Source: a virus
Taxonomy: Duplodnaviria > Caudoviricetes
Strand: one strand, 5' to 3'
Virus record (IMG/VR): IMGVR_UViG_3300010362_000030
Coordinates: 1 to 47,882 of that record
Length of the DNA stretch: 47,882 nt
Shown: positions 1-47,882 of the stretch, piece by piece
Position numbering within the stretch: position 1 is the stretch's first letter
Layout of the letters: every line of letters starts with the position of its first letter
Notes under the pieces: model-generated
Seen by the model: only the letters and a program-made list of their open reading frames with translations
Databases searched by the model: none
Told to the model about the DNA's origin: nothing
Position numbers and translations under genes: made by a program

Positions 1-114
1 CCCAATGAAATGGCTGGGCGGGAAGGTCCCAGACAGCCCGCGCTCGTTAGCGAGTATGATCCATTCGCCACTCAGAAGGGGGATTACAACCCCTTCCCGC
101 TCCACCTCCAGTGA
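1..114 (+). CDS. terL: Probable 3' end of terminase large subunit (partial)
   Basis: Frame 1 is open from base 1: PNEMAGREGPRQPALVSEYDPFATQKGDYNPFPLHLQ*. An EYDPF-type tail and a position upstream of the portal match the TerL that runs off the right end. The intervening nuclease segment is absent. Confidence 0.65.
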   Translation, partial: PNEMAGREGPRQPALVSEYDPFATQKGDYNPFPLHLQ

Positions 115-121
115 GGCACGC

Positions 122-466
122 ATGGCAAGCCCACTGTCAATGATCGCATCAGCCTTCACGCCAACAGCCGGGCTTAAAGCTGCCCTTGCCCCTGGCACGC
201 CTGCGGGCGACAGTGTTCTTGGCAAGGCCATCTCGCAGGGCGTGACCGGCATTCCAGGCATAGACATCCTTGGCAAGGCTGTGGGCCAAACGCCAGCAGG
301 AACAGAACCACCTGTTCGAGGCTCATTCCCTGTTCCACCCTCAGTTGGCTCATCCCCTATGGGGCCACCGCCTTCGGCAACTGGAGGCCCTGGTCCTTGG
401 ACAGGTGGGCTTGGCAACTTCACAGGTTTTATGACTGCTGGTAGAAAAACCCTCTTAGGAGGCTGA
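122..466 (+). CDS. Pro/Gly-rich hypothetical protein (possible virion protein), ends KTLLGG
   Basis: ATG at 122 follows a GAGG RBS just after the terL stop. Low-complexity sequence. Confidence 0.6.
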   Translation: MASPLSMIASAFTPTAGLKAALAPGTPAGDSVLGKAISQGVTGIPGIDILGKAVGQTPAGTEPPVRGSFPVPPSVGSSPMGPPPSATGGPGPWTGGLGNFTGFMTAGRKTLLGG

Positions 467-467
467 C

Positions 468-740
468 GTGGGCGATCCAATCAAGGCAATCACACGAATG
501 TTCACCCCTCCAGGGACTGGTGGCCTTGAGGCGGCGCAGCAAGCGAACATGAGTGCTGCAGCGGCTCCACCGCCTATTGCTCCGCCGCCACCCCCTTCAG
601 GTCCGCCTTCAATCTCAGGGCAAAGTGGCACCAAGCCCTCGGCCTCAACTTTCATAGGGACCAACCTGCCGATCAGGCCTGCGTTTGTCCCAGGAACTAC
701 AGGCGCAAGCAGCAAAGGGAAGAGCCTTCTAGGTCAGTAA
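468..740 (+). CDS. Pro-rich hypothetical protein, ends KSLLGQ
   Basis: AGGAGG RBS before the GTG. Small pre-portal protein with a K[TS]LLG terminus. Confidence 0.7.
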   Translation: MGDPIKAITRMFTPPGTGGLEAAQQANMSAAAAPPPIAPPPPPSGPPSISGQSGTKPSASTFIGTNLPIRPAFVPGTTGASSKGKSLLGQ

Positions 741-741
741 C

Positions 742-1569
742 ATGCCTGAGGCGGCGGAAAAAGAGGGCGATGACTGGCTCAGCATTTTGGGCCGGAGCCT
801 CTTTGGTGGAAAGAAGGAGGAGAAGAAGGCTCCGAAGGAGCCTGTGTTCAGAACTGAGCCGCCTACAGCAATTCAGCAAGAACCACCCTCGAAAGAGTAT
901 CCAGGCCCTGTAGAACTCGAGACTTCGAAAGCCGTGGAACAGTATTATGGAAACCCATTTGCTGCCTACTTTACTCCGGGTCTTGCGTCAACCAGAGTTG
1001 CCAAGTCCCACGCAGACACAGAGGCACTCTTCCAAAGTGGAATGCCAGTTGGAAAGATGGGCCTCGGACGAGCTGAAATGGTCGATCCTGAGCGTGCTGA
1101 TCGTATTCATGCTGGTTGGCTTGCTGCTGAAAGGAGTCCTGTAGCAGCGATGGGCTTCGATCCAAGCAGGACTATCGAGAGCAGGAGCAAGCCAGGACAA
1201 GCCGTTGCTTGGTCTGGAGCCTATCAGCCTGCCGGTGACAGGATGTGGTACGACGCGAAAACACCTTTCACAATGGTTCATGAGTCTATGCATCGGGGAA
1301 TTAGGAAGCTTGAGAAGGATGGCTTGCTTCCTCCAAACGTCGCGGCAGCTGTAGGTCAGATTGGATCGACCAGTAATGCTTTTTATCATGAGATGCTGGT
1401 ACGAGCTTTGATGTCAAGGCACTTTGGCGATATTGAGATGGGCCTTGGAAAGGCAGGGGATCAACAGGTCAGAGATGCTCGGAATATAGTTCCCGAACAT
1501 TATCTTGACGAGCTTGAGAACGTGGCGGCACAGTACCTCGCGAAGAAACATCCTGGAGGCCCACGATGA
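742..1569 (+). CDS. Hypothetical protein with HExxH zincin-like motif
   Basis: 275 aa. VHESMH at 1276-1293, with a downstream HEMLVR. Confidence 0.6.
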   Translation: MPEAAEKEGDDWLSILGRSLFGGKKEEKKAPKEPVFRTEPPTAIQQEPPSKEYPGPVELETSKAVEQYYGNPFAAYFTPGLASTRVAKSHADTEALFQSGMPVGKMGLGRAEMVDPERADRIHAGWLAAERSPVAAMGFDPSRTIESRSKPGQAVAWSGAYQPAGDRMWYDAKTPFTMVHESMHRGIRKLEKDGLLPPNVAAAVGQIGSTSNAFYHEMLVRALMSRHFGDIEMGLGKAGDQQVRDARNIVPEHYLDELENVAAQYLAKKHPGGPR

Positions 1570-1769
1570 GCCCTGACGAGCCTGATGAGTACCATCATGG
1601 TTGTGGAAGTCCTCGCCAGTGCCAGATGGCTGAAGTGATGGCAGGCTATAAGGCAAGGGCCGCGGCTACTGGAAAATCTATGCCAAGCGAGATTGCAGAA
1701 TTTGAGGGTCACTCAAAAAGCGAGGTCGGTCCTCTTCGAGAGAGGGCAAGGCCACGAAGGAGACGATAA
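1566..1769 (+). CDS. Small hypothetical protein (HGCGS..C), paralog of next gene
   Basis: ATGA overlap with the upstream gene and a GGAGG RBS. Shares N-terminus with 1769-1981. Confidence 0.6.
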   Translation: MSPDEPDEYHHGCGSPRQCQMAEVMAGYKARAAATGKSMPSEIAEFEGHSKSEVGPLRERARPRRRR

Positions 1770-1981
1770 TGCCTGACGAACCAAAGTACTATAATCATGG
1801 CTGTGGCTCGGCTGCCGACTGCAATCTGGAGGCTGTTAAGCAGGGCTATGACGCTCTTCGGAAAGGGCTGTCACACACTGCAGAAGGTGCCAGGCAAAGG
1901 TCGATGGCAGAATTTGCGACTATGCGTGGTGATGTCGAGACCCCTCGTGCGGATAGCCCGAAAGGTGACTACGGGCAATGA
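1769..1981 (+). CDS. Small hypothetical protein (HGCGS..C)
   Basis: TAATG overlap upstream, ATGA overlap with the portal, AAGGAG RBS. Confidence 0.6.
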   Translation: MPDEPKYYNHGCGSAADCNLEAVKQGYDALRKGLSHTAEGARQRSMAEFATMRGDVETPRADSPKGDYGQ

Positions 1982-3642
1982 GAGAACTTCGGCGAAACCT
2001 TGACGCTCGCGTCATCGGGCTGAGGACCGACCGCTACAGTTGGTGGGTCCACTGGAGAGAACTTGCCGATTACATCCTCCCGAGGAGGTACAAATGGCTC
2101 GTGACCCCGAACCAGTGGAACCGCGGTTCCCCCTTGAACCAGTTTATCGTGGACTCGACTGGTACGCTTGCTGCGAGGAACCTAGCATCTGGCATGATGG
2201 CAGGGATTACCTCCCCGACGAGACCCTGGTTTCGCTTAGGTATTCAAGGCTTCGAAGAAGCCGAAGAGTCCTCTCCGGTCAAGATTTGGCTGGAGGAAGT
2301 CCGTTTGAGGATGATGAAGATTTTTCAGGAGTCTAATTACTATTCTGCAAAGGCTGTTCAGTTCTTCGATCTCGTAGTATTCGGTTCGGCACCAATGCTG
2401 ATCTACGAGGACTACGAGAATGTCATACGATGTTACAACCCTTGTGCTGGTGAGTATTACCTCGCTTCTTCTAATCGCCTTGCTATTGATAGCTTTTATC
2501 GTGAGTTCGTATTGACTGTCAAGCAAGTCGTGCAAGAATTTGGAGAGGAAAATGTCTCGCCAAGCGTCCTTGCAAGCTGGAAGAGTGCTCGATCGAACTG
2601 GACTCGAGAGATCAAAGTCCTCCACGCTATCGAGCCTAATATTGGAGATGCGGCTCAAGACGGCATACCGAGATACTTCCCCTATCGAGAAGTCTATTGG
2701 GAATGGGGCTCATCAGACCAATACATTCTCCGAGCCAGGGGCTTCTACGAGAACCCAGCCTCCTGCCCACGTTGGGACCTCGTCTCCAATGACGCCTATG
2801 GAAGAAGTCCAGCAATGGACGCCCTTGGAGATATCAAGCAACTCCAGCAGGAGACAAAGCGGAAGGCCCAGGCTATTGACAAGATGGTCAACCCTCCTCT
2901 GCTCGCGGACGTGCAGCTTAAGAACCAACCAGCCTCTGTCCTCCCAGGAGGGATCACCTACGTAACTCAGCTTGACGCTTCCAAGGGAATGAGGCCAGTT
3001 TACGAGGTTCAGCCTCGCATTCAAGAGATGATGCTTGATATCAAGGAGATACAAGAACGGATCAAGCAGATTTTCTTTAATGACTTGTTCTTGATGATTT
3101 CGCAGCTGGACACAGTTCGCACGGCAACTGAGATTGATGCGAGGAGGGAAGAGAAGCTGGTCATGCTTGGGCCAGTACTTGAGCGCTTCGAGAATGAAAG
3201 CCTGAGCCCCGACATCGACCGAGTCTTCAATATCATGCACAGGGCTCGGCTCCTGCCAGAGGCTCCCCAGGAGGTACAGGGCCGAGAAATTCAAGTTAAC
3301 TACGTTTCGATGCTTGCTGAGGCCCAACGTGCTGCAAGTTCCGCTGGCATGGAAAGGCTCATGGCGCAGCTTGGAAACCTGAGCGCAGTTCGGCCAGAGG
3401 TCCTCGACAATATCGACTTCAACGAGTTTGCAAGGCAGTACGCTGACATCCTGCACGTTCCGCCGAAGCTGGTTGTGGACGCGAGGAAGGTCGAACAGAT
3501 ACAGGCGCAACGTGCTGCCGCAGCGCAACAGCAACAACAGCCTGCCCAAATCTCTGATCTTGCGAAGTCCGCGAAGGTGCTTTCTGATACTCAGGTTGGT
3601 GGTGGTCAGAATGCCCTTCAGCGGATGATGGGAGGCATTTGA
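1978..3642 (+). CDS. Portal (head-to-tail connector) protein
   Basis: 554 aa with motifs LASGMMAGITSPTRPWF, YGRSPAMDALGDIKQLQ and RTATEIDARREEKLVMLGPVLER, typical of T7/BPP-1-like portals. Confidence 0.95.
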   Translation: MRELRRNLDARVIGLRTDRYSWWVHWRELADYILPRRYKWLVTPNQWNRGSPLNQFIVDSTGTLAARNLASGMMAGITSPTRPWFRLGIQGFEEAEESSPVKIWLEEVRLRMMKIFQESNYYSAKAVQFFDLVVFGSAPMLIYEDYENVIRCYNPCAGEYYLASSNRLAIDSFYREFVLTVKQVVQEFGEENVSPSVLASWKSARSNWTREIKVLHAIEPNIGDAAQDGIPRYFPYREVYWEWGSSDQYILRARGFYENPASCPRWDLVSNDAYGRSPAMDALGDIKQLQQETKRKAQAIDKMVNPPLLADVQLKNQPASVLPGGITYVTQLDASKGMRPVYEVQPRIQEMMLDIKEIQERIKQIFFNDLFLMISQLDTVRTATEIDARREEKLVMLGPVLERFENESLSPDIDRVFNIMHRARLLPEAPQEVQGREIQVNYVSMLAEAQRAASSAGMERLMAQLGNLSAVRPEVLDNIDFNEFARQYADILHVPPKLVVDARKVEQIQAQRAAAAQQQQQPAQISDLAKSAKVLSDTQVGGGQNALQRMMGGI

Positions 3643-3989
3643 TGGCAGGCGATACTGATGAGCCAGAATTTGACCTCGAAGCGGAAGAAGACCGACCTGA
3701 AGATATTGGAGACGCTAGAGATGTCTCCGCTCGTAAGAAGAGAGCGGCGGCGGCTAGGGAGGCCTACCTTGAGACCCTTCGCACACTTATGGGAGGACCT
3801 GTTGGCAGGGCTTTCATCTTTGAAATCCTCAGTCGCTGCCATGTGGGCCAGAACCTTTTCAACCGAGACGCCCTTATTATGGCGCATAACTGCGGGGAGC
3901 ATAATATTGGCAATAGCCTGCTTATTGATATTTCTGTTGCTTGCCCTGACAGTTACATGGTGATGATGAAGGAGAACCAAAATGGCTGA
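3639..3989 (+). CDS. Conserved post-portal protein (Bbp19-like)
   Basis: GR.F..EIL..C, followed by MAHNCGEHNIG. Position between portal and scaffold. Confidence 0.7.
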   Translation: MMAGDTDEPEFDLEAEEDRPEDIGDARDVSARKKRAAAAREAYLETLRTLMGGPVGRAFIFEILSRCHVGQNLFNRDALIMAHNCGEHNIGNSLLIDISVACPDSYMVMMKENQNG

Positions 3990-4686
3990 GGAACCTCTTG
4001 GCGAGCCCGGTAGTGAAACGACTGATCCTGCGCAGTTAGCAGCGAAGGCGTCTACTACTCCAGCACCTGCTGCGACTACACAGACTAATGGAGCCACAAA
4101 GACTTCCACTGAGACGGGGACTCCGCGCCATGCCGCAACCCTCCTCTCAACAAAGCACGAGGATGCGACTCCCGCTGCTGCGGTCGGCGCTCCTGAGAAC
4201 TACAGCGATTTTAAGTATCCTGACGGTATGGAAGGCTACAAGGGCGATCAGCTCAACGCCATCCACAGCCTCTTCAAAGAGGGCAACTTATCTCAGGACT
4301 TAGCTCAGAAATTCGTTGACTTCCACAACGGAGAACTAGCCAAGGTGGGTAATGCCCATACCGAGGGCTGGGATGCAACTAACCAAGCGTGGAAAGATAC
4401 GCTGAAGGCTGACAAGACAATCGGTTCAGGCACGGATAGTATCCTTAGGCCTGAGGTCTCGTCAGGTATCTCGAAGCTTATCGACTCCCACCTTGGTGGT
4501 GACGCTTTCAGAATTGCGATGGAACAGACAGGTGCTGGCAATCATCCAGATGTCGTAAGGGGCCTCTGGAAGATCGCTCAGAAGATGAACGAGGGAACTG
4601 CCGTGGAAGGCGGTCCTGCTCGGGAAGGGCCTCGACGCTCTATCGCTCAGCGAATGTATCCATCCCTAGTCCCAAAGGAGACATAG
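3982..4686 (+). CDS. Capsid scaffolding/assembly protein
   Basis: Low-complexity N-terminus, APENYSDF and GAGNHPDVVR motifs. Lies directly before the capsid gene. Confidence 0.8.
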   Translation: MAEEPLGEPGSETTDPAQLAAKASTTPAPAATTQTNGATKTSTETGTPRHAATLLSTKHEDATPAAAVGAPENYSDFKYPDGMEGYKGDQLNAIHSLFKEGNLSQDLAQKFVDFHNGELAKVGNAHTEGWDATNQAWKDTLKADKTIGSGTDSILRPEVSSGISKLIDSHLGGDAFRIAMEQTGAGNHPDVVRGLWKIAQKMNEGTAVEGGPAREGPRRSIAQRMYPSLVPKET

Positions 4687-4687
4687 C

Positions 4688-5731
4688 ATGGCAACTATCG
4701 GCAATCAGGTCTTGACCTTTGCCGACTGGGCCAAGAGAGTGGACGACGACTACCGCGTAGCGGCGATTGTCGAACTCCTGTCCCAGACGAACGAGATCAT
4801 GGACGATATGCTAGTCATGGAGGCCAATCAACCGACTGGCCACAAGACTACAGTCCGAACTGGTCTCCCGGCAGCAACGTGGCGCTTGCTCAACTTCGGT
4901 ATCCCGGTCGGCAAGTCTCACACAGCACAGATCATCGACACGATCGGGAACCTCGAAAGCGAAAGCCAGATCGACGTGGACCTTGCCGAGCTGAATGGCA
5001 ACACGCCTGAGTTCCGGCTTTCAGAGGCTCGTGCCTTCCTCGAAGGCATGAACCAGCAAATGGCTCAGACGATCTTCTACGGCAACACTCTTGTTACCCC
5101 GGAGAGGTTCACTGGCCTGTCACCCAGGTACAACACGATCACCCCTGCGAATGCCCAGACCGCAGCGAACGTCGTCAACGCCGGAGGTACTGGCGCGGAC
5201 AACACCTCGATCTGGATTATGACCTGGGGTGCAGACACCACTCACGGCATTTTCCCGAAAGGGAAGATCGGTGGGCTGCAGCACGAGGACAAGGGAAAGT
5301 GGCGAGTCTTCGACTCGAACAACAACCCTTACTACGCGTATGTAGACCACTTCAAGTGGGAGCTGGGGCTCTGCGTACGGGACTGGCGCTTTAATGCCAG
5401 GATCGCCAACATCGACGTGTCGGACCTGCAAACAGCGTCCGCCGCGAACCTGATCAACGCAATGGTCAGGGCAATGTATCGCATTCCTGTGATGCCTGCC
5501 CAAGCCACTGCGATCCAGACCTCAGACTCGGATCGTGTTCAAGAGAGCATGGGCCGAGTTGTGATCTACGCTAACCGCGTGATCAGGACCTACTTCGATC
5601 TGCAGGCCATGAACAAGACCAACGTGCTGCTCCGCTTGGAGGAGTTCATGGGCAAGGTCGTGACTACCTTTAGGGGTATTCCGATCAGGACCTGCGATCA
5701 AATTCTCAACACTGAAGCAGCGCTGGTCTAA
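4688..5731 (+). CDS. Major capsid protein
   Basis: 347 aa: IVELLSQTNEIMDDM, TTVRTGLP, C-terminal FRGIPIRTCDQILNTEA (BPP-1 Bbp17-like). Confidence 0.93.
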   Translation: MATIGNQVLTFADWAKRVDDDYRVAAIVELLSQTNEIMDDMLVMEANQPTGHKTTVRTGLPAATWRLLNFGIPVGKSHTAQIIDTIGNLESESQIDVDLAELNGNTPEFRLSEARAFLEGMNQQMAQTIFYGNTLVTPERFTGLSPRYNTITPANAQTAANVVNAGGTGADNTSIWIMTWGADTTHGIFPKGKIGGLQHEDKGKWRVFDSNNNPYYAYVDHFKWELGLCVRDWRFNARIANIDVSDLQTASAANLINAMVRAMYRIPVMPAQATAIQTSDSDRVQESMGRVVIYANRVIRTYFDLQAMNKTNVLLRLEEFMGKVVTTFRGIPIRTCDQILNTEAALV

Positions 5732-5740
5732 GGAGGCCCC

Positions 5741-6283
5741 ATGATCCTTGACAGACAGAATAGGTTTTCCGGTGGGCAGTCCCTGATCTCAGGTGTGGCG
5801 GTAGTTCCGTCAACTGATATCATCGACCTGCACTTGCTCACCGGCACAGCCTGGAACCCGCCGAGCCCCTTGGCAGCGGGTCAAGGCATTCGCGATATCG
5901 GCATCGGAGATACTCCGGCGCTGAAGGTCTACGCAGCCATCAATACGGCTGTCGTCGGCGCGGGCGCAAGCTTGCAAGTCCTCGCACAGGGTGCTCCGGA
6001 TGATGGTACTGGTGCTCCTGGCACTTGGACTACTTACGTGGCGGGTCCTACGATCGCTGTGGCGCAGTTGATCGCAGGGGCAAGGCTGCTCGACATCGAC
6101 TGGCCTCGTCCTCCGGCAGGTATCAGCCTTCCTCGCTTCATTAGGCTGGCCTACAACATCACTGGCGCTGGCATCACAGCCGGAACCGTTGATGGCTACC
6201 TTGTCCTCGATCGACAAGATCAGATCGTGTCCGCGGCTGGCTTCCAGTCCGGCTACGTCCCTGGCATTGTCGTGAACAACTAG
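5741..6283 (+). CDS. Capsid cement/decoration protein (Bbp16-like)
   Basis: MILD..N.FS..Q start, S.DIIDL, RDIGIG and RFIRLAY motifs. Follows the capsid gene, AGGAGG RBS. Confidence 0.8.
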   Translation: MILDRQNRFSGGQSLISGVAVVPSTDIIDLHLLTGTAWNPPSPLAAGQGIRDIGIGDTPALKVYAAINTAVVGAGASLQVLAQGAPDDGTGAPGTWTTYVAGPTIAVAQLIAGARLLDIDWPRPPAGISLPRFIRLAYNITGAGITAGTVDGYLVLDRQDQIVSAAGFQSGYVPGIVVNN

Positions 6284-6292
6284 GAGGGACCA

Positions 6293-6583
6293 ATGGCAGA
6301 GGAAGTAAAAGACCCGTTGGCCCCTGAGCCAGTGAAGATGAGTGGGAAGTCCTTCGTGACTCTCGCTCGTTGGGTCATCCCTGGGCCAAGTCCTGGCCTT
6401 GTGGAGGCTGGCACCTACGTTGGCAAGGGCACTCCCTATCCGGTTCCAGAGTCAATGGAACCGAAGGAAGGCAAGCCCTCGGTCTTGAAGGAGGCTCCGC
6501 TTCCGCCTTCGAAAGATGCGCCAAAGGCTGAAGCTCATCCTGCTCCTCAGCAGGAGGAACACCCAGCTCCCAAAAGGCGCTGA
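6293..6583 (+). CDS. Hypothetical protein, Pro/Glu/Lys-rich
   Basis: AGGAGG RBS. Last gene before a terminator. Confidence 0.65.
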   Translation: MAEEVKDPLAPEPVKMSGKSFVTLARWVIPGPSPGLVEAGTYVGKGTPYPVPESMEPKEGKPSVLKEAPLPPSKDAPKAEAHPAPQQEEHPAPKRR

Positions 6584-6588
6584 ACCTG

Positions 6589-6611
6589 GGAGGGGTTTCG
6601 GCCCCTCCTTC
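6589..6611 (+). terminator. Intrinsic terminator-like hairpin after head genes
   Basis: GGAGGGGT-TTCG-GCCCCTCC-TT. The U-tract is short. Confidence 0.6.
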
Positions 6612-6634
6612 ACCGACGTTGTAGGGAGGATACG

Positions 6635-6988
6635 ATGAAGTTCCGCCTTAAGTCCGCGCACTACTCAGACGAACTCAGCCTCTTGCTGCCGATGGATACT
6701 GTCATCGAGACAGCTGTGGTTGAGAAAGAGCCTGGCCGTAAGGGCAAGGTTATCGTGAAAAAGATGGGCAAGGTTATCCTCCCTCATCCTATCGTTGATA
6801 AGAATTATCCAGCTCGCCCCGGCATTCCGCAGACTGCGACGGTTAACGAACTCGAGACTTCGTGGGCTGGGCCTCCCTCGATCGAGATGGAAGGCCTGGA
6901 CGCTGAGTCTATCGCAGCCTGCGAGAAACGTGCCTCAACCTATATGTCCATCAACGACCTTCCAATCACTCCAGTTCAGGCGGTGTGA
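6635..6988 (+). CDS. Hypothetical protein
   Basis: GGAGG RBS, 117 aa. Confidence 0.7.
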   Translation: MKFRLKSAHYSDELSLLLPMDTVIETAVVEKEPGRKGKVIVKKMGKVILPHPIVDKNYPARPGIPQTATVNELETSWAGPPSIEMEGLDAESIAACEKRASTYMSINDLPITPVQAV

Positions 6989-7416
6989 CCATGTGGAAAG
7001 CTCTCACGTTAGCATTCTTGCTGGCCCTGCTTTCGTGCGAGCCAGTAAAGACTCAGCCCTTTATTGGGCCAAGCCCTGTCATCTGCCAGTCCTTCATCGC
7101 AGCGACTGCTGCTACTACAGCGATGGTAAGAATTCTCCAGGCAGTCGCTGGCAAGGTCACCTATCTCTGTGGCTGGAACGCCAGCGATAGTGGTGCGGGC
7201 GCTGGAGCCTTTACATTGTCCTATGGGACTGGAACCAACTGCGCGACTGGCACAGTCCAGATTGGTAGTACTATCGCTCTGGCTGCCAACGGCTTTGCAG
7301 CCGATCATCGAACCTATGCTTGGGCGGCTTTGCCTCCAGGTGCTGATGTTTGTTGGACAGTTACAGGCACCGGTCAAATCGGCCTTACCTTGTACTATGG
7401 GCAGTATGGACCATGA
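6985..7416 (+). CDS. Beta-rich protein with N-terminal signal-like hydrophobic segment
   Basis: MWKALTLAFLLALLSC start. Coupled to neighbouring genes. Confidence 0.65.
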   Translation: MTMWKALTLAFLLALLSCEPVKTQPFIGPSPVICQSFIAATAATTAMVRILQAVAGKVTYLCGWNASDSGAGAGAFTLSYGTGTNCATGTVQIGSTIALAANGFAADHRTYAWAALPPGADVCWTVTGTGQIGLTLYYGQYGP

Positions 7417-7841
7417 ACATCTACGATAACGTCATTGGCAAGCCTATTCGATCGCATCGCAGCTATGCGGGGCCGACACTTGGCTGGATTGAGGTGCCGA
7501 TCTTTCAGGATAAAATCCTGACTAACTCGAATAGACCCACTTACAGGATACAACCCTGGGACTCAGTGCTATTGCTTCGGCTTGGCCTTGGAGGCAATTT
7601 GAGTATTCTCCTTCCACCCGCGAGGCGCTGGTACAACAAGGACTACGGTTCCTTCTCTATTTACATTAAGGACATCTTCGGAATTATCAACCCTACAACC
7701 AATTCAGTTACTATCCAAGTTGACCCTGAAGGCGGCCCTGCCGAGGATATTGACGGGATTGATATCTACACTATGATCTCACCTTATGCCAGCACAATGC
7801 TGCGACCAAGGAGTGACCTCAGTGGATGGTATAGTCTCTAG
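7413..7841 (+). CDS. Hypothetical protein (tail-associated?)
   Basis: ATGA overlap at 7413. IYIKD..G and W at the C-terminus resemble tail-fibre-associated beta domains. Confidence 0.6.
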   Translation: MNIYDNVIGKPIRSHRSYAGPTLGWIEVPIFQDKILTNSNRPTYRIQPWDSVLLLRLGLGGNLSILLPPARRWYNKDYGSFSIYIKDIFGIINPTTNSVTIQVDPEGGPAEDIDGIDIYTMISPYASTMLRPRSDLSGWYSL

Positions 7842-10800
7842 CGGTGCAGGCAATCCTGCGCAACATGGAGTACTTGTCAGCGCTGGGCCTGGAACCTACG
7901 GCAATCATGCTATAGTTCCGGGACCGGCTGGAACCGTTTTCACGAGTGCTGGTCCTGGTGCCGATCCAATCTGGACTACGATTACGAGTCCTTCGAGCCT
8001 GCCCGAGGCTCCGAACGATACTCACATCTATGGCCGTGGACAGCTTGCTTGGCAACCCCTTGACAGTTTCTTCTACTCTATCAATGGAGGAACTGTTTTT
8101 GGCACCGTAGCTATTCACTCGCCCGCGCCAGCTTTGGTCCTAATTACGACCGCTGACAACCAGCCAGTTGTCCTTGCTGGCACCGATGAGAACCAAGTCA
8201 CTCGTTGGGCTATCTTCCTTAATGACGCTTCTCCTGAGACAGGCGGAAACACCGGCAGCGACTTTGCTATTGCTCGTTATACAGATGCTGGCGCTTTTAT
8301 TGATACTCCATTCAAGATACACAGACAGAACGGCGTAATCTCTGTTAACATGCACATGCTTGATACTTCAGCAGCTGCATTCAGCAATCCTCAGCAGCTT
8401 GTAACAAAAGCCTATGTTGATAACGCTGTCAGTGGCGGAGGTGCTTTCCTTCCTATCACTGGAGGCACGTTAACAGGTGACTTGACAATCACAGCTAATA
8501 ATCCTGCTCTTCGCCTGAACAGCACCGGTGGCAGCCAAGACTTTATCGTCTTGGGTCACAATGGACTTGTTCGCTGGTCCATTATGACACAGACTGCAGA
8601 GACTGGAAGCAACACTGGTTCCGACCTAGGCATTACTCGTTTTAATGATGCTGGTAGTGGCATTGAGACTTCTCTTATCATGTCACGAGCCACTGGCCAG
8701 ATAACGCTCCTTCAGCCACTCAATCTCCCAGGCGATCCAACGCAGCCGCTGCAAGCAGCCACGAAGGCCTACGTCGATGCTCATTCTGGAGGTGGTGGGA
8801 ACGTCTCTAGCTCTGGAGGTCCTACCAACGGCCAGATTGCTCAATGGGTAGATGCTACACACATTCAAGGCATTGCAATAGGCAGCCTTGGTTATCAACC
8901 GCTCGATGCAACCTTGACCGCACTGGCAGGGATTACCACAGGTGCCAACCTCGTCCCGATCTTTACTGGAGTCGATGTAGCCTCACAGATCACAGTGACG
9001 CCTTTCGCGCAGACGTTCCTTGACGACGCGAATGGTGCTGCTGTTTGCACGACGATCGGAGCACAGCCGCTCAACGCGAACCTAACTTCATTGTCAGCTG
9101 CAGCTGCTACCAACTTCATATACTATCGTGGCGTAGGCGGAACTTGGAGTCCAGTTACGATAGGCTCTGGACTTACATTTGCCACTGGTACTCTTTCTGC
9201 CACAGGTGGAGGCGGTGGCATTGCAGATGCTCCTAGCGACGGCGTTCGCTATGTTCGGCAGAATGCTGCATGGGTAAGTGGTGACGCTCAATACGTTGCC
9301 AGGGCTGGCGACACGATGAATGGAGACCTTACTATCAGTAAGGCTTCTCCATCACTTAGGCTATTGCCAAGCTTAGGAACTGTTGCTCGAATTTTGGGTG
9401 TTAATGCTTCTAACATAGCTCGTTGGACTATTAACGTTAACGATGGAACTAGCGAGACTGGAAGTAATGTTGGAGCCAATTTCAGTCTTACTCGTTTCAA
9501 TGATGCTGGAACAGCCATTGATAATCCACTGACCATTCAGCGAAACACTGGGCAAGTCACTTTAACTCAAGCCTTGAACCTTCCAGCTGATCCTACGACA
9601 GCACTGCAAGCAGCGACTAAGCAGTATGTCGATAGCAAGATCGTTGCTGGTGGCGATGCGTTCCTAGGAAACACCCAGACATTTACTGGCGTAAATACCT
9701 TCTCTGGAACTTCAACGCTCTTTACAGGTACTCAGGTAGTTGTAGGCAATACTGCTATCGTTAGCGGTGATACCTCAAGGCTTTCTATTCATGGAGTGTC
9801 GGGTAATCCTCCTTTTGCTATTAATGAGTGGTCACCCGATGCACTTGGGGCAGGAATAAACTTTAACAAGTCTAGAGGAGTCACTGTTGGTTCACATGTT
9901 GCTGCACAGAGCTTAGATGCTGTTGGTGCTTTTCGCTTTCAGGCGTCAGATGGAACTGCGTTTAGGTTAGGTGCTATAATCGAAGCTGATGTTACTGGTG
10001 CTCCTGGCGCTACAGCAGCACCAATGCAACTTCTCTTTTCTACCTCGCCTAATAGTAGTACATCACCAACAGCCCGGATGGTCATTAGGCAAGATGGGAT
10101 TGTTGTTGTTGGTAATACAATTGGTACTCAAGGTGCTGGTGGGCTCATACAAGCTCATGGAATTATTGCTCAGTATCAGTGGTCTGCCGATACAGGCCCT
10201 ACGTACCATCGCTTCATTAAGTCGAAGTCGGCGACTATAGGTACCTTATCTGATGTTGCCGATGGGGATAGTGTAGGGTATATAGAATTCTATGGTGCTT
10301 TTGGTGGGGCCGTTCGCCTCGGCGCAGCAATTCAGTCTTTTGTACGTGGTACTCCAACTGGCTCTATCGTCCCTATGGCTTATGGCTTTCAGACTACTAG
10401 CCCAGCCGGTACATTTGCTCGAAGGCTGACGATTGACTCAAGTGGCTCCGTAGTTATTGGCCCTATGCCATTTGCGTTGAGTAATGGTCTATTTGAAATC
10501 AACAACGAAGCTGCAATGAACGTGGCTGGCGTCTATTGGAACAAGTGGAGCAACGATGCAACTGGTCAAGAGCTAACGCTACAGAAGAGCCGTGGGACTG
10601 CTTCGAATATCTTTACTACAGTGCAGGGTGGTGACATACTAAGCCAGATCGTTACTCTCGGCGCTTACGGCTCTGGAATGGCTACTGGATCAATTCTACG
10701 CACAACTGTTTCTGGTGCTATTACTGCCACTGGCATAACTACTACTTTCTCGTTGTTTGTTGGAGATAGCGTTGGTGGCGCTATAAATACGCTTAATTCA

Positions 10801-11217
10801 TCTGCTGCCGGTGGGACGCAGATTAAGGGAACGGCAGCGGCCGACAATGCCGCTGCTGGCTTCGTTGGTGAGTACCCAACACCGACAGCGTTCAACAGTG
10901 TTATAGTCGCTTCCGGCCCGGCTCTTAATGTGGCTAACATTAGCTTAACGGCTGGAGATTGGGAAGTTTGGACACAGGGGACTATGACAGCAAGTGCTGT
11001 AACGGCAGCGTCGATTGGTCTCAACATTGTTCCTGCCACCCTTCCAAGTGGTTCTGGTCAGGCGCCTAACGTTAATATAGCAGCTGGCATAGGTGTTTTC
11101 TGTGCTGTACGCTCTCGTATGAGTTTGTCAAGTACGACGACCGTTTATTTTGTAGCGCAACATACTGCTGGGAACCTCACCTTTATAGGCGCCATCTTTG
11201 CAAGGAGAGTACGATGA
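7786..11217 (+). CDS. Tail fibre / receptor-binding protein
   Basis: ~1140 aa, Gly/Thr/Ala-rich, repeated ATK.YVD and GGT.TG.L motifs, foldon-like motifs. The true start may be the GTG at 7822 (AAGGAG RBS). Confidence 0.85.
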   Translation: MPAQCCDQGVTSVDGIVSSGAGNPAQHGVLVSAGPGTYGNHAIVPGPAGTVFTSAGPGADPIWTTITSPSSLPEAPNDTHIYGRGQLAWQPLDSFFYSINGGTVFGTVAIHSPAPALVLITTADNQPVVLAGTDENQVTRWAIFLNDASPETGGNTGSDFAIARYTDAGAFIDTPFKIHRQNGVISVNMHMLDTSAAAFSNPQQLVTKAYVDNAVSGGGAFLPITGGTLTGDLTITANNPALRLNSTGGSQDFIVLGHNGLVRWSIMTQTAETGSNTGSDLGITRFNDAGSGIETSLIMSRATGQITLLQPLNLPGDPTQPLQAATKAYVDAHSGGGGNVSSSGGPTNGQIAQWVDATHIQGIAIGSLGYQPLDATLTALAGITTGANLVPIFTGVDVASQITVTPFAQTFLDDANGAAVCTTIGAQPLNANLTSLSAAAATNFIYYRGVGGTWSPVTIGSGLTFATGTLSATGGGGGIADAPSDGVRYVRQNAAWVSGDAQYVARAGDTMNGDLTISKASPSLRLLPSLGTVARILGVNASNIARWTINVNDGTSETGSNVGANFSLTRFNDAGTAIDNPLTIQRNTGQVTLTQALNLPADPTTALQAATKQYVDSKIVAGGDAFLGNTQTFTGVNTFSGTSTLFTGTQVVVGNTAIVSGDTSRLSIHGVSGNPPFAINEWSPDALGAGINFNKSRGVTVGSHVAAQSLDAVGAFRFQASDGTAFRLGAIIEADVTGAPGATAAPMQLLFSTSPNSSTSPTARMVIRQDGIVVVGNTIGTQGAGGLIQAHGIIAQYQWSADTGPTYHRFIKSKSATIGTLSDVADGDSVGYIEFYGAFGGAVRLGAAIQSFVRGTPTGSIVPMAYGFQTTSPAGTFARRLTIDSSGSVVIGPMPFALSNGLFEINNEAAMNVAGVYWNKWSNDATGQELTLQKSRGTASNIFTTVQGGDILSQIVTLGAYGSGMATGSILRTTVSGAITATGITTTFSLFVGDSVGGAINTLNSSAAGGTQIKGTAAADNAAAGFVGEYPTPTAFNSVIVASGPALNVANISLTAGDWEVWTQGTMTASAVTAASIGLNIVPATLPSGSGQAPNVNIAAGIGVFCAVRSRMSLSSTTTVYFVAQHTAGNLTFIGAIFARRVR

Positions 11218-11612
11218 AAATCTCAGTTCAAGAAGCAATCAATATGCTTCAGGCCGTTGGCCAACTTGACAGTTATAAAGATGGCGAGAAGGTATTGCTC
11301 TATAAATATGATGCTCGAACCCGTCTTATTCTTGCTGGCATTCGGCGAAAGCTTCGAGTGGTTCAAGAGGACTATACTGAAGCGAGGAATAAACTGATCG
11401 ACGAGGTGAGTGAGGGCAAGGGTATTCCGCCTATCAATGGTGATCTTACCACTCTTGTCATGCACAACAAGTTTGCAAGGGGCGATATCTGCCTGCTCAA
11501 ATCGGAGATCGACCTTGATATCGAGCCGATGGAGGCTGATGTTCTCAAGCTTGACGAGAACCCAATTCCTGCTGGAGTCCTCGATGGGCTTGGCAGTTTG
11601 CTTAAAATCTAG
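11214..11612 (+). CDS. Hypothetical protein (possible fibre chaperone)
   Basis: ATGA overlap with the fibre gene. Predicted helical. Confidence 0.65.
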   Translation: MKISVQEAINMLQAVGQLDSYKDGEKVLLYKYDARTRLILAGIRRKLRVVQEDYTEARNKLIDEVSEGKGIPPINGDLTTLVMHNKFARGDICLLKSEIDLDIEPMEADVLKLDENPIPAGVLDGLGSLLKI

Positions 11613-11621
11613 GAGGCTGAA

Positions 11622-11915
11622 ATGGCACTGACCTACCTTGAGACATCTGCCCTGATGAACGATGGGGACTTCAAGAGCCGAACGAAAGTGGCTTGCATGA
11701 AGTTTGCAAGCTACATCGAAGGTGAGGCCTCTAACGTCCCAGCCCATAATACCCGCATGAGATGGGCTACGCAGACAATGGCCTCGCCGGACACTTCTGC
11801 TTCGCAGATCATGCCCATGTTGGTAATGGACCCACAGGTTCAGGAACAGGGCAAGGACATTGACGACGCCACGCTGCAAACGGCAGTCGAGACTTGCGTC
11901 AATTCACTGATCTAG
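11622..11915 (+). CDS. Hypothetical protein
   Basis: AGGAGG RBS, 97 aa. Confidence 0.7.
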   Translation: MALTYLETSALMNDGDFKSRTKVACMKFASYIEGEASNVPAHNTRMRWATQTMASPDTSASQIMPMLVMDPQVQEQGKDIDDATLQTAVETCVNSLI

Positions 11916-11924
11916 GAGGCGACG

Positions 11925-12092
11925 ATGCCACTGAAAGAGGGAAAATCGAAGAAGGTCATATCCGAGAACATCTCGGAGCTTCGACATTCAGGGCGACCGC
12001 AGAAGCAGGCTATTGCCATTGCCATGAGTAAGGCTGGCAAGAGCAAGAAGAAATCTCACGCCGATGCTCTCTATGGCCATCTGAGGAAGTGA
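11925..12092 (+). CDS. Small basic protein ([15 protein letters not shown]6496-like); not in ORF track
   Basis: 55 aa [55 protein letters not shown], with an AGGAGG RBS. Fills the gap exactly. Confidence 0.8.
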
Positions 12093-12093
12093 C

Positions 12094-13149
12094 ATGCCTG
12101 CCCTCACTGACATTGACGTTGCCAATCAAAGTCTGGCAATGATCTCGGCTCGTAATACGATTGCGAGCTTTACAGAGAACACGGTTGAGGCTAAGAACGT
12201 CAAGATATTCTATAATCGCATTCGCGATCAAGTTATGACTATGGCTTGGTGGAACTTTGCAAGGCGAACAGACGTTCTTCAATTATTTAAAGCAGCTCCC
12301 GGAACTCCAGAGAACCCTGGAATGCAGGTGCCCTGGACGACAGATGATCCAGCGCCGCCGTGGCTTTATGAGTATCGCTATCCTTTGGATTGCTTGCTGT
12401 TTCGCTACATAACCTTCAGGCCGAACTCGCTCCCGACTCAGACAACTCCGCCGATCAGCAGTACTATCCTTAGCAGCGATAGCTGGTGGCCTGGGCCTCC
12501 TCAGAAGTTCATTGTAGCTAATGACTTCGCTGAGGACGATATCACTAATATCTTTCAGTCTTTTCCGGCGCTGGTCGATACCCAAACCAACCCTGCGAAG
12601 TTTCGGCAAGGAGACTTATTTACGATTACTGGCCTTACGCCTCCTGGAATGCAGGAGCTTGAGGGTAAGGACTTTAGAGCAATGACAGTAATTGACAATC
12701 ATGTTCAGCTCATGGACCCTGTTACCCTTGCGCCTATCAACAGCACTGGCTTCGGCGCCTACAGTGGCGGCGGCCACATACGTTCTGCTGGTTTCAAGGT
12801 AATCCTGACAAATACCACACAGGCCCTTGGCTGTTACACAGCCAGGATCGACGATCCTAATGTCTGGCCAGCCGAGTTCTATAACTGCTTTGCAACTGCC
12901 CTCGCAGCCTTTCTCGCTTTCCCAATCAGTGGGAAACTTGATCTTAAGACTAATCTTCTTCAAGAAGCTAATGGCATGATTATCGAGGCTCGAAGAACTG
13001 ATGGCAACGAGGGAATAACTAATCAGGATGTCATCCCTGATTGGATCAGGGTTCGTGGGCTACAGTATCAGGACTGGTGGGGTTCTGGAGGAGTTGGGTG
13101 GGATCAGGGTGCTTACACATCCTATCCTCCACTGTTTTCGGTCTCGTAA
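12094..13149 (+). CDS. Tail tubular/adaptor protein (T7 gp11-like position) with inserted beta domain
   Basis: DVANQSL..I, WNFARR, W.YEYRYPLDCL and F...FATALA..LA.PI motifs. Confidence 0.8.
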   Translation: MPALTDIDVANQSLAMISARNTIASFTENTVEAKNVKIFYNRIRDQVMTMAWWNFARRTDVLQLFKAAPGTPENPGMQVPWTTDDPAPPWLYEYRYPLDCLLFRYITFRPNSLPTQTTPPISSTILSSDSWWPGPPQKFIVANDFAEDDITNIFQSFPALVDTQTNPAKFRQGDLFTITGLTPPGMQELEGKDFRAMTVIDNHVQLMDPVTLAPINSTGFGAYSGGGHIRSAGFKVILTNTTQALGCYTARIDDPNVWPAEFYNCFATALAAFLAFPISGKLDLKTNLLQEANGMIIEARRTDGNEGITNQDVIPDWIRVRGLQYQDWWGSGGVGWDQGAYTSYPPLFSVS

Positions 13150-15519
13150 ATGCCTGACATTATTCAACCAGCATTTAGCTCTGGCGAACTCACTCCGCGA
13201 ATGTATGCGAGAGTGGACTACGCCAAGTATCATACTGGCGCGGCGCTGCTTGAGAACTTCTACGTTGACTATCGAGGTGGTGTTAACAACAGGGAAGGAA
13301 GTCAATTAGTCACTGAGAGCCTTGCACAGAACAACTTGCCTGTCAGGCTAATTCCCTATATTGTAGACGTACATACGAACTATGTTCTTGAGTTTACTCA
13401 GAGCAATATTCGTATTATTCAGGCCGGACAGCCTGTCTCACCTTTTGTTGGATTGGTCTCAAGTATCACCAACGCTCAGCCTCCAGTAGTCACGTTCACC
13501 GGGCCTCATAACCTTGTGTCAGGTGATTATATTAAATTTGTAGGCGTTGGAGGAATGACAGAACTCAATACAGGGGTTTGGTTCTTTGCAAATGTTATTA
13601 GCCCGACACAACTTCAGCTGTTCCTTAATTCCACTGGAGCAGTTAACGGAACTGTTATGGGAACCTTCACTGGTGGAGGTCAAGTCTTTAAGGTTCTTCG
13701 ACTTACCACGCCGTACATTCCCTCTGATATCGTTTCCTTTAAGTATGATCAGACTGGTCAGGTTGGCGATCTCGGCAACGTGATGACTATTACGGTTTCG
13801 AGTAACACTCCACATTTGCTCAGGAGAATAACCCATACCAACTGGACTCTCTTGCCAGCGACCATAGGCTCCTCTATTGGTCCGCCTTCGGGCGTTTTCG
13901 TAAGCCAGCAACCGCCAACGGCTCCAGCAGGTAATGCCTACTACGCTGCGACAGCTGTCGATGCCTCAGGCGGTGAGAGCATTTCAAGTTGGTCAGCCAC
14001 AGGCCCTGCTGGCATAACTGTGGACTTCTCACAGTCGATTGTTCAGGTTCAGTGGAACCCTGTCGCAGGGGCTGCCTACTACAACATCTATGCTCAGAAA
14101 GCTCCAGCTGGTTTGCCAGATGCGACCTTTGGCGTTTTCGGCTTTATCGGTTCCTCGATAGGAACCTTCTTCGATGATACTGGTATCATTCCAGACTCCT
14201 CGTTTACACCAGTCCTGAACGATATTAATCCTTTCGCCTTCAACGGCTTCCCGAACTGTTGCGCCTACTTCCAGCAGCGACATTGTTTTGCTGGCTTCGC
14301 CTTCAACCCACAAGGGATTGAGTTCACGAAGATCAAGGACTATTTCAACTTCAATTACTCCTTGCCGATTAAGGACGATGACGCGATCAGTATCGTGCTG
14401 GTCTCCAATCAGGTGAATATCGTCCAGCACTTGCTGTCGATGCCGAATGGCTTGATCGCCTTGACTGAGTATGGCGCTTGGCAAATCTCAGGTAGTGGCA
14501 CGATTAATGCTCCAATCACGCCTACAAGCATTGTTGCGACCGCGCAAAGCTATGTTGGCATTTCACCTAACATAGCTCCAATCGTTATTAACTACGATAT
14601 TTGCTATATCTCAGCCCGCGGGAATACTGTTCGAGACCTTGCTTACAACTTTTATACTCAGATTTACACAGGCACTGATATCTCAATTCTCTCAAGCCAT
14701 CTTCTTGACGGCTTCACAGTTAAGGATTGGTGCTATTCTGATACCCCTAATAAGCTCATTTGGATGATGAGGGATGATGGCGTTGCAATCTCAGTTGCAT
14801 TTATGAAGGAGCAGGAGATCAATGGCTGGTCACATCATACAACTTATGGAAAGTATAAGGCTTGTTGCTCCATTGTCGAGGGCGATCATGACGTAGTTTA
14901 CTTCGTTGTGTCAAGACCTACTCCAGGGCCTTTTGGCGAGACTATGTTCATCGAGCGACAGATTGATAGGGCTGCCAAGGTCTTCCAAGACTGTTCAACT
15001 CAGTTCATTAGCAATACTTCAATCACGAAGTTTTATGCTCCACAGTTTGCTAATCAGCCTGTGAGGGCTTTCGTTAATACTCCTACAGCCGTTACTCAGT
15101 TCTACGATCTCACAGCTGACGTTAATGGTTTCGTAACTTTCCCTGTCCCAGTTCTCAATGGTTGGTTAGGCTATTCGTACATCAGCACTTTGCAGAGCCT
15201 TCGCCTTGACCTCGGCGACCCAACACAGCAAGGCAAGCGTAAGAACGTCACCTCGATGACGGTCAGGTTCTATCGGACTGATGGTGCTGAGCTTGGTCCA
15301 AGCATGGATGACCTCCAGCCCTGGAACCCGGACGTTCTGAAGATCGGCGGAACCTTCGAGGACTTCGGGACAATCAGGCAATTCACTGGTGATTACTACG
15401 TTAACATGGGTGGAGGCTGGCAGACGGAAGGTCAGATCTTCATCGAACAGAAGATGTCAAAGCCTTGTACTATCCTCGGTATCATTCCAGATATCGTGCC
15501 TGGAGATACTGTGCGATGA
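13150..15519 (+). CDS. Tail nozzle protein (T7 gp12-like)
   Basis: 789 aa: QPAFSSGELTPRMYARVD start, FQQRH.FAG, EQEINGWSHH and C-terminal P.TILGI. Confidence 0.88.
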   Translation: MPDIIQPAFSSGELTPRMYARVDYAKYHTGAALLENFYVDYRGGVNNREGSQLVTESLAQNNLPVRLIPYIVDVHTNYVLEFTQSNIRIIQAGQPVSPFVGLVSSITNAQPPVVTFTGPHNLVSGDYIKFVGVGGMTELNTGVWFFANVISPTQLQLFLNSTGAVNGTVMGTFTGGGQVFKVLRLTTPYIPSDIVSFKYDQTGQVGDLGNVMTITVSSNTPHLLRRITHTNWTLLPATIGSSIGPPSGVFVSQQPPTAPAGNAYYAATAVDASGGESISSWSATGPAGITVDFSQSIVQVQWNPVAGAAYYNIYAQKAPAGLPDATFGVFGFIGSSIGTFFDDTGIIPDSSFTPVLNDINPFAFNGFPNCCAYFQQRHCFAGFAFNPQGIEFTKIKDYFNFNYSLPIKDDDAISIVLVSNQVNIVQHLLSMPNGLIALTEYGAWQISGSGTINAPITPTSIVATAQSYVGISPNIAPIVINYDICYISARGNTVRDLAYNFYTQIYTGTDISILSSHLLDGFTVKDWCYSDTPNKLIWMMRDDGVAISVAFMKEQEINGWSHHTTYGKYKACCSIVEGDHDVVYFVVSRPTPGPFGETMFIERQIDRAAKVFQDCSTQFISNTSITKFYAPQFANQPVRAFVNTPTAVTQFYDLTADVNGFVTFPVPVLNGWLGYSYISTLQSLRLDLGDPTQQGKRKNVTSMTVRFYRTDGAELGPSMDDLQPWNPDVLKIGGTFEDFGTIRQFTGDYYVNMGGGWQTEGQIFIEQKMSKPCTILGIIPDIVPGDTVR

Positions 15520-15983
15520 TCAGGGTAATACCATCAAGGCCAGGAGATGTTCAACGGGTACTCGAGGGCGCAGAGACTTTCAATCCGAAGGACCTTCAGG
15601 AATGCCAGAGCCCGGAGGCGACGCTCGATGAAGCCGTCTCTAAGAGTGAAAGGACTTGGGTTGTTGTCTCAGGCGAAGATGTTGTCGCACTTGTCGGCGT
15701 GTACCCGCGCGAGGATGGAGGGGCATTTTTCTGGCTTATGCGAAACAATAAGCTTCAGCAATATCCGTATTCCTTTACGAAGAGAACAAGAACCTTTTTC
15801 ATGGACCTTCTTAAGGATTATTCTTATATCACTGCTGTCGTTAATATCCATCATGCTAAGTCTATTCGTTGGCTAAGGTGGCTTGGGTTCGAGTTTGCTG
15901 ATATGTTCCCAAGTGATGACGGGAAAGCGCACTACTACAACGCTTGGATTAGAGGTGGCAAATGGCAGACCCTATCACGCTGA
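15516..15983 (+). CDS. GNAT-like tail/ejection assembly protein (T7 gp13-like)
   Basis: H.KSIRWLRWLGF motif. ATGA overlap with the nozzle gene. Confidence 0.75.
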   Translation: MIRVIPSRPGDVQRVLEGAETFNPKDLQECQSPEATLDEAVSKSERTWVVVSGEDVVALVGVYPREDGGAFFWLMRNNKLQQYPYSFTKRTRTFFMDLLKDYSYITAVVNIHHAKSIRWLRWLGFEFADMFPSDDGKAHYYNAWIRGGKWQTLSR

Positions 15984-16624
15984 TGGCAGTCGCTAGTGTT
16001 GGTGGCTCAATTGCTAGTGGCGTTATGGGTGCTGTTAGCGCCAAGACCAAGGCTAACGCCGAAGCTACTATGGCTATTCGGCAAGGCAAGGCGCAGGCGC
16101 AACAGTATCAGGCCTCGGCGAACCTGTCTGAGTATCAAGCAAAGGTTGCGGAGCAGAATGCTCAGATAGCAAAGGAGAATGCTCAGTATGAACTGGATGC
16201 TGGTGGTGTTCAGGCTGAAGCAGCGTTGCTTAAGATCGGCAAAACGATATCTACTCAGAAGGCAGGCTTTGCAGCTGCTGGCGTTGATGTAGGCTCTGGA
16301 ACGGTCAAGGCAGTTGCGGCTTCGACAAGGATGCTGGGTGATCTCGATGTTATGACTATTATCAATAATGCGAATAGGAAGGCTTTTGGCTATCAAGTTG
16401 ATGCCTACAATTTCATGAATGATGCTACGTTGAAAATGACAGCGGCTGGATATTCGAGGCAAGCTGCGGGGATCGCAGAGACATCTGGTGCAACGGCGGC
16501 TGATCTTGCTCAAACGGCAGGGAATATCTCGGCAATCTCCTCTGTCGTCAGTAGTGCAAGTTCAGTATCGGACAAGTATATAAGCTTCAGCGATAAAGGT
16601 ATCTTCCCTAAATCGTGGAGCTGA
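15962..16624 (+). CDS. Internal virion (ejection) protein, gp14-like
   Basis: MADP start, Ala/Gln-rich helix, Q.AGFAAAGVDVGSGT motif. Confidence 0.8.
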   Translation: MADPITLMAVASVGGSIASGVMGAVSAKTKANAEATMAIRQGKAQAQQYQASANLSEYQAKVAEQNAQIAKENAQYELDAGGVQAEAALLKIGKTISTQKAGFAAAGVDVGSGTVKAVAASTRMLGDLDVMTIINNANRKAFGYQVDAYNFMNDATLKMTAAGYSRQAAGIAETSGATAADLAQTAGNISAISSVVSSASSVSDKYISFSDKGIFPKSWS

Positions 16625-16653
16625 TATATACATTCGTTGAACGAAGGTATATA
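16625..16653. promoter_or_regulatory. 29-bp palindrome copy 1
   Basis: TATATACATTCG-TTGAA-CGAAGGTATATA fills the intergenic gap and overlaps the RBS. Confidence 0.7.
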
Positions 16654-16655
16654 CT

Positions 16656-18503
16656 ATGGCTCGTGTTCCAATACCAGAGATCGAAGGCCCCTCAGTAATG
16701 CCGGGTGGCATTCCTCAGCCTTATCTCAAGGTCAATGTAGGCCCTGAGGCCTTTGGCGCTCAAGTTGGTCAAGCCGCCGAACGAGGGGCTGGCGTCATTG
16801 GAAGGGCTGAACTCCAGAAAGGTGAGGCTATTGGTCAGCTTGGCAGGTCAACTGAGCAGTTTGGTGACGTGCTGGCCAAGCACGCGATCAGGATGCAGAC
16901 TGAGTTGATTGACGCTGATGCTGATGAGAAGTTCCTTGCCGCGACGATGAAGCTTGGAGAACTTGAGGCTTGGCATAGGTCTCTCGAGGGTAAGGCCGCA
17001 CTTGATGCTATGCCCGAGTTTAATCAGAAAGCTTTGGCAATTAGAGAGCAGTACAGGAACTCTATTGCTACTTCGGCTGGGCAGAGGAAGTTTGACCAAG
17101 AGTTCTCTCGTCGGCTTGGCTATACTATTGTTAATGGGGGTATCTACTCTGCAGGGCAGTTCAAGGAGTATAGAGATAAACTTGGCAAGGCTTCAGTAGC
17201 GCAGGATCAGAACACCTTCGCCAACGGCCCTCCAAGGTCGGATACTCAGACGACTACTGACCTTGATGAGATAGCAAAGAAAGCTCGCACGAACGTTTTC
17301 AAGGAAGGTGGCTCGGAGGAACAGGCTGAGATTGCTGCAAGTGTTGCGGTAAGTAATGCTATGATGCATCGAGTTGAGAAGATGGTGGCTGAGAACAGGC
17401 CCCAGGATGCACAGGAGTTTTTGCAGAAGTTTGGTCACTTGATGACTGATCCGAACCTGTACTCTCGAGCGACAAATCTGACCAAGAATGGTATGTATGA
17501 CTATGCTTCGAGACAGGTCTCCGATCAAGTCAATATGGACTTCAGGAAGAAGGACCCCGCTGATCCAGGCTATATGGATGCTAAGATTAAAAGAGCACAA
17601 GAGCTTGCTGAGGCACTCAAGCCAGGAGACGCGAAGTTTGCCGACTTGGTTGTGAGTAGAGTAAGAACTGATATAAGCATTGATAAGCAGACACGTGCTG
17701 ATAATATCAATGCCCTTTCACTCACCTTGAAAACAGCAATCCAACGCGAGGTCAAGAGTCAAGATGGTGGGACGAGACTTCTTTATGATAAGAGTCAATT
17801 CACTCCAGAAGAGCGACTGGCATACGAACGCCTTGGCACACTCGATCCCGGTCTGCAAAGAACAATCGACAAGGCGATGAAGCAGAATGCTATCTTCGGT
17901 AAGGAGTGGACTGATGAGATGAGGGCTGAGTACTACAAATGGGCAGAGATTGGCAACAGGGCTCTTGCTGGTGATCCGGCGGCAAGGGATCAGTTTATCA
18001 AATTGGTTCCTCAGTCCCTTGAAATCCCTCAAAGCGGCAACCCTGGCGGCATTCACGCACTATGGACGCTGCAACAGAGGGTTTTGAGCAATGTCCCTGA
18101 CACCCATGTTCAGCATGTTATGGGTGTTATGAAGCATATGATAAGGGATGCTGAGCTTAGTCAAGCAGATCAAGCCAAACTGCAGGTTGATCTCGTCGAG
18201 GCTGTTAAGAGGTTCCAGGCTGAAAATCAGGGAAAGAGACCTAATGATGAACAGATAATTGATATGGGCAAGAGAATGCTTCGTGGTGAGTTTGGAGATA
18301 AGTGGACTTGGAACCCAAGGTCTTGGTTTGGCCCAGGAACTCGGCTCTTTCAGAGGGAGGTGCCGTCGGCGGAGAAGCCTAAGATCATTGAGAGCCTTAA
18401 GAGGCAGAATGCTATTAGGGGTGGAAATCCTGATTATGAGCCAGATGCTGATGAAATTCAAAAGACCTATACGCATCAGTTGTACCTACAGGAGAAAAGG
18501 TAA
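16656..18503 (+). CDS. Internal virion (ejection) protein, gp15-like position
   Basis: 615 aa, helical, MARVP start, between the gp14-like gene and the giant virion gene. Confidence 0.75.
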   Translation: MARVPIPEIEGPSVMPGGIPQPYLKVNVGPEAFGAQVGQAAERGAGVIGRAELQKGEAIGQLGRSTEQFGDVLAKHAIRMQTELIDADADEKFLAATMKLGELEAWHRSLEGKAALDAMPEFNQKALAIREQYRNSIATSAGQRKFDQEFSRRLGYTIVNGGIYSAGQFKEYRDKLGKASVAQDQNTFANGPPRSDTQTTTDLDEIAKKARTNVFKEGGSEEQAEIAASVAVSNAMMHRVEKMVAENRPQDAQEFLQKFGHLMTDPNLYSRATNLTKNGMYDYASRQVSDQVNMDFRKKDPADPGYMDAKIKRAQELAEALKPGDAKFADLVVSRVRTDISIDKQTRADNINALSLTLKTAIQREVKSQDGGTRLLYDKSQFTPEERLAYERLGTLDPGLQRTIDKAMKQNAIFGKEWTDEMRAEYYKWAEIGNRALAGDPAARDQFIKLVPQSLEIPQSGNPGGIHALWTLQQRVLSNVPDTHVQHVMGVMKHMIRDAELSQADQAKLQVDLVEAVKRFQAENQGKRPNDEQIIDMGKRMLRGEFGDKWTWNPRSWFGPGTRLFQREVPSAEKPKIIESLKRQNAIRGGNPDYEPDADEIQKTYTHQLYLQEKR

Positions 18504-21500
18504 GTGCCAGATCTCACCTACGATGATGCAGCAGGGGGTATACTAGGAGCGCCTCGCCAAAAGACGATCCAAGGCGCAAGTGAGAGCCCTGACCAAACTG
18601 CAGAAGCTGCTTCTATTGCAGTTGATTTCAAACTGCCATTGTCAGTTATTCAGAATGATCTTGAGTATTATAGGCAAGAGGCTCTGAAGGCGAAGAATTT
18701 AGCTGTCATCGACAACAATAAGAACGTAAGAAACTACGTTGACAACTATCCACCAGCAGCATCAGTCTCTAATGATGATATGCTTAAGCTAGCCCGCGCG
18801 TCGCAAGTCGCTGGCGCGGTTGGGAAGGTTCTTGAGTTTTGGAAGGCTGGTTGGGATGCAGTAACGAGCGAGCACGCGGTTGAGGCCTTCTATAAGGGAG
18901 GTGGCTTCACCGAAGACCCTATTGGTATTGATCCAGAGAATATGCTGAAGTATCCACTTCTCTGGCCAATTCAGCTTATGGTCGCTGCTCCACTTGATTT
19001 TGCCATGCGAGCGCCTTTTGGTGCCCTTGGCTTCGTTGCTGGAACAGCATCGGAAACGATGAAGAACCTTGGATTTGACAATACAACAGCGAGAAGGATT
19101 GAAAGAGAGTTCTTCCAAGTTGGGCAAGCCTTTCTTATGGAAGGTGGTCGGCTGGAGATGCAGCGGCCGCAAACAGGGCTGACGCTTCCACAGCAAGTGA
19201 CGACTGGAAAGGAGGTCCTCCTTCGACAGAAAGAGGAGGCTAGAGGGATAGTTGTCCAGCCGACTCCAGAGAACATGATCGCTGCTGGCTATCGAGTTCG
19301 AGAGAACTATAATGGTCAGCCTCCAGTTGGCGCGCATCCAGTTACTGACCTCGAGAAGATCACTCATGCTAATGTCGATCGACAGGCGCTAAGTGCGTTA
19401 AGTGAGATTGTCGAGACGACTAAGACTAAGGAACGATCGCCAGAGGCTATGGAACAGTTCCTTAATACTCAATTTGATGGAGTGGTACTTGGAGTCAAGC
19501 CGAAAGAGTTGAACAAGGTCCTTGACCAGATCGAGGACCCTGCTCTTCAACAGATGATAGGTCAGCAAATTGGTGAGGCCTTAACCACTGGACAGGACGT
19601 TAAGATACCCTTGTCAAGCCTCTTCGCCAGGACTAAGCCAGAGACCCGCGAGGCTCTGCTCGATCATATCAGAACTGATCCGAATGCAATGACAGTGGCG
19701 GAAGCCGCCGAGCATGGTGCTGATATCGTCGATCATCCTGCGAGGTTTAGGCAAGTTCCTTTTGAGGGTGAGCCAGCAGGTTCTCTTCGAGAGATGTATG
19801 GAAGGCAAATTACTGAGACTGACACAGCGATCAAGCAAGCTGAAGAAAGGATTAAGACAGCAGGAGAAGCCGAAGTCGATCAACTGACTCAGGACGTGCA
19901 GCAACTCAAGGAGCAAAGAGCAGCACTCCAAACCGAACTCGAGAGGATCAGCGCCCCACCAAAGGCTGAAATCCGTTTTGAGGACGGAATGTATAATATC
20001 TACCTGAATGATGCCCTTGAGAATGGCTTTGGCACGCGGAAGGATGCTGAGAACTACCTTTCAAACTATCATCCAAATGCCTATCAGACTGTGTTGAATG
20101 ACAATATAGCGACTGAGCGGAACGTCATGGCTCTCGATCCCCTCTTTGTAGGGGAGGAAGAAAGGCCGCTTCCAGCGCCTACGGCGGCAAAGACTACAGT
20201 TGAGAAACGTGGCGAGGATAGTTACTTCATTCGATCAACAGGTGATCCTTCGGACTTGCTCTCAATCTTTGATGATCCTGAGGCTGTTAAGATTAGTGTT
20301 GCTACAGTTGGGAGGCAGACTAGAGGTAAAGGCATTGGAACAGCACTTTACGAGGCCGCAGCTCAGTTCGCGGCTGAGCGAGGCAAGCCACTTCGTTCTG
20401 ATATGTCAGTCAGCAAGGATGCTGTTCGAGTATATGAGAAGCTCAAGAAGCTCGGTTATGAGGTAACTGAAGCACCTGACGGTACTACAAGCAAGTCAGG
20501 CAAGACCAATGCTACAGCGGGCTACGTTTACGAAGTTCGTATGCCACCTGAGAAGGCTGCGACTGTTGAGGCTCCTGCGAAAACTGTAGTGGCCAAGGCC
20601 CGCGAGACTCACTTTGGTATGTCCGCAAGGGAGCACGCGGCCTATCTCAAGGATGTTGCAGAACAGCAGAAGGCTGAGGAAGAGGCCGTTTTCGCTGCCG
20701 CACATAAGGCTGCTGAGCGTCGGCAAACTCGAGAATGGAAAGAGAATGAGAAGCAGACAAGAGAAGAGGCTGCTGTTGATCTTCGCTATGGCCGTTTTCT
20801 TGCTGATGATTTCTTTAGAACTGACAGGCTGCCAAATGCCGCTGAGAGAACTCCGATGAAGCTCAGCGCTGAGGCGCTGGATGACAACTATGGCAAGGGG
20901 ACTTCTGAGCAGGTTCCAAGCTACGCCGTGACTAAGAAAGGAGGCAAGAGCGCTGATGAGGTCGCGAAGGCCCTTGGCAAGGAGTCAGGGCAAGCGATGG
21001 TCGAGGAGCTTGTTCTCCTTGAGAAAGAGCGGCGTGAAAGCAAGATGAAGGCTGGCACGTTCCGTGAGGAGGCCATTCGGAAAGAAACTGAAAAGAGGAT
21101 GACTGAGCAGTACGGGAACTTGAAAGAGAATATCAGGATGGAGGCCATTGAGGCCTTGCTGAACGATATTCAGGAGAGTCGGCTGCATAAGGAAATTCAG
21201 GCTATTGCTGCTCAGGTTGGCAAGGAGTCCCCTTGGACGAAGGCCGAACTGCAAAGGATGGCTGCAGACTCCTTCGATAAGAGAATAATGAATGATGCGA
21301 GTGTCTTTAGGGATTTTCAAAGGGCTACGGGCGAAAGTGGGAGGGAGGCTGAAAGGGCCTTACGGACTGGTGATGTTGAGGGCGCACTCGTCGCGAAGAT
21401 GCAGCAGTTCATTAACATGCTTCATGCTCGCGAGGCATTCAAGCTTCAGAAGGAGCTACAGTCCTTTAATAGGATAATAACGAGATTTGATCAGAACAAA

Positions 21501-24071
21501 GTGCTGTCCAGCATCAGCCAGCCCTATACCGATCAGGCGCATGTGCTGCTGAGGCAATTTGGCTTTGAGACTAAGCGCGATCCGCTTGAGCTTGCGCAGG
21601 CAGTCAAGGGCGAGACCCTTGAAAAGTTCGCAAGTGGAGAAGGCTATGGCTTTGGCGAGATACCTGTGCCAGATTGGCTGACGCCTGATCTAAGGACAAC
21701 CCTTGCTGATTTGACAGTGGAACAGTTTAGAGACCTGCGCGACGTATTCAAAGCTCTTGAGGGTTCAGGTCGAAGGGACAAGCAGTACATTGCTGGCCAA
21801 GAAAAGCTTATGCTTGCTGATGTTAAGAAGGCTGTTATTGAGGAAATCGAGGCCTTCGGAGAAAACAGGAGAACTCGTAAGTATGCTGAAGAAGGAATGC
21901 GTGGCCCTGGAATGTTCTTGAATGAGGTCAAGCATCAGATACTTGCTGCAAACCTTCCGTTCAGAACTATTCTGAACCATATAAGCGAGGGCAACCCGCA
22001 GGGTGCCTTGATGAAGTATGTCATCAGGGTTATTCATGATGCGGAGAATGCTGAGATAAAGCTCAGGAATGAAGTGATCGAGCAAATGAATAACCTCTCC
22101 GACAAGCGAGGCTTGAGGGAGAGGCTGAAGGACGATCATATCCTGACGTTAATTAAGAATGATATGTTCCTTGACAGGAGCGGCAACGGTGAATTTGCTG
22201 AGATGAACCGTAAGCATCTCATCAAGGTAATGCTGAATATGGGGAATGACAGTAACGTAAGAAAGCTTATTGAGGGGCATAAGCTTGTTGATCCTGCAGC
22301 GGCGGAGTTCTATGGGGCTTCGCAAGCGGAAATTCTTGAGGCGGGTCGCAATCGAGTCCTTGACTGGATCGACAGGATGGGAGCGACCAAGCAGGATTGG
22401 GAACTGGTGCAGGGGATTTGGGATATTTTTGAGAACCTTAACCATCGCGCTCAGGAAATGCAAAGGAGGATTGCTGGAGTTGGCGCGGACGTTATTCCTC
22501 CAAGGGAAGTCAAGACGCCTCATGGCAATTTCAAGGGCGGTTTTATTCGACTAGACTATGATAGCATTAGATCGCCTGGAGCAGCGATTGCCAAGGATGA
22601 GCCAATCAACTTCAAGCGTGGCCTTGCGGAAGAGGGCTATATCCGCGCAACAGTTCCTCATGGCTATCAGAAATCTCGAACTGGTTTCGTCGGAGCCCTT
22701 GACTTTGACCTTGATACTTTGCCTTGGCAGATCAAAGGCATTGTTCATGATATAGCTTTCCGCGAAGCAGTCATGGACGTGGCGAAGCTTGCTTACGATA
22801 AGGAGGTAAGACAGGCGCTGATTAAGAATGTAGGGAAGGAGTATGCTGACCTGTTCAATGGTTGGCTGAAGGACATTGCCAATCCTCTGCCTATGGATAT
22901 GGATATCCTTCAAGGGGTTAACTACGCAAGTGCCTGGTTCCGACAGAACATTATCTCAATGCTTGTTGGCCTGCGCTTGACAACGGCTTACAAGCATGGC
23001 TTGACCGCCCTCGGCCTGAGCGCTGACGAGGTTGGTTCTGCAAATCTCGTTAAATCCTATGGTAGGTTCGTTGGAGACTGGGGTAAGCTTTCCACTGATA
23101 CTTGGCAGTTCATGATGGAGAACTCAGTCGAGATGCCGAACAGGCGGCGACTTTGGGCTGAGAGCCTTGGTGGTGCTCATGCTACTGCGATAGGGCAGGC
23201 GAAGAACTTCTCAGCCTTTGTTGAGGCCTTACACAGGGCTTGGTACGAGAACACTGGAAAGAACCTACTCTCAGCTGCGGACATGATGAGACAGTGGTCT
23301 ATTGATCGAGGCTCTTTCATTGTCGCCTGGGGCGACATGCTATCAGCAGGGCCGGTTTGGGATGCAGCATACAGGAATGCGATGGACCTTGGAAGGACTA
23401 AGGCAGATGCTATCTTTGAAGCTGACCTTGCAGTTATCAAAGCCCACGGCTCGACTCGTGCAACTGAGAAGTCCGCCTTCATTCGCAAGCTGAATAAGAG
23501 CGAGTGGGGTCGCTGGGCTACGCCACTGATGAACTTCTTCAGTCATGCTATGAACAAGCAGATTGAGGCCATGTGGCTCTATGCTGACTCAGGCCGGAAG
23601 CTCAGCGAAGGAGAAATGAAGAGGGCTCTTAGCCTTAGCTACGCTGCGACCTCGAAGATCGTCACAGCCTTGATTATGCCAGCAATGATTGAGGAGCTTG
23701 TCACGCCGTTGACTAATGATGAAAGAGAAAGCTGGGGAAAGAAAACAGCCAAGGCCATCGGCCGAAACCTAACTGCAGGTTTCCCAATCGTTAACGGCTT
23801 CGGACACGCGTTCCTAACTGGACACGATCCAGCGACAGGTGGGATCATTGGTGCTGGTTTAAAGCCAGTTTGGGAGTGGGTTCAGCATCCACAGAAAACT
23901 GCCGGAGGCGATAAGGCTGCACATAATGCAACCTCCGCCTTGGCGGCCTTGAGTGGAATAGGCTATGCTGCTATTGGTGACTTAGCTGATCTGTATCGGA
24001 AGGCAGCTAGCGGTAGGCAACTGACACCTCGAGAAGTACTCACACTTAGGCCAAGGGCCAGGAGACACTAA
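18504..24071 (+). CDS. Large internal virion (ejection) protein with embedded GNAT domain
   Basis: 1855 aa, mostly helical. RGKGIGTALY...S..S.DA.RVYEKL motif near 20320-20460. Confidence 0.8.
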   Translation: MPDLTYDDAAGGILGAPRQKTIQGASESPDQTAEAASIAVDFKLPLSVIQNDLEYYRQEALKAKNLAVIDNNKNVRNYVDNYPPAASVSNDDMLKLARASQVAGAVGKVLEFWKAGWDAVTSEHAVEAFYKGGGFTEDPIGIDPENMLKYPLLWPIQLMVAAPLDFAMRAPFGALGFVAGTASETMKNLGFDNTTARRIEREFFQVGQAFLMEGGRLEMQRPQTGLTLPQQVTTGKEVLLRQKEEARGIVVQPTPENMIAAGYRVRENYNGQPPVGAHPVTDLEKITHANVDRQALSALSEIVETTKTKERSPEAMEQFLNTQFDGVVLGVKPKELNKVLDQIEDPALQQMIGQQIGEALTTGQDVKIPLSSLFARTKPETREALLDHIRTDPNAMTVAEAAEHGADIVDHPARFRQVPFEGEPAGSLREMYGRQITETDTAIKQAEERIKTAGEAEVDQLTQDVQQLKEQRAALQTELERISAPPKAEIRFEDGMYNIYLNDALENGFGTRKDAENYLSNYHPNAYQTVLNDNIATERNVMALDPLFVGEEERPLPAPTAAKTTVEKRGEDSYFIRSTGDPSDLLSIFDDPEAVKISVATVGRQTRGKGIGTALYEAAAQFAAERGKPLRSDMSVSKDAVRVYEKLKKLGYEVTEAPDGTTSKSGKTNATAGYVYEVRMPPEKAATVEAPAKTVVAKARETHFGMSAREHAAYLKDVAEQQKAEEEAVFAAAHKAAERRQTREWKENEKQTREEAAVDLRYGRFLADDFFRTDRLPNAAERTPMKLSAEALDDNYGKGTSEQVPSYAVTKKGGKSADEVAKALGKESGQAMVEELVLLEKERRESKMKAGTFREEAIRKETEKRMTEQYGNLKENIRMEAIEALLNDIQESRLHKEIQAIAAQVGKESPWTKAELQRMAADSFDKRIMNDASVFRDFQRATGESGREAERALRTGDVEGALVAKMQQFINMLHAREAFKLQKELQSFNRIITRFDQNKVLSSISQPYTDQAHVLLRQFGFETKRDPLELAQAVKGETLEKFASGEGYGFGEIPVPDWLTPDLRTTLADLTVEQFRDLRDVFKALEGSGRRDKQYIAGQEKLMLADVKKAVIEEIEAFGENRRTRKYAEEGMRGPGMFLNEVKHQILAANLPFRTILNHISEGNPQGALMKYVIRVIHDAENAEIKLRNEVIEQMNNLSDKRGLRERLKDDHILTLIKNDMFLDRSGNGEFAEMNRKHLIKVMLNMGNDSNVRKLIEGHKLVDPAAAEFYGASQAEILEAGRNRVLDWIDRMGATKQDWELVQGIWDIFENLNHRAQEMQRRIAGVGADVIPPREVKTPHGNFKGGFIRLDYDSIRSPGAAIAKDEPINFKRGLAEEGYIRATVPHGYQKSRTGFVGALDFDLDTLPWQIKGIVHDIAFREAVMDVAKLAYDKEVRQALIKNVGKEYADLFNGWLKDIANPLPMDMDILQGVNYASAWFRQNIISMLVGLRLTTAYKHGLTALGLSADEVGSANLVKSYGRFVGDWGKLSTDTWQFMMENSVEMPNRRRLWAESLGGAHATAIGQAKNFSAFVEALHRAWYENTGKNLLSAADMMRQWSIDRGSFIVAWGDMLSAGPVWDAAYRNAMDLGRTKADAIFEADLAVIKAHGSTRATEKSAFIRKLNKSEWGRWATPLMNFFSHAMNKQIEAMWLYADSGRKLSEGEMKRALSLSYAATSKIVTALIMPAMIEELVTPLTNDERESWGKKTAKAIGRNLTAGFPIVNGFGHAFLTGHDPATGGIIGAGLKPVWEWVQHPQKTAGGDKAAHNATSALAALSGIGYAAIGDLADLYRKAASGRQLTPREVLTLRPRARRH

Positions 24072-25627
24072 TGAGTGATATACCTCCGTGGCTTAGCGTA
24101 ATGCGAACCTTGACCGGGACCAAGGAAGTCCCTGGGCCGGGGGCCAATCCTGTTATCGTAGGAATGACAGATGAGATCAAACGCAAGTGGCCTGACGTTC
24201 CAGGGATGGCAGCTTACTGCGACCTGCCCGCTTGGAACAGCGACGAGACAGCATGGTGTGGAGTGGCCGCCGGATACTGCGTCACAGAAGCTGGCTTTAT
24301 GCCCCCTTTCGGCCCTACTGACACTACAAGGTTCGGCTGGGCCGACAGCTTCCGAACGTCTCCTGACTATGTACGTCTCTCAGGGTATGTACCTGGAGCG
24401 ATTGTGGTTATGAAGCGTAGCGGTGGGAACCACGTTACCTTCTTCGAAAGTGAGAGTGGCTCGAATATCAACTGCAGGGGCGGGAACCAATCCAACTCAG
24501 TCAACGTCACATCCTTTCCTAAGTCAGGCGTGACAGGGATCATGTGGCCAAAGGGTGCTCCCATGCCAGCAATGCCAAGGGCTACTATTCAGAAGGGGTC
24601 CACTGGACCTGATGTTGTTGCATGTCAGAACTCACTCGGCGTGTATCCAGCTGATGGTGACTTCGGTCCTATCACTGACAGTGCAGTTAAAGGCTACCAA
24701 GCCGCTGCAGGGGTAGCAGTTGATGGAGTGGTCGGGCCTAATACCTGGGCCAAGATAGATGAGCTGGACAAGAAGGTAGCAGCTGGTGATGATGGGCTGG
24801 ACCTGGAGCTTATTCTCATAATTCAGGATATTGCCAAGACATCACCTATCGCCAATTACAACTGGAGCGGCCGTGGAAAGAGTCCAGCAGGACATACAGT
24901 AGGTGTCGCGCTGAGCTTCGCCCTGGCTTACCAGCGGCTCAACTCCGACGATCAAGCCTGTCAGCAAATGGCCAAGGCAAATACAGGGGATAGTGCCAAG
25001 GATGTCTTTGCCTTCTACGCCACCGAGTATAAGAACCTTGGCATGGACAACAGCGCTGCTGCGCCTCCAGGAGATAGGCTAAGGCACCTGTTCGCCTTGA
25101 TCCTTGGCCTTGGAATGAGGGAGTCGAGCGGGCGATACTCTGAAGGCAGGGATATGTCGGCTACCAATACCTCGGCTGATACGGCTGAGGCCAGCTTCCT
25201 CCAGACCTCATGGAACATCAGGTCATGCTCATCGACCATTCAACCGCTGCTGCCAGAGTATTGGGCTAATCCTTGTGGCTTCAGGGCTCAGTTCAAGGAG
25301 GGCGTGACTCTGAAATCGAGCGATCTAGGCAACTTTGGTTCGGGCGCAGGAGCACAGTACCAATTCCTGAGCAAGTATGCGCCAGCGTTTCATGCGCTGG
25401 TAACTGCTGTCGGCCTGAGGAACCTCCGCAATCATTGGGGTCCTATCAATCGGAAGGAAGCTGAGCTGCGTGCGGATGCTGACGCAATGCTGAAGGCTGT
25501 GCAGACAGCAGTCGATACTTACAGTCCTGAGCCTGTACCGCCTGAGCCAGTGCCGACAGAGAATACTGTCAGCATCACGACTACAGGGAACGTGAAGGTC
25601 ACTGTCAATGGAGTGGTCATAACATGA
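24071..25627 (+). CDS. Multidomain endolysin: NlpC/P60-CHAP-like (TIGR02594-type) + peptidoglycan-binding + possible lysozyme-like domain
   Basis: DETAWCG, GNHVTF and GGNQSNSV motifs. DGDFGPITD.AVK.YQ..G..VDGVVGPNTW PG-binding repeat. C-terminal GMRESSG. Confidence 0.85.
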   Translation: MSDIPPWLSVMRTLTGTKEVPGPGANPVIVGMTDEIKRKWPDVPGMAAYCDLPAWNSDETAWCGVAAGYCVTEAGFMPPFGPTDTTRFGWADSFRTSPDYVRLSGYVPGAIVVMKRSGGNHVTFFESESGSNINCRGGNQSNSVNVTSFPKSGVTGIMWPKGAPMPAMPRATIQKGSTGPDVVACQNSLGVYPADGDFGPITDSAVKGYQAAAGVAVDGVVGPNTWAKIDELDKKVAAGDDGLDLELILIIQDIAKTSPIANYNWSGRGKSPAGHTVGVALSFALAYQRLNSDDQACQQMAKANTGDSAKDVFAFYATEYKNLGMDNSAAAPPGDRLRHLFALILGLGMRESSGRYSEGRDMSATNTSADTAEASFLQTSWNIRSCSSTIQPLLPEYWANPCGFRAQFKEGVTLKSSDLGNFGSGAGAQYQFLSKYAPAFHALVTAVGLRNLRNHWGPINRKEAELRADADAMLKAVQTAVDTYSPEPVPPEPVPTENTVSITTTGNVKVTVNGVVIT

Positions 25628-25833
25628 ACCCAGGTGTAAGCGAGGAAGCAGGTAAGGCTGTTGTCTCAACCGTCGATGCACTGAAGTCAACACCAGTGAT
25701 CCTTGGAGTGTTGATCTTCAACCTCGGCATGATGGCCTTCGTCGGGTATTTGGAGCACACTAATGGTGAGCGCTGGGAACGGACAGTAGAGCGGGCGATC
25801 AACTACTGCACACCTGTGAAGGCAGCCCCATGA
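25624..25833 (+). CDS. Small membrane protein, holin candidate
   Basis: One hydrophobic helix, coupled to the endolysin gene. Confidence 0.55.
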   Translation: MNPGVSEEAGKAVVSTVDALKSTPVILGVLIFNLGMMAFVGYLEHTNGERWERTVERAINYCTPVKAAP

Positions 25834-26189
25834 ATAAGTGGATTTACATCTTCATCTCAGTCCTTCTAATGATGATGATGATCTCTATAATGGGGTATGA
25901 CTACTGGGAACGGCAACCGCAGGTCCAGATACCGTTCCAACTGGAGAGTGCCTCGGCCCAGGTGATAGTCTGCACCGATCAGGCGACTAGAGAGAAGATC
26001 AAGGGAATGATGCTAGAGGCACTGGACGAGGCGCTTAGGCAGCACATTGTCCATATGTTCGAGATCTGGATGAAGGACGATAGAGGCCAGCCGGAACGGG
26101 CAAGGAATGGAACTGTGAATGGCATCAATGCTTATATCAAAGCCAGTCAAGGAGTGACGGCTTGGGCTCCACCCGACTGCCCAGGCTAA
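25830..26189 (+). CDS. Membrane-anchored protein (lysis accessory?)
   Basis: N-terminal TM segment. Last + arm gene; its stop overlaps the convergent gene's stop. Confidence 0.55.
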   Translation: MNKWIYIFISVLLMMMMISIMGYDYWERQPQVQIPFQLESASAQVIVCTDQATREKIKGMMLEALDEALRQHIVHMFEIWMKDDRGQPERARNGTVNGINAYIKASQGVTAWAPPDCPG

Positions 26190-27463
26190 TCAACTGGGTT
26201 CTTCAGCCCAGGCTTGAACATACTCTTACCATCTATACCGACTCCGACCTTCTCGATTTGGCCTGCCCGCTCCATGAGTTCCATAATGCGAACAACTGAA
26301 TGAGCGGGAACTTTCTTTCTGAGTTCGGATAAGAGGATACGTTCGGGACAAGCCCTCTTCTGCTTGGTCCAATAGTCATAGACCGTGTACCAAGCATCAT
26401 TGGCTGCTTGATAATCTCCTGACGATCCCATAGACTTAAAGATTTCTGGCATAGTACCTTCGGCCTCCAAGAGCCAGCCTAAAGCTGTCGTGAAATCTTG
26501 AAGGCTTATGATAAGGCTTCCTCGAGAGATAGTACTAATGATGCATAGCTTAAGAAGGTGGGCCGTTCTTCTTGGTATGTAATGGAGAAGCTTACCGTGC
26601 TGCGGGATAGGCTTGCCGCCTCCAGTATGCCAGTCAGTAATTGCATCAGCTGCGTCGGACTCAAAAGTAACTTGTCCAGATATAAGCCCGATGGATTTGA
26701 GATCGTACAGAAGATGGTCATGTAGTCCTTGATGGAGGACGTAGGAGTCGTCTCTGAGAGGAGGCCTGATAGGACGGTCTCCTGAATAGACAAGGATGCT
26801 TCGTGAAGTGTAGCCTTGATCCCAGGCTCCCTCAGGAAGTAAGTCGTTGAGATAACTCGGGGTTGTCCCACTGAAGAAGTTAAGTATAGGTTTATCAATC
26901 TTGACACTAACTGAGCGAGTTCGCTTTCTATCCTCGATAGGTTCTCCATCGTACACCTTCGTTAGCAGGTTAATGAATGAAGGCTCATAGGCTGGCAGGA
27001 ACACTCCGAGTTCAGAGGCGATCGCTGTGATAGCATTGTACTCAAGGTAAGCAGGTATTGACGCTGGCCTTACGATCCTGCGCTTGGCATCGGCCAGAGC
27101 ATCAATCAACGAAGCGCTGCTGACATTGGTTGGTGCTATCACGATGTCGGGTACTTGACGAAGCAGCTTCTCGATCTGAGATAAGGCTACGCTCTTGCCG
27201 CTGCCAGGGGGTCCAACTAGCATACCATAGAAGTTCGGGAACAGGTCCATACCCTGAGTACGAACCCATACCCTTCTCTCTAAGGCCGCCGCAATAGCAA
27301 AGATTGCTGCCCATAACCTGAATATCTCGGGCGAAGGTAAGATGTCCGTGTACTCAAGAAAGCCTTCTGTCCAAGATGTCAGTCTTCGGCCAACGGAGGC
27401 GGCGACGGTCATCGGTGCCCGTAAACTTTTTGAGTCCATCACCATTCTTCTCGGAGAAGGCAC
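26186..27463 (-). CDS. P-loop ATPase, DUF3987/YfjI-like putative replicative helicase
   Basis: GPPGSGKS Walker A, ASEL Walker-B-like, L..VYDG, G.TP and GYTSR motifs. Real start uncertain because it overlaps the pol end. Confidence 0.75.
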   Translation of the reverse strand: MPSPRRMVMDSKSLRAPMTVAASVGRRLTSWTEGFLEYTDILPSPEIFRLWAAIFAIAAALERRVWVRTQGMDLFPNFYGMLVGPPGSGKSVALSQIEKLLRQVPDIVIAPTNVSSASLIDALADAKRRIVRPASIPAYLEYNAITAIASELGVFLPAYEPSFINLLTKVYDGEPIEDRKRTRSVSVKIDKPILNFFSGTTPSYLNDLLPEGAWDQGYTSRSILVYSGDRPIRPPLRDDSYVLHQGLHDHLLYDLKSIGLISGQVTFESDAADAITDWHTGGGKPIPQHGKLLHYIPRRTAHLLKLCIISTISRGSLIISLQDFTTALGWLLEAEGTMPEIFKSMGSSGDYQAANDAWYTVYDYWTKQKRACPERILLSELRKKVPAHSVVRIMELMERAGQIEKVGVGIDGKSMFKPGLKNPVD

Positions 27464-28859
27464 CCCAGTTATAACCGACCTTAGCCTCGGCTGGAATTAC
27501 CAGCGTTCGACCGTTTCGTAATGGGACTGGAACCTGAATGATCTTACGCATTGCAGGTATGATCGCATCCTCCACCTCCCGTTTATCTGGATACTGTATC
27601 AAGATCGCGTCATGAACTTGTAGTAGCAGTTGAACTTTTTTGGCGCGCCAGACCTGTAGCATTCCACGATTAAGGATGTCCCCGACCGACCCTTGGGGAT
27701 CATATGCAATAGCTTCTCGAATTGTTGCATCGTCATCCCTACGTCCAAAGAACCAGCGGCGCCTTCCCGAAAGAGATACCAGAAACCCGTCTCTGCGGAG
27801 GGACTCGGCAACGGCTGCGTGCCACTTCTTGTGGGCCGGGAAGGCTCTAAAATAGACCAGTTGGAAATCGTTAATAAGATTTTGCTCGAGTTTAGTATGC
27901 TGCTCCATCGTGTAGGGTTGACCGTTATAGTTAGTACCATGCCCGAGAACCTTTGCCATGTGTCGATACGAGTGCTCTCGATAGAAGGGCTGTTCAGCAA
28001 GATCGCGATCCTTTTTAAGATCGCCGGTCCACTTAACCTTGTCACCCCAAGCCATGCGGCAGACTGAGGTGTGCAGGTCGCCGGACTCACAAGCCTCAAG
28101 GTAAGTGCCGTCATTGAACAGGTTCCACTCTATCGCGCCGACTAGTCTCGACTCGGCTTGCTCAAGATCAATGTACGCGAACTTCATTCCGGGGTCAGCG
28201 ACGAATACCTCTCTGAGAAGCTCTTCAATATTTTGGAGATTTCCTCCTGTTCCGAAGTCGCTAAGACTCGAAGAAAATCTACCAGTCGTCGTTCCTGCAA
28301 TATTGTAAGATGTTCTAATTCTTCCGTCAGGGTCGATCTCTGTTTTAAGCACTCCAATCTTTTTAGCAAGGTCTCGCATCCGAAGTATACGAGTAACAAT
28401 AGGTTGCGCGTAGAAATATTGCCGGAGTTTTTCCAGCGCATTTCGATCGACTGTAGTTCTGCCGTGTCTAAGAATAGGAGGTATTCGTAGCACCTCATAG
28501 AACAGTTTGTTAAGCTGCTGAGGAGATCGCCAGTTAAGCTGCTCGCAGCCAACTCCTCCCCAAATAAGCCAGTCAGCCTGTGATTGATATTCTCTGATTT
28601 GAGACTCATAATTAGCTATAACCTCATCCCGCTTGTCCTGATCGACAAGGACTCCACGCAGCCGCATCTCGAGGACGGGCTGCTGGAGTGCAAGTTCAAG
28701 TTCGTAGATGGCTCGGGTCACAGCATCAAGCTGTGGGAGAAGGACCTCAAGGACCTCAGCGGTCACGCAGCAATCGAGGCCGTTATAGAGCCAGAGCTTA
28801 TCCGTCTCCGAGAGTGGGAGCGTGGCGGGTGTAAGCTCGTGGGTCTTATAGATCTTCAA
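27354..28859 (-). CDS. polA: Family A DNA polymerase, C-terminal part (ExoIII + polymerase domain)
   Basis: YNGLD (ExoIII), GTTTGRFSS, NLQNI, motif A DLEQAESR, motif B RHMAKVLGHGTNY, motif C VHD. TTG start. Confidence 0.92.
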   Translation of the reverse strand: MKIYKTHELTPATLPLSETDKLWLYNGLDCCVTAEVLEVLLPQLDAVTRAIYELELALQQPVLEMRLRGVLVDQDKRDEVIANYESQIREYQSQADWLIWGGVGCEQLNWRSPQQLNKLFYEVLRIPPILRHGRTTVDRNALEKLRQYFYAQPIVTRILRMRDLAKKIGVLKTEIDPDGRIRTSYNIAGTTTGRFSSSLSDFGTGGNLQNIEELLREVFVADPGMKFAYIDLEQAESRLVGAIEWNLFNDGTYLEACESGDLHTSVCRMAWGDKVKWTGDLKKDRDLAEQPFYREHSYRHMAKVLGHGTNYNGQPYTMEQHTKLEQNLINDFQLVYFRAFPAHKKWHAAVAESLRRDGFLVSLSGRRRWFFGRRDDDATIREAIAYDPQGSVGDILNRGMLQVWRAKKVQLLLQVHDAILIQYPDKREVEDAIIPAMRKIIQVPVPLRNGRTLVIPAEAKVGYNWGAFSEKNGDGLKKFTGTDDRRRLRWPKTDILDRRLS

Positions 28860-29175
28860 GTCTGCGATACTCTACTTCGAGACCGAAGATACCAGCTGCT
28901 ATGATATCGTTGTCCATTCCTGGAGAGATACCATGATCCCTGTAAACAACAAGAGCCTCAGCCTTCATCATCCAGCAATGCTCAGCCTCTATACCCCATC
29001 GGCGCTGAGTTGTGTCCTCATCATCAAGGACTTGAGTATAGAGAAGATGCGAAACTAATGCAGCATCACCTCTGATGAAACAATCCTTAAGGCATTGCCG
29101 AGCGTACTCGACGTTTTCCTCAACTGTTCTCCCGTTACTCTTTGAGTAAGGGGAGGCAAGAATGACTCGTCTCAT
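28846..29175 (-). CDS. DUF4406/nucleoside 2-deoxyribosyltransferase-like small protein
   Basis: ILASPY, SHLLYTQVLDD and GISPGM motifs. Overlaps both polymerase halves. Confidence 0.65.
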   Translation of the reverse strand: MRRVILASPYSKSNGRTVEENVEYARQCLKDCFIRGDAALVSHLLYTQVLDDEDTTQRRWGIEAEHCWMMKAEALVVYRDHGISPGMDNDIIAAGIFGLEVEYRRLEDL

Positions 29176-30263
29176 TCATCCCTCTTAATAGTTCCATGCT
29201 TACCGCGTGAGCGCATAAGCTTCCATGAGGCCTCATTTGTGTAGACGCTGCCAAGGTACCCAAGGCCCTTCGGTGACTCTGGCTGAAGCGCGTGATGCAA
29301 GAGCATCGTGTCGTTTGCTAATCCCTTCACAACGAAACCGTAGGACTTCCATAGGAAAGTGATATCGTACAAAGCGTTCTGGGCTGTCTTGTCACATGGG
29401 AGAAGGAGCACTTTAATAACCCAGGACCAAGCACGGACCTCAGCTGCAGAGTCAGGCCAATAACTTCCTGCTGTTCCTCTTGGGTCAGCAAAAGGGACAA
29501 CGATAGCGGTAGCTGGTGATGGACTGAACCCAATACAAGTGATCTGACTGCCGGAAGTTTCCACGTCGAAGGCGATGCGCTCGGCATCCTTGAGATGCGT
29601 CTCATAGTACCACTCCAAATCTTTTAGGTCTGGTGCTGTGTAAATTACTCTAGTGGGTCGTCGGACTTCAGGATACGCCGACTCTCGCTTAGCCTTGGCA
29701 AGGTCGAGGACTGTGACTGGTCGGAGGGACCAGTCCCGGAGGATTGCTGCGGGGTGGAAGATAGGGAGACTCTTACCGTAAGGTGAGTGGGTAACAGTGC
29801 CCCGTATTTTACTAATACCTGAATTGCGCAGGACTGCCCACGAAGCCGTATTTCCCAGAAGGACGGAAATGACAGGCCGCACTTCTTGCAGCTCACTAAA
29901 TAGACGTTCGAGTTCTCCCTTGTATTCAGCTCGAATATACTTCCCCGGTCTAAGTGGGGGCAGTCCAAGCTTATCTTCGGCTTTGGGGACGCAGAGCGTT
30001 TCGATGTCATTGCGGACTGGCCTAAGGTTAAAGACGTTGGTTGTGAAGAACTGTGGATACCTATCCCAAAGAAGTGCAACATAAATTGGATCACGCTTGA
30101 ACCACCATTGCCTGATAAGGTCACGGTCAGTGGTGCTCAGGGATATCATCCCTGCATCGTGCATCATCTCGAATAGGGCGACGCCTGATGAGCCAACAAG
30201 GGGACGTTTGAGTTTGTCCTCGTTCTCACCCCAGGCCTCACCTATGAAAGCTATCTTATCCAT
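29172..30263 (-). CDS. Uracil-DNA glycosylase-like domain fused to N-terminal part of 3'-5' exonuclease (polymerase N-half)
   Basis: GEAWG, TNV, LLGNTA and HPAAILR (family-4 UDG-like), then FDVET (ExoI), AQNALYD (ExoII), DTMLLHH and KGLGYL. Confidence 0.85.
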   Translation of the reverse strand: MDKIAFIGEAWGENEDKLKRPLVGSSGVALFEMMHDAGMISLSTTDRDLIRQWWFKRDPIYVALLWDRYPQFFTTNVFNLRPVRNDIETLCVPKAEDKLGLPPLRPGKYIRAEYKGELERLFSELQEVRPVISVLLGNTASWAVLRNSGISKIRGTVTHSPYGKSLPIFHPAAILRDWSLRPVTVLDLAKAKRESAYPEVRRPTRVIYTAPDLKDLEWYYETHLKDAERIAFDVETSGSQITCIGFSPSPATAIVVPFADPRGTAGSYWPDSAAEVRAWSWVIKVLLLPCDKTAQNALYDITFLWKSYGFVVKGLANDTMLLHHALQPESPKGLGYLGSVYTNEASWKLMRSRGKHGTIKRDE

Positions 30264-30736
30264 GCTCCAGTCGGTTCCCTAAACACCTTGCCCTCTTCTT
30301 CTGGGTAGTCTATTACTTTCTTTCTAGCGGTGTTCTCCCTCTGAGTAAACTTTCTGCTTCCATTATACTTTGGCGCAAATCTTTCTATTAAAAAGGTCTC
30401 TAGCACTGAGAGCTTTGTATGCCTGCATGGTACAAAGTAAGCATGAGTAAATGGAATTAGTCCTATGTGTTCACCAACTCTTGATATCACATTCCTTGAT
30501 CTCCCAATATAGAAGAGAACATCTCCATCCTTAAGAGTCTCAAGAAATAAAAAATAAACTCCAGTCGGCTGGCCTATAGCCTGTGGTAGTTCAAGCAATT
30601 TAATCTCCTTTCCCTGTATGCAAAGGATTGGAGGTCTCTTAATCACTAATGATATATCGCTCTTATTAATGGTTATTCCTCTGAACCATATATAGTCGCC
30701 CCTTAATTTTGCATGACCTGTTATACTCCAAGCCAT
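30251..30736 (-). CDS. GIY-YIG nuclease
   Basis: GVYFL...FYIGRS.N...R...H and E..LI..F.PKYN motifs. Visibly AT-richer than neighbouring genes. Confidence 0.75.
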   Translation of the reverse strand: MAWSITGHAKLRGDYIWFRGITINKSDISLVIKRPPILCIQGKEIKLLELPQAIGQPTGVYFLFLETLKDGDVLFYIGRSRNVISRVGEHIGLIPFTHAYFVPCRHTKLSVLETFLIERFAPKYNGSRKFTQRENTARKKVIDYPEEEGKVFREPTGAWIR

Positions 30737-30737
30737 G

Positions 30738-31256
30738 TTATCCCCTCACCACAAAGCCCTGTGCTGTGATGTACAGCCAGCTAGTGCCAAGGTCCTGGTC
30801 GATGTCAACAAAGATGCCGTTGCCAGGGGAGGCTACTATTCCAGGGTCGAACTGGAACTCCATAGTCTGATGCGATGGGCAACTCACGAAGCCGATGGCC
30901 TTACTAGGATCATTGCCATCAAGGAAAGCTATGATGCAATCGTCCTTTGTTGCGGTGTTAACCACCTGACAGCTTCGCATTACTATAGTATCGTATGTAA
31001 GTATACCAGTAGCGAGAGGGGCCGGAACAGATAGCAAGGCTGTTGGAACAAAGACACTCTGAAGCTTGGCTATTCCCCTGAGGTATTGGTTCTGTAGCCC
31101 AGCACCAACGGGCGTGAAATCTCCACACCAGTCGTCGTTAAGGACGGCGGGCCATTTGGCTGTTATATTTGGAGATGGACTTGGAGCGTACCGCTGGCAG
31201 CGGATAACGTCAGCGACCGTCACTCCGAACTTGCAGTTCGCACAGCTGTCTGTCAT
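30738..31256 (-). CDS. Hypothetical protein with N-terminal Cys4 domain
   Basis: CANC...C.RYAP...WP.V..DDWCGDF, followed by a beta-rich domain. Confidence 0.65.
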   Translation of the reverse strand: MTDSCANCKFGVTVADVIRCQRYAPSPSPNITAKWPAVLNDDWCGDFTPVGAGLQNQYLRGIAKLQSVFVPTALLSVPAPLATGILTYDTIVMRSCQVVNTATKDDCIIAFLDGNDPSKAIGFVSCPSHQTMEFQFDPGIVASPGNGIFVDIDQDLGTSWLYITAQGFVVRG

Positions 31257-32527
31257 GATGCGCTCCTTAGTCTGCGGAACTTAGCCAGCTCAAGTCTCGC
31301 CCCTTCCGCAAATGACTCGTTGATCTCCAGACCCTGAACGAGGCTCGCACCGAGCGACTCAGCCGCTCGCAGCGAACTGCCACTACCACAGGTTGGGTCG
31401 AGCATAGAGGTAGTCTCGTCAACGAACATCTCGAAGAAGTAGCGCAAGACTGGCTCGGGTTTAATAGACATATGGATGTCTCGAACCGTAGGCGCAGCAT
31501 AGGCATTACTCTTGCAACGAACGACAGGGCGATCTCCGCGGGAGCCAAAGAACGCTGTCTCATATATCCTCCTCGGGCCACGCTGAGGGTCTGGAATGAT
31601 GCCGGAGTTGTCAGACTTTAGCCAGACAAGAGGTATAGGATCAATGAGGAAAGGACTGTTATTAGAGAGATAATCAAAAGTAAACTGATAATGCTGCATT
31701 GAGAACCAGAACATGAGGTGAGATGACTCTTGAGTAATCCTAAGGACGTTGCTACAAAGGCAATGTAGAAGCTCGTGATAATTATCGAACGTATCACTGT
31801 AGCCTCCATGAGTGTCTGCGGCGCCTTGGACATGCTTGTCGGCATTGATGCCGTAAGGGAAGTCGATGTGAAGGAAGTTGAAACGCTGGCCAGAGTACTG
31901 TGGTGCCCATTCAAGGAAGCTTGTGATAAGGATGCTATCAGAGATAGTGTTAATCTCTGGCCGTTCGATACGCTCAAAGTTCTCGGTGTCAAGGGCTGCC
32001 TGTCGGTGCTCCCTTCTATTGATAACACCGAGAGCAGTTGAATACATTGAGGCGGATGATACGAGGTCATCGCCCTTGCGGAGTTCTCTAGCCACTTTCA
32101 TCTGCGAGCTGACCACGCTCTCGACGAGGCCAATGGCATCGGAGGTCTTTGCCTGAGTCCAGGTAGGGTCCTCGGCAAGGCGATGCTCGTGGTATTCAAG
32201 GACAGCGGTAGAGTTCTCCTGCCACGTCAGGTCCATACGCTTGATGTTCTCTTCGAGTTCAATTGCTCGAAGATCGTGAGGCGAAAGCTCGTCAGTGTAT
32301 TGGACGTTGATATGAGTCCAGCCAAGGTGCTTGCAGGCAGCAAGCCGACACTCGCCTGCGACAAGGACATGCTCATTAGAGACGACAATAGGGTGAATGA
32401 GTCCGCGCTTGTTAATAGAATAAGCAAGATTGTTTATGTAAGAGTCCTTGATTTCCCGCCTCTGTCGCAAGGCTCGATCGACTGTAATTGCAGTAATGTC
32501 AACGCTATGAAAGCGTCCTGAAGTCAT
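31253..32527 (-). CDS. ParB-like domain fused to N4/N6 DNA methyltransferase
   Basis: GLIHPIVV, LVAGECRL and ELEENIKR.DL (ParB/Srx), then DFPY, H.S.KPE and LDPTCGSGS. Confidence 0.88.
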   Translation of the reverse strand: MTSGRFHSVDITAITVDRALRQRREIKDSYINNLAYSINKRGLIHPIVVSNEHVLVAGECRLAACKHLGWTHINVQYTDELSPHDLRAIELEENIKRMDLTWQENSTAVLEYHEHRLAEDPTWTQAKTSDAIGLVESVVSSQMKVARELRKGDDLVSSASMYSTALGVINRREHRQAALDTENFERIERPEINTISDSILITSFLEWAPQYSGQRFNFLHIDFPYGINADKHVQGAADTHGGYSDTFDNYHELLHCLCSNVLRITQESSHLMFWFSMQHYQFTFDYLSNNSPFLIDPIPLVWLKSDNSGIIPDPQRGPRRIYETAFFGSRGDRPVVRCKSNAYAAPTVRDIHMSIKPEPVLRYFFEMFVDETTSMLDPTCGSGSSLRAAESLGASLVQGLEINESFAEGARLELAKFRRLRSAS

Positions 32528-32537
32528 GACAGCCTCA

Positions 32538-32566
32538 TATATGCCTTCGTTGAACGAAGATATATA
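32538..32566. promoter_or_regulatory. 29-bp palindrome copy 2
   Basis: TATATGCCTTCG-TTGAA-CGAAGATATATA, 10 nt upstream of the ParB-MTase start codon. Confidence 0.7.
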
Positions 32567-32610
32567 CCCCGCCTGGGTCTGCTGAAAGGCTAAGAGAAAC
32601 CCAGGCGGGG
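32567..32610 (-). terminator. GC-rich hairpin downstream of SSB-like gene
   Basis: CCCCGCCTGGGT ... ACCCAGGCGGGG inverted repeat with a large loop. Confidence 0.5.
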
Positions 32611-32631
32611 CTCTACCCGCGAGCAGGGGTG

Positions 32632-33099
32632 CTACACGCGAGCGAAACCTGCAACCTCGTGGTACATGCGGCTGCCATCTTGGGCAGGCGTATGACGCAA
32701 GGTCACCAGCACTTGACGACCGGCTGCCTCAGCAGCGCCTTGGCGGAGGGACTTGCCATGCCCGTCGATGCCGAGCGGGCCAACGAGGAAGTCCCTGTAC
32801 CGGTAGTCGGACTCGCCAGTCAGGTAGAAGCGGCAGGACTGACCCTTGATAACCTTGCCTGCGATCGGACCATTCTCCTCGACGTACTTGGCGAGAAGAG
32901 CTTGGTCGATATCGCCCTTGCCTCCGTCGCCAATGATACGGAAGGAGAACTCGTGATAGTTGGTGCCTGTCTTGGCGACACCAGCAGTCGGCGGCCCCTC
33001 GACTATAGTGAGCCACGTACCGACAGGGTATGCCCCCGGCGGCTTGATGTCGTCCATAGCCTTGTCGAGAACGGACTCGAAGTTCGGTCGATCGTCCAT
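32632..33099 (-). CDS. Putative ssDNA-binding protein (DUF669-like position)
   Basis: P.G.W...V start and beta-rich OB-like pattern. Follows the AAA ATPase, as in Sak4/SSB modules. Confidence 0.55.
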   Translation of the reverse strand: MDDRPNFESVLDKAMDDIKPPGAYPVGTWLTIVEGPPTAGVAKTGTNYHEFSFRIIGDGGKGDIDQALLAKYVEENGPIAGKVIKGQSCRFYLTGESDYRYRDFLVGPLGIDGHGKSLRQGAAEAAGRQVLVTLRHTPAQDGSRMYHEVAGFARV

Positions 33100-33120
33100 G
33101 ATAGTCTCCTGTTCGTTGCG

Positions 33121-33909
33121 CTATGATCGTACAGTCTTGAAGAATGTTGCCAGGGCTGACTCGATAGGGAGTTGCTCTCCCATCTCGAAGGACTTAGGGT
33201 TCTTCAAGTCTATCATCGCCGTGCTGACTGTCCTGATAGACCTCTTGCCACCAGCCTGTGACTGGCACAGGGCAGTGGAATTAAAATAAGCAGGGATGGT
33301 TGGACCCAAGGCGCTGCCAACCGCCGTTGGATAGCCTCTCTTTGTTCCGTCGGGCATATCACTGTACCTAATATGGGAGATGACAATGACGTTAGCCCTG
33401 AACGACTCCCCGGTGAGCAGCGCGAGTGTGCTCTCAGTAGCCTGTTGAGCCGTATAGTAGATTTGCCGCTTGTCCTTGGCAGTTGGATTGAGAGCGTTTG
33501 CCCAATTATATGCTGCATCCGAATAGAACGTGAGCGAGTCAAGAACCACAATGACCTCTGGCCCCCATTCTGCAGGTACACCCAGGTCAATGGAATCAGT
33601 TTTCCAACGGTTGAGTAACTGCTGCGCCCGCGTGAAGGCATGGGGGATACCTTGCACTATTGGTCCAGTAGGGCCAGGAGTATATTTGTCTCGAAGAGTC
33701 TCAAACTCAACAGCACTAAGAAGATCAGGCTTAGCTCGCTTAATGATAGCGGCCAATGTATCAAGGCCATTATCAAAATCAAGGATACGCAGCTTGTAGC
33801 CAGCGAGTACCAAAGAAGCCAAGCTGCCAGTCTTGCCACTACCTGCCTCCCCGATCAAGAGGAGCTTCGTGAATTGGGCTGATTGATGGCTGTTGAGAGC
33901 TGGCATCAC
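33121..33909 (-). CDS. AAA_24/Sak4-like ATPase (recombination)
   Basis: KLLLIGEAGSGKT, ILDFDNG, VVLDSLT and VIVISH motifs. Confidence 0.8.
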   Translation of the reverse strand: MMPALNSHQSAQFTKLLLIGEAGSGKTGSLASLVLAGYKLRILDFDNGLDTLAAIIKRAKPDLLSAVEFETLRDKYTPGPTGPIVQGIPHAFTRAQQLLNRWKTDSIDLGVPAEWGPEVIVVLDSLTFYSDAAYNWANALNPTAKDKRQIYYTAQQATESTLALLTGESFRANVIVISHIRYSDMPDGTKRGYPTAVGSALGPTIPAYFNSTALCQSQAGGKRSIRTVSTAMIDLKNPKSFEMGEQLPIESALATFFKTVRS

Positions 33910-34082
33910 GAGCCTAGGGGTTCGGCCTTGAGGGTATTCAAGGCGTCGATCATCCTTGTGATAAGGGATATCTCAGCCGTGGTCAATGGTAGCTGGAAGA
34001 TGTTGACATCATCGCAGGTAACGTAACCGTATTGCCTCGTTGAGTCAACAGTCCCAGGGTACTTCCAAACAGGATCAGCCAT
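33906..34082 (-). CDS. Small hypothetical protein (58 aa); not in ORF track
   Basis: MADPVWKYPGTVDSTRQYG...LKAEPLGS*, with a GGAGA RBS. Fills the gap, GTGA overlap. Confidence 0.6.
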   Translation of the reverse strand: MADPVWKYPGTVDSTRQYGYVTCDDVNIFQLPLTTAEISLITRMIDALNTLKAEPLGS

Positions 34083-34083
34083 G

Positions 34084-35067
34084 TTATCTCTCCACCAGTG
34101 GGTTCCAGTGTCTCACATCAAAGTTAGATGCAAGGTAAGTATCGCGAACGCCTGGGCTCTTCGAGCAGACCTCCCTGAAGCGGCAACCGATACAGGCGGT
34201 GTCGTTCATGGGCCAATGCTCGTTCTTGGCAAAGGCCTCGGCCATACGGAGCCAGTACTCAAGGTCATGGAGCCACTCAGATGTTTGGTCAGGACTCCGC
34301 ATGGTCATGCCACGCTCTGGGCGGGTGAAGCCTACGGCAGTCTGAACAGCGTCGATGATGACGCCCTTGAGTGGGAGTTCGTACACGATCTGAGCGAAGG
34401 CCGTGTAGAAACTCATTTGATTATCTGGATTGAAGTTCTCGAAGTAATATGATCCAACTGTTTTGTCAGTAGTCTTACGGTCAGTAACATAAGGGCTATC
34501 GCCAAACTCAGCAAGGCGATCGAGATGACCGCAGACCATGTAGTATTTTTCTGCAAATTGCCACCCGCCTGGAGGAAGGAAGTTGATCTCGATGTTCGTA
34601 GAGACCTTGAATGAAAGCTCAATGGCTGGCTTGCCGTTGGCGAGGATGATTGTCTTGGCGGCGTCCTCTTTGTAATGCTCTAAGTACCAGATGACTGAGC
34701 GAACAAGAGTCTCTCTGTTCTTCGTTGTGCTCTCGGACTCCCAGGTATAGGTTCTCCGAAGAAGCCGGAAGATTGTTTCGCATGTAGCCTTGTCGTGATC
34801 GAGGCCTTCAGCTTTGAGCAGTTCATAATCGTGCATTGCCTGATGGAACTCGATACCGAAGTATAAGTGAAATGACTTACGACCCTGATAACCGCGGATC
34901 ATAGAGTATTCATATAGACGAGGACATTTCTTTAGCCAACCCAAGGATGTAGAGTCCCAAGCCCACTGCATCTTGGTACCAGGGATAAAAGGGGAAGGCC
35001 CCTCCGGCGGGATCAGTTCCGCCGGGGTGCCGATGCTATCTATCATCCGATCAAGGACATCACTCAT
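34084..35067 (-). CDS. PD-(D/E)XK exonuclease, Cas4/RecB-like with 1+3 Cys
   Basis: KKCPR.Y, G..FH, HLDRL, TDRKT, Q...Y and CIGC.FREVC motifs. Start placed at the ATGA overlap. Confidence 0.85.
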   Translation of the reverse strand: MSDVLDRMIDSIGTPAELIPPEGPSPFIPGTKMQWAWDSTSLGWLKKCPRLYEYSMIRGYQGRKSFHLYFGIEFHQAMHDYELLKAEGLDHDKATCETIFRLLRRTYTWESESTTKNRETLVRSVIWYLEHYKEDAAKTIILANGKPAIELSFKVSTNIEINFLPPGGWQFAEKYYMVCGHLDRLAEFGDSPYVTDRKTTDKTVGSYYFENFNPDNQMSFYTAFAQIVYELPLKGVIIDAVQTAVGFTRPERGMTMRSPDQTSEWLHDLEYWLRMAEAFAKNEHWPMNDTACIGCRFREVCSKSPGVRDTYLASNFDVRHWNPLVER

Positions 35068-35258
35068 GTGACTTGCTCGTAGTTGTTGGCGAAGTATTCC
35101 CCACGGATCAGCCACTTGTCCTTGGGGTTCTTAGGATCATGGGCGATCCAGTCACCGTCCACAGGCGGACCTTGGTCAAGGCCGGTGACTCCACTGAGTT
35201 CCATGCCTGGGGTCCAGCGGGTGGCCTCGATGAGGCCCTTCTTCCGATAGATTGTCAT
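35064..35258 (-). CDS. Conserved small phage protein
   Basis: YRKK..IEA.RW...GDWI...F...YE pattern. Confidence 0.7.
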   Translation of the reverse strand: MTIYRKKGLIEATRWTPGMELSGVTGLDQGPPVDGDWIAHDPKNPKDKWLIRGEYFANNYEQVT

Positions 35259-35488
35259 AGTCCAAGGTCCTCCAATGACAGGTCCTTGCTGCCCTTCGGA
35301 CCTTTCGCTACTACGTGCTTCGTGGCACCAGCTTGCTTCTGGCCGAGCATGAACTGCGCACGAGCAGCCCGATAGGCCTCGACCATTGTGAGCAAAGGGT
35401 CTTTCTCACCCTTGGCTATCGCCTCGTCCCGCTTCAGCGTTAACTGGAGTGGGTCCATCGCGAAGAGTTCCGCCAGCGTGTCCGTCAC
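35255..35488 (-). CDS. Hypothetical protein ending SLEDLGL
   Basis: GTG start with a GGAGG RBS. Overlaps the 3' end of 35406-35807. Confidence 0.7.
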   Translation of the reverse strand: MTDTLAELFAMDPLQLTLKRDEAIAKGEKDPLLTMVEAYRAARAQFMLGQKQAGATKHVVAKGPKGSKDLSLEDLGL

Positions 35489-35807
35489 TTTGACCTCCGT
35501 CGTTCTTCTCACCCATAGCCTCACTGTAGCCGACCTTCTTCTTGGTCAAAGCAACAGGGTCAGTCATTGAGCTGACATCGACAGGGGTATAGGTGCCCTC
35601 GGTGACAGCCTGGTTCATAGCATCAAGCTTAGTAGTCAACGCAAGGTTCTTAAACCGAGCATCAACTTGCTTGATCTCCTTCTCGATCTCCTTCTCACCA
35701 GCCTGTCGAAAGGATGCAGGTGGTAGTTTATTGGTCAAAAGTAATTTCTCGAGAGTGTCAGCCTGCGTGGCATTAGACAGGTAAATTTCTGCTACAAGTA
35801 CTGGCAT
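35406..35807 (-). CDS. Hypothetical protein
   Basis: TAATG coupling with the upstream gene. Confidence 0.55.
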   Translation of the reverse strand: MPVLVAEIYLSNATQADTLEKLLLTNKLPPASFRQAGEKEIEKEIKQVDARFKNLALTTKLDAMNQAVTEGTYTPVDVSSMTDPVALTKKKVGYSEAMGEKNDGGQSDGHAGGTLRDGPTPVNAEAGRGDSQG

Positions 35808-35998
35808 TATTCTTCCTCCATCTCTCGATCACTGAGCTTCTCAATGATCTTCGCCTTCACCTTCTGAATATGCAAACGAACAAGCTTCCGAATAATCACG
35901 CTTCCTCCTGCTGGATACATATACTTTAACTCGTCCATGTCTCCATCGTAAAGGTTAACCAAATGCTTTCGCAGGGGAATACGATACTCAGTGGTCAT
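35807..35998 (-). CDS. Small protein, possible ribbon-helix-helix DNA binder
   Basis: Strand-helix-helix pattern: KHLVNLY..D..EL...S.IIRKLVR.HI. Confidence 0.5.
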   Translation of the reverse strand: MTTEYRIPLRKHLVNLYDGDMDELKYMYPAGGSVIIRKLVRLHIQKVKAKIIEKLSDREMEEE

Positions 35999-36188
35999 TT
36001 TTGTAGAGCCATATCTGTTGAGGGCACTCAGGATCGCCGCCGACTATAATAGAGATGGTTGAGAACTCAGGTACTTCGCGGCGGATAGCATAGAGCTTCT
36101 GACGGACTCGCTCAACGTCGTCAGGCGTCTCGATGACGAGACCGAGTTGCTCATTGAGGGCTTGATAGAAAAGAGAAGCATCGAGCAT
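35988..36188 (-). CDS. Hypothetical protein
   Basis: ATG with a GAGG RBS. Confidence 0.6.
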   Translation of the reverse strand: MLDASLFYQALNEQLGLVIETPDDVERVRQKLYAIRREVPEFSTISIIVGGDPECPQQIWLYKNDH

Positions 36189-36260
36189 GTTCGACCTCAA
36201 GAATAACGGTGGACTTACGCGAAGGGCTACTGGCCCAACAGTCGCTGCCACCGTCCTACA

Positions 36261-36788
36261 CTAGGCGGCCTTCTCTGCGGGCTGAAGCTCCGCAATGAGG
36301 CTGTCGAGATCGTCGGCGACCTCCTTCGCAGCAGACTTGGCCTGTTCCACGCGGTCCTTGGCCATCTCCCAGATGTCAGGCCGCTTCCCGCCGTCGATCA
36401 GACCGCGAGCGAGATCGGTGATCTGCTTGAGGGAGTAGTCAGTCAGCTTCCGTCCAGTGGACTTGATCTTATCGCGGACGATACCGACTGCGATGGTGAT
36501 AGCCTCAGAACGGATAGGATCACGACGCCCGCCACCACCAGCACGGATGCCGAACTCGTAGGCCTCGGCATAGGTGGAAACCGCCGCCTGGATTGCAGCA
36601 TGATCCGCAGCCGTCGCGAGCAAATCCTTGACCTGCTTGCGAATGTTGTTGCCGATGTTCTCACGAAACACCTGATTGAGTTGCGAAGCTTCGTTCGCAG
36701 AAAGAACATCTCCCTCTTTATAGGGCTCGATCACGTCGAAGGTCTGCCCTTCGATCGTCATCTGAGTAATCGGGTACGACTCAGCCAT
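36261..36788 (-). CDS. Hypothetical helical protein, probably highly expressed
   Basis: Strong RBS, own promoter, 175 aa. Confidence 0.8.
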   Translation of the reverse strand: MAESYPITQMTIEGQTFDVIEPYKEGDVLSANEASQLNQVFRENIGNNIRKQVKDLLATAADHAAIQAAVSTYAEAYEFGIRAGGGGRRDPIRSEAITIAVGIVRDKIKSTGRKLTDYSLKQITDLARGLIDGGKRPDIWEMAKDRVEQAKSAAKEVADDLDSLIAELQPAEKAA

Positions 36789-36830
36789 CTGTCACCTTCC
36801 TCTCCTGTTGACAGGAAAATTTCCTGCGAC

Positions 36831-36864
36831 ATTGTACCTTACCATATATACCAGCATAAGTCAA
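36831..36864 (-). promoter_or_regulatory. Sigma70-like promoter
   Basis: TTGACT-17-TAAGGT (an alternative TACAAT lies 5 nt further). Palindrome CAGGAAA-A-TTTCCTG at 36812-36826 just downstream. Confidence 0.55.
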
Positions 36865-36882
36865 GCTGCTGAAACAAAAATA

Positions 36883-37242
36883 TTACTGTAGGGCCTGGGA
36901 ACCGTTAGTCTCGGCTTTCTTCTTTTCTTTGAGAATATTGTCGAAGACAGTTGCGAACTTCGCCATTCTCTCTTTGAGCCTGTCCATTTCCCTGATGCCG
37001 TAGGTGGCTATAAGCATTTCAAGAGGCCACGGAGTTTTCTCATCCTTCTCCATGATGGCGGTTAGGGCCTCGATAACGCAAGCATGTCGATGGGCGTCGA
37101 AGGCTGCGATGAACACATCCTTGCGAGCAAGTCTATCCAGGCCGTCGGTATTGAAGATTGCCATCATGATAGAGACCTCAATCTTCGTTGAGTCTGCTGC
37201 CTTCTCGAAGGTTTCCTTCCATTCCTCTAAACTTGCTGTCAT
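36883..37242 (-). CDS. Hypothetical protein
   Basis: ATGA coupling, GGAGG RBS. Confidence 0.65.
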   Translation of the reverse strand: MTASLEEWKETFEKAADSTKIEVSIMMAIFNTDGLDRLARKDVFIAAFDAHRHACVIEALTAIMEKDEKTPWPLEMLIATYGIREMDRLKERMAKFATVFDNILKEKKKAETNGSQALQ

Positions 37243-37568
37243 AAGTCCTCCACTGTGTAAGCTTCGCTGCTACGCTTCTCGATGATCAGGGTTGTCTCGT
37301 CAGGAGAACCCGCAGGCGGGATGCGAAGTTGGAGCTTGTCGTAGACTGACGATCCGTGCTGAGGATCATCCTCTGGATAAATCCTAGCATTCGCGTCCCG
37401 ATCCTGAGTTCTGAACTTGTTCATCCTGTGACGAAGGCGAACGGCAGCAGACCGATTGTCAAGTCGGACTCTGATGCCGTTGCCACCCTCGCCGATGCGG
37501 TCGAGAGCCTTCTCAAAAAGCTCTCGAGCGTCATCGTAGGCATACATGCTGTTAGATGCTGGCGTCAT
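37239..37568 (-). CDS. Hypothetical protein
   Basis: 109 aa, overlaps the helicase end. Confidence 0.65.
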   Translation of the reverse strand: MTPASNSMYAYDDARELFEKALDRIGEGGNGIRVRLDNRSAAVRLRHRMNKFRTQDRDANARIYPEDDPQHGSSVYDKLQLRIPPAGSPDETTLIIEKRSSEAYTVEDL

Positions 37569-39012
37569 TGCTGTGAAACCCCGTTACACTGGCGAGGAAG
37601 AGTTCTTGTTTTGGTCGAGTCTCAATGACGTATTTGACGTTCTTTTCTTGTTCGATGTCCTCGTCCGAAGTGGCCCACTTCGAAGGTATGCGCCAGGGGT
37701 CAAGGTGAAATACTGTGTCCCATTCAAGACCTTTAGCTTTATGACCACTGAGAAGTTGGATGGGTCCTTCACTCTTAAAAAGATGCTCTGCATAGCCGAT
37801 GGCTTCAGAAAGGGTATTTCCGAACGAAGCAAAGACACGTAAACATTCGGCCTTGTCATAGATCACTCCTGGATTGCGAGCCTTCCTCATATGCTCTTCG
37901 GACCAGCGCTCGATAGCTTCAAAGGTCTGTGCTTGGGTCATTCTCTCGTCACCAAGCTTCTTCATGATCCTGATGAGGCCAGGACCAAGGTCAGAACCCA
38001 CCAGTTGACAGCCACGGCCATCCCTGAGAAGGTTAAGGGCCATGCTGAACAAGGGGGCATTGTTGCGGCAGATGATTGCCGCGCTGTCAGGGACGTGCCT
38101 ATGGTTCCACTCGCCGAGGGTGGCGATCAAGCCTTCAGGCGCGTCGTCACGCCATCTCATATGAGGAGCACGCTCCCTTGCACGTCGGACTACTGAGATG
38201 GGGTTGCGGAAGGAGATGGATAGGATCATCTCCCTCATGTTGAACCATTCCTTCAGAACGGACATACTCTGAGTGTGGGCTCCTCGGAAGGCGTAAATAC
38301 TTTGGTAGGGGTCTCCGACAGCCATGAAGCGGTCAACGACGAGCTTCCGAAGCATTCGATGGTTAAGGGGGTTGAAATCTTGTGCCTCATCTCCCATAAC
38401 CAAGCGGAACTGGGGCCAGCTTCCTCCGAAGATAACAGGCATATATATCTGGTCGTCGAAGTCGATAAAGCCACCGAAAGCAAGATTGATGCTACGGAGC
38501 AGGACTTCCTCGACAGCATCCACGGTCTCGGGGCTCGGCTCCTCGTCAAGGCTCCCATAGAACTCCTCCTTGGTAATGAACCGATCAGCGTCTGGATACT
38601 TGCCTTGAGGCACGTAGCCACGCGACTTAGCCTTGCGAACGATGTCCATAATCTCAGCGAAGTCGAGTTCGTAACGGAGATGGCGAGGGACATCGTTCAA
38701 GTAGCCCTTGAGAATATCGCCGTTCTTCTTGGTATCGACGATCAGCCTTCGGCCAGTGGCCTTGCTCCAAGCGCTGTGGCCAATGCTGTTCATTGTCTTG
38801 CAGAGGGTGTTCGGCGGGAGTTTCTTGGAGAGAGCTTCCGCAATGCGCTTGTTAAAAGCAAGCGACAGGATGGGCTTATCGGGAGGTAAAGCCTTACACA
38901 CAAGTTCCAGAGTGGTGGTCTTAGCGGCACCTGCAAGAGCATTGATAAGAAGGCTTTCATTGGTAGTAACCGCTGCCTCGATGATAGCTTTCTGTTCGTC
39001 AGTGGGGGTCAT
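37552..39012 (-). CDS. UvrD/Rep-like SF1 helicase
   Basis: ALAGAAKTT, LAFNK, DEAQD, VGDPYQSIYAFRGA, SFR.P and HKAKGLEW motifs. Confidence 0.92.
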   Translation of the reverse strand: MTPTDEQKAIIEAAVTTNESLLINALAGAAKTTTLELVCKALPPDKPILSLAFNKRIAEALSKKLPPNTLCKTMNSIGHSAWSKATGRRLIVDTKKNGDILKGYLNDVPRHLRYELDFAEIMDIVRKAKSRGYVPQGKYPDADRFITKEEFYGSLDEEPSPETVDAVEEVLLRSINLAFGGFIDFDDQIYMPVIFGGSWPQFRLVMGDEAQDFNPLNHRMLRKLVVDRFMAVGDPYQSIYAFRGAHTQSMSVLKEWFNMREMILSISFRNPISVVRRARERAPHMRWRDDAPEGLIATLGEWNHRHVPDSAAIICRNNAPLFSMALNLLRDGRGCQLVGSDLGPGLIRIMKKLGDERMTQAQTFEAIERWSEEHMRKARNPGVIYDKAECLRVFASFGNTLSEAIGYAEHLFKSEGPIQLLSGHKAKGLEWDTVFHLDPWRIPSKWATSDEDIEQEKNVKYVIETRPKQELFLASVTGFHSNDASI

Positions 39013-39024
39013 GGTTTGCCTCTG

Positions 39025-39216
39025 TCACTGGATGAAGTGTCTAGTACTTGCCATCTCAAGAGAATAGAGTTTCTCTTGCATTCCTTTGAAGTTATCTGCG
39101 ATTTTCCTCCAGGGTTTATCGGGTTGATGAAGCGCCATCTGGCGCGCGGCCGACTCTGCCTCTTTGAGGCTGTCGATCATCTTGTAGAACAAGTCATGTT
39201 CTCGAGGGGTGACCAT
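39025..39216 (-). CDS. Hypothetical protein
   Basis: 63 aa from ATG 39216. Fits the operon. Confidence 0.55.
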   Translation of the reverse strand: MVTPREHDLFYKMIDSLKEAESAARQMALHQPDKPWRKIADNFKGMQEKLYSLEMASTRHFIQ

Positions 39217-39577
39217 CTTGCATCCCTGTGATGGCTTGCTCGACTGCCTTGTAGGCGTCCTTGCTGCCCTCATCGGCGTCAGTTGGTGACTCCTTCAAGG
39301 CGTCAAGGATAATGTTTCCAGCGGTCTGGAGCTTCGTGCGGACCTCGATGAAGCGGGACTGGTAGTAGTCGAGCTTGTTCTGGGTCCGAACTAGTTCAGC
39401 CTTGAGAATGCCGTTCTGCTCTTTCGCCAGTTCCAACTGGTTCTCCAGCTTGTTCAGCCGATGAGCGTTCTCGGCCAACTGGCCCTCCATCTCCTCGAAG
39501 TGACTGGCGACCCTTGCGGCAGCTTGAGACATGGTACGCGAAGGGGTGACTGGAACAGGTGCCTTTCCATTACTCAT
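39194..39577 (-). CDS. Coiled-coil hypothetical protein
   Basis: AGGAGA RBS, heptad pattern. Confidence 0.7.
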   Translation of the reverse strand: MSNGKAPVPVTPSRTMSQAAARVASHFEEMEGQLAENAHRLNKLENQLELAKEQNGILKAELVRTQNKLDYYQSRFIEVRTKLQTAGNIILDALKESPTDADEGSKDAYKAVEQAITGMQDGHPSRT

Positions 39578-39586
39578 ATCTTTCTC

Positions 39587-39793
39587 CTATGCTATTTGAG
39601 ACTCAGGTACCGACGAAGGCTTACTTCGCGGCTCGAACTTCTTGCAAACATAGTCAGGGTCTATCATGCCCTTGACAAGAGTACAAGAACCAAGGGGACT
39701 GCCGCGCTTGTACATGCTGCAAACGCCACAGCGACGATTGGTGAAGCTTGCTGGACGATAGTTCGTCTCAGTCTTGGTCATGGTCGGTGCCAT
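39587..39793 (-). CDS. HiPIP-like Cys4 protein
   Basis: Y...CGVC..Y...C.LVKG.I.P..VC..F.P pattern. Confidence 0.65.
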   Translation of the reverse strand: MAPTMTKTETNYRPASFTNRRCGVCSMYKRGSPLGSCTLVKGMIDPDYVCKKFEPRSKPSSVPESQIA

Positions 39794-40005
39794 TAGCTGA
39801 ACCTCCCTATGAACTTCTCGGCCTCATCGAAGTCCTGGTCTTGGATGATCTTCAAGGCCATCATCGTGAGGTGCTGGTTGATCTGCGTTTGCTGGTGCCC
39901 ATTCATGTCAGTGATGAAGCCCTCTAGGGCTCCTTGAAGATTGCCCTTGGCGAGGGTGTTCGAGGCACGGAGCTGGCACCAAGTGATGTACTCGCTGCGA
40001 GTCAC
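39793..40005 (-). CDS. Hypothetical protein
   Basis: GTGA coupling, GGAGAGG RBS. Confidence 0.6.
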   Translation of the reverse strand: MTRSEYITWCQLRASNTLAKGNLQGALEGFITDMNGHQQTQINQHLTMMALKIIQDQDFDEAEKFIGRFS

Positions 40006-40298
40006 AGAGGCACCTCTCCGAAGTACCGAAGCTCGGTTTCGTCCTTGAACTCCCGCTCCAGTGGCCGCTTCCACTCGTTCTTGTCGAAGTCGAGGAACCA
40101 GCCAGTGTTGACTCGGTGAGTGGCCTCGAAGATGCCGACCATTGTTCTGTGACGACAAGTCGGCTTGTTGCCTTGGAAGCAGGGACAGTTAACGTGCCGA
40201 GTGACTGGCATATCATAGATCGCTTCGACGTTCAGGTCATCGTCGAACTTGACACAGCGATACCAGCCAGGCCAGCTGTTCATTTTATAGAGGCTCAT
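40002..40298 (-). CDS. SWIM-type zinc-finger protein
   Basis: CPC...CRH motif. Confidence 0.65.
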   Translation of the reverse strand: MSLYKMNSWPGWYRCVKFDDDLNVEAIYDMPVTRHVNCPCFQGNKPTCRHRTMVGIFEATHRVNTGWFLDFDKNEWKRPLEREFKDETELRYFGEVPL

Positions 40299-40636
40299 AG
40301 TCCGAGGTCCTCAAGGGTTAGCGTTAACCTGCCTTTAACAGGAATATCAAAGGTTTCCTGCACGATGATACGCTTACGATCGTTGACTGAGTAATGATCG
40401 GGCCAATCATCAGGAACCCGATCGTCAAAGGTCGCTGGCCGAGGATGATTACCTGCGTTGTTGATGTCGCTGGTATCCATCAAGTCCTCGAGGTTCCAGG
40501 ACATGAAGGGATAAGCGCGATGGCCGCTGGTTGGAATGATCCAGTTCTCTTCGCCATTCTTGTAGGGCTCGAGTTTCTCAGCAACGTCGAAGGCAGGTTC
40601 GCCTCTGACCTTGTGAAGGATAAGGTACTGTGTCAT
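40295..40636 (-). CDS. Hypothetical protein ending TLEDLGL
   Basis: ATGA coupled at both ends. Confidence 0.75.
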   Translation of the reverse strand: MTQYLILHKVRGEPAFDVAEKLEPYKNGEENWIIPTSGHRAYPFMSWNLEDLMDTSDINNAGNHPRPATFDDRVPDDWPDHYSVNDRKRIIVQETFDIPVKGRLTLTLEDLGL

Positions 40637-40884
40637 GGCTTTGTTCTCGTTGCATGAAGGACTACCATGTAGTTGCAGCCCTTCTCTTTGATGTCAGTGG
40701 TCACAGAACAATTATCGCAAGTCCCAAGTGTGAAGAAGGTATTGGGACTGTCCACAGTTAGTCTGTTTCCACAGCCAGAGCAGGTGAACTTCTGATAGAC
40801 GAGACCGCCCTCAGAGATCACCTGCTTGGCCTGCTCAAGAACGCTATCCCAAGGATAGTCGTTGTATTTAACTTCCTTGGGCAT
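40633..40884 (-). CDS. Zinc-ribbon protein
   Basis: CSGC...CDNC motifs. Confidence 0.65.
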   Translation of the reverse strand: MPKEVKYNDYPWDSVLEQAKQVISEGGLVYQKFTCSGCGNRLTVDSPNTFFTLGTCDNCSVTTDIKEKGCNYMVVLHATRTKP

Positions 40885-41101
40885 CTTTCGCCTTGTCGGC
40901 TGCGTCGTTGGCTGAGGTCACAGCATCATCAAGGTTGCTGATAGCCTCCTCCATAGCCTCACCCTTCTCGCCTTGCTGAAAGCCCTCGGACAGGTTGTCG
41001 AATGACTCCTGCTCCTCGTCGCGGATTTCCTCCAGCTGCGATGCGAGATCACGCAACTTGCCCTCGATCTCGTCGAGCTTCTTTCGCCTTTCAGCATTCA
41101 T
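40868..41101 (-). CDS. Conserved acidic helical phage protein
   Basis: MN.ERRK.L...EEQE.FDNL.E..Q.GEKGE.MEEAI pattern. Confidence 0.75.
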   Translation of the reverse strand: MNAERRKKLDEIEGKLRDLASQLEEIRDEEQESFDNLSEGFQQGEKGEAMEEAISNLDDAVTSANDAADKAKDAQGS

Positions 41102-41463
41102 AGTCCTAAGTCCTCCAATGTTAAGGGTTTATCCTTGGCGAGAGCCTTTTCCACTTTTCGATGCTCACGCTTCTCTCGCCGCATGTGCTTGAGCATCTTT
41201 TCGATATCGTACTGAACTGGATCACCCTTCGTGCCGAGCCAAGGCTTCTTGCCCTCGCGCTCCATTCGACTGCGATCACGGAGCAGGTTCAAGAGAACCG
41301 CCCAGCCTCGTTGGCTGACATTCTTGTCATCGAAGAAACAGTTGTCCAAGGGAATGACCTTGGTGCTTGGTCGCTCGTCGCCGATAGGCGGAACGCCAAT
41401 CATGAGCCTGTCGCCAGCAAGCCATATGCTGACGGCGTGCGATGGCAAAGGGTACTGGTTCAT
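41098..41463 (-). CDS. Hypothetical protein ending TLEDLGL
   Basis: ATGA coupled at both ends. Confidence 0.75.
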   Translation of the reverse strand: MNQYPLPSHAVSIWLAGDRLMIGVPPIGDERPSTKVIPLDNCFFDDKNVSQRGWAVLLNLLRDRSRMEREGKKPWLGTKGDPVQYDIEKMLKHMRREKREHRKVEKALAKDKPLTLEDLGL

Positions 41464-41615
41464 AGTTTATCCTCGAGAAGGCTTTGATCCTTGAGAAGGT
41501 TTAGAACCTCCTCCATCGCGTGAATATATCCCTCGCGTTGGCTATCATTATCAGGAAAATAAGGCGTTGTCCTCGCAGCCTCAATTTCCCTGGTGATATA
41601 TTCAGCGAGTGTCAT
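41460..41615 (-). CDS. Small hypothetical protein
   Basis: ATGA coupling, AAGGA RBS. Confidence 0.55.
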   Translation of the reverse strand: MTLAEYITREIEAARTTPYFPDNDSQREGYIHAMEEVLNLLKDQSLLEDKL

Positions 41616-42691
41616 AGCTTGTATTCCTTGTCCACGAAGCCCAGGTCCTGGTTCCCAACCAGCATCCATTTGATCCAGGTCCTGTGATTGGAATAGTGTC
41701 TCCAGTGGCCGCGGCGGAAATGGAGCCGCTTGGGTGTGCCGGGTTCATGCTCATCACAAGGTGTGAGCTTGGGCCGACGGGCGAGGCTGACAATGTGATG
41801 CGAGAACTTCGGCAAAGGCTTGCCTATGGAACGCGCGACGTTTCGCCTGTATGGTTCGCGCATTGGAGTGGCTTCGGCCACTTCAGCCTCAAGCATGATG
41901 CAAATGGCCTGGATGTTGTCGTCGATGAACTGAAGAACCTTCAACAAAGGATGCTTCGGGTCCGTGTCCAGCTGCTTCAGAATATCGGAAGGGGCAAGCT
42001 TCAGCCAACCATGCTTGCATTTGAACCATGTGAAGCTGTGAAGATGGCCCGCATCGTTCTCGAGTCCGATGTAAACAGCCCGAACCCCGCCCTTGAACGA
42101 GAACTCGAATATGGTGAAGGGGTATGGCAACGCCGCTCTAACATTTTCGCCCGCACCCTCGATCTTCGCGTTGTCAAGGACCTTGGCCCAATTATGCTTG
42201 ACCAAGATGATGTGGGCCTCGCATGGAAGATCGTGAGGAACAATCTTCGCGGCGACTGAATGTTGGGCCTCCTCGAGTTCGATTGGACCAAGGAGCCATG
42301 CCCGAATGTCCTCAGCGATCAATTCGCTTTCGCGCTCAGACATCGTTTGCTTTTCGCGCCTTGACTTCGCCCGTTGCTCCTCAGCGAAATCACGCTTTGC
42401 AAGCCATGTCATATCCCTGGCCCATTGAGCTGGACTGATCTCTTTCCCAAGCTTTTCGCCGGTATCCCTTGAGATGTATTGCCACTTCTCGTCAGGTGGC
42501 AACCACTGTTTCGTTAGCCCTGGAGAAAGAACCGAAGCCGAAACCAACTCGGTCTGGCTGTTGATGCACTTCTTGATGTGAGCAAGCATTACCGCATTCG
42601 CCGCTGGATCGTTTTGGTTCCAGGGCGGCGGTTGATCGAAGGTTCGCTTAAACATGGTATGCACCCCTGCATATATGGTCGCAGCAGACAT
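41612..42691 (-). CDS. Conserved phage protein of unknown function
   Basis: C-terminal P.R.HFRRGHWRH...WI...G..LG.V.K.Y motif. Start uncertain. Confidence 0.75.
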   Translation of the reverse strand: MSAATIYAGVHTMFKRTFDQPPPWNQNDPAANAVMLAHIKKCINSQTELVSASVLSPGLTKQWLPPDEKWQYISRDTGEKLGKEISPAQWARDMTWLAKRDFAEEQRAKSRREKQTMSERESELIAEDIRAWLLGPIELEEAQHSVAAKIVPHDLPCEAHIILVKHNWAKVLDNAKIEGAGENVRAALPYPFTIFEFSFKGGVRAVYIGLENDAGHLHSFTWFKCKHGWLKLAPSDILKQLDTDPKHPLLKVLQFIDDNIQAICIMLEAEVAEATPMREPYRRNVARSIGKPLPKFSHHIVSLARRPKLTPCDEHEPGTPKRLHFRRGHWRHYSNHRTWIKWMLVGNQDLGFVDKEYKL

Positions 42692-42769
42692 TTCCCTGAA
42701 CGCCTGTTGACCAATCTACCATGATAAACCATCTGGAGGTCGAAATCAAGCTCCTTGAACAAATAAATG

Positions 42770-42798
42770 TTGACAACTGAAGTGTTTTGTGATACTGT
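42770..42798 (+). promoter_or_regulatory. Sigma70-like promoter for isolated + strand gene
   Basis: TTGACA-17-TACTGT. Shares TTTGTGATA with the promoter at 46118. Confidence 0.65.
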
Positions 42799-42828
42799 AA
42801 TCTGTCTTGATAATCAAGGAGTCTCATC

Positions 42829-43119
42829 ATGGGAAAGACTGTATTCGACCCGCCGACTCCAGGCCAAAAGACTATCGGTGGGGGCTCGGCCCCAAGGGTT
42901 GCTGGTGGCTTCGAGGAAAGGAAGATGCCGACGAACAAGGACGTTGGCGACTCCTGTGCTGGCCACATCACGCCACAGGTCGCTGCCTCTTACAAGTACG
43001 ATGACGACTTCGCGCCGACTGGTGACAAGCGTCCTTTGCGAGTACATCATGCTGGTGGCCTCCAACCTGCTGATGGTGTGCTGCGCCCAGGTCATAAGTC
43101 GGCGCGATCTGTTAAGTAA
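42829..43119 (+). CDS. Stand-alone hypothetical protein opposite the early operon
   Basis: AAGGAG RBS, own promoter and terminator. Confidence 0.7.
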   Translation: MGKTVFDPPTPGQKTIGGGSAPRVAGGFEERKMPTNKDVGDSCAGHITPQVAASYKYDDDFAPTGDKRPLRVHHAGGLQPADGVLRPGHKSARSVK

Positions 43120-43122
43120 GGA

Positions 43123-43146
43123 AAGGGGCCTTTCGGCCCCCTTCTT
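43123..43146. terminator. Probable bidirectional intrinsic terminator
   Basis: AAGGGGCC-TTTC-GGCCCCTT hairpin between convergent stop codons. Confidence 0.7.
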
Positions 43147-43241
43147 CAATCCATGTATGCTCCGAAGTAGTATATGTACAGGAGCACCCAGAACGAGGCT
43201 GTGAACCAAAAGGCCCAGCCCGCGCCATTGAACTTACTCAC
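43146..43241 (-). CDS. 31-aa hydrophobic peptide
   Basis: GTG start overlapping the upstream gene; AGWAFWFTASFWVLLYIYYFG. Confidence 0.4.
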   Translation of the reverse strand: MSKFNGAGWAFWFTASFWVLLYIYYFGAYMD

Positions 43242-43593
43242 GTGAGCCCCCATACTTGAAGTAGAGTTCCAGTGCAAGGGCCTGATGCCTAATATAAGGC
43301 GAGAAGTATTCCTCAGGCTCCTTGCCCCAACGCACGCCCAGGTGCATTTCACGCTTTCGCTGTGAGCGTGGGCCATCGCGCAGGAGATAAGCGTCGAGTT
43401 TACCTGGAGTTCCGTACAGGACACTCTGCTCTTGCCAGCGCTCTACGATATAGGGGATATCGTAGAGATACTTGACGCCTGAGCCAAGATCTGTGATCTC
43501 GCCTCCTGCGATGCACTGTGCTGCCTCCTCGAGGCTGGGCAAGTAAACCAACTCACTTGCCCAAGGATTGAAGTCGTGCCAGTGTGCCATCAC
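43234..43593 (-). CDS. Hypothetical early protein
   Basis: GAAAGG RBS, coupled. Confidence 0.65.
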   Translation of the reverse strand: MMAHWHDFNPWASELVYLPSLEEAAQCIAGGEITDLGSGVKYLYDIPYIVERWQEQSVLYGTPGKLDAYLLRDGPRSQRKREMHLGVRWGKEPEEYFSPYIRHQALALELYFKYGGSRE

Positions 43594-43802
43594 TTGCCTT
43601 TCCTTTCTGCGATTGCCCGAGACTCTTCAGCCGACAGCGCCCGACGGGCAAGGGCTCTGTCATTGACTGCCTTGATGAGCAAACGACTGAGGCGGGTTAG
43701 CGCCTCAGCCGGGTATTCGCGGTAGACCGCTGCGCGAAGGGCTTGGTCAGCCTCCACGCAACGGGCTGCTGCTGCGAAATACGCATCACTGGTCTTGGTC
43801 AT
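43590..43802 (-). CDS. Hypothetical early protein
   Basis: GGAGG RBS. Confidence 0.65.
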   Translation of the reverse strand: MTKTSDAYFAAAARCVEADQALRAAVYREYPAEALTRLSRLLIKAVNDRALARRALSAEESRAIAERKGK

Positions 43803-43971
43803 CTTGCCTCCAAGCCCGTTGGGCTTCTTGCAGGATTTCCCATACCTTGCGCCTCGAGATCAGCATGAAGCTGTCCCAGGACTCAAGCCACTCGGCCTCG
43901 GCCGCCGTGAGGCGGAACTCGCCGAGATACTGGCCGCGCCAATAGACCTGATACATCATCGGTCGAACCAC
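43786..43971 (-). CDS. Hypothetical early protein
   Basis: Fits the operon. Start may be the ATG at 43959. Confidence 0.5.
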   Translation of the reverse strand: MVRPMMYQVYWRGQYLGEFRLTAAEAEWLESWDSFMLISRRKVWEILQEAQRAWRQDDQDQ

Positions 43972-44048
43972 AGGAACATTACAGTCATGTTCAGAATGAT
44001 GACCAATGGAAGGGCCTGGATGGCCGTTATGATGAGGAAGGTTTCCAT
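43956..44048 (-). CDS. 30-aa hydrophobic peptide
   Basis: METFLIITAIQALPLVIILNMTVMFLWFDR*, TAATG coupling. Confidence 0.45.
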   Translation of the reverse strand: METFLIITAIQALPLVIILNMTVMFLWFDR

Positions 44049-44212
44049 TAGTTCACCACACTGTCCAAGGTCCAGGCCCTGACCGTAGCTTGCTGGCCCA
44101 CGATGCCCCTGTCCTTGAGATTGGCAAGGGCTGCGTAAGCCTTTTCTCTCGATGAATAGGCTGACACGAAATAGCCCCTCATCGTGATGATCCAAACTTG
44201 CTCAGTTCGCAT
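44048..44212 (-). CDS. Small hypothetical protein (54 aa); not in ORF track
   Basis: MRTEQVWIITMRGYFVSAYSSREKA..., with an AAAGGA RBS. Confidence 0.6.
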   Translation of the reverse strand: MRTEQVWIITMRGYFVSAYSSREKAYAALANLKDRGIVGQQATVRAWTLDSVVN

Positions 44213-44396
44213 TGATCAGTCCTTTCCATGCCTTGCAGACATCTTCGATCGGAACCTGCTTGCCGAATACATGAGAACGCAGCGGCGGATTGGGCCTGCA
44301 ATCATGATAGACTGCAAACCCGAACCATGCTGCCATGAGGCCGGTGCTGAGGCCCATTAGAGTGAAGCCGATGATTGCATCCCACTTACCGGACAT
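44202..44396 (-). CDS. Small membrane protein
   Basis: AAGGAG RBS, TM segment. Confidence 0.55.
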   Translation of the reverse strand: MSGKWDAIIGFTLMGLSTGLMAAWFGFAVYHDCRPNPPLRSHVFGKQVPIEDVCKAWKGLINAN

Positions 44397-44568
44397 CGCA
44401 GTCTCTCCTTGCCTTGGCCAGTGCCTCGCGATTAACACAATCGAGGACGATCCGACCATGCGGATGCTCGTTGTGCCATATGCAGTATCGAGCCGTTGAG
44501 TACCAGCCGAAGCGGACGAACTGGCCACCGCTGTCGTACTGGCACATGAGGATGAGCTTGTTTATCAT
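44386..44568 (-). CDS. Small hypothetical protein
   Basis: ATG one base after the upstream stop. Confidence 0.5.
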   Translation of the reverse strand: MINKLILMCQYDSGGQFVRFGWYSTARYCIWHNEHPHGRIVLDCVNREALAKARRDCDVR

Positions 44569-44569
44569 C

Positions 44570-44818
44570 TCAGAGCCCCAAGTCCTCGAGGGTGACGGGC
44601 GCGTCGGCCTGCTGGAGCAGCTTTGCCTTGAACTGATCATTGCAGGCCATGCTGCGGCTTGAACAAGCCCCGACGCGGACTGCGCCGCTTGAGCCGAGGA
44701 AGTAGAACCCGCCCTTGGCCCTTGTGAATGTACGATACTTGCCGGACTTGCCTTGCACTTCGTGCTCGCCGAGCCTTGCGAGGCCCAGAGCGTATTGGTC
44801 TTGCAGAGTCTTAGCCAT
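44570..44818 (-). CDS. Early protein ending TLEDLGL
   Basis: GAAAGGCAA RBS. First gene after the promoter at 44865-44893. Confidence 0.75.
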   Translation of the reverse strand: MAKTLQDQYALGLARLGEHEVQGKSGKYRTFTRAKGGFYFLGSSGAVRVGACSSRSMACNDQFKAKLLQQADAPVTLEDLGL

Positions 44819-44864
44819 TGGATTGCCTTTCATGCAACTCGACCCATGAGCGAGTCGATTGTGT

Positions 44865-44893
44865 AGTGTAACATAACTGCGATCGCGATGCAA
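44865..44893 (-). promoter_or_regulatory. Sigma70-like early promoter
   Basis: TTGCAT-17-TACACT with an extended -10 TG. Confidence 0.65.
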
Positions 44894-44913
44894 GCTACTG
44901 AATTGCGCGCGGT

Positions 44914-45175
44914 CTAGTTATTCTGATGGTGCTCCTAGGTTGTCCTGATTGTCTGATTGCCATTTGCCTGCGGGAGCGTTAAGCCGCGAAGGTATATATC
45001 GTGAGGCTGGCCGTGCCGTTACTTTCTTAGAAAAAAAAAAATTTTAAAGAAGAGAAGCGAAGTCAGCCTGGGGCGAAGCATGAGGCTGGTATATGTCTTC
45101 GCCGCGCGAAGGTATATACCCGTTCCGGGTAATTAGGTAATCAGGGCAATGTAGGCGCACCATCAGGGCAATTAG
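44914..45175 (+). other. Long non-coding rod-like structured element (ncRNA or folded ssDNA)
   Basis: 44914-44960 pairs with 45129-45175 (35 WC, 9 G.T, 3 mismatches). Nested stems 44986-45000/45088-45102 and 45004-45011/45062-45069. Confidence 0.7.
45090..45118. promoter_or_regulatory. 29-bp palindrome copy 3 (half-sites also at 44987-44998 and 46074-46085)
   Basis: TATATGTCTTCG-CCGCG-CGAAGGTATATA. Confidence 0.7.
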
Positions 45176-45206
45176 CAAAAGAAAGACCTGGGCATTGCTG
45201 CCCAGG
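45175..45206 (-). terminator. Intrinsic terminator
   Basis: CCTGGGCA-N4-TGCCCAGG followed on the - strand by TCTTTCTTTTGC. Confidence 0.75.
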
Positions 45207-45233
45207 CCCCTTCCGTTTGATGGAAACTGGGGC

Positions 45234-45674
45234 TTAGAGCCCCAGGTCCTCCAGGCTGGTCTCGCCTGCCGCATTGCGCGCGGCTGCCAGTCTGGCCTCG
45301 GCCGCAGGCCGCAACGTGGCCTCGTGCTTCACGACATAATCCGCGACCAGTTTCTTCATGTCCACCTTGGACTTGGCAATGCCCTTGCTGGCCAAGGTCT
45401 GCTCGATGACCAGCTTCGCCTGCGCGGCCATGTCCTGGGCCACCTTGTCGGTAGTCCGTTCGCCTGCCGCGCGGACAACGCCTTCATACATTGAGGCCAG
45501 TTTCTTCTCGGCCATTGCGCGCGGGTCTTTGCCCGAGTCTGCCGTGGCAGCCGCATGGCTGTCCATGAGAATGTTACGGCAGCCGATATACAGGACATGC
45601 GCCAGGACTTCCGGGCTGAACCGATCGTAGTCCACGTCGAGAGTGATACCCTTACCAATAGCTACCTGTGTCAT
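45234..45674 (-). CDS. First - arm gene; Ala-rich helical protein ending SLEDLGL
   Basis: ATG 45674 with a GAAAGGCAA RBS. The longer ORF-track extension to 46040 looks non-coding. Confidence 0.8.
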   Translation of the reverse strand: MTQVAIGKGITLDVDYDRFSPEVLAHVLYIGCRNILMDSHAAATADSGKDPRAMAEKKLASMYEGVVRAAGERTTDKVAQDMAAQAKLVIEQTLASKGIAKSKVDMKKLVADYVVKHEATLRPAAEARLAAARNAAGETSLEDLGL

Positions 45675-46117
45675 GACTGTTGCCTTTCTGCAACTACCGC
45701 CTAGGACCATTCCCAGGCCGATTTGAGGACGATGACCTACGATTGTGGCGAGAATGTGACGTTTTGGGCTGGCCGCAAAAATTCTTTTCGCTGCACTGCA
45801 GCATGGATTTTGCCGCATTGCAACAGGCTGGCCGTTGCCCAGCCCATTGTCGCACGCAGCCCGCTGTGGCACGAATGCCACTGTCACCCCCATGCCACTG
45901 TGGCCCATTACCCCTTGGCCAGCCTTGGCACTGTTGCGGGAATGCCAGTGGTTGCGGATGAAACTATTGCTGCGCGTGGTCGGGGTGGGGGTGGGGGCCG
46001 GCGAGTCCGGCCGCCCGCGCGCGGGCAAGGGGGTCACCACGAAAGGTGCTGCATATCAGATATATATCCCCTGTATATACCTTCCCGCGCTGCTTAGCCG
46101 ACTGGCCCAGAAAGATC

Positions 46118-46146
46118 TTGACAGGGCTGGGGGTTTGTGATAAGCT
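46118..46146 (+). promoter_or_regulatory. Sigma70-like promoter of packaging/structural operon
   Basis: TTGACA-17-TAAGCT upstream of terS. Confidence 0.65.
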
Positions 46147-46169
46147 CATGACAATAGGCAAGGTGAACC

Positions 46170-46922
46170 GTGGCTGAAGTCCTTGAGATAGACTTGAGGC
46201 CCCGGATCAAGGGGCGTGCAAGCCGACCATTGACTGCAGTGGTCGTGCGACCTCTCACGGAAGAGGATCTAGCAAAGTTAAAAGTCGAACGAGGCGTTAA
46301 GCCTCCTGCCCTGCAGCAGATGCGGGATAGTCACCACTTTCTTGCAAGGTGCTTAGCTCTTGGAACGAGGCCAGCGGAGGCCTCTGCTGTTACGGGTTAC
46401 AGCACGTCAAGGATCAGCATCCTCCTCGGCGATCCGACGTTCCAAGAGCTTCTTTCCTTCTACAGGGAGAACACGAACGAGAAATTCTTCAATATGAAGG
46501 CCCTCGCCGAGGATCGTATGTGGGCCAACCTGTTGAGTGCTGAGGCGAAGATCAACGCAGACTTTGAGGAGGATAAGGTCGGGTCGGCTACAGCGAATAA
46601 GATCGCAGTCGATCGCATGGATAGGCTTGGTCTTGGCCCGACTAGCAAGACAAGCAACGTCAGTGTTCTCGTAGATGCTTCTCAGCTTCAGGCGGTCAAG
46701 GATCGTCTATCAAAGCACCTCGAGAACAGAGACTTAGGGGCACTCGAGTTTCACCACCAACAAGGAGGTGAAATGGATGGAACGCTTCCCGAAGTGACCA
46801 CTCTCGCGAGTGCCCCACCAGACCCAGCGCCCGTCAGTGAGTCTTCTCGTCCTCCTGATGCTACCGCTGGAGCCGGGCTGGAGAAGCCCAGGCTGGGGGT
46901 CCTTGATGACGACAGACGCTAA
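46170..46922 (+). CDS. terS: Putative terminase small subunit (HTH protein)
   Basis: HTH-like AEASAVTGYSTSRISILLGDPTFQELL, disordered C-terminal tail, immediately upstream of terL. Confidence 0.65.
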   Translation: MAEVLEIDLRPRIKGRASRPLTAVVVRPLTEEDLAKLKVERGVKPPALQQMRDSHHFLARCLALGTRPAEASAVTGYSTSRISILLGDPTFQELLSFYRENTNEKFFNMKALAEDRMWANLLSAEAKINADFEEDKVGSATANKIAVDRMDRLGLGPTSKTSNVSVLVDASQLQAVKDRLSKHLENRDLGALEFHHQQGGEMDGTLPEVTTLASAPPDPAPVSESSRPPDATAGAGLEKPRLGVLDDDRR

Positions 46923-47882
46923 CCTTCTAGCGTTCCTAGAAGATCCGCTGTTGGCCAAGGACCCCTTGGCATTCGTAGAGGCTGTATTCCCATGGAAAAC
47001 GGACCTACTCCCGAACGAGGGACCAGAACTATGGCAAGCCTCAATCCTCAACAAAATACGATTGGGACTGCTCTCGCCCAACGAAGCTATCCGGGAGGCA
47101 ATCGCATCAGGCCACGGGGTTGGCAAGAGCGCGCTCGTCTCGTGGATTATTATCTGGTCTATCTCGACGAAGAGGGACACTAGAGGTGTCGTCACAGCAA
47201 ACACGGAAACGCAGCTCAAAACGAAAACGTGGGCTGAACTCGGGAAGTGGTTTAGGCTATTTATTGGGAAGCCGTTCTTCAAGCTCACAGCGACTGCGAT
47301 ATTTTCGGCCTTTGCGGAGCACGAGAGAACTTGGCGTATTGATATGGTTCCCTGGTCCGAACGAAACACTGAGGCATTTGCCGGCCTCCACAACCAAGGA
47401 AAGAGGATTATTGTCATATTTGATGAAGCCTCGGCAATACCGGACATTATCTGGGAAACGACTGAGGGCGCGCTGACCGACGAGAACACAGAAATCATTT
47501 GGCTAGTCTGCGGGAACCCGACAAGGAATACCGGAAGGTTCAAGGACTGTTTTAACCGCTTCCGCAACCGCTGGGGCATTACTCAGGTTGACTCTCGACA
47601 AGTCTCGTTCACCAACAAGGATCAAATCCGGGAGTGGGCGAATGACTATGGAGAGGACTCCGATTTCGTGCGAATTAGAGTGCGGGGTGTTTTTCCTCGA
47701 CTTGGAACTATGCAATTTATCTCAAGTGAACTCGTCGAGGATGCAACGAGAAGGGAGATACTTGTACACATACATGATCCCCTCGTTATCGGGGTTGATG
47801 TTGCTCGATTTGGTGACGACGCGAGCGTTATCTACATTAGAAAAGGTCGAGATGGGAGATCAATTCCTCCAATTATCCTCAG
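46906..47882 (+). CDS. terL: Terminase large subunit (5' part, runs off window); not in ORF track
   Basis: My translation gives ASGHGVGKS (Walker A), IIVIFDEASAI (Walker B), GNPTRNTGRF, RVRGVFP and IGVDVARFGDD (nuclease motif). Confidence 0.95.
   Translation, partial: MTTDANLLAFLEDPLLAKDPLAFVEAVFPWKTDLLPNEGPELWQASILNKIRLGLLSPNEAIREAIASGHGVGKSALVSWIIIWSISTKRDTRGVVTANTETQLKTKTWAELGKWFRLFIGKPFFKLTATAIFSAFAEHERTWRIDMVPWSERNTEAFAGLHNQGKRIIVIFDEASAIPDIIWETTEGALTDENTEIIWLVCGNPTRNTGRFKDCFNRFRNRWGITQVDSRQVSFTNKDQIREWANDYGEDSDFVRIRVRGVFPRLGTMQFISSELVEDATRREILVHIHDPLVIGVDVARFGDDASVIYIRKGRDGRSIPPIIL

Follow-up and report, generated by a model that had tools for sequence, protein, structure and literature searches.

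The T4 proteins gp43, gp55 and gp33 reportedly share a C-terminal [ST]LDFL sliding-clamp motif. Their gp45-binding tails are short, hydrophobic and acidic, interchangeable C-terminal epitopes which stand behind a variable linker on unrelated proteins (PMC2988020; the letters LDF do not occur in the accessible part of its text). The clamp-binding motifs (CBMs) of the beta clamp come in two spacings; Escherichia coli Pol IV ends in RQLVLGL, in which LF can stand for LGL with no loss; position 3 favours Asp, and a Gln is "not necessary" (accessible part of PMC11139829). The Mu protein C engages the host clamp via two CBMs, and Mor via a DLF-only CBM (PMC12867686, likewise in part). In the SspB-type ClpX adaptors a domain, a flexible linker and a short tail follow one another, while IGF/IGL loops dock in ClpP (excerpts of PMC8138137). 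Lastly, Caulobacter phage Kuura (OQ067476), a distant cultured relative of the virus considered here, has the early module in common with it; the annotation lists its early genes as hypothetical, and the accessible portion of its description mentions no tag (PMC9959647).

The stretch of DNA analysed here (the window; 47,882 nt) represents a 47.9-kb podophage, five of whose early proteins terminate in [ST]LEDLGL. A six-frame scan of the entire window with the loose hexamer [LIVMF][ED][DE][LIVMF]G[LIVMF] gave six matches, five of them on the minus strand immediately 5' of a stop codon (ends at 35255, 40295, 41098, 44570 and 45234); the sixth (26732, plus strand) is non-terminal and in a non-coding frame. 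The original prediction of one C-terminal tag on five unrelated proteins is thereby confirmed, the tail-trimmed bodies being mutually dissimilar (hhalign probability ≤1.4%, BLAST E ≥1.4), and none of the 31 genes called on the plus strand is tagged. The codon differences listed at that time for Leu, Gly and the stop stand; GAG GAC is, however, common to all five copies, so that two codons are invariant. As an estimate of chance, internal positions of early proteins match the strict pattern in 6 of 123,214 cases, and exact [ST]LEDLGL is found at none of 344,910 internal protein positions. The five proteins end in a selected peptide, likely a tethered docking motif or plug for one common partner.

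All of the features described in this paragraph lie on the minus strand. The first early gene (45234..45674) specifies a 146-amino acid protein of family 1b ending in GETSLEDLGL. Its tag (SLEDLGL plus TAA, 45234..45257) overlaps no gene and is followed by a hairpin with a 13-pair stem and a T-run (45182..45211), which agrees with the terminator predicted there and probably functions as one. Its counterparts are also tagged in relatives G001, G003, G004, G007, G010 and G020. An untagged 175-amino acid paralogue, family 1a (36261..36788), ends in an acidic-Leu helix related to the tag, and then AA. The second early gene (44570..44818, with a probable start in a frame open from 44893) encodes an orphan body of ca. 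82 amino acids for which homology searches found no relatives; its tag (TLEDLGL plus TGA) occupies 44570..44593. Both of these tags had been considered free of coupling to a following gene, but an ATG begins one base past the 44570 stop, and only the 45234 tag is therefore clearly uncoupled within the window. The remaining three tags are ATGA-coupled. The family 18 protein (41098..41463, 121 amino acids) has a beta-hairpin plus helix body and the tag TLEDLGL plus TGA (41098..41121); 20 of 33 family members show a G-form end, that is, one with an [LIVM]G[LF] tripeptide. Family 25 (40295..40636, 113 amino acids; TLEDLGL plus TGA at 40295..40318) has this form in 6 of 18 members and an RR[IF] end in others. 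The family 6 core protein (35255..35488; SLEDLGL plus TGA at 35255..35278) has its most likely start at GTG 35488, preceded by GGAGG, which gives 77 amino acids, and lies between an RHH-like gene and the exonuclease-Sak4-SSB cluster. It consists of an N-terminal [DS][LI]xELF-x-RDP helical hairpin, a Lys/Ala/Pro linker and the tag. Family 6 is present in 68 of 81 loci, window included, and comprises 2,321 clusters at 50% identity.

Relatives of the phage support the proposed restriction of the tag to the early arm. In 26 genomes, 33 of 929 early-arm proteins terminate in the strict tag, against 0 of 793 from the late arm, and all 52 matches in 80 loci are on the helicase strand. At least five unrelated families, exclusively of the early arm, carry the tag, and none of the 726 proteins in 13 further core early families has it. 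One clade is largely devoid of the terminal tag (1/78), possessing instead [KR]R[IFVL] ends (13 of 78 ORFs, in 7 loci), and family 1 ends in AA in 33 of 96 members. A codon-restricted version of the tag is found in 19 IMG/VR stretches, 12 of which carry the core genes of this phage group.

Might the tail be a by-product of RBS and ATGA coupling, or of duplication of a DNA tail, with no function as a peptide? Coupled tags do favour GAG (15/16) and CTA or TTA as the last Leu codon (22/26), GAG GAC is invariant in the window, and the proportion of identical codons in cross-family tags is slightly higher within genomes (75/223, 34%) than between them (1533/5348, 29%). Against this, the overlap is absent from 29 of 63 tags, which means that the motif is not confined to coupled genes; uncoupled tags employ other codons (CTA or TTA in 3/20, GAG in 5/9) and retain the peptide, and several tags have a separate GGAG on their 3' side. 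Furthermore, 15 of 448 ATGA-ending genes are tagged against approximately 0.03 expected, while the 151 among them that belong to the late arm include none with the strict tag. Gene-gap counts were not relied upon, since our own gene caller missed the 35255 gene and the gene after 44570. A mere by-product is on these grounds highly improbable. The RBS/ATGA overlap shapes the codons of the tag and not its peptide, and conservation at the level of the peptide, rather than as a DNA repeat, is borne out in relatives.

The form of the tail is best seen in 229 family 6 homologues, whose tail frequency is inflated because they were retrieved with a tail-containing profile: 85 are of the G-form, 64 have another residue for Gly, and 27 end in L-[LFM]. 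Leu occupies position -3 in 95% and position -1 in 91%, position -5 being E (33%), K (23%), D (19%), G (12%) or S (11%); G-form ends include IGL, LGF and MGF. The preceding linker is 25% K, 21% A and 12% P, and tail and body show no clear covariation, both of which agree with a free tether. Tags of different families resemble one another more closely within a genome than between genomes (7.36 of 12 positions identical vs 6.19 ± 0.16 after permutation, p=0.001), examples being DDS[IV]TLEDLGL three times in L070, FTLEDLGL in L241 and L244, and terminal LL in L044/L056. Such genome-specific variants common to unrelated families lend indirect support to the suggestion of docking on a single hub, itself putative. 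The other option raised originally, a pure C-terminal degron, is weakened: the motif frequently bears additional residues, or is followed by an AA or RR[IF] end.

We tentatively put forward the host beta sliding clamp as the common partner, since L-x-L and L-L/F endings both occur, as they do in clamp motifs. Leu or Met falls at CBM position 4 and Phe or Leu at position 5 or 6, in both spacings; as in the motifs of Pol IV and Mu C/Mor, Asp precedes Leu, and the element is acidic and terminal. The [ST]-L-x-x-L spacing matches that said to occur in T4, and as with the gp45-binding tails an acidic and hydrophobic C-terminal epitope stands behind a linker on unrelated proteins. Unlike the T4 case, the tag usually ends L-G-L, the polymerase is untagged, and a phage-encoded hub of the gp45 kind, as first envisaged, was not found: by Pfam none of the 58 window proteins was recognized as an RNA polymerase or a sliding clamp or its loader, though several early proteins fall in no family at all, so that a divergent clamp is possible. 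The tail would hence serve to load a number of early regulators onto DNA-bound host clamps. In such a scheme [STD]-L-x-[DE]-L would form a single turn of helix, and the terminal L-G-L (or L-x-L, L-L/F) would put two leucines into a hydrophobic pocket of the partner. Loading would couple phage transcription and recombination to replication, or outcompete host clamp clients, in parallel with T4 gp33/gp55 and Mu C; family 6, which like Mu C has a similar motif at both ends, would be a bivalent binder. Several observations count against the clamp. Gln is absent from positions -6, -7 and -8 of all 64 G-form tails, and none of 929 early proteins has a Q-type CBM as its C-terminus. The equivalent of CBM position 2 is E, K, D, G or S rather than an aliphatic residue, position -6 has an additional, invariant Leu, and the register is restored only by a one-residue insertion. 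The tag is missing from the usual clamp clients (polymerase, exonucleases, helicase, Sak4, SSB); the G-form occurs in 0 of 34 polymerases, most of which end Phi-L-[DH]-R-x-Phi, tag-like ends being found in G018 and Kuura only. The pocket of the clamp is conserved among bacteria, a poor fit with genome-specific variants, and the clade largely lacking the tag is a further difficulty. Phi-x-x-L-G-L also commonly caps helices, and likeness to any single known motif is therefore weak evidence.

A reader encoded by the phage itself, such as the family 1 protein, the hairpin of family 6, or SSB, Sak4 or helicase, is possible though doubtful. The tagged proteins would then be assembled on a phage nucleoprotein/replication complex, and variants would co-evolve with their reader. 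The genome-specific variants across unrelated families agree with this, as do the 12 of 19 codon-restricted IMG/VR stretches with the group's core genes, a phage SSB-like protein without an acidic tail, and the conserved C-terminal motifs which the polymerase and the UDG-exonuclease possess of their own. With the same reserve, one could picture a large podophage group, almost entirely uncultured, in which a lineage-coded C-terminal address tag and a co-evolving phage-encoded hub would assemble the early takeover proteins, one clade having re-coded the tag to a basic KRR[FI] tail. However, no protein emerged as a candidate reader, the tail and body of family 6 barely covary (best z 2.9), and old recombinational tail-shuffling or different hosts could also yield the variants.

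Somewhat unlikely is engagement of the Clp protease, whether as an SspB-like tether to the ClpX N-domain, with the bodies serving the phage as adaptors of host substrates, as a ClpP ligand of the IGF/IGL type, or as a degron read by an adaptor. SspB has the same succession of domain, flexible linker and short tail, and the G-form tripeptide recalls the ClpP-docking loops; moreover, the AA and [KR]R[IFVL] ends found elsewhere in the carrier families are similar to ClpX degrons of the ssrA and MuA classes. Yet the tail is found on at least five unrelated bodies, none of which resembles a known adaptor or was found to have an adaptor fold; the carriers are not ATPases, and the Gly is replaced in the 64 family 6 tails mentioned above. 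Unlike the ssrA and MuA degrons the tag is acidic and has Leu as its last residue, with AA or basic-hydrophobic ends occurring separately from it or sometimes after it, and persistence of the motif upstream of such ends indicates that it is not itself a terminal degron. Docking on some other host hub (RNA polymerase/sigma, a nucleoid protein or a chaperone, for instance) is unlikely. A phage with candidate operator palindromes and no detectable RNA polymerase must steer host transcription, which speaks for a hub of this type, but no known ligand of these hubs was found to match the motif.

In a phage group that is very widespread and undescribed, the tag probably singles out those orphan early proteins that act through one partner, and could give a joint target to several families. 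The tagged proteins have no family in Pfam, PHROGs or NCBIfam, and PDB sequence searches returned only weak helical matches. The ESM Atlas yielded no usable match to family 6 and, for family 1a, only viral clusters without names (0.84-0.86); with the models of families 1a and 18, Foldseek found no structure at E ≤0.001. None of 8,000 candidates was a fused, longer form of family 6, although this is weak evidence, and three weak family 1 matches in GTDB genomes name no host. Queries for a shared C-terminal LEDLGL/EDLGL motif in phages returned only unrelated papers, and those on clamps and phages added none; both covered chiefly literature outside subscription journals. The family 1a model has two predicted domains, the C-terminal one weakly HMG-box-like as a lead only. 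HMG boxes reach a VIA-align Z of 4.6-5.3, which lies within background (best Z overall 5.8); one of them, 6l34, aligns over 68/68 residues with an rmsd of 2.9.

Should the partner be DnaN, the tag would be a Gln-less clamp motif missed by standard searches, and clamp-coupled phage regulation would extend beyond T4 and Mu; a phage-encoded partner would imply a co-evolving tag-reader code. Phage Kuura makes either view testable. Its polymerase is 40% identical, family 1 (E 1e-20) and family 6 (E 2e-7) are both recognizable, and two of its early proteins end in L[NS]IDDL[FL]S, the Gly-less form of the tag.

All five copies of the C-terminal tag [ST]LEDLGL originally described on minus strand proteins (ending at 35255, 40295, 41098, 44570 and 45234, and belonging to family 6, family 25, family 18, an orphan and family 1b, respectively) were confirmed in the window sequence. 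These proteins had been called unrelated, and after tail trimming their bodies indeed possess no similarity to one another. In a loose hexamer scan of the genome each minus strand match immediately precedes a stop codon. Among 123,214 internal positions of early proteins just 6 match the strict pattern [LIVM]x[DE][LI]G[LI], so chance falls far short of explaining five terminal copies.

The window is an entire virus record of 47,882 bases; the public run that contains it best comes from a soil metagenome, possibly its source. The plus arm of the window carries the portal, major capsid, nozzle and ejection genes, among them an 1,855-amino acid putative ejection protein (18504-24071) with weak LPD22 and GNAT acetyltransferase matches. 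The minus arm specifies DNA polymerase A, a UDG-exonuclease, a ParB-methylase, a Sak4-like annealase, a PD-(D/E)XK nuclease and a UvrD-like helicase; a Pfam scan of the 58 window proteins revealed neither an RNA polymerase nor a clamp family. Cultured phages are only remotely related (helicase identity ≤32%). The early module shared with the Caulobacter podophage Kuura (PMC9959647) comprises the polymerase (40.5%), primase-helicase, UDG-exonuclease, Sak4, nuclease, family 1 and family 6, which makes an alphaproteobacterial host plausible. Two paralogous small core genes (35988-36188 and 37239-37547) form family 0, found in 76 loci; they lack any family match and are candidate regulators.

Eighty related IMG/VR loci were found via the helicase, and all 52 of their matches to Phi-x-[DE]-Phi-G-Phi-stop (Phi, hydrophobic residue) lie on the helicase strand. 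The reported absence of the tag from the plus arm extends to a set of 26 near-complete genomes, made up of the window plus 25 of the 80 records that were picked for their length: there the strict tag closes 33/929 proteins of the early arm and none of the 793 of the late arm, and a looser pattern gave 46 and 4, respectively. Genes were called by a purpose-written simple gene finder, which missed the window gene ending at 35255. Ends of the glycine-containing form (G-form) occur in 39/68 members of family 6, 20/33 of family 18, 6/18 of family 25, 10/96 of family 1, and all 16 members of families 32/51, one homologous family missing from the window. Thirteen other core early families had none (0/726 members). 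When all viral contigs were scanned at the DNA level with restricted codons, 19 stretches matched, on 18 contigs: 12 of the stretches carry core genes of this phage group, six are short frames (≤50 codons) and one is a 338-amino acid ORF outside the group; the tag is therefore largely a property of the group. The outlying ORF, in locus L257, ends in SLEDLGL on a contig stretch with no core genes of the group.

Family 6 (2,321 clusters at 50% identity, with no family name) was sampled through 229 homologues, retrieved by a profile that includes the tail. Of these, 64 have the G-form as their exact end and 21 carry one to four residues beyond it; Gly is replaced by another residue in 64, 27 end in L-[LFM] and 53 fall outside all these patterns. 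Behind a K/A/P linker, G-form tails have the consensus [LI]-[SDT]-L-x-[DE]-L-G-L, and a similar [DS]-[LI]-x-E-L-F is found within an N-terminal helical hairpin in 192/229. Covariation is seen inside the body, with little between body and tail. A 133-amino acid ORF (35406-35807) lies between an RHH-like gene and family 6, overlaps the latter by ~80 bases, and is missing from the same place in G001, one of the compared genomes. Family 18 has a predicted fold without a match. The model of family 1a, the untagged paralogue of the 45234 protein (36261-36788), has two domains and a confident fold (pLDDT 92); likeness of its C-domain to an HMG box was at background level only.

Coupling to downstream genes was evaluated with 63 tags. 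The helicases were grouped into 46 clusters at 70% identity, each represented by its most-tagged locus; 29 of these loci were tagged. The tag is not restricted to RBS/ATGA overlaps, with 34 tags having ATGA/GTGA at the stop and 29 lacking it. Coupling shapes codon choice (GAG in 15/16 coupled vs 5/9 uncoupled tags; CTA/TTA in 22/26 vs 3/20), though the peptide is kept either way. Moreover, 15 of 448 ATGA-ending genes carry the tag against a predicted 7.5e-5 per gene, calculated from position frequencies in 431 untagged ATGA-ending genes. The tag is dual-coding in places, yet selected as a peptide.

Tags on different families resemble each other within a genome at 7.36 of 12 positions (59 pairs), as against 6.19 ± 0.16 when genomes were shuffled within families (p=0.001), and the extra likeness is spread over the upstream, central and trailing positions. 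For example, L070 has DDS[IV]TLEDLGL on three proteins, L033, L038, L044 and L046 have terminal LGLL or LGIL across families, L241 and L244 share FTLEDLGL, and two Kuura proteins have L[NS]IDDL[FL]S. Old recombination between tails may have produced such matching; codon identity is just slightly higher within genomes (34% vs 29%).

The tag is real: the sequences show that it is selected as a peptide, restricted to the early arm, borne by unrelated proteins and matched in its variants within lineages. We found no description of LEDLGL in the main texts of the literature searched; some early genes may have names in the HHpred table that supplements the Kuura paper. The tail is probably a flexible tether docking into one pocket. 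Its proposed mode of action is analogous to that of the T4 gp43, gp55 and gp33 tails (PMC2988020). Our tentative first-ranked guess at the partner, by analogy, is the host beta clamp, for two reasons. Family 6 tails show both endings of clamp-binding motifs, and PMC11139829 describes such motifs as able to do without Gln and to exchange LGL for LF or the reverse, Pol IV being an example that closes with LGL. Mu C and Mor also engage the clamp of their host, by way of a double motif or one that lacks Gln (described in PMC12867686). However, at two positions that define the canonical motif the tag does not conform: Gln is present in 0/64 G-form tails and position 2 is mismatched. The replication enzymes also lack the tag, and a conserved clamp pocket accounts poorly for its lineage variants.

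Those variants are best accounted for by a phage-encoded reader, a doubtful proposal for which no candidate protein was found. That the tail is a Clp tether or degron seems unlikely: the architecture matches, as do the AA and RR[IF] ends found nearby (compare PMC8138137), but the motif needs neither the terminus nor Gly. Docking on a different hub of the host, RNA polymerase for instance, is less probable than any of these.

The end [KR]R[IFVL]-stop was noted in L058, L059, L061, L063, L066, L067, L068, L260, L262 and L263. In seven loci chosen after the pattern was noticed it ends 13/78 core-family ORFs vs 0/879 elsewhere, while the G-form shows 1/78 vs 90/879; the six placed in a quick tree all belong to a single helicase clade (SH-aLRT 99). 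Carriers are families 6, 25 and 0, Sak4, the polymerase and, in genome G017, the small terminase family. An LxLGL-like motif is often retained upstream. Part of this signal may be RBS-driven, because the ends often overlap AGGAGG. Family 1 ends in AA in 33/96, sometimes right after a tag-like helix, resembling an ssrA-class ClpX degron. A basic linker precedes the conserved Phi-L-[DH]-R-x-Phi terminus of the polymerase (27354-28859). In many relatives the C-terminus of the UDG-exonuclease (29172-30263) reads T-[ILV]-K-[RK]-[DE]-[DE]; both termini are possibly further docking motifs.

Lastly, GTATATACCTTC forms inverted repeats with a spacer of 7 bases between genes at 16624-16654, 32537-32567 and 45089-45119, with half sites at 44988-44999 and 46073-46084 (11 matches vs 1.75 expected). 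TATATACC occurs eight times in both the window and G001, and at most three times in each of the other 24 genomes. The repeats are candidate operators or promoters, and the copy at 16624 covers the RBS of the gene at 16656.
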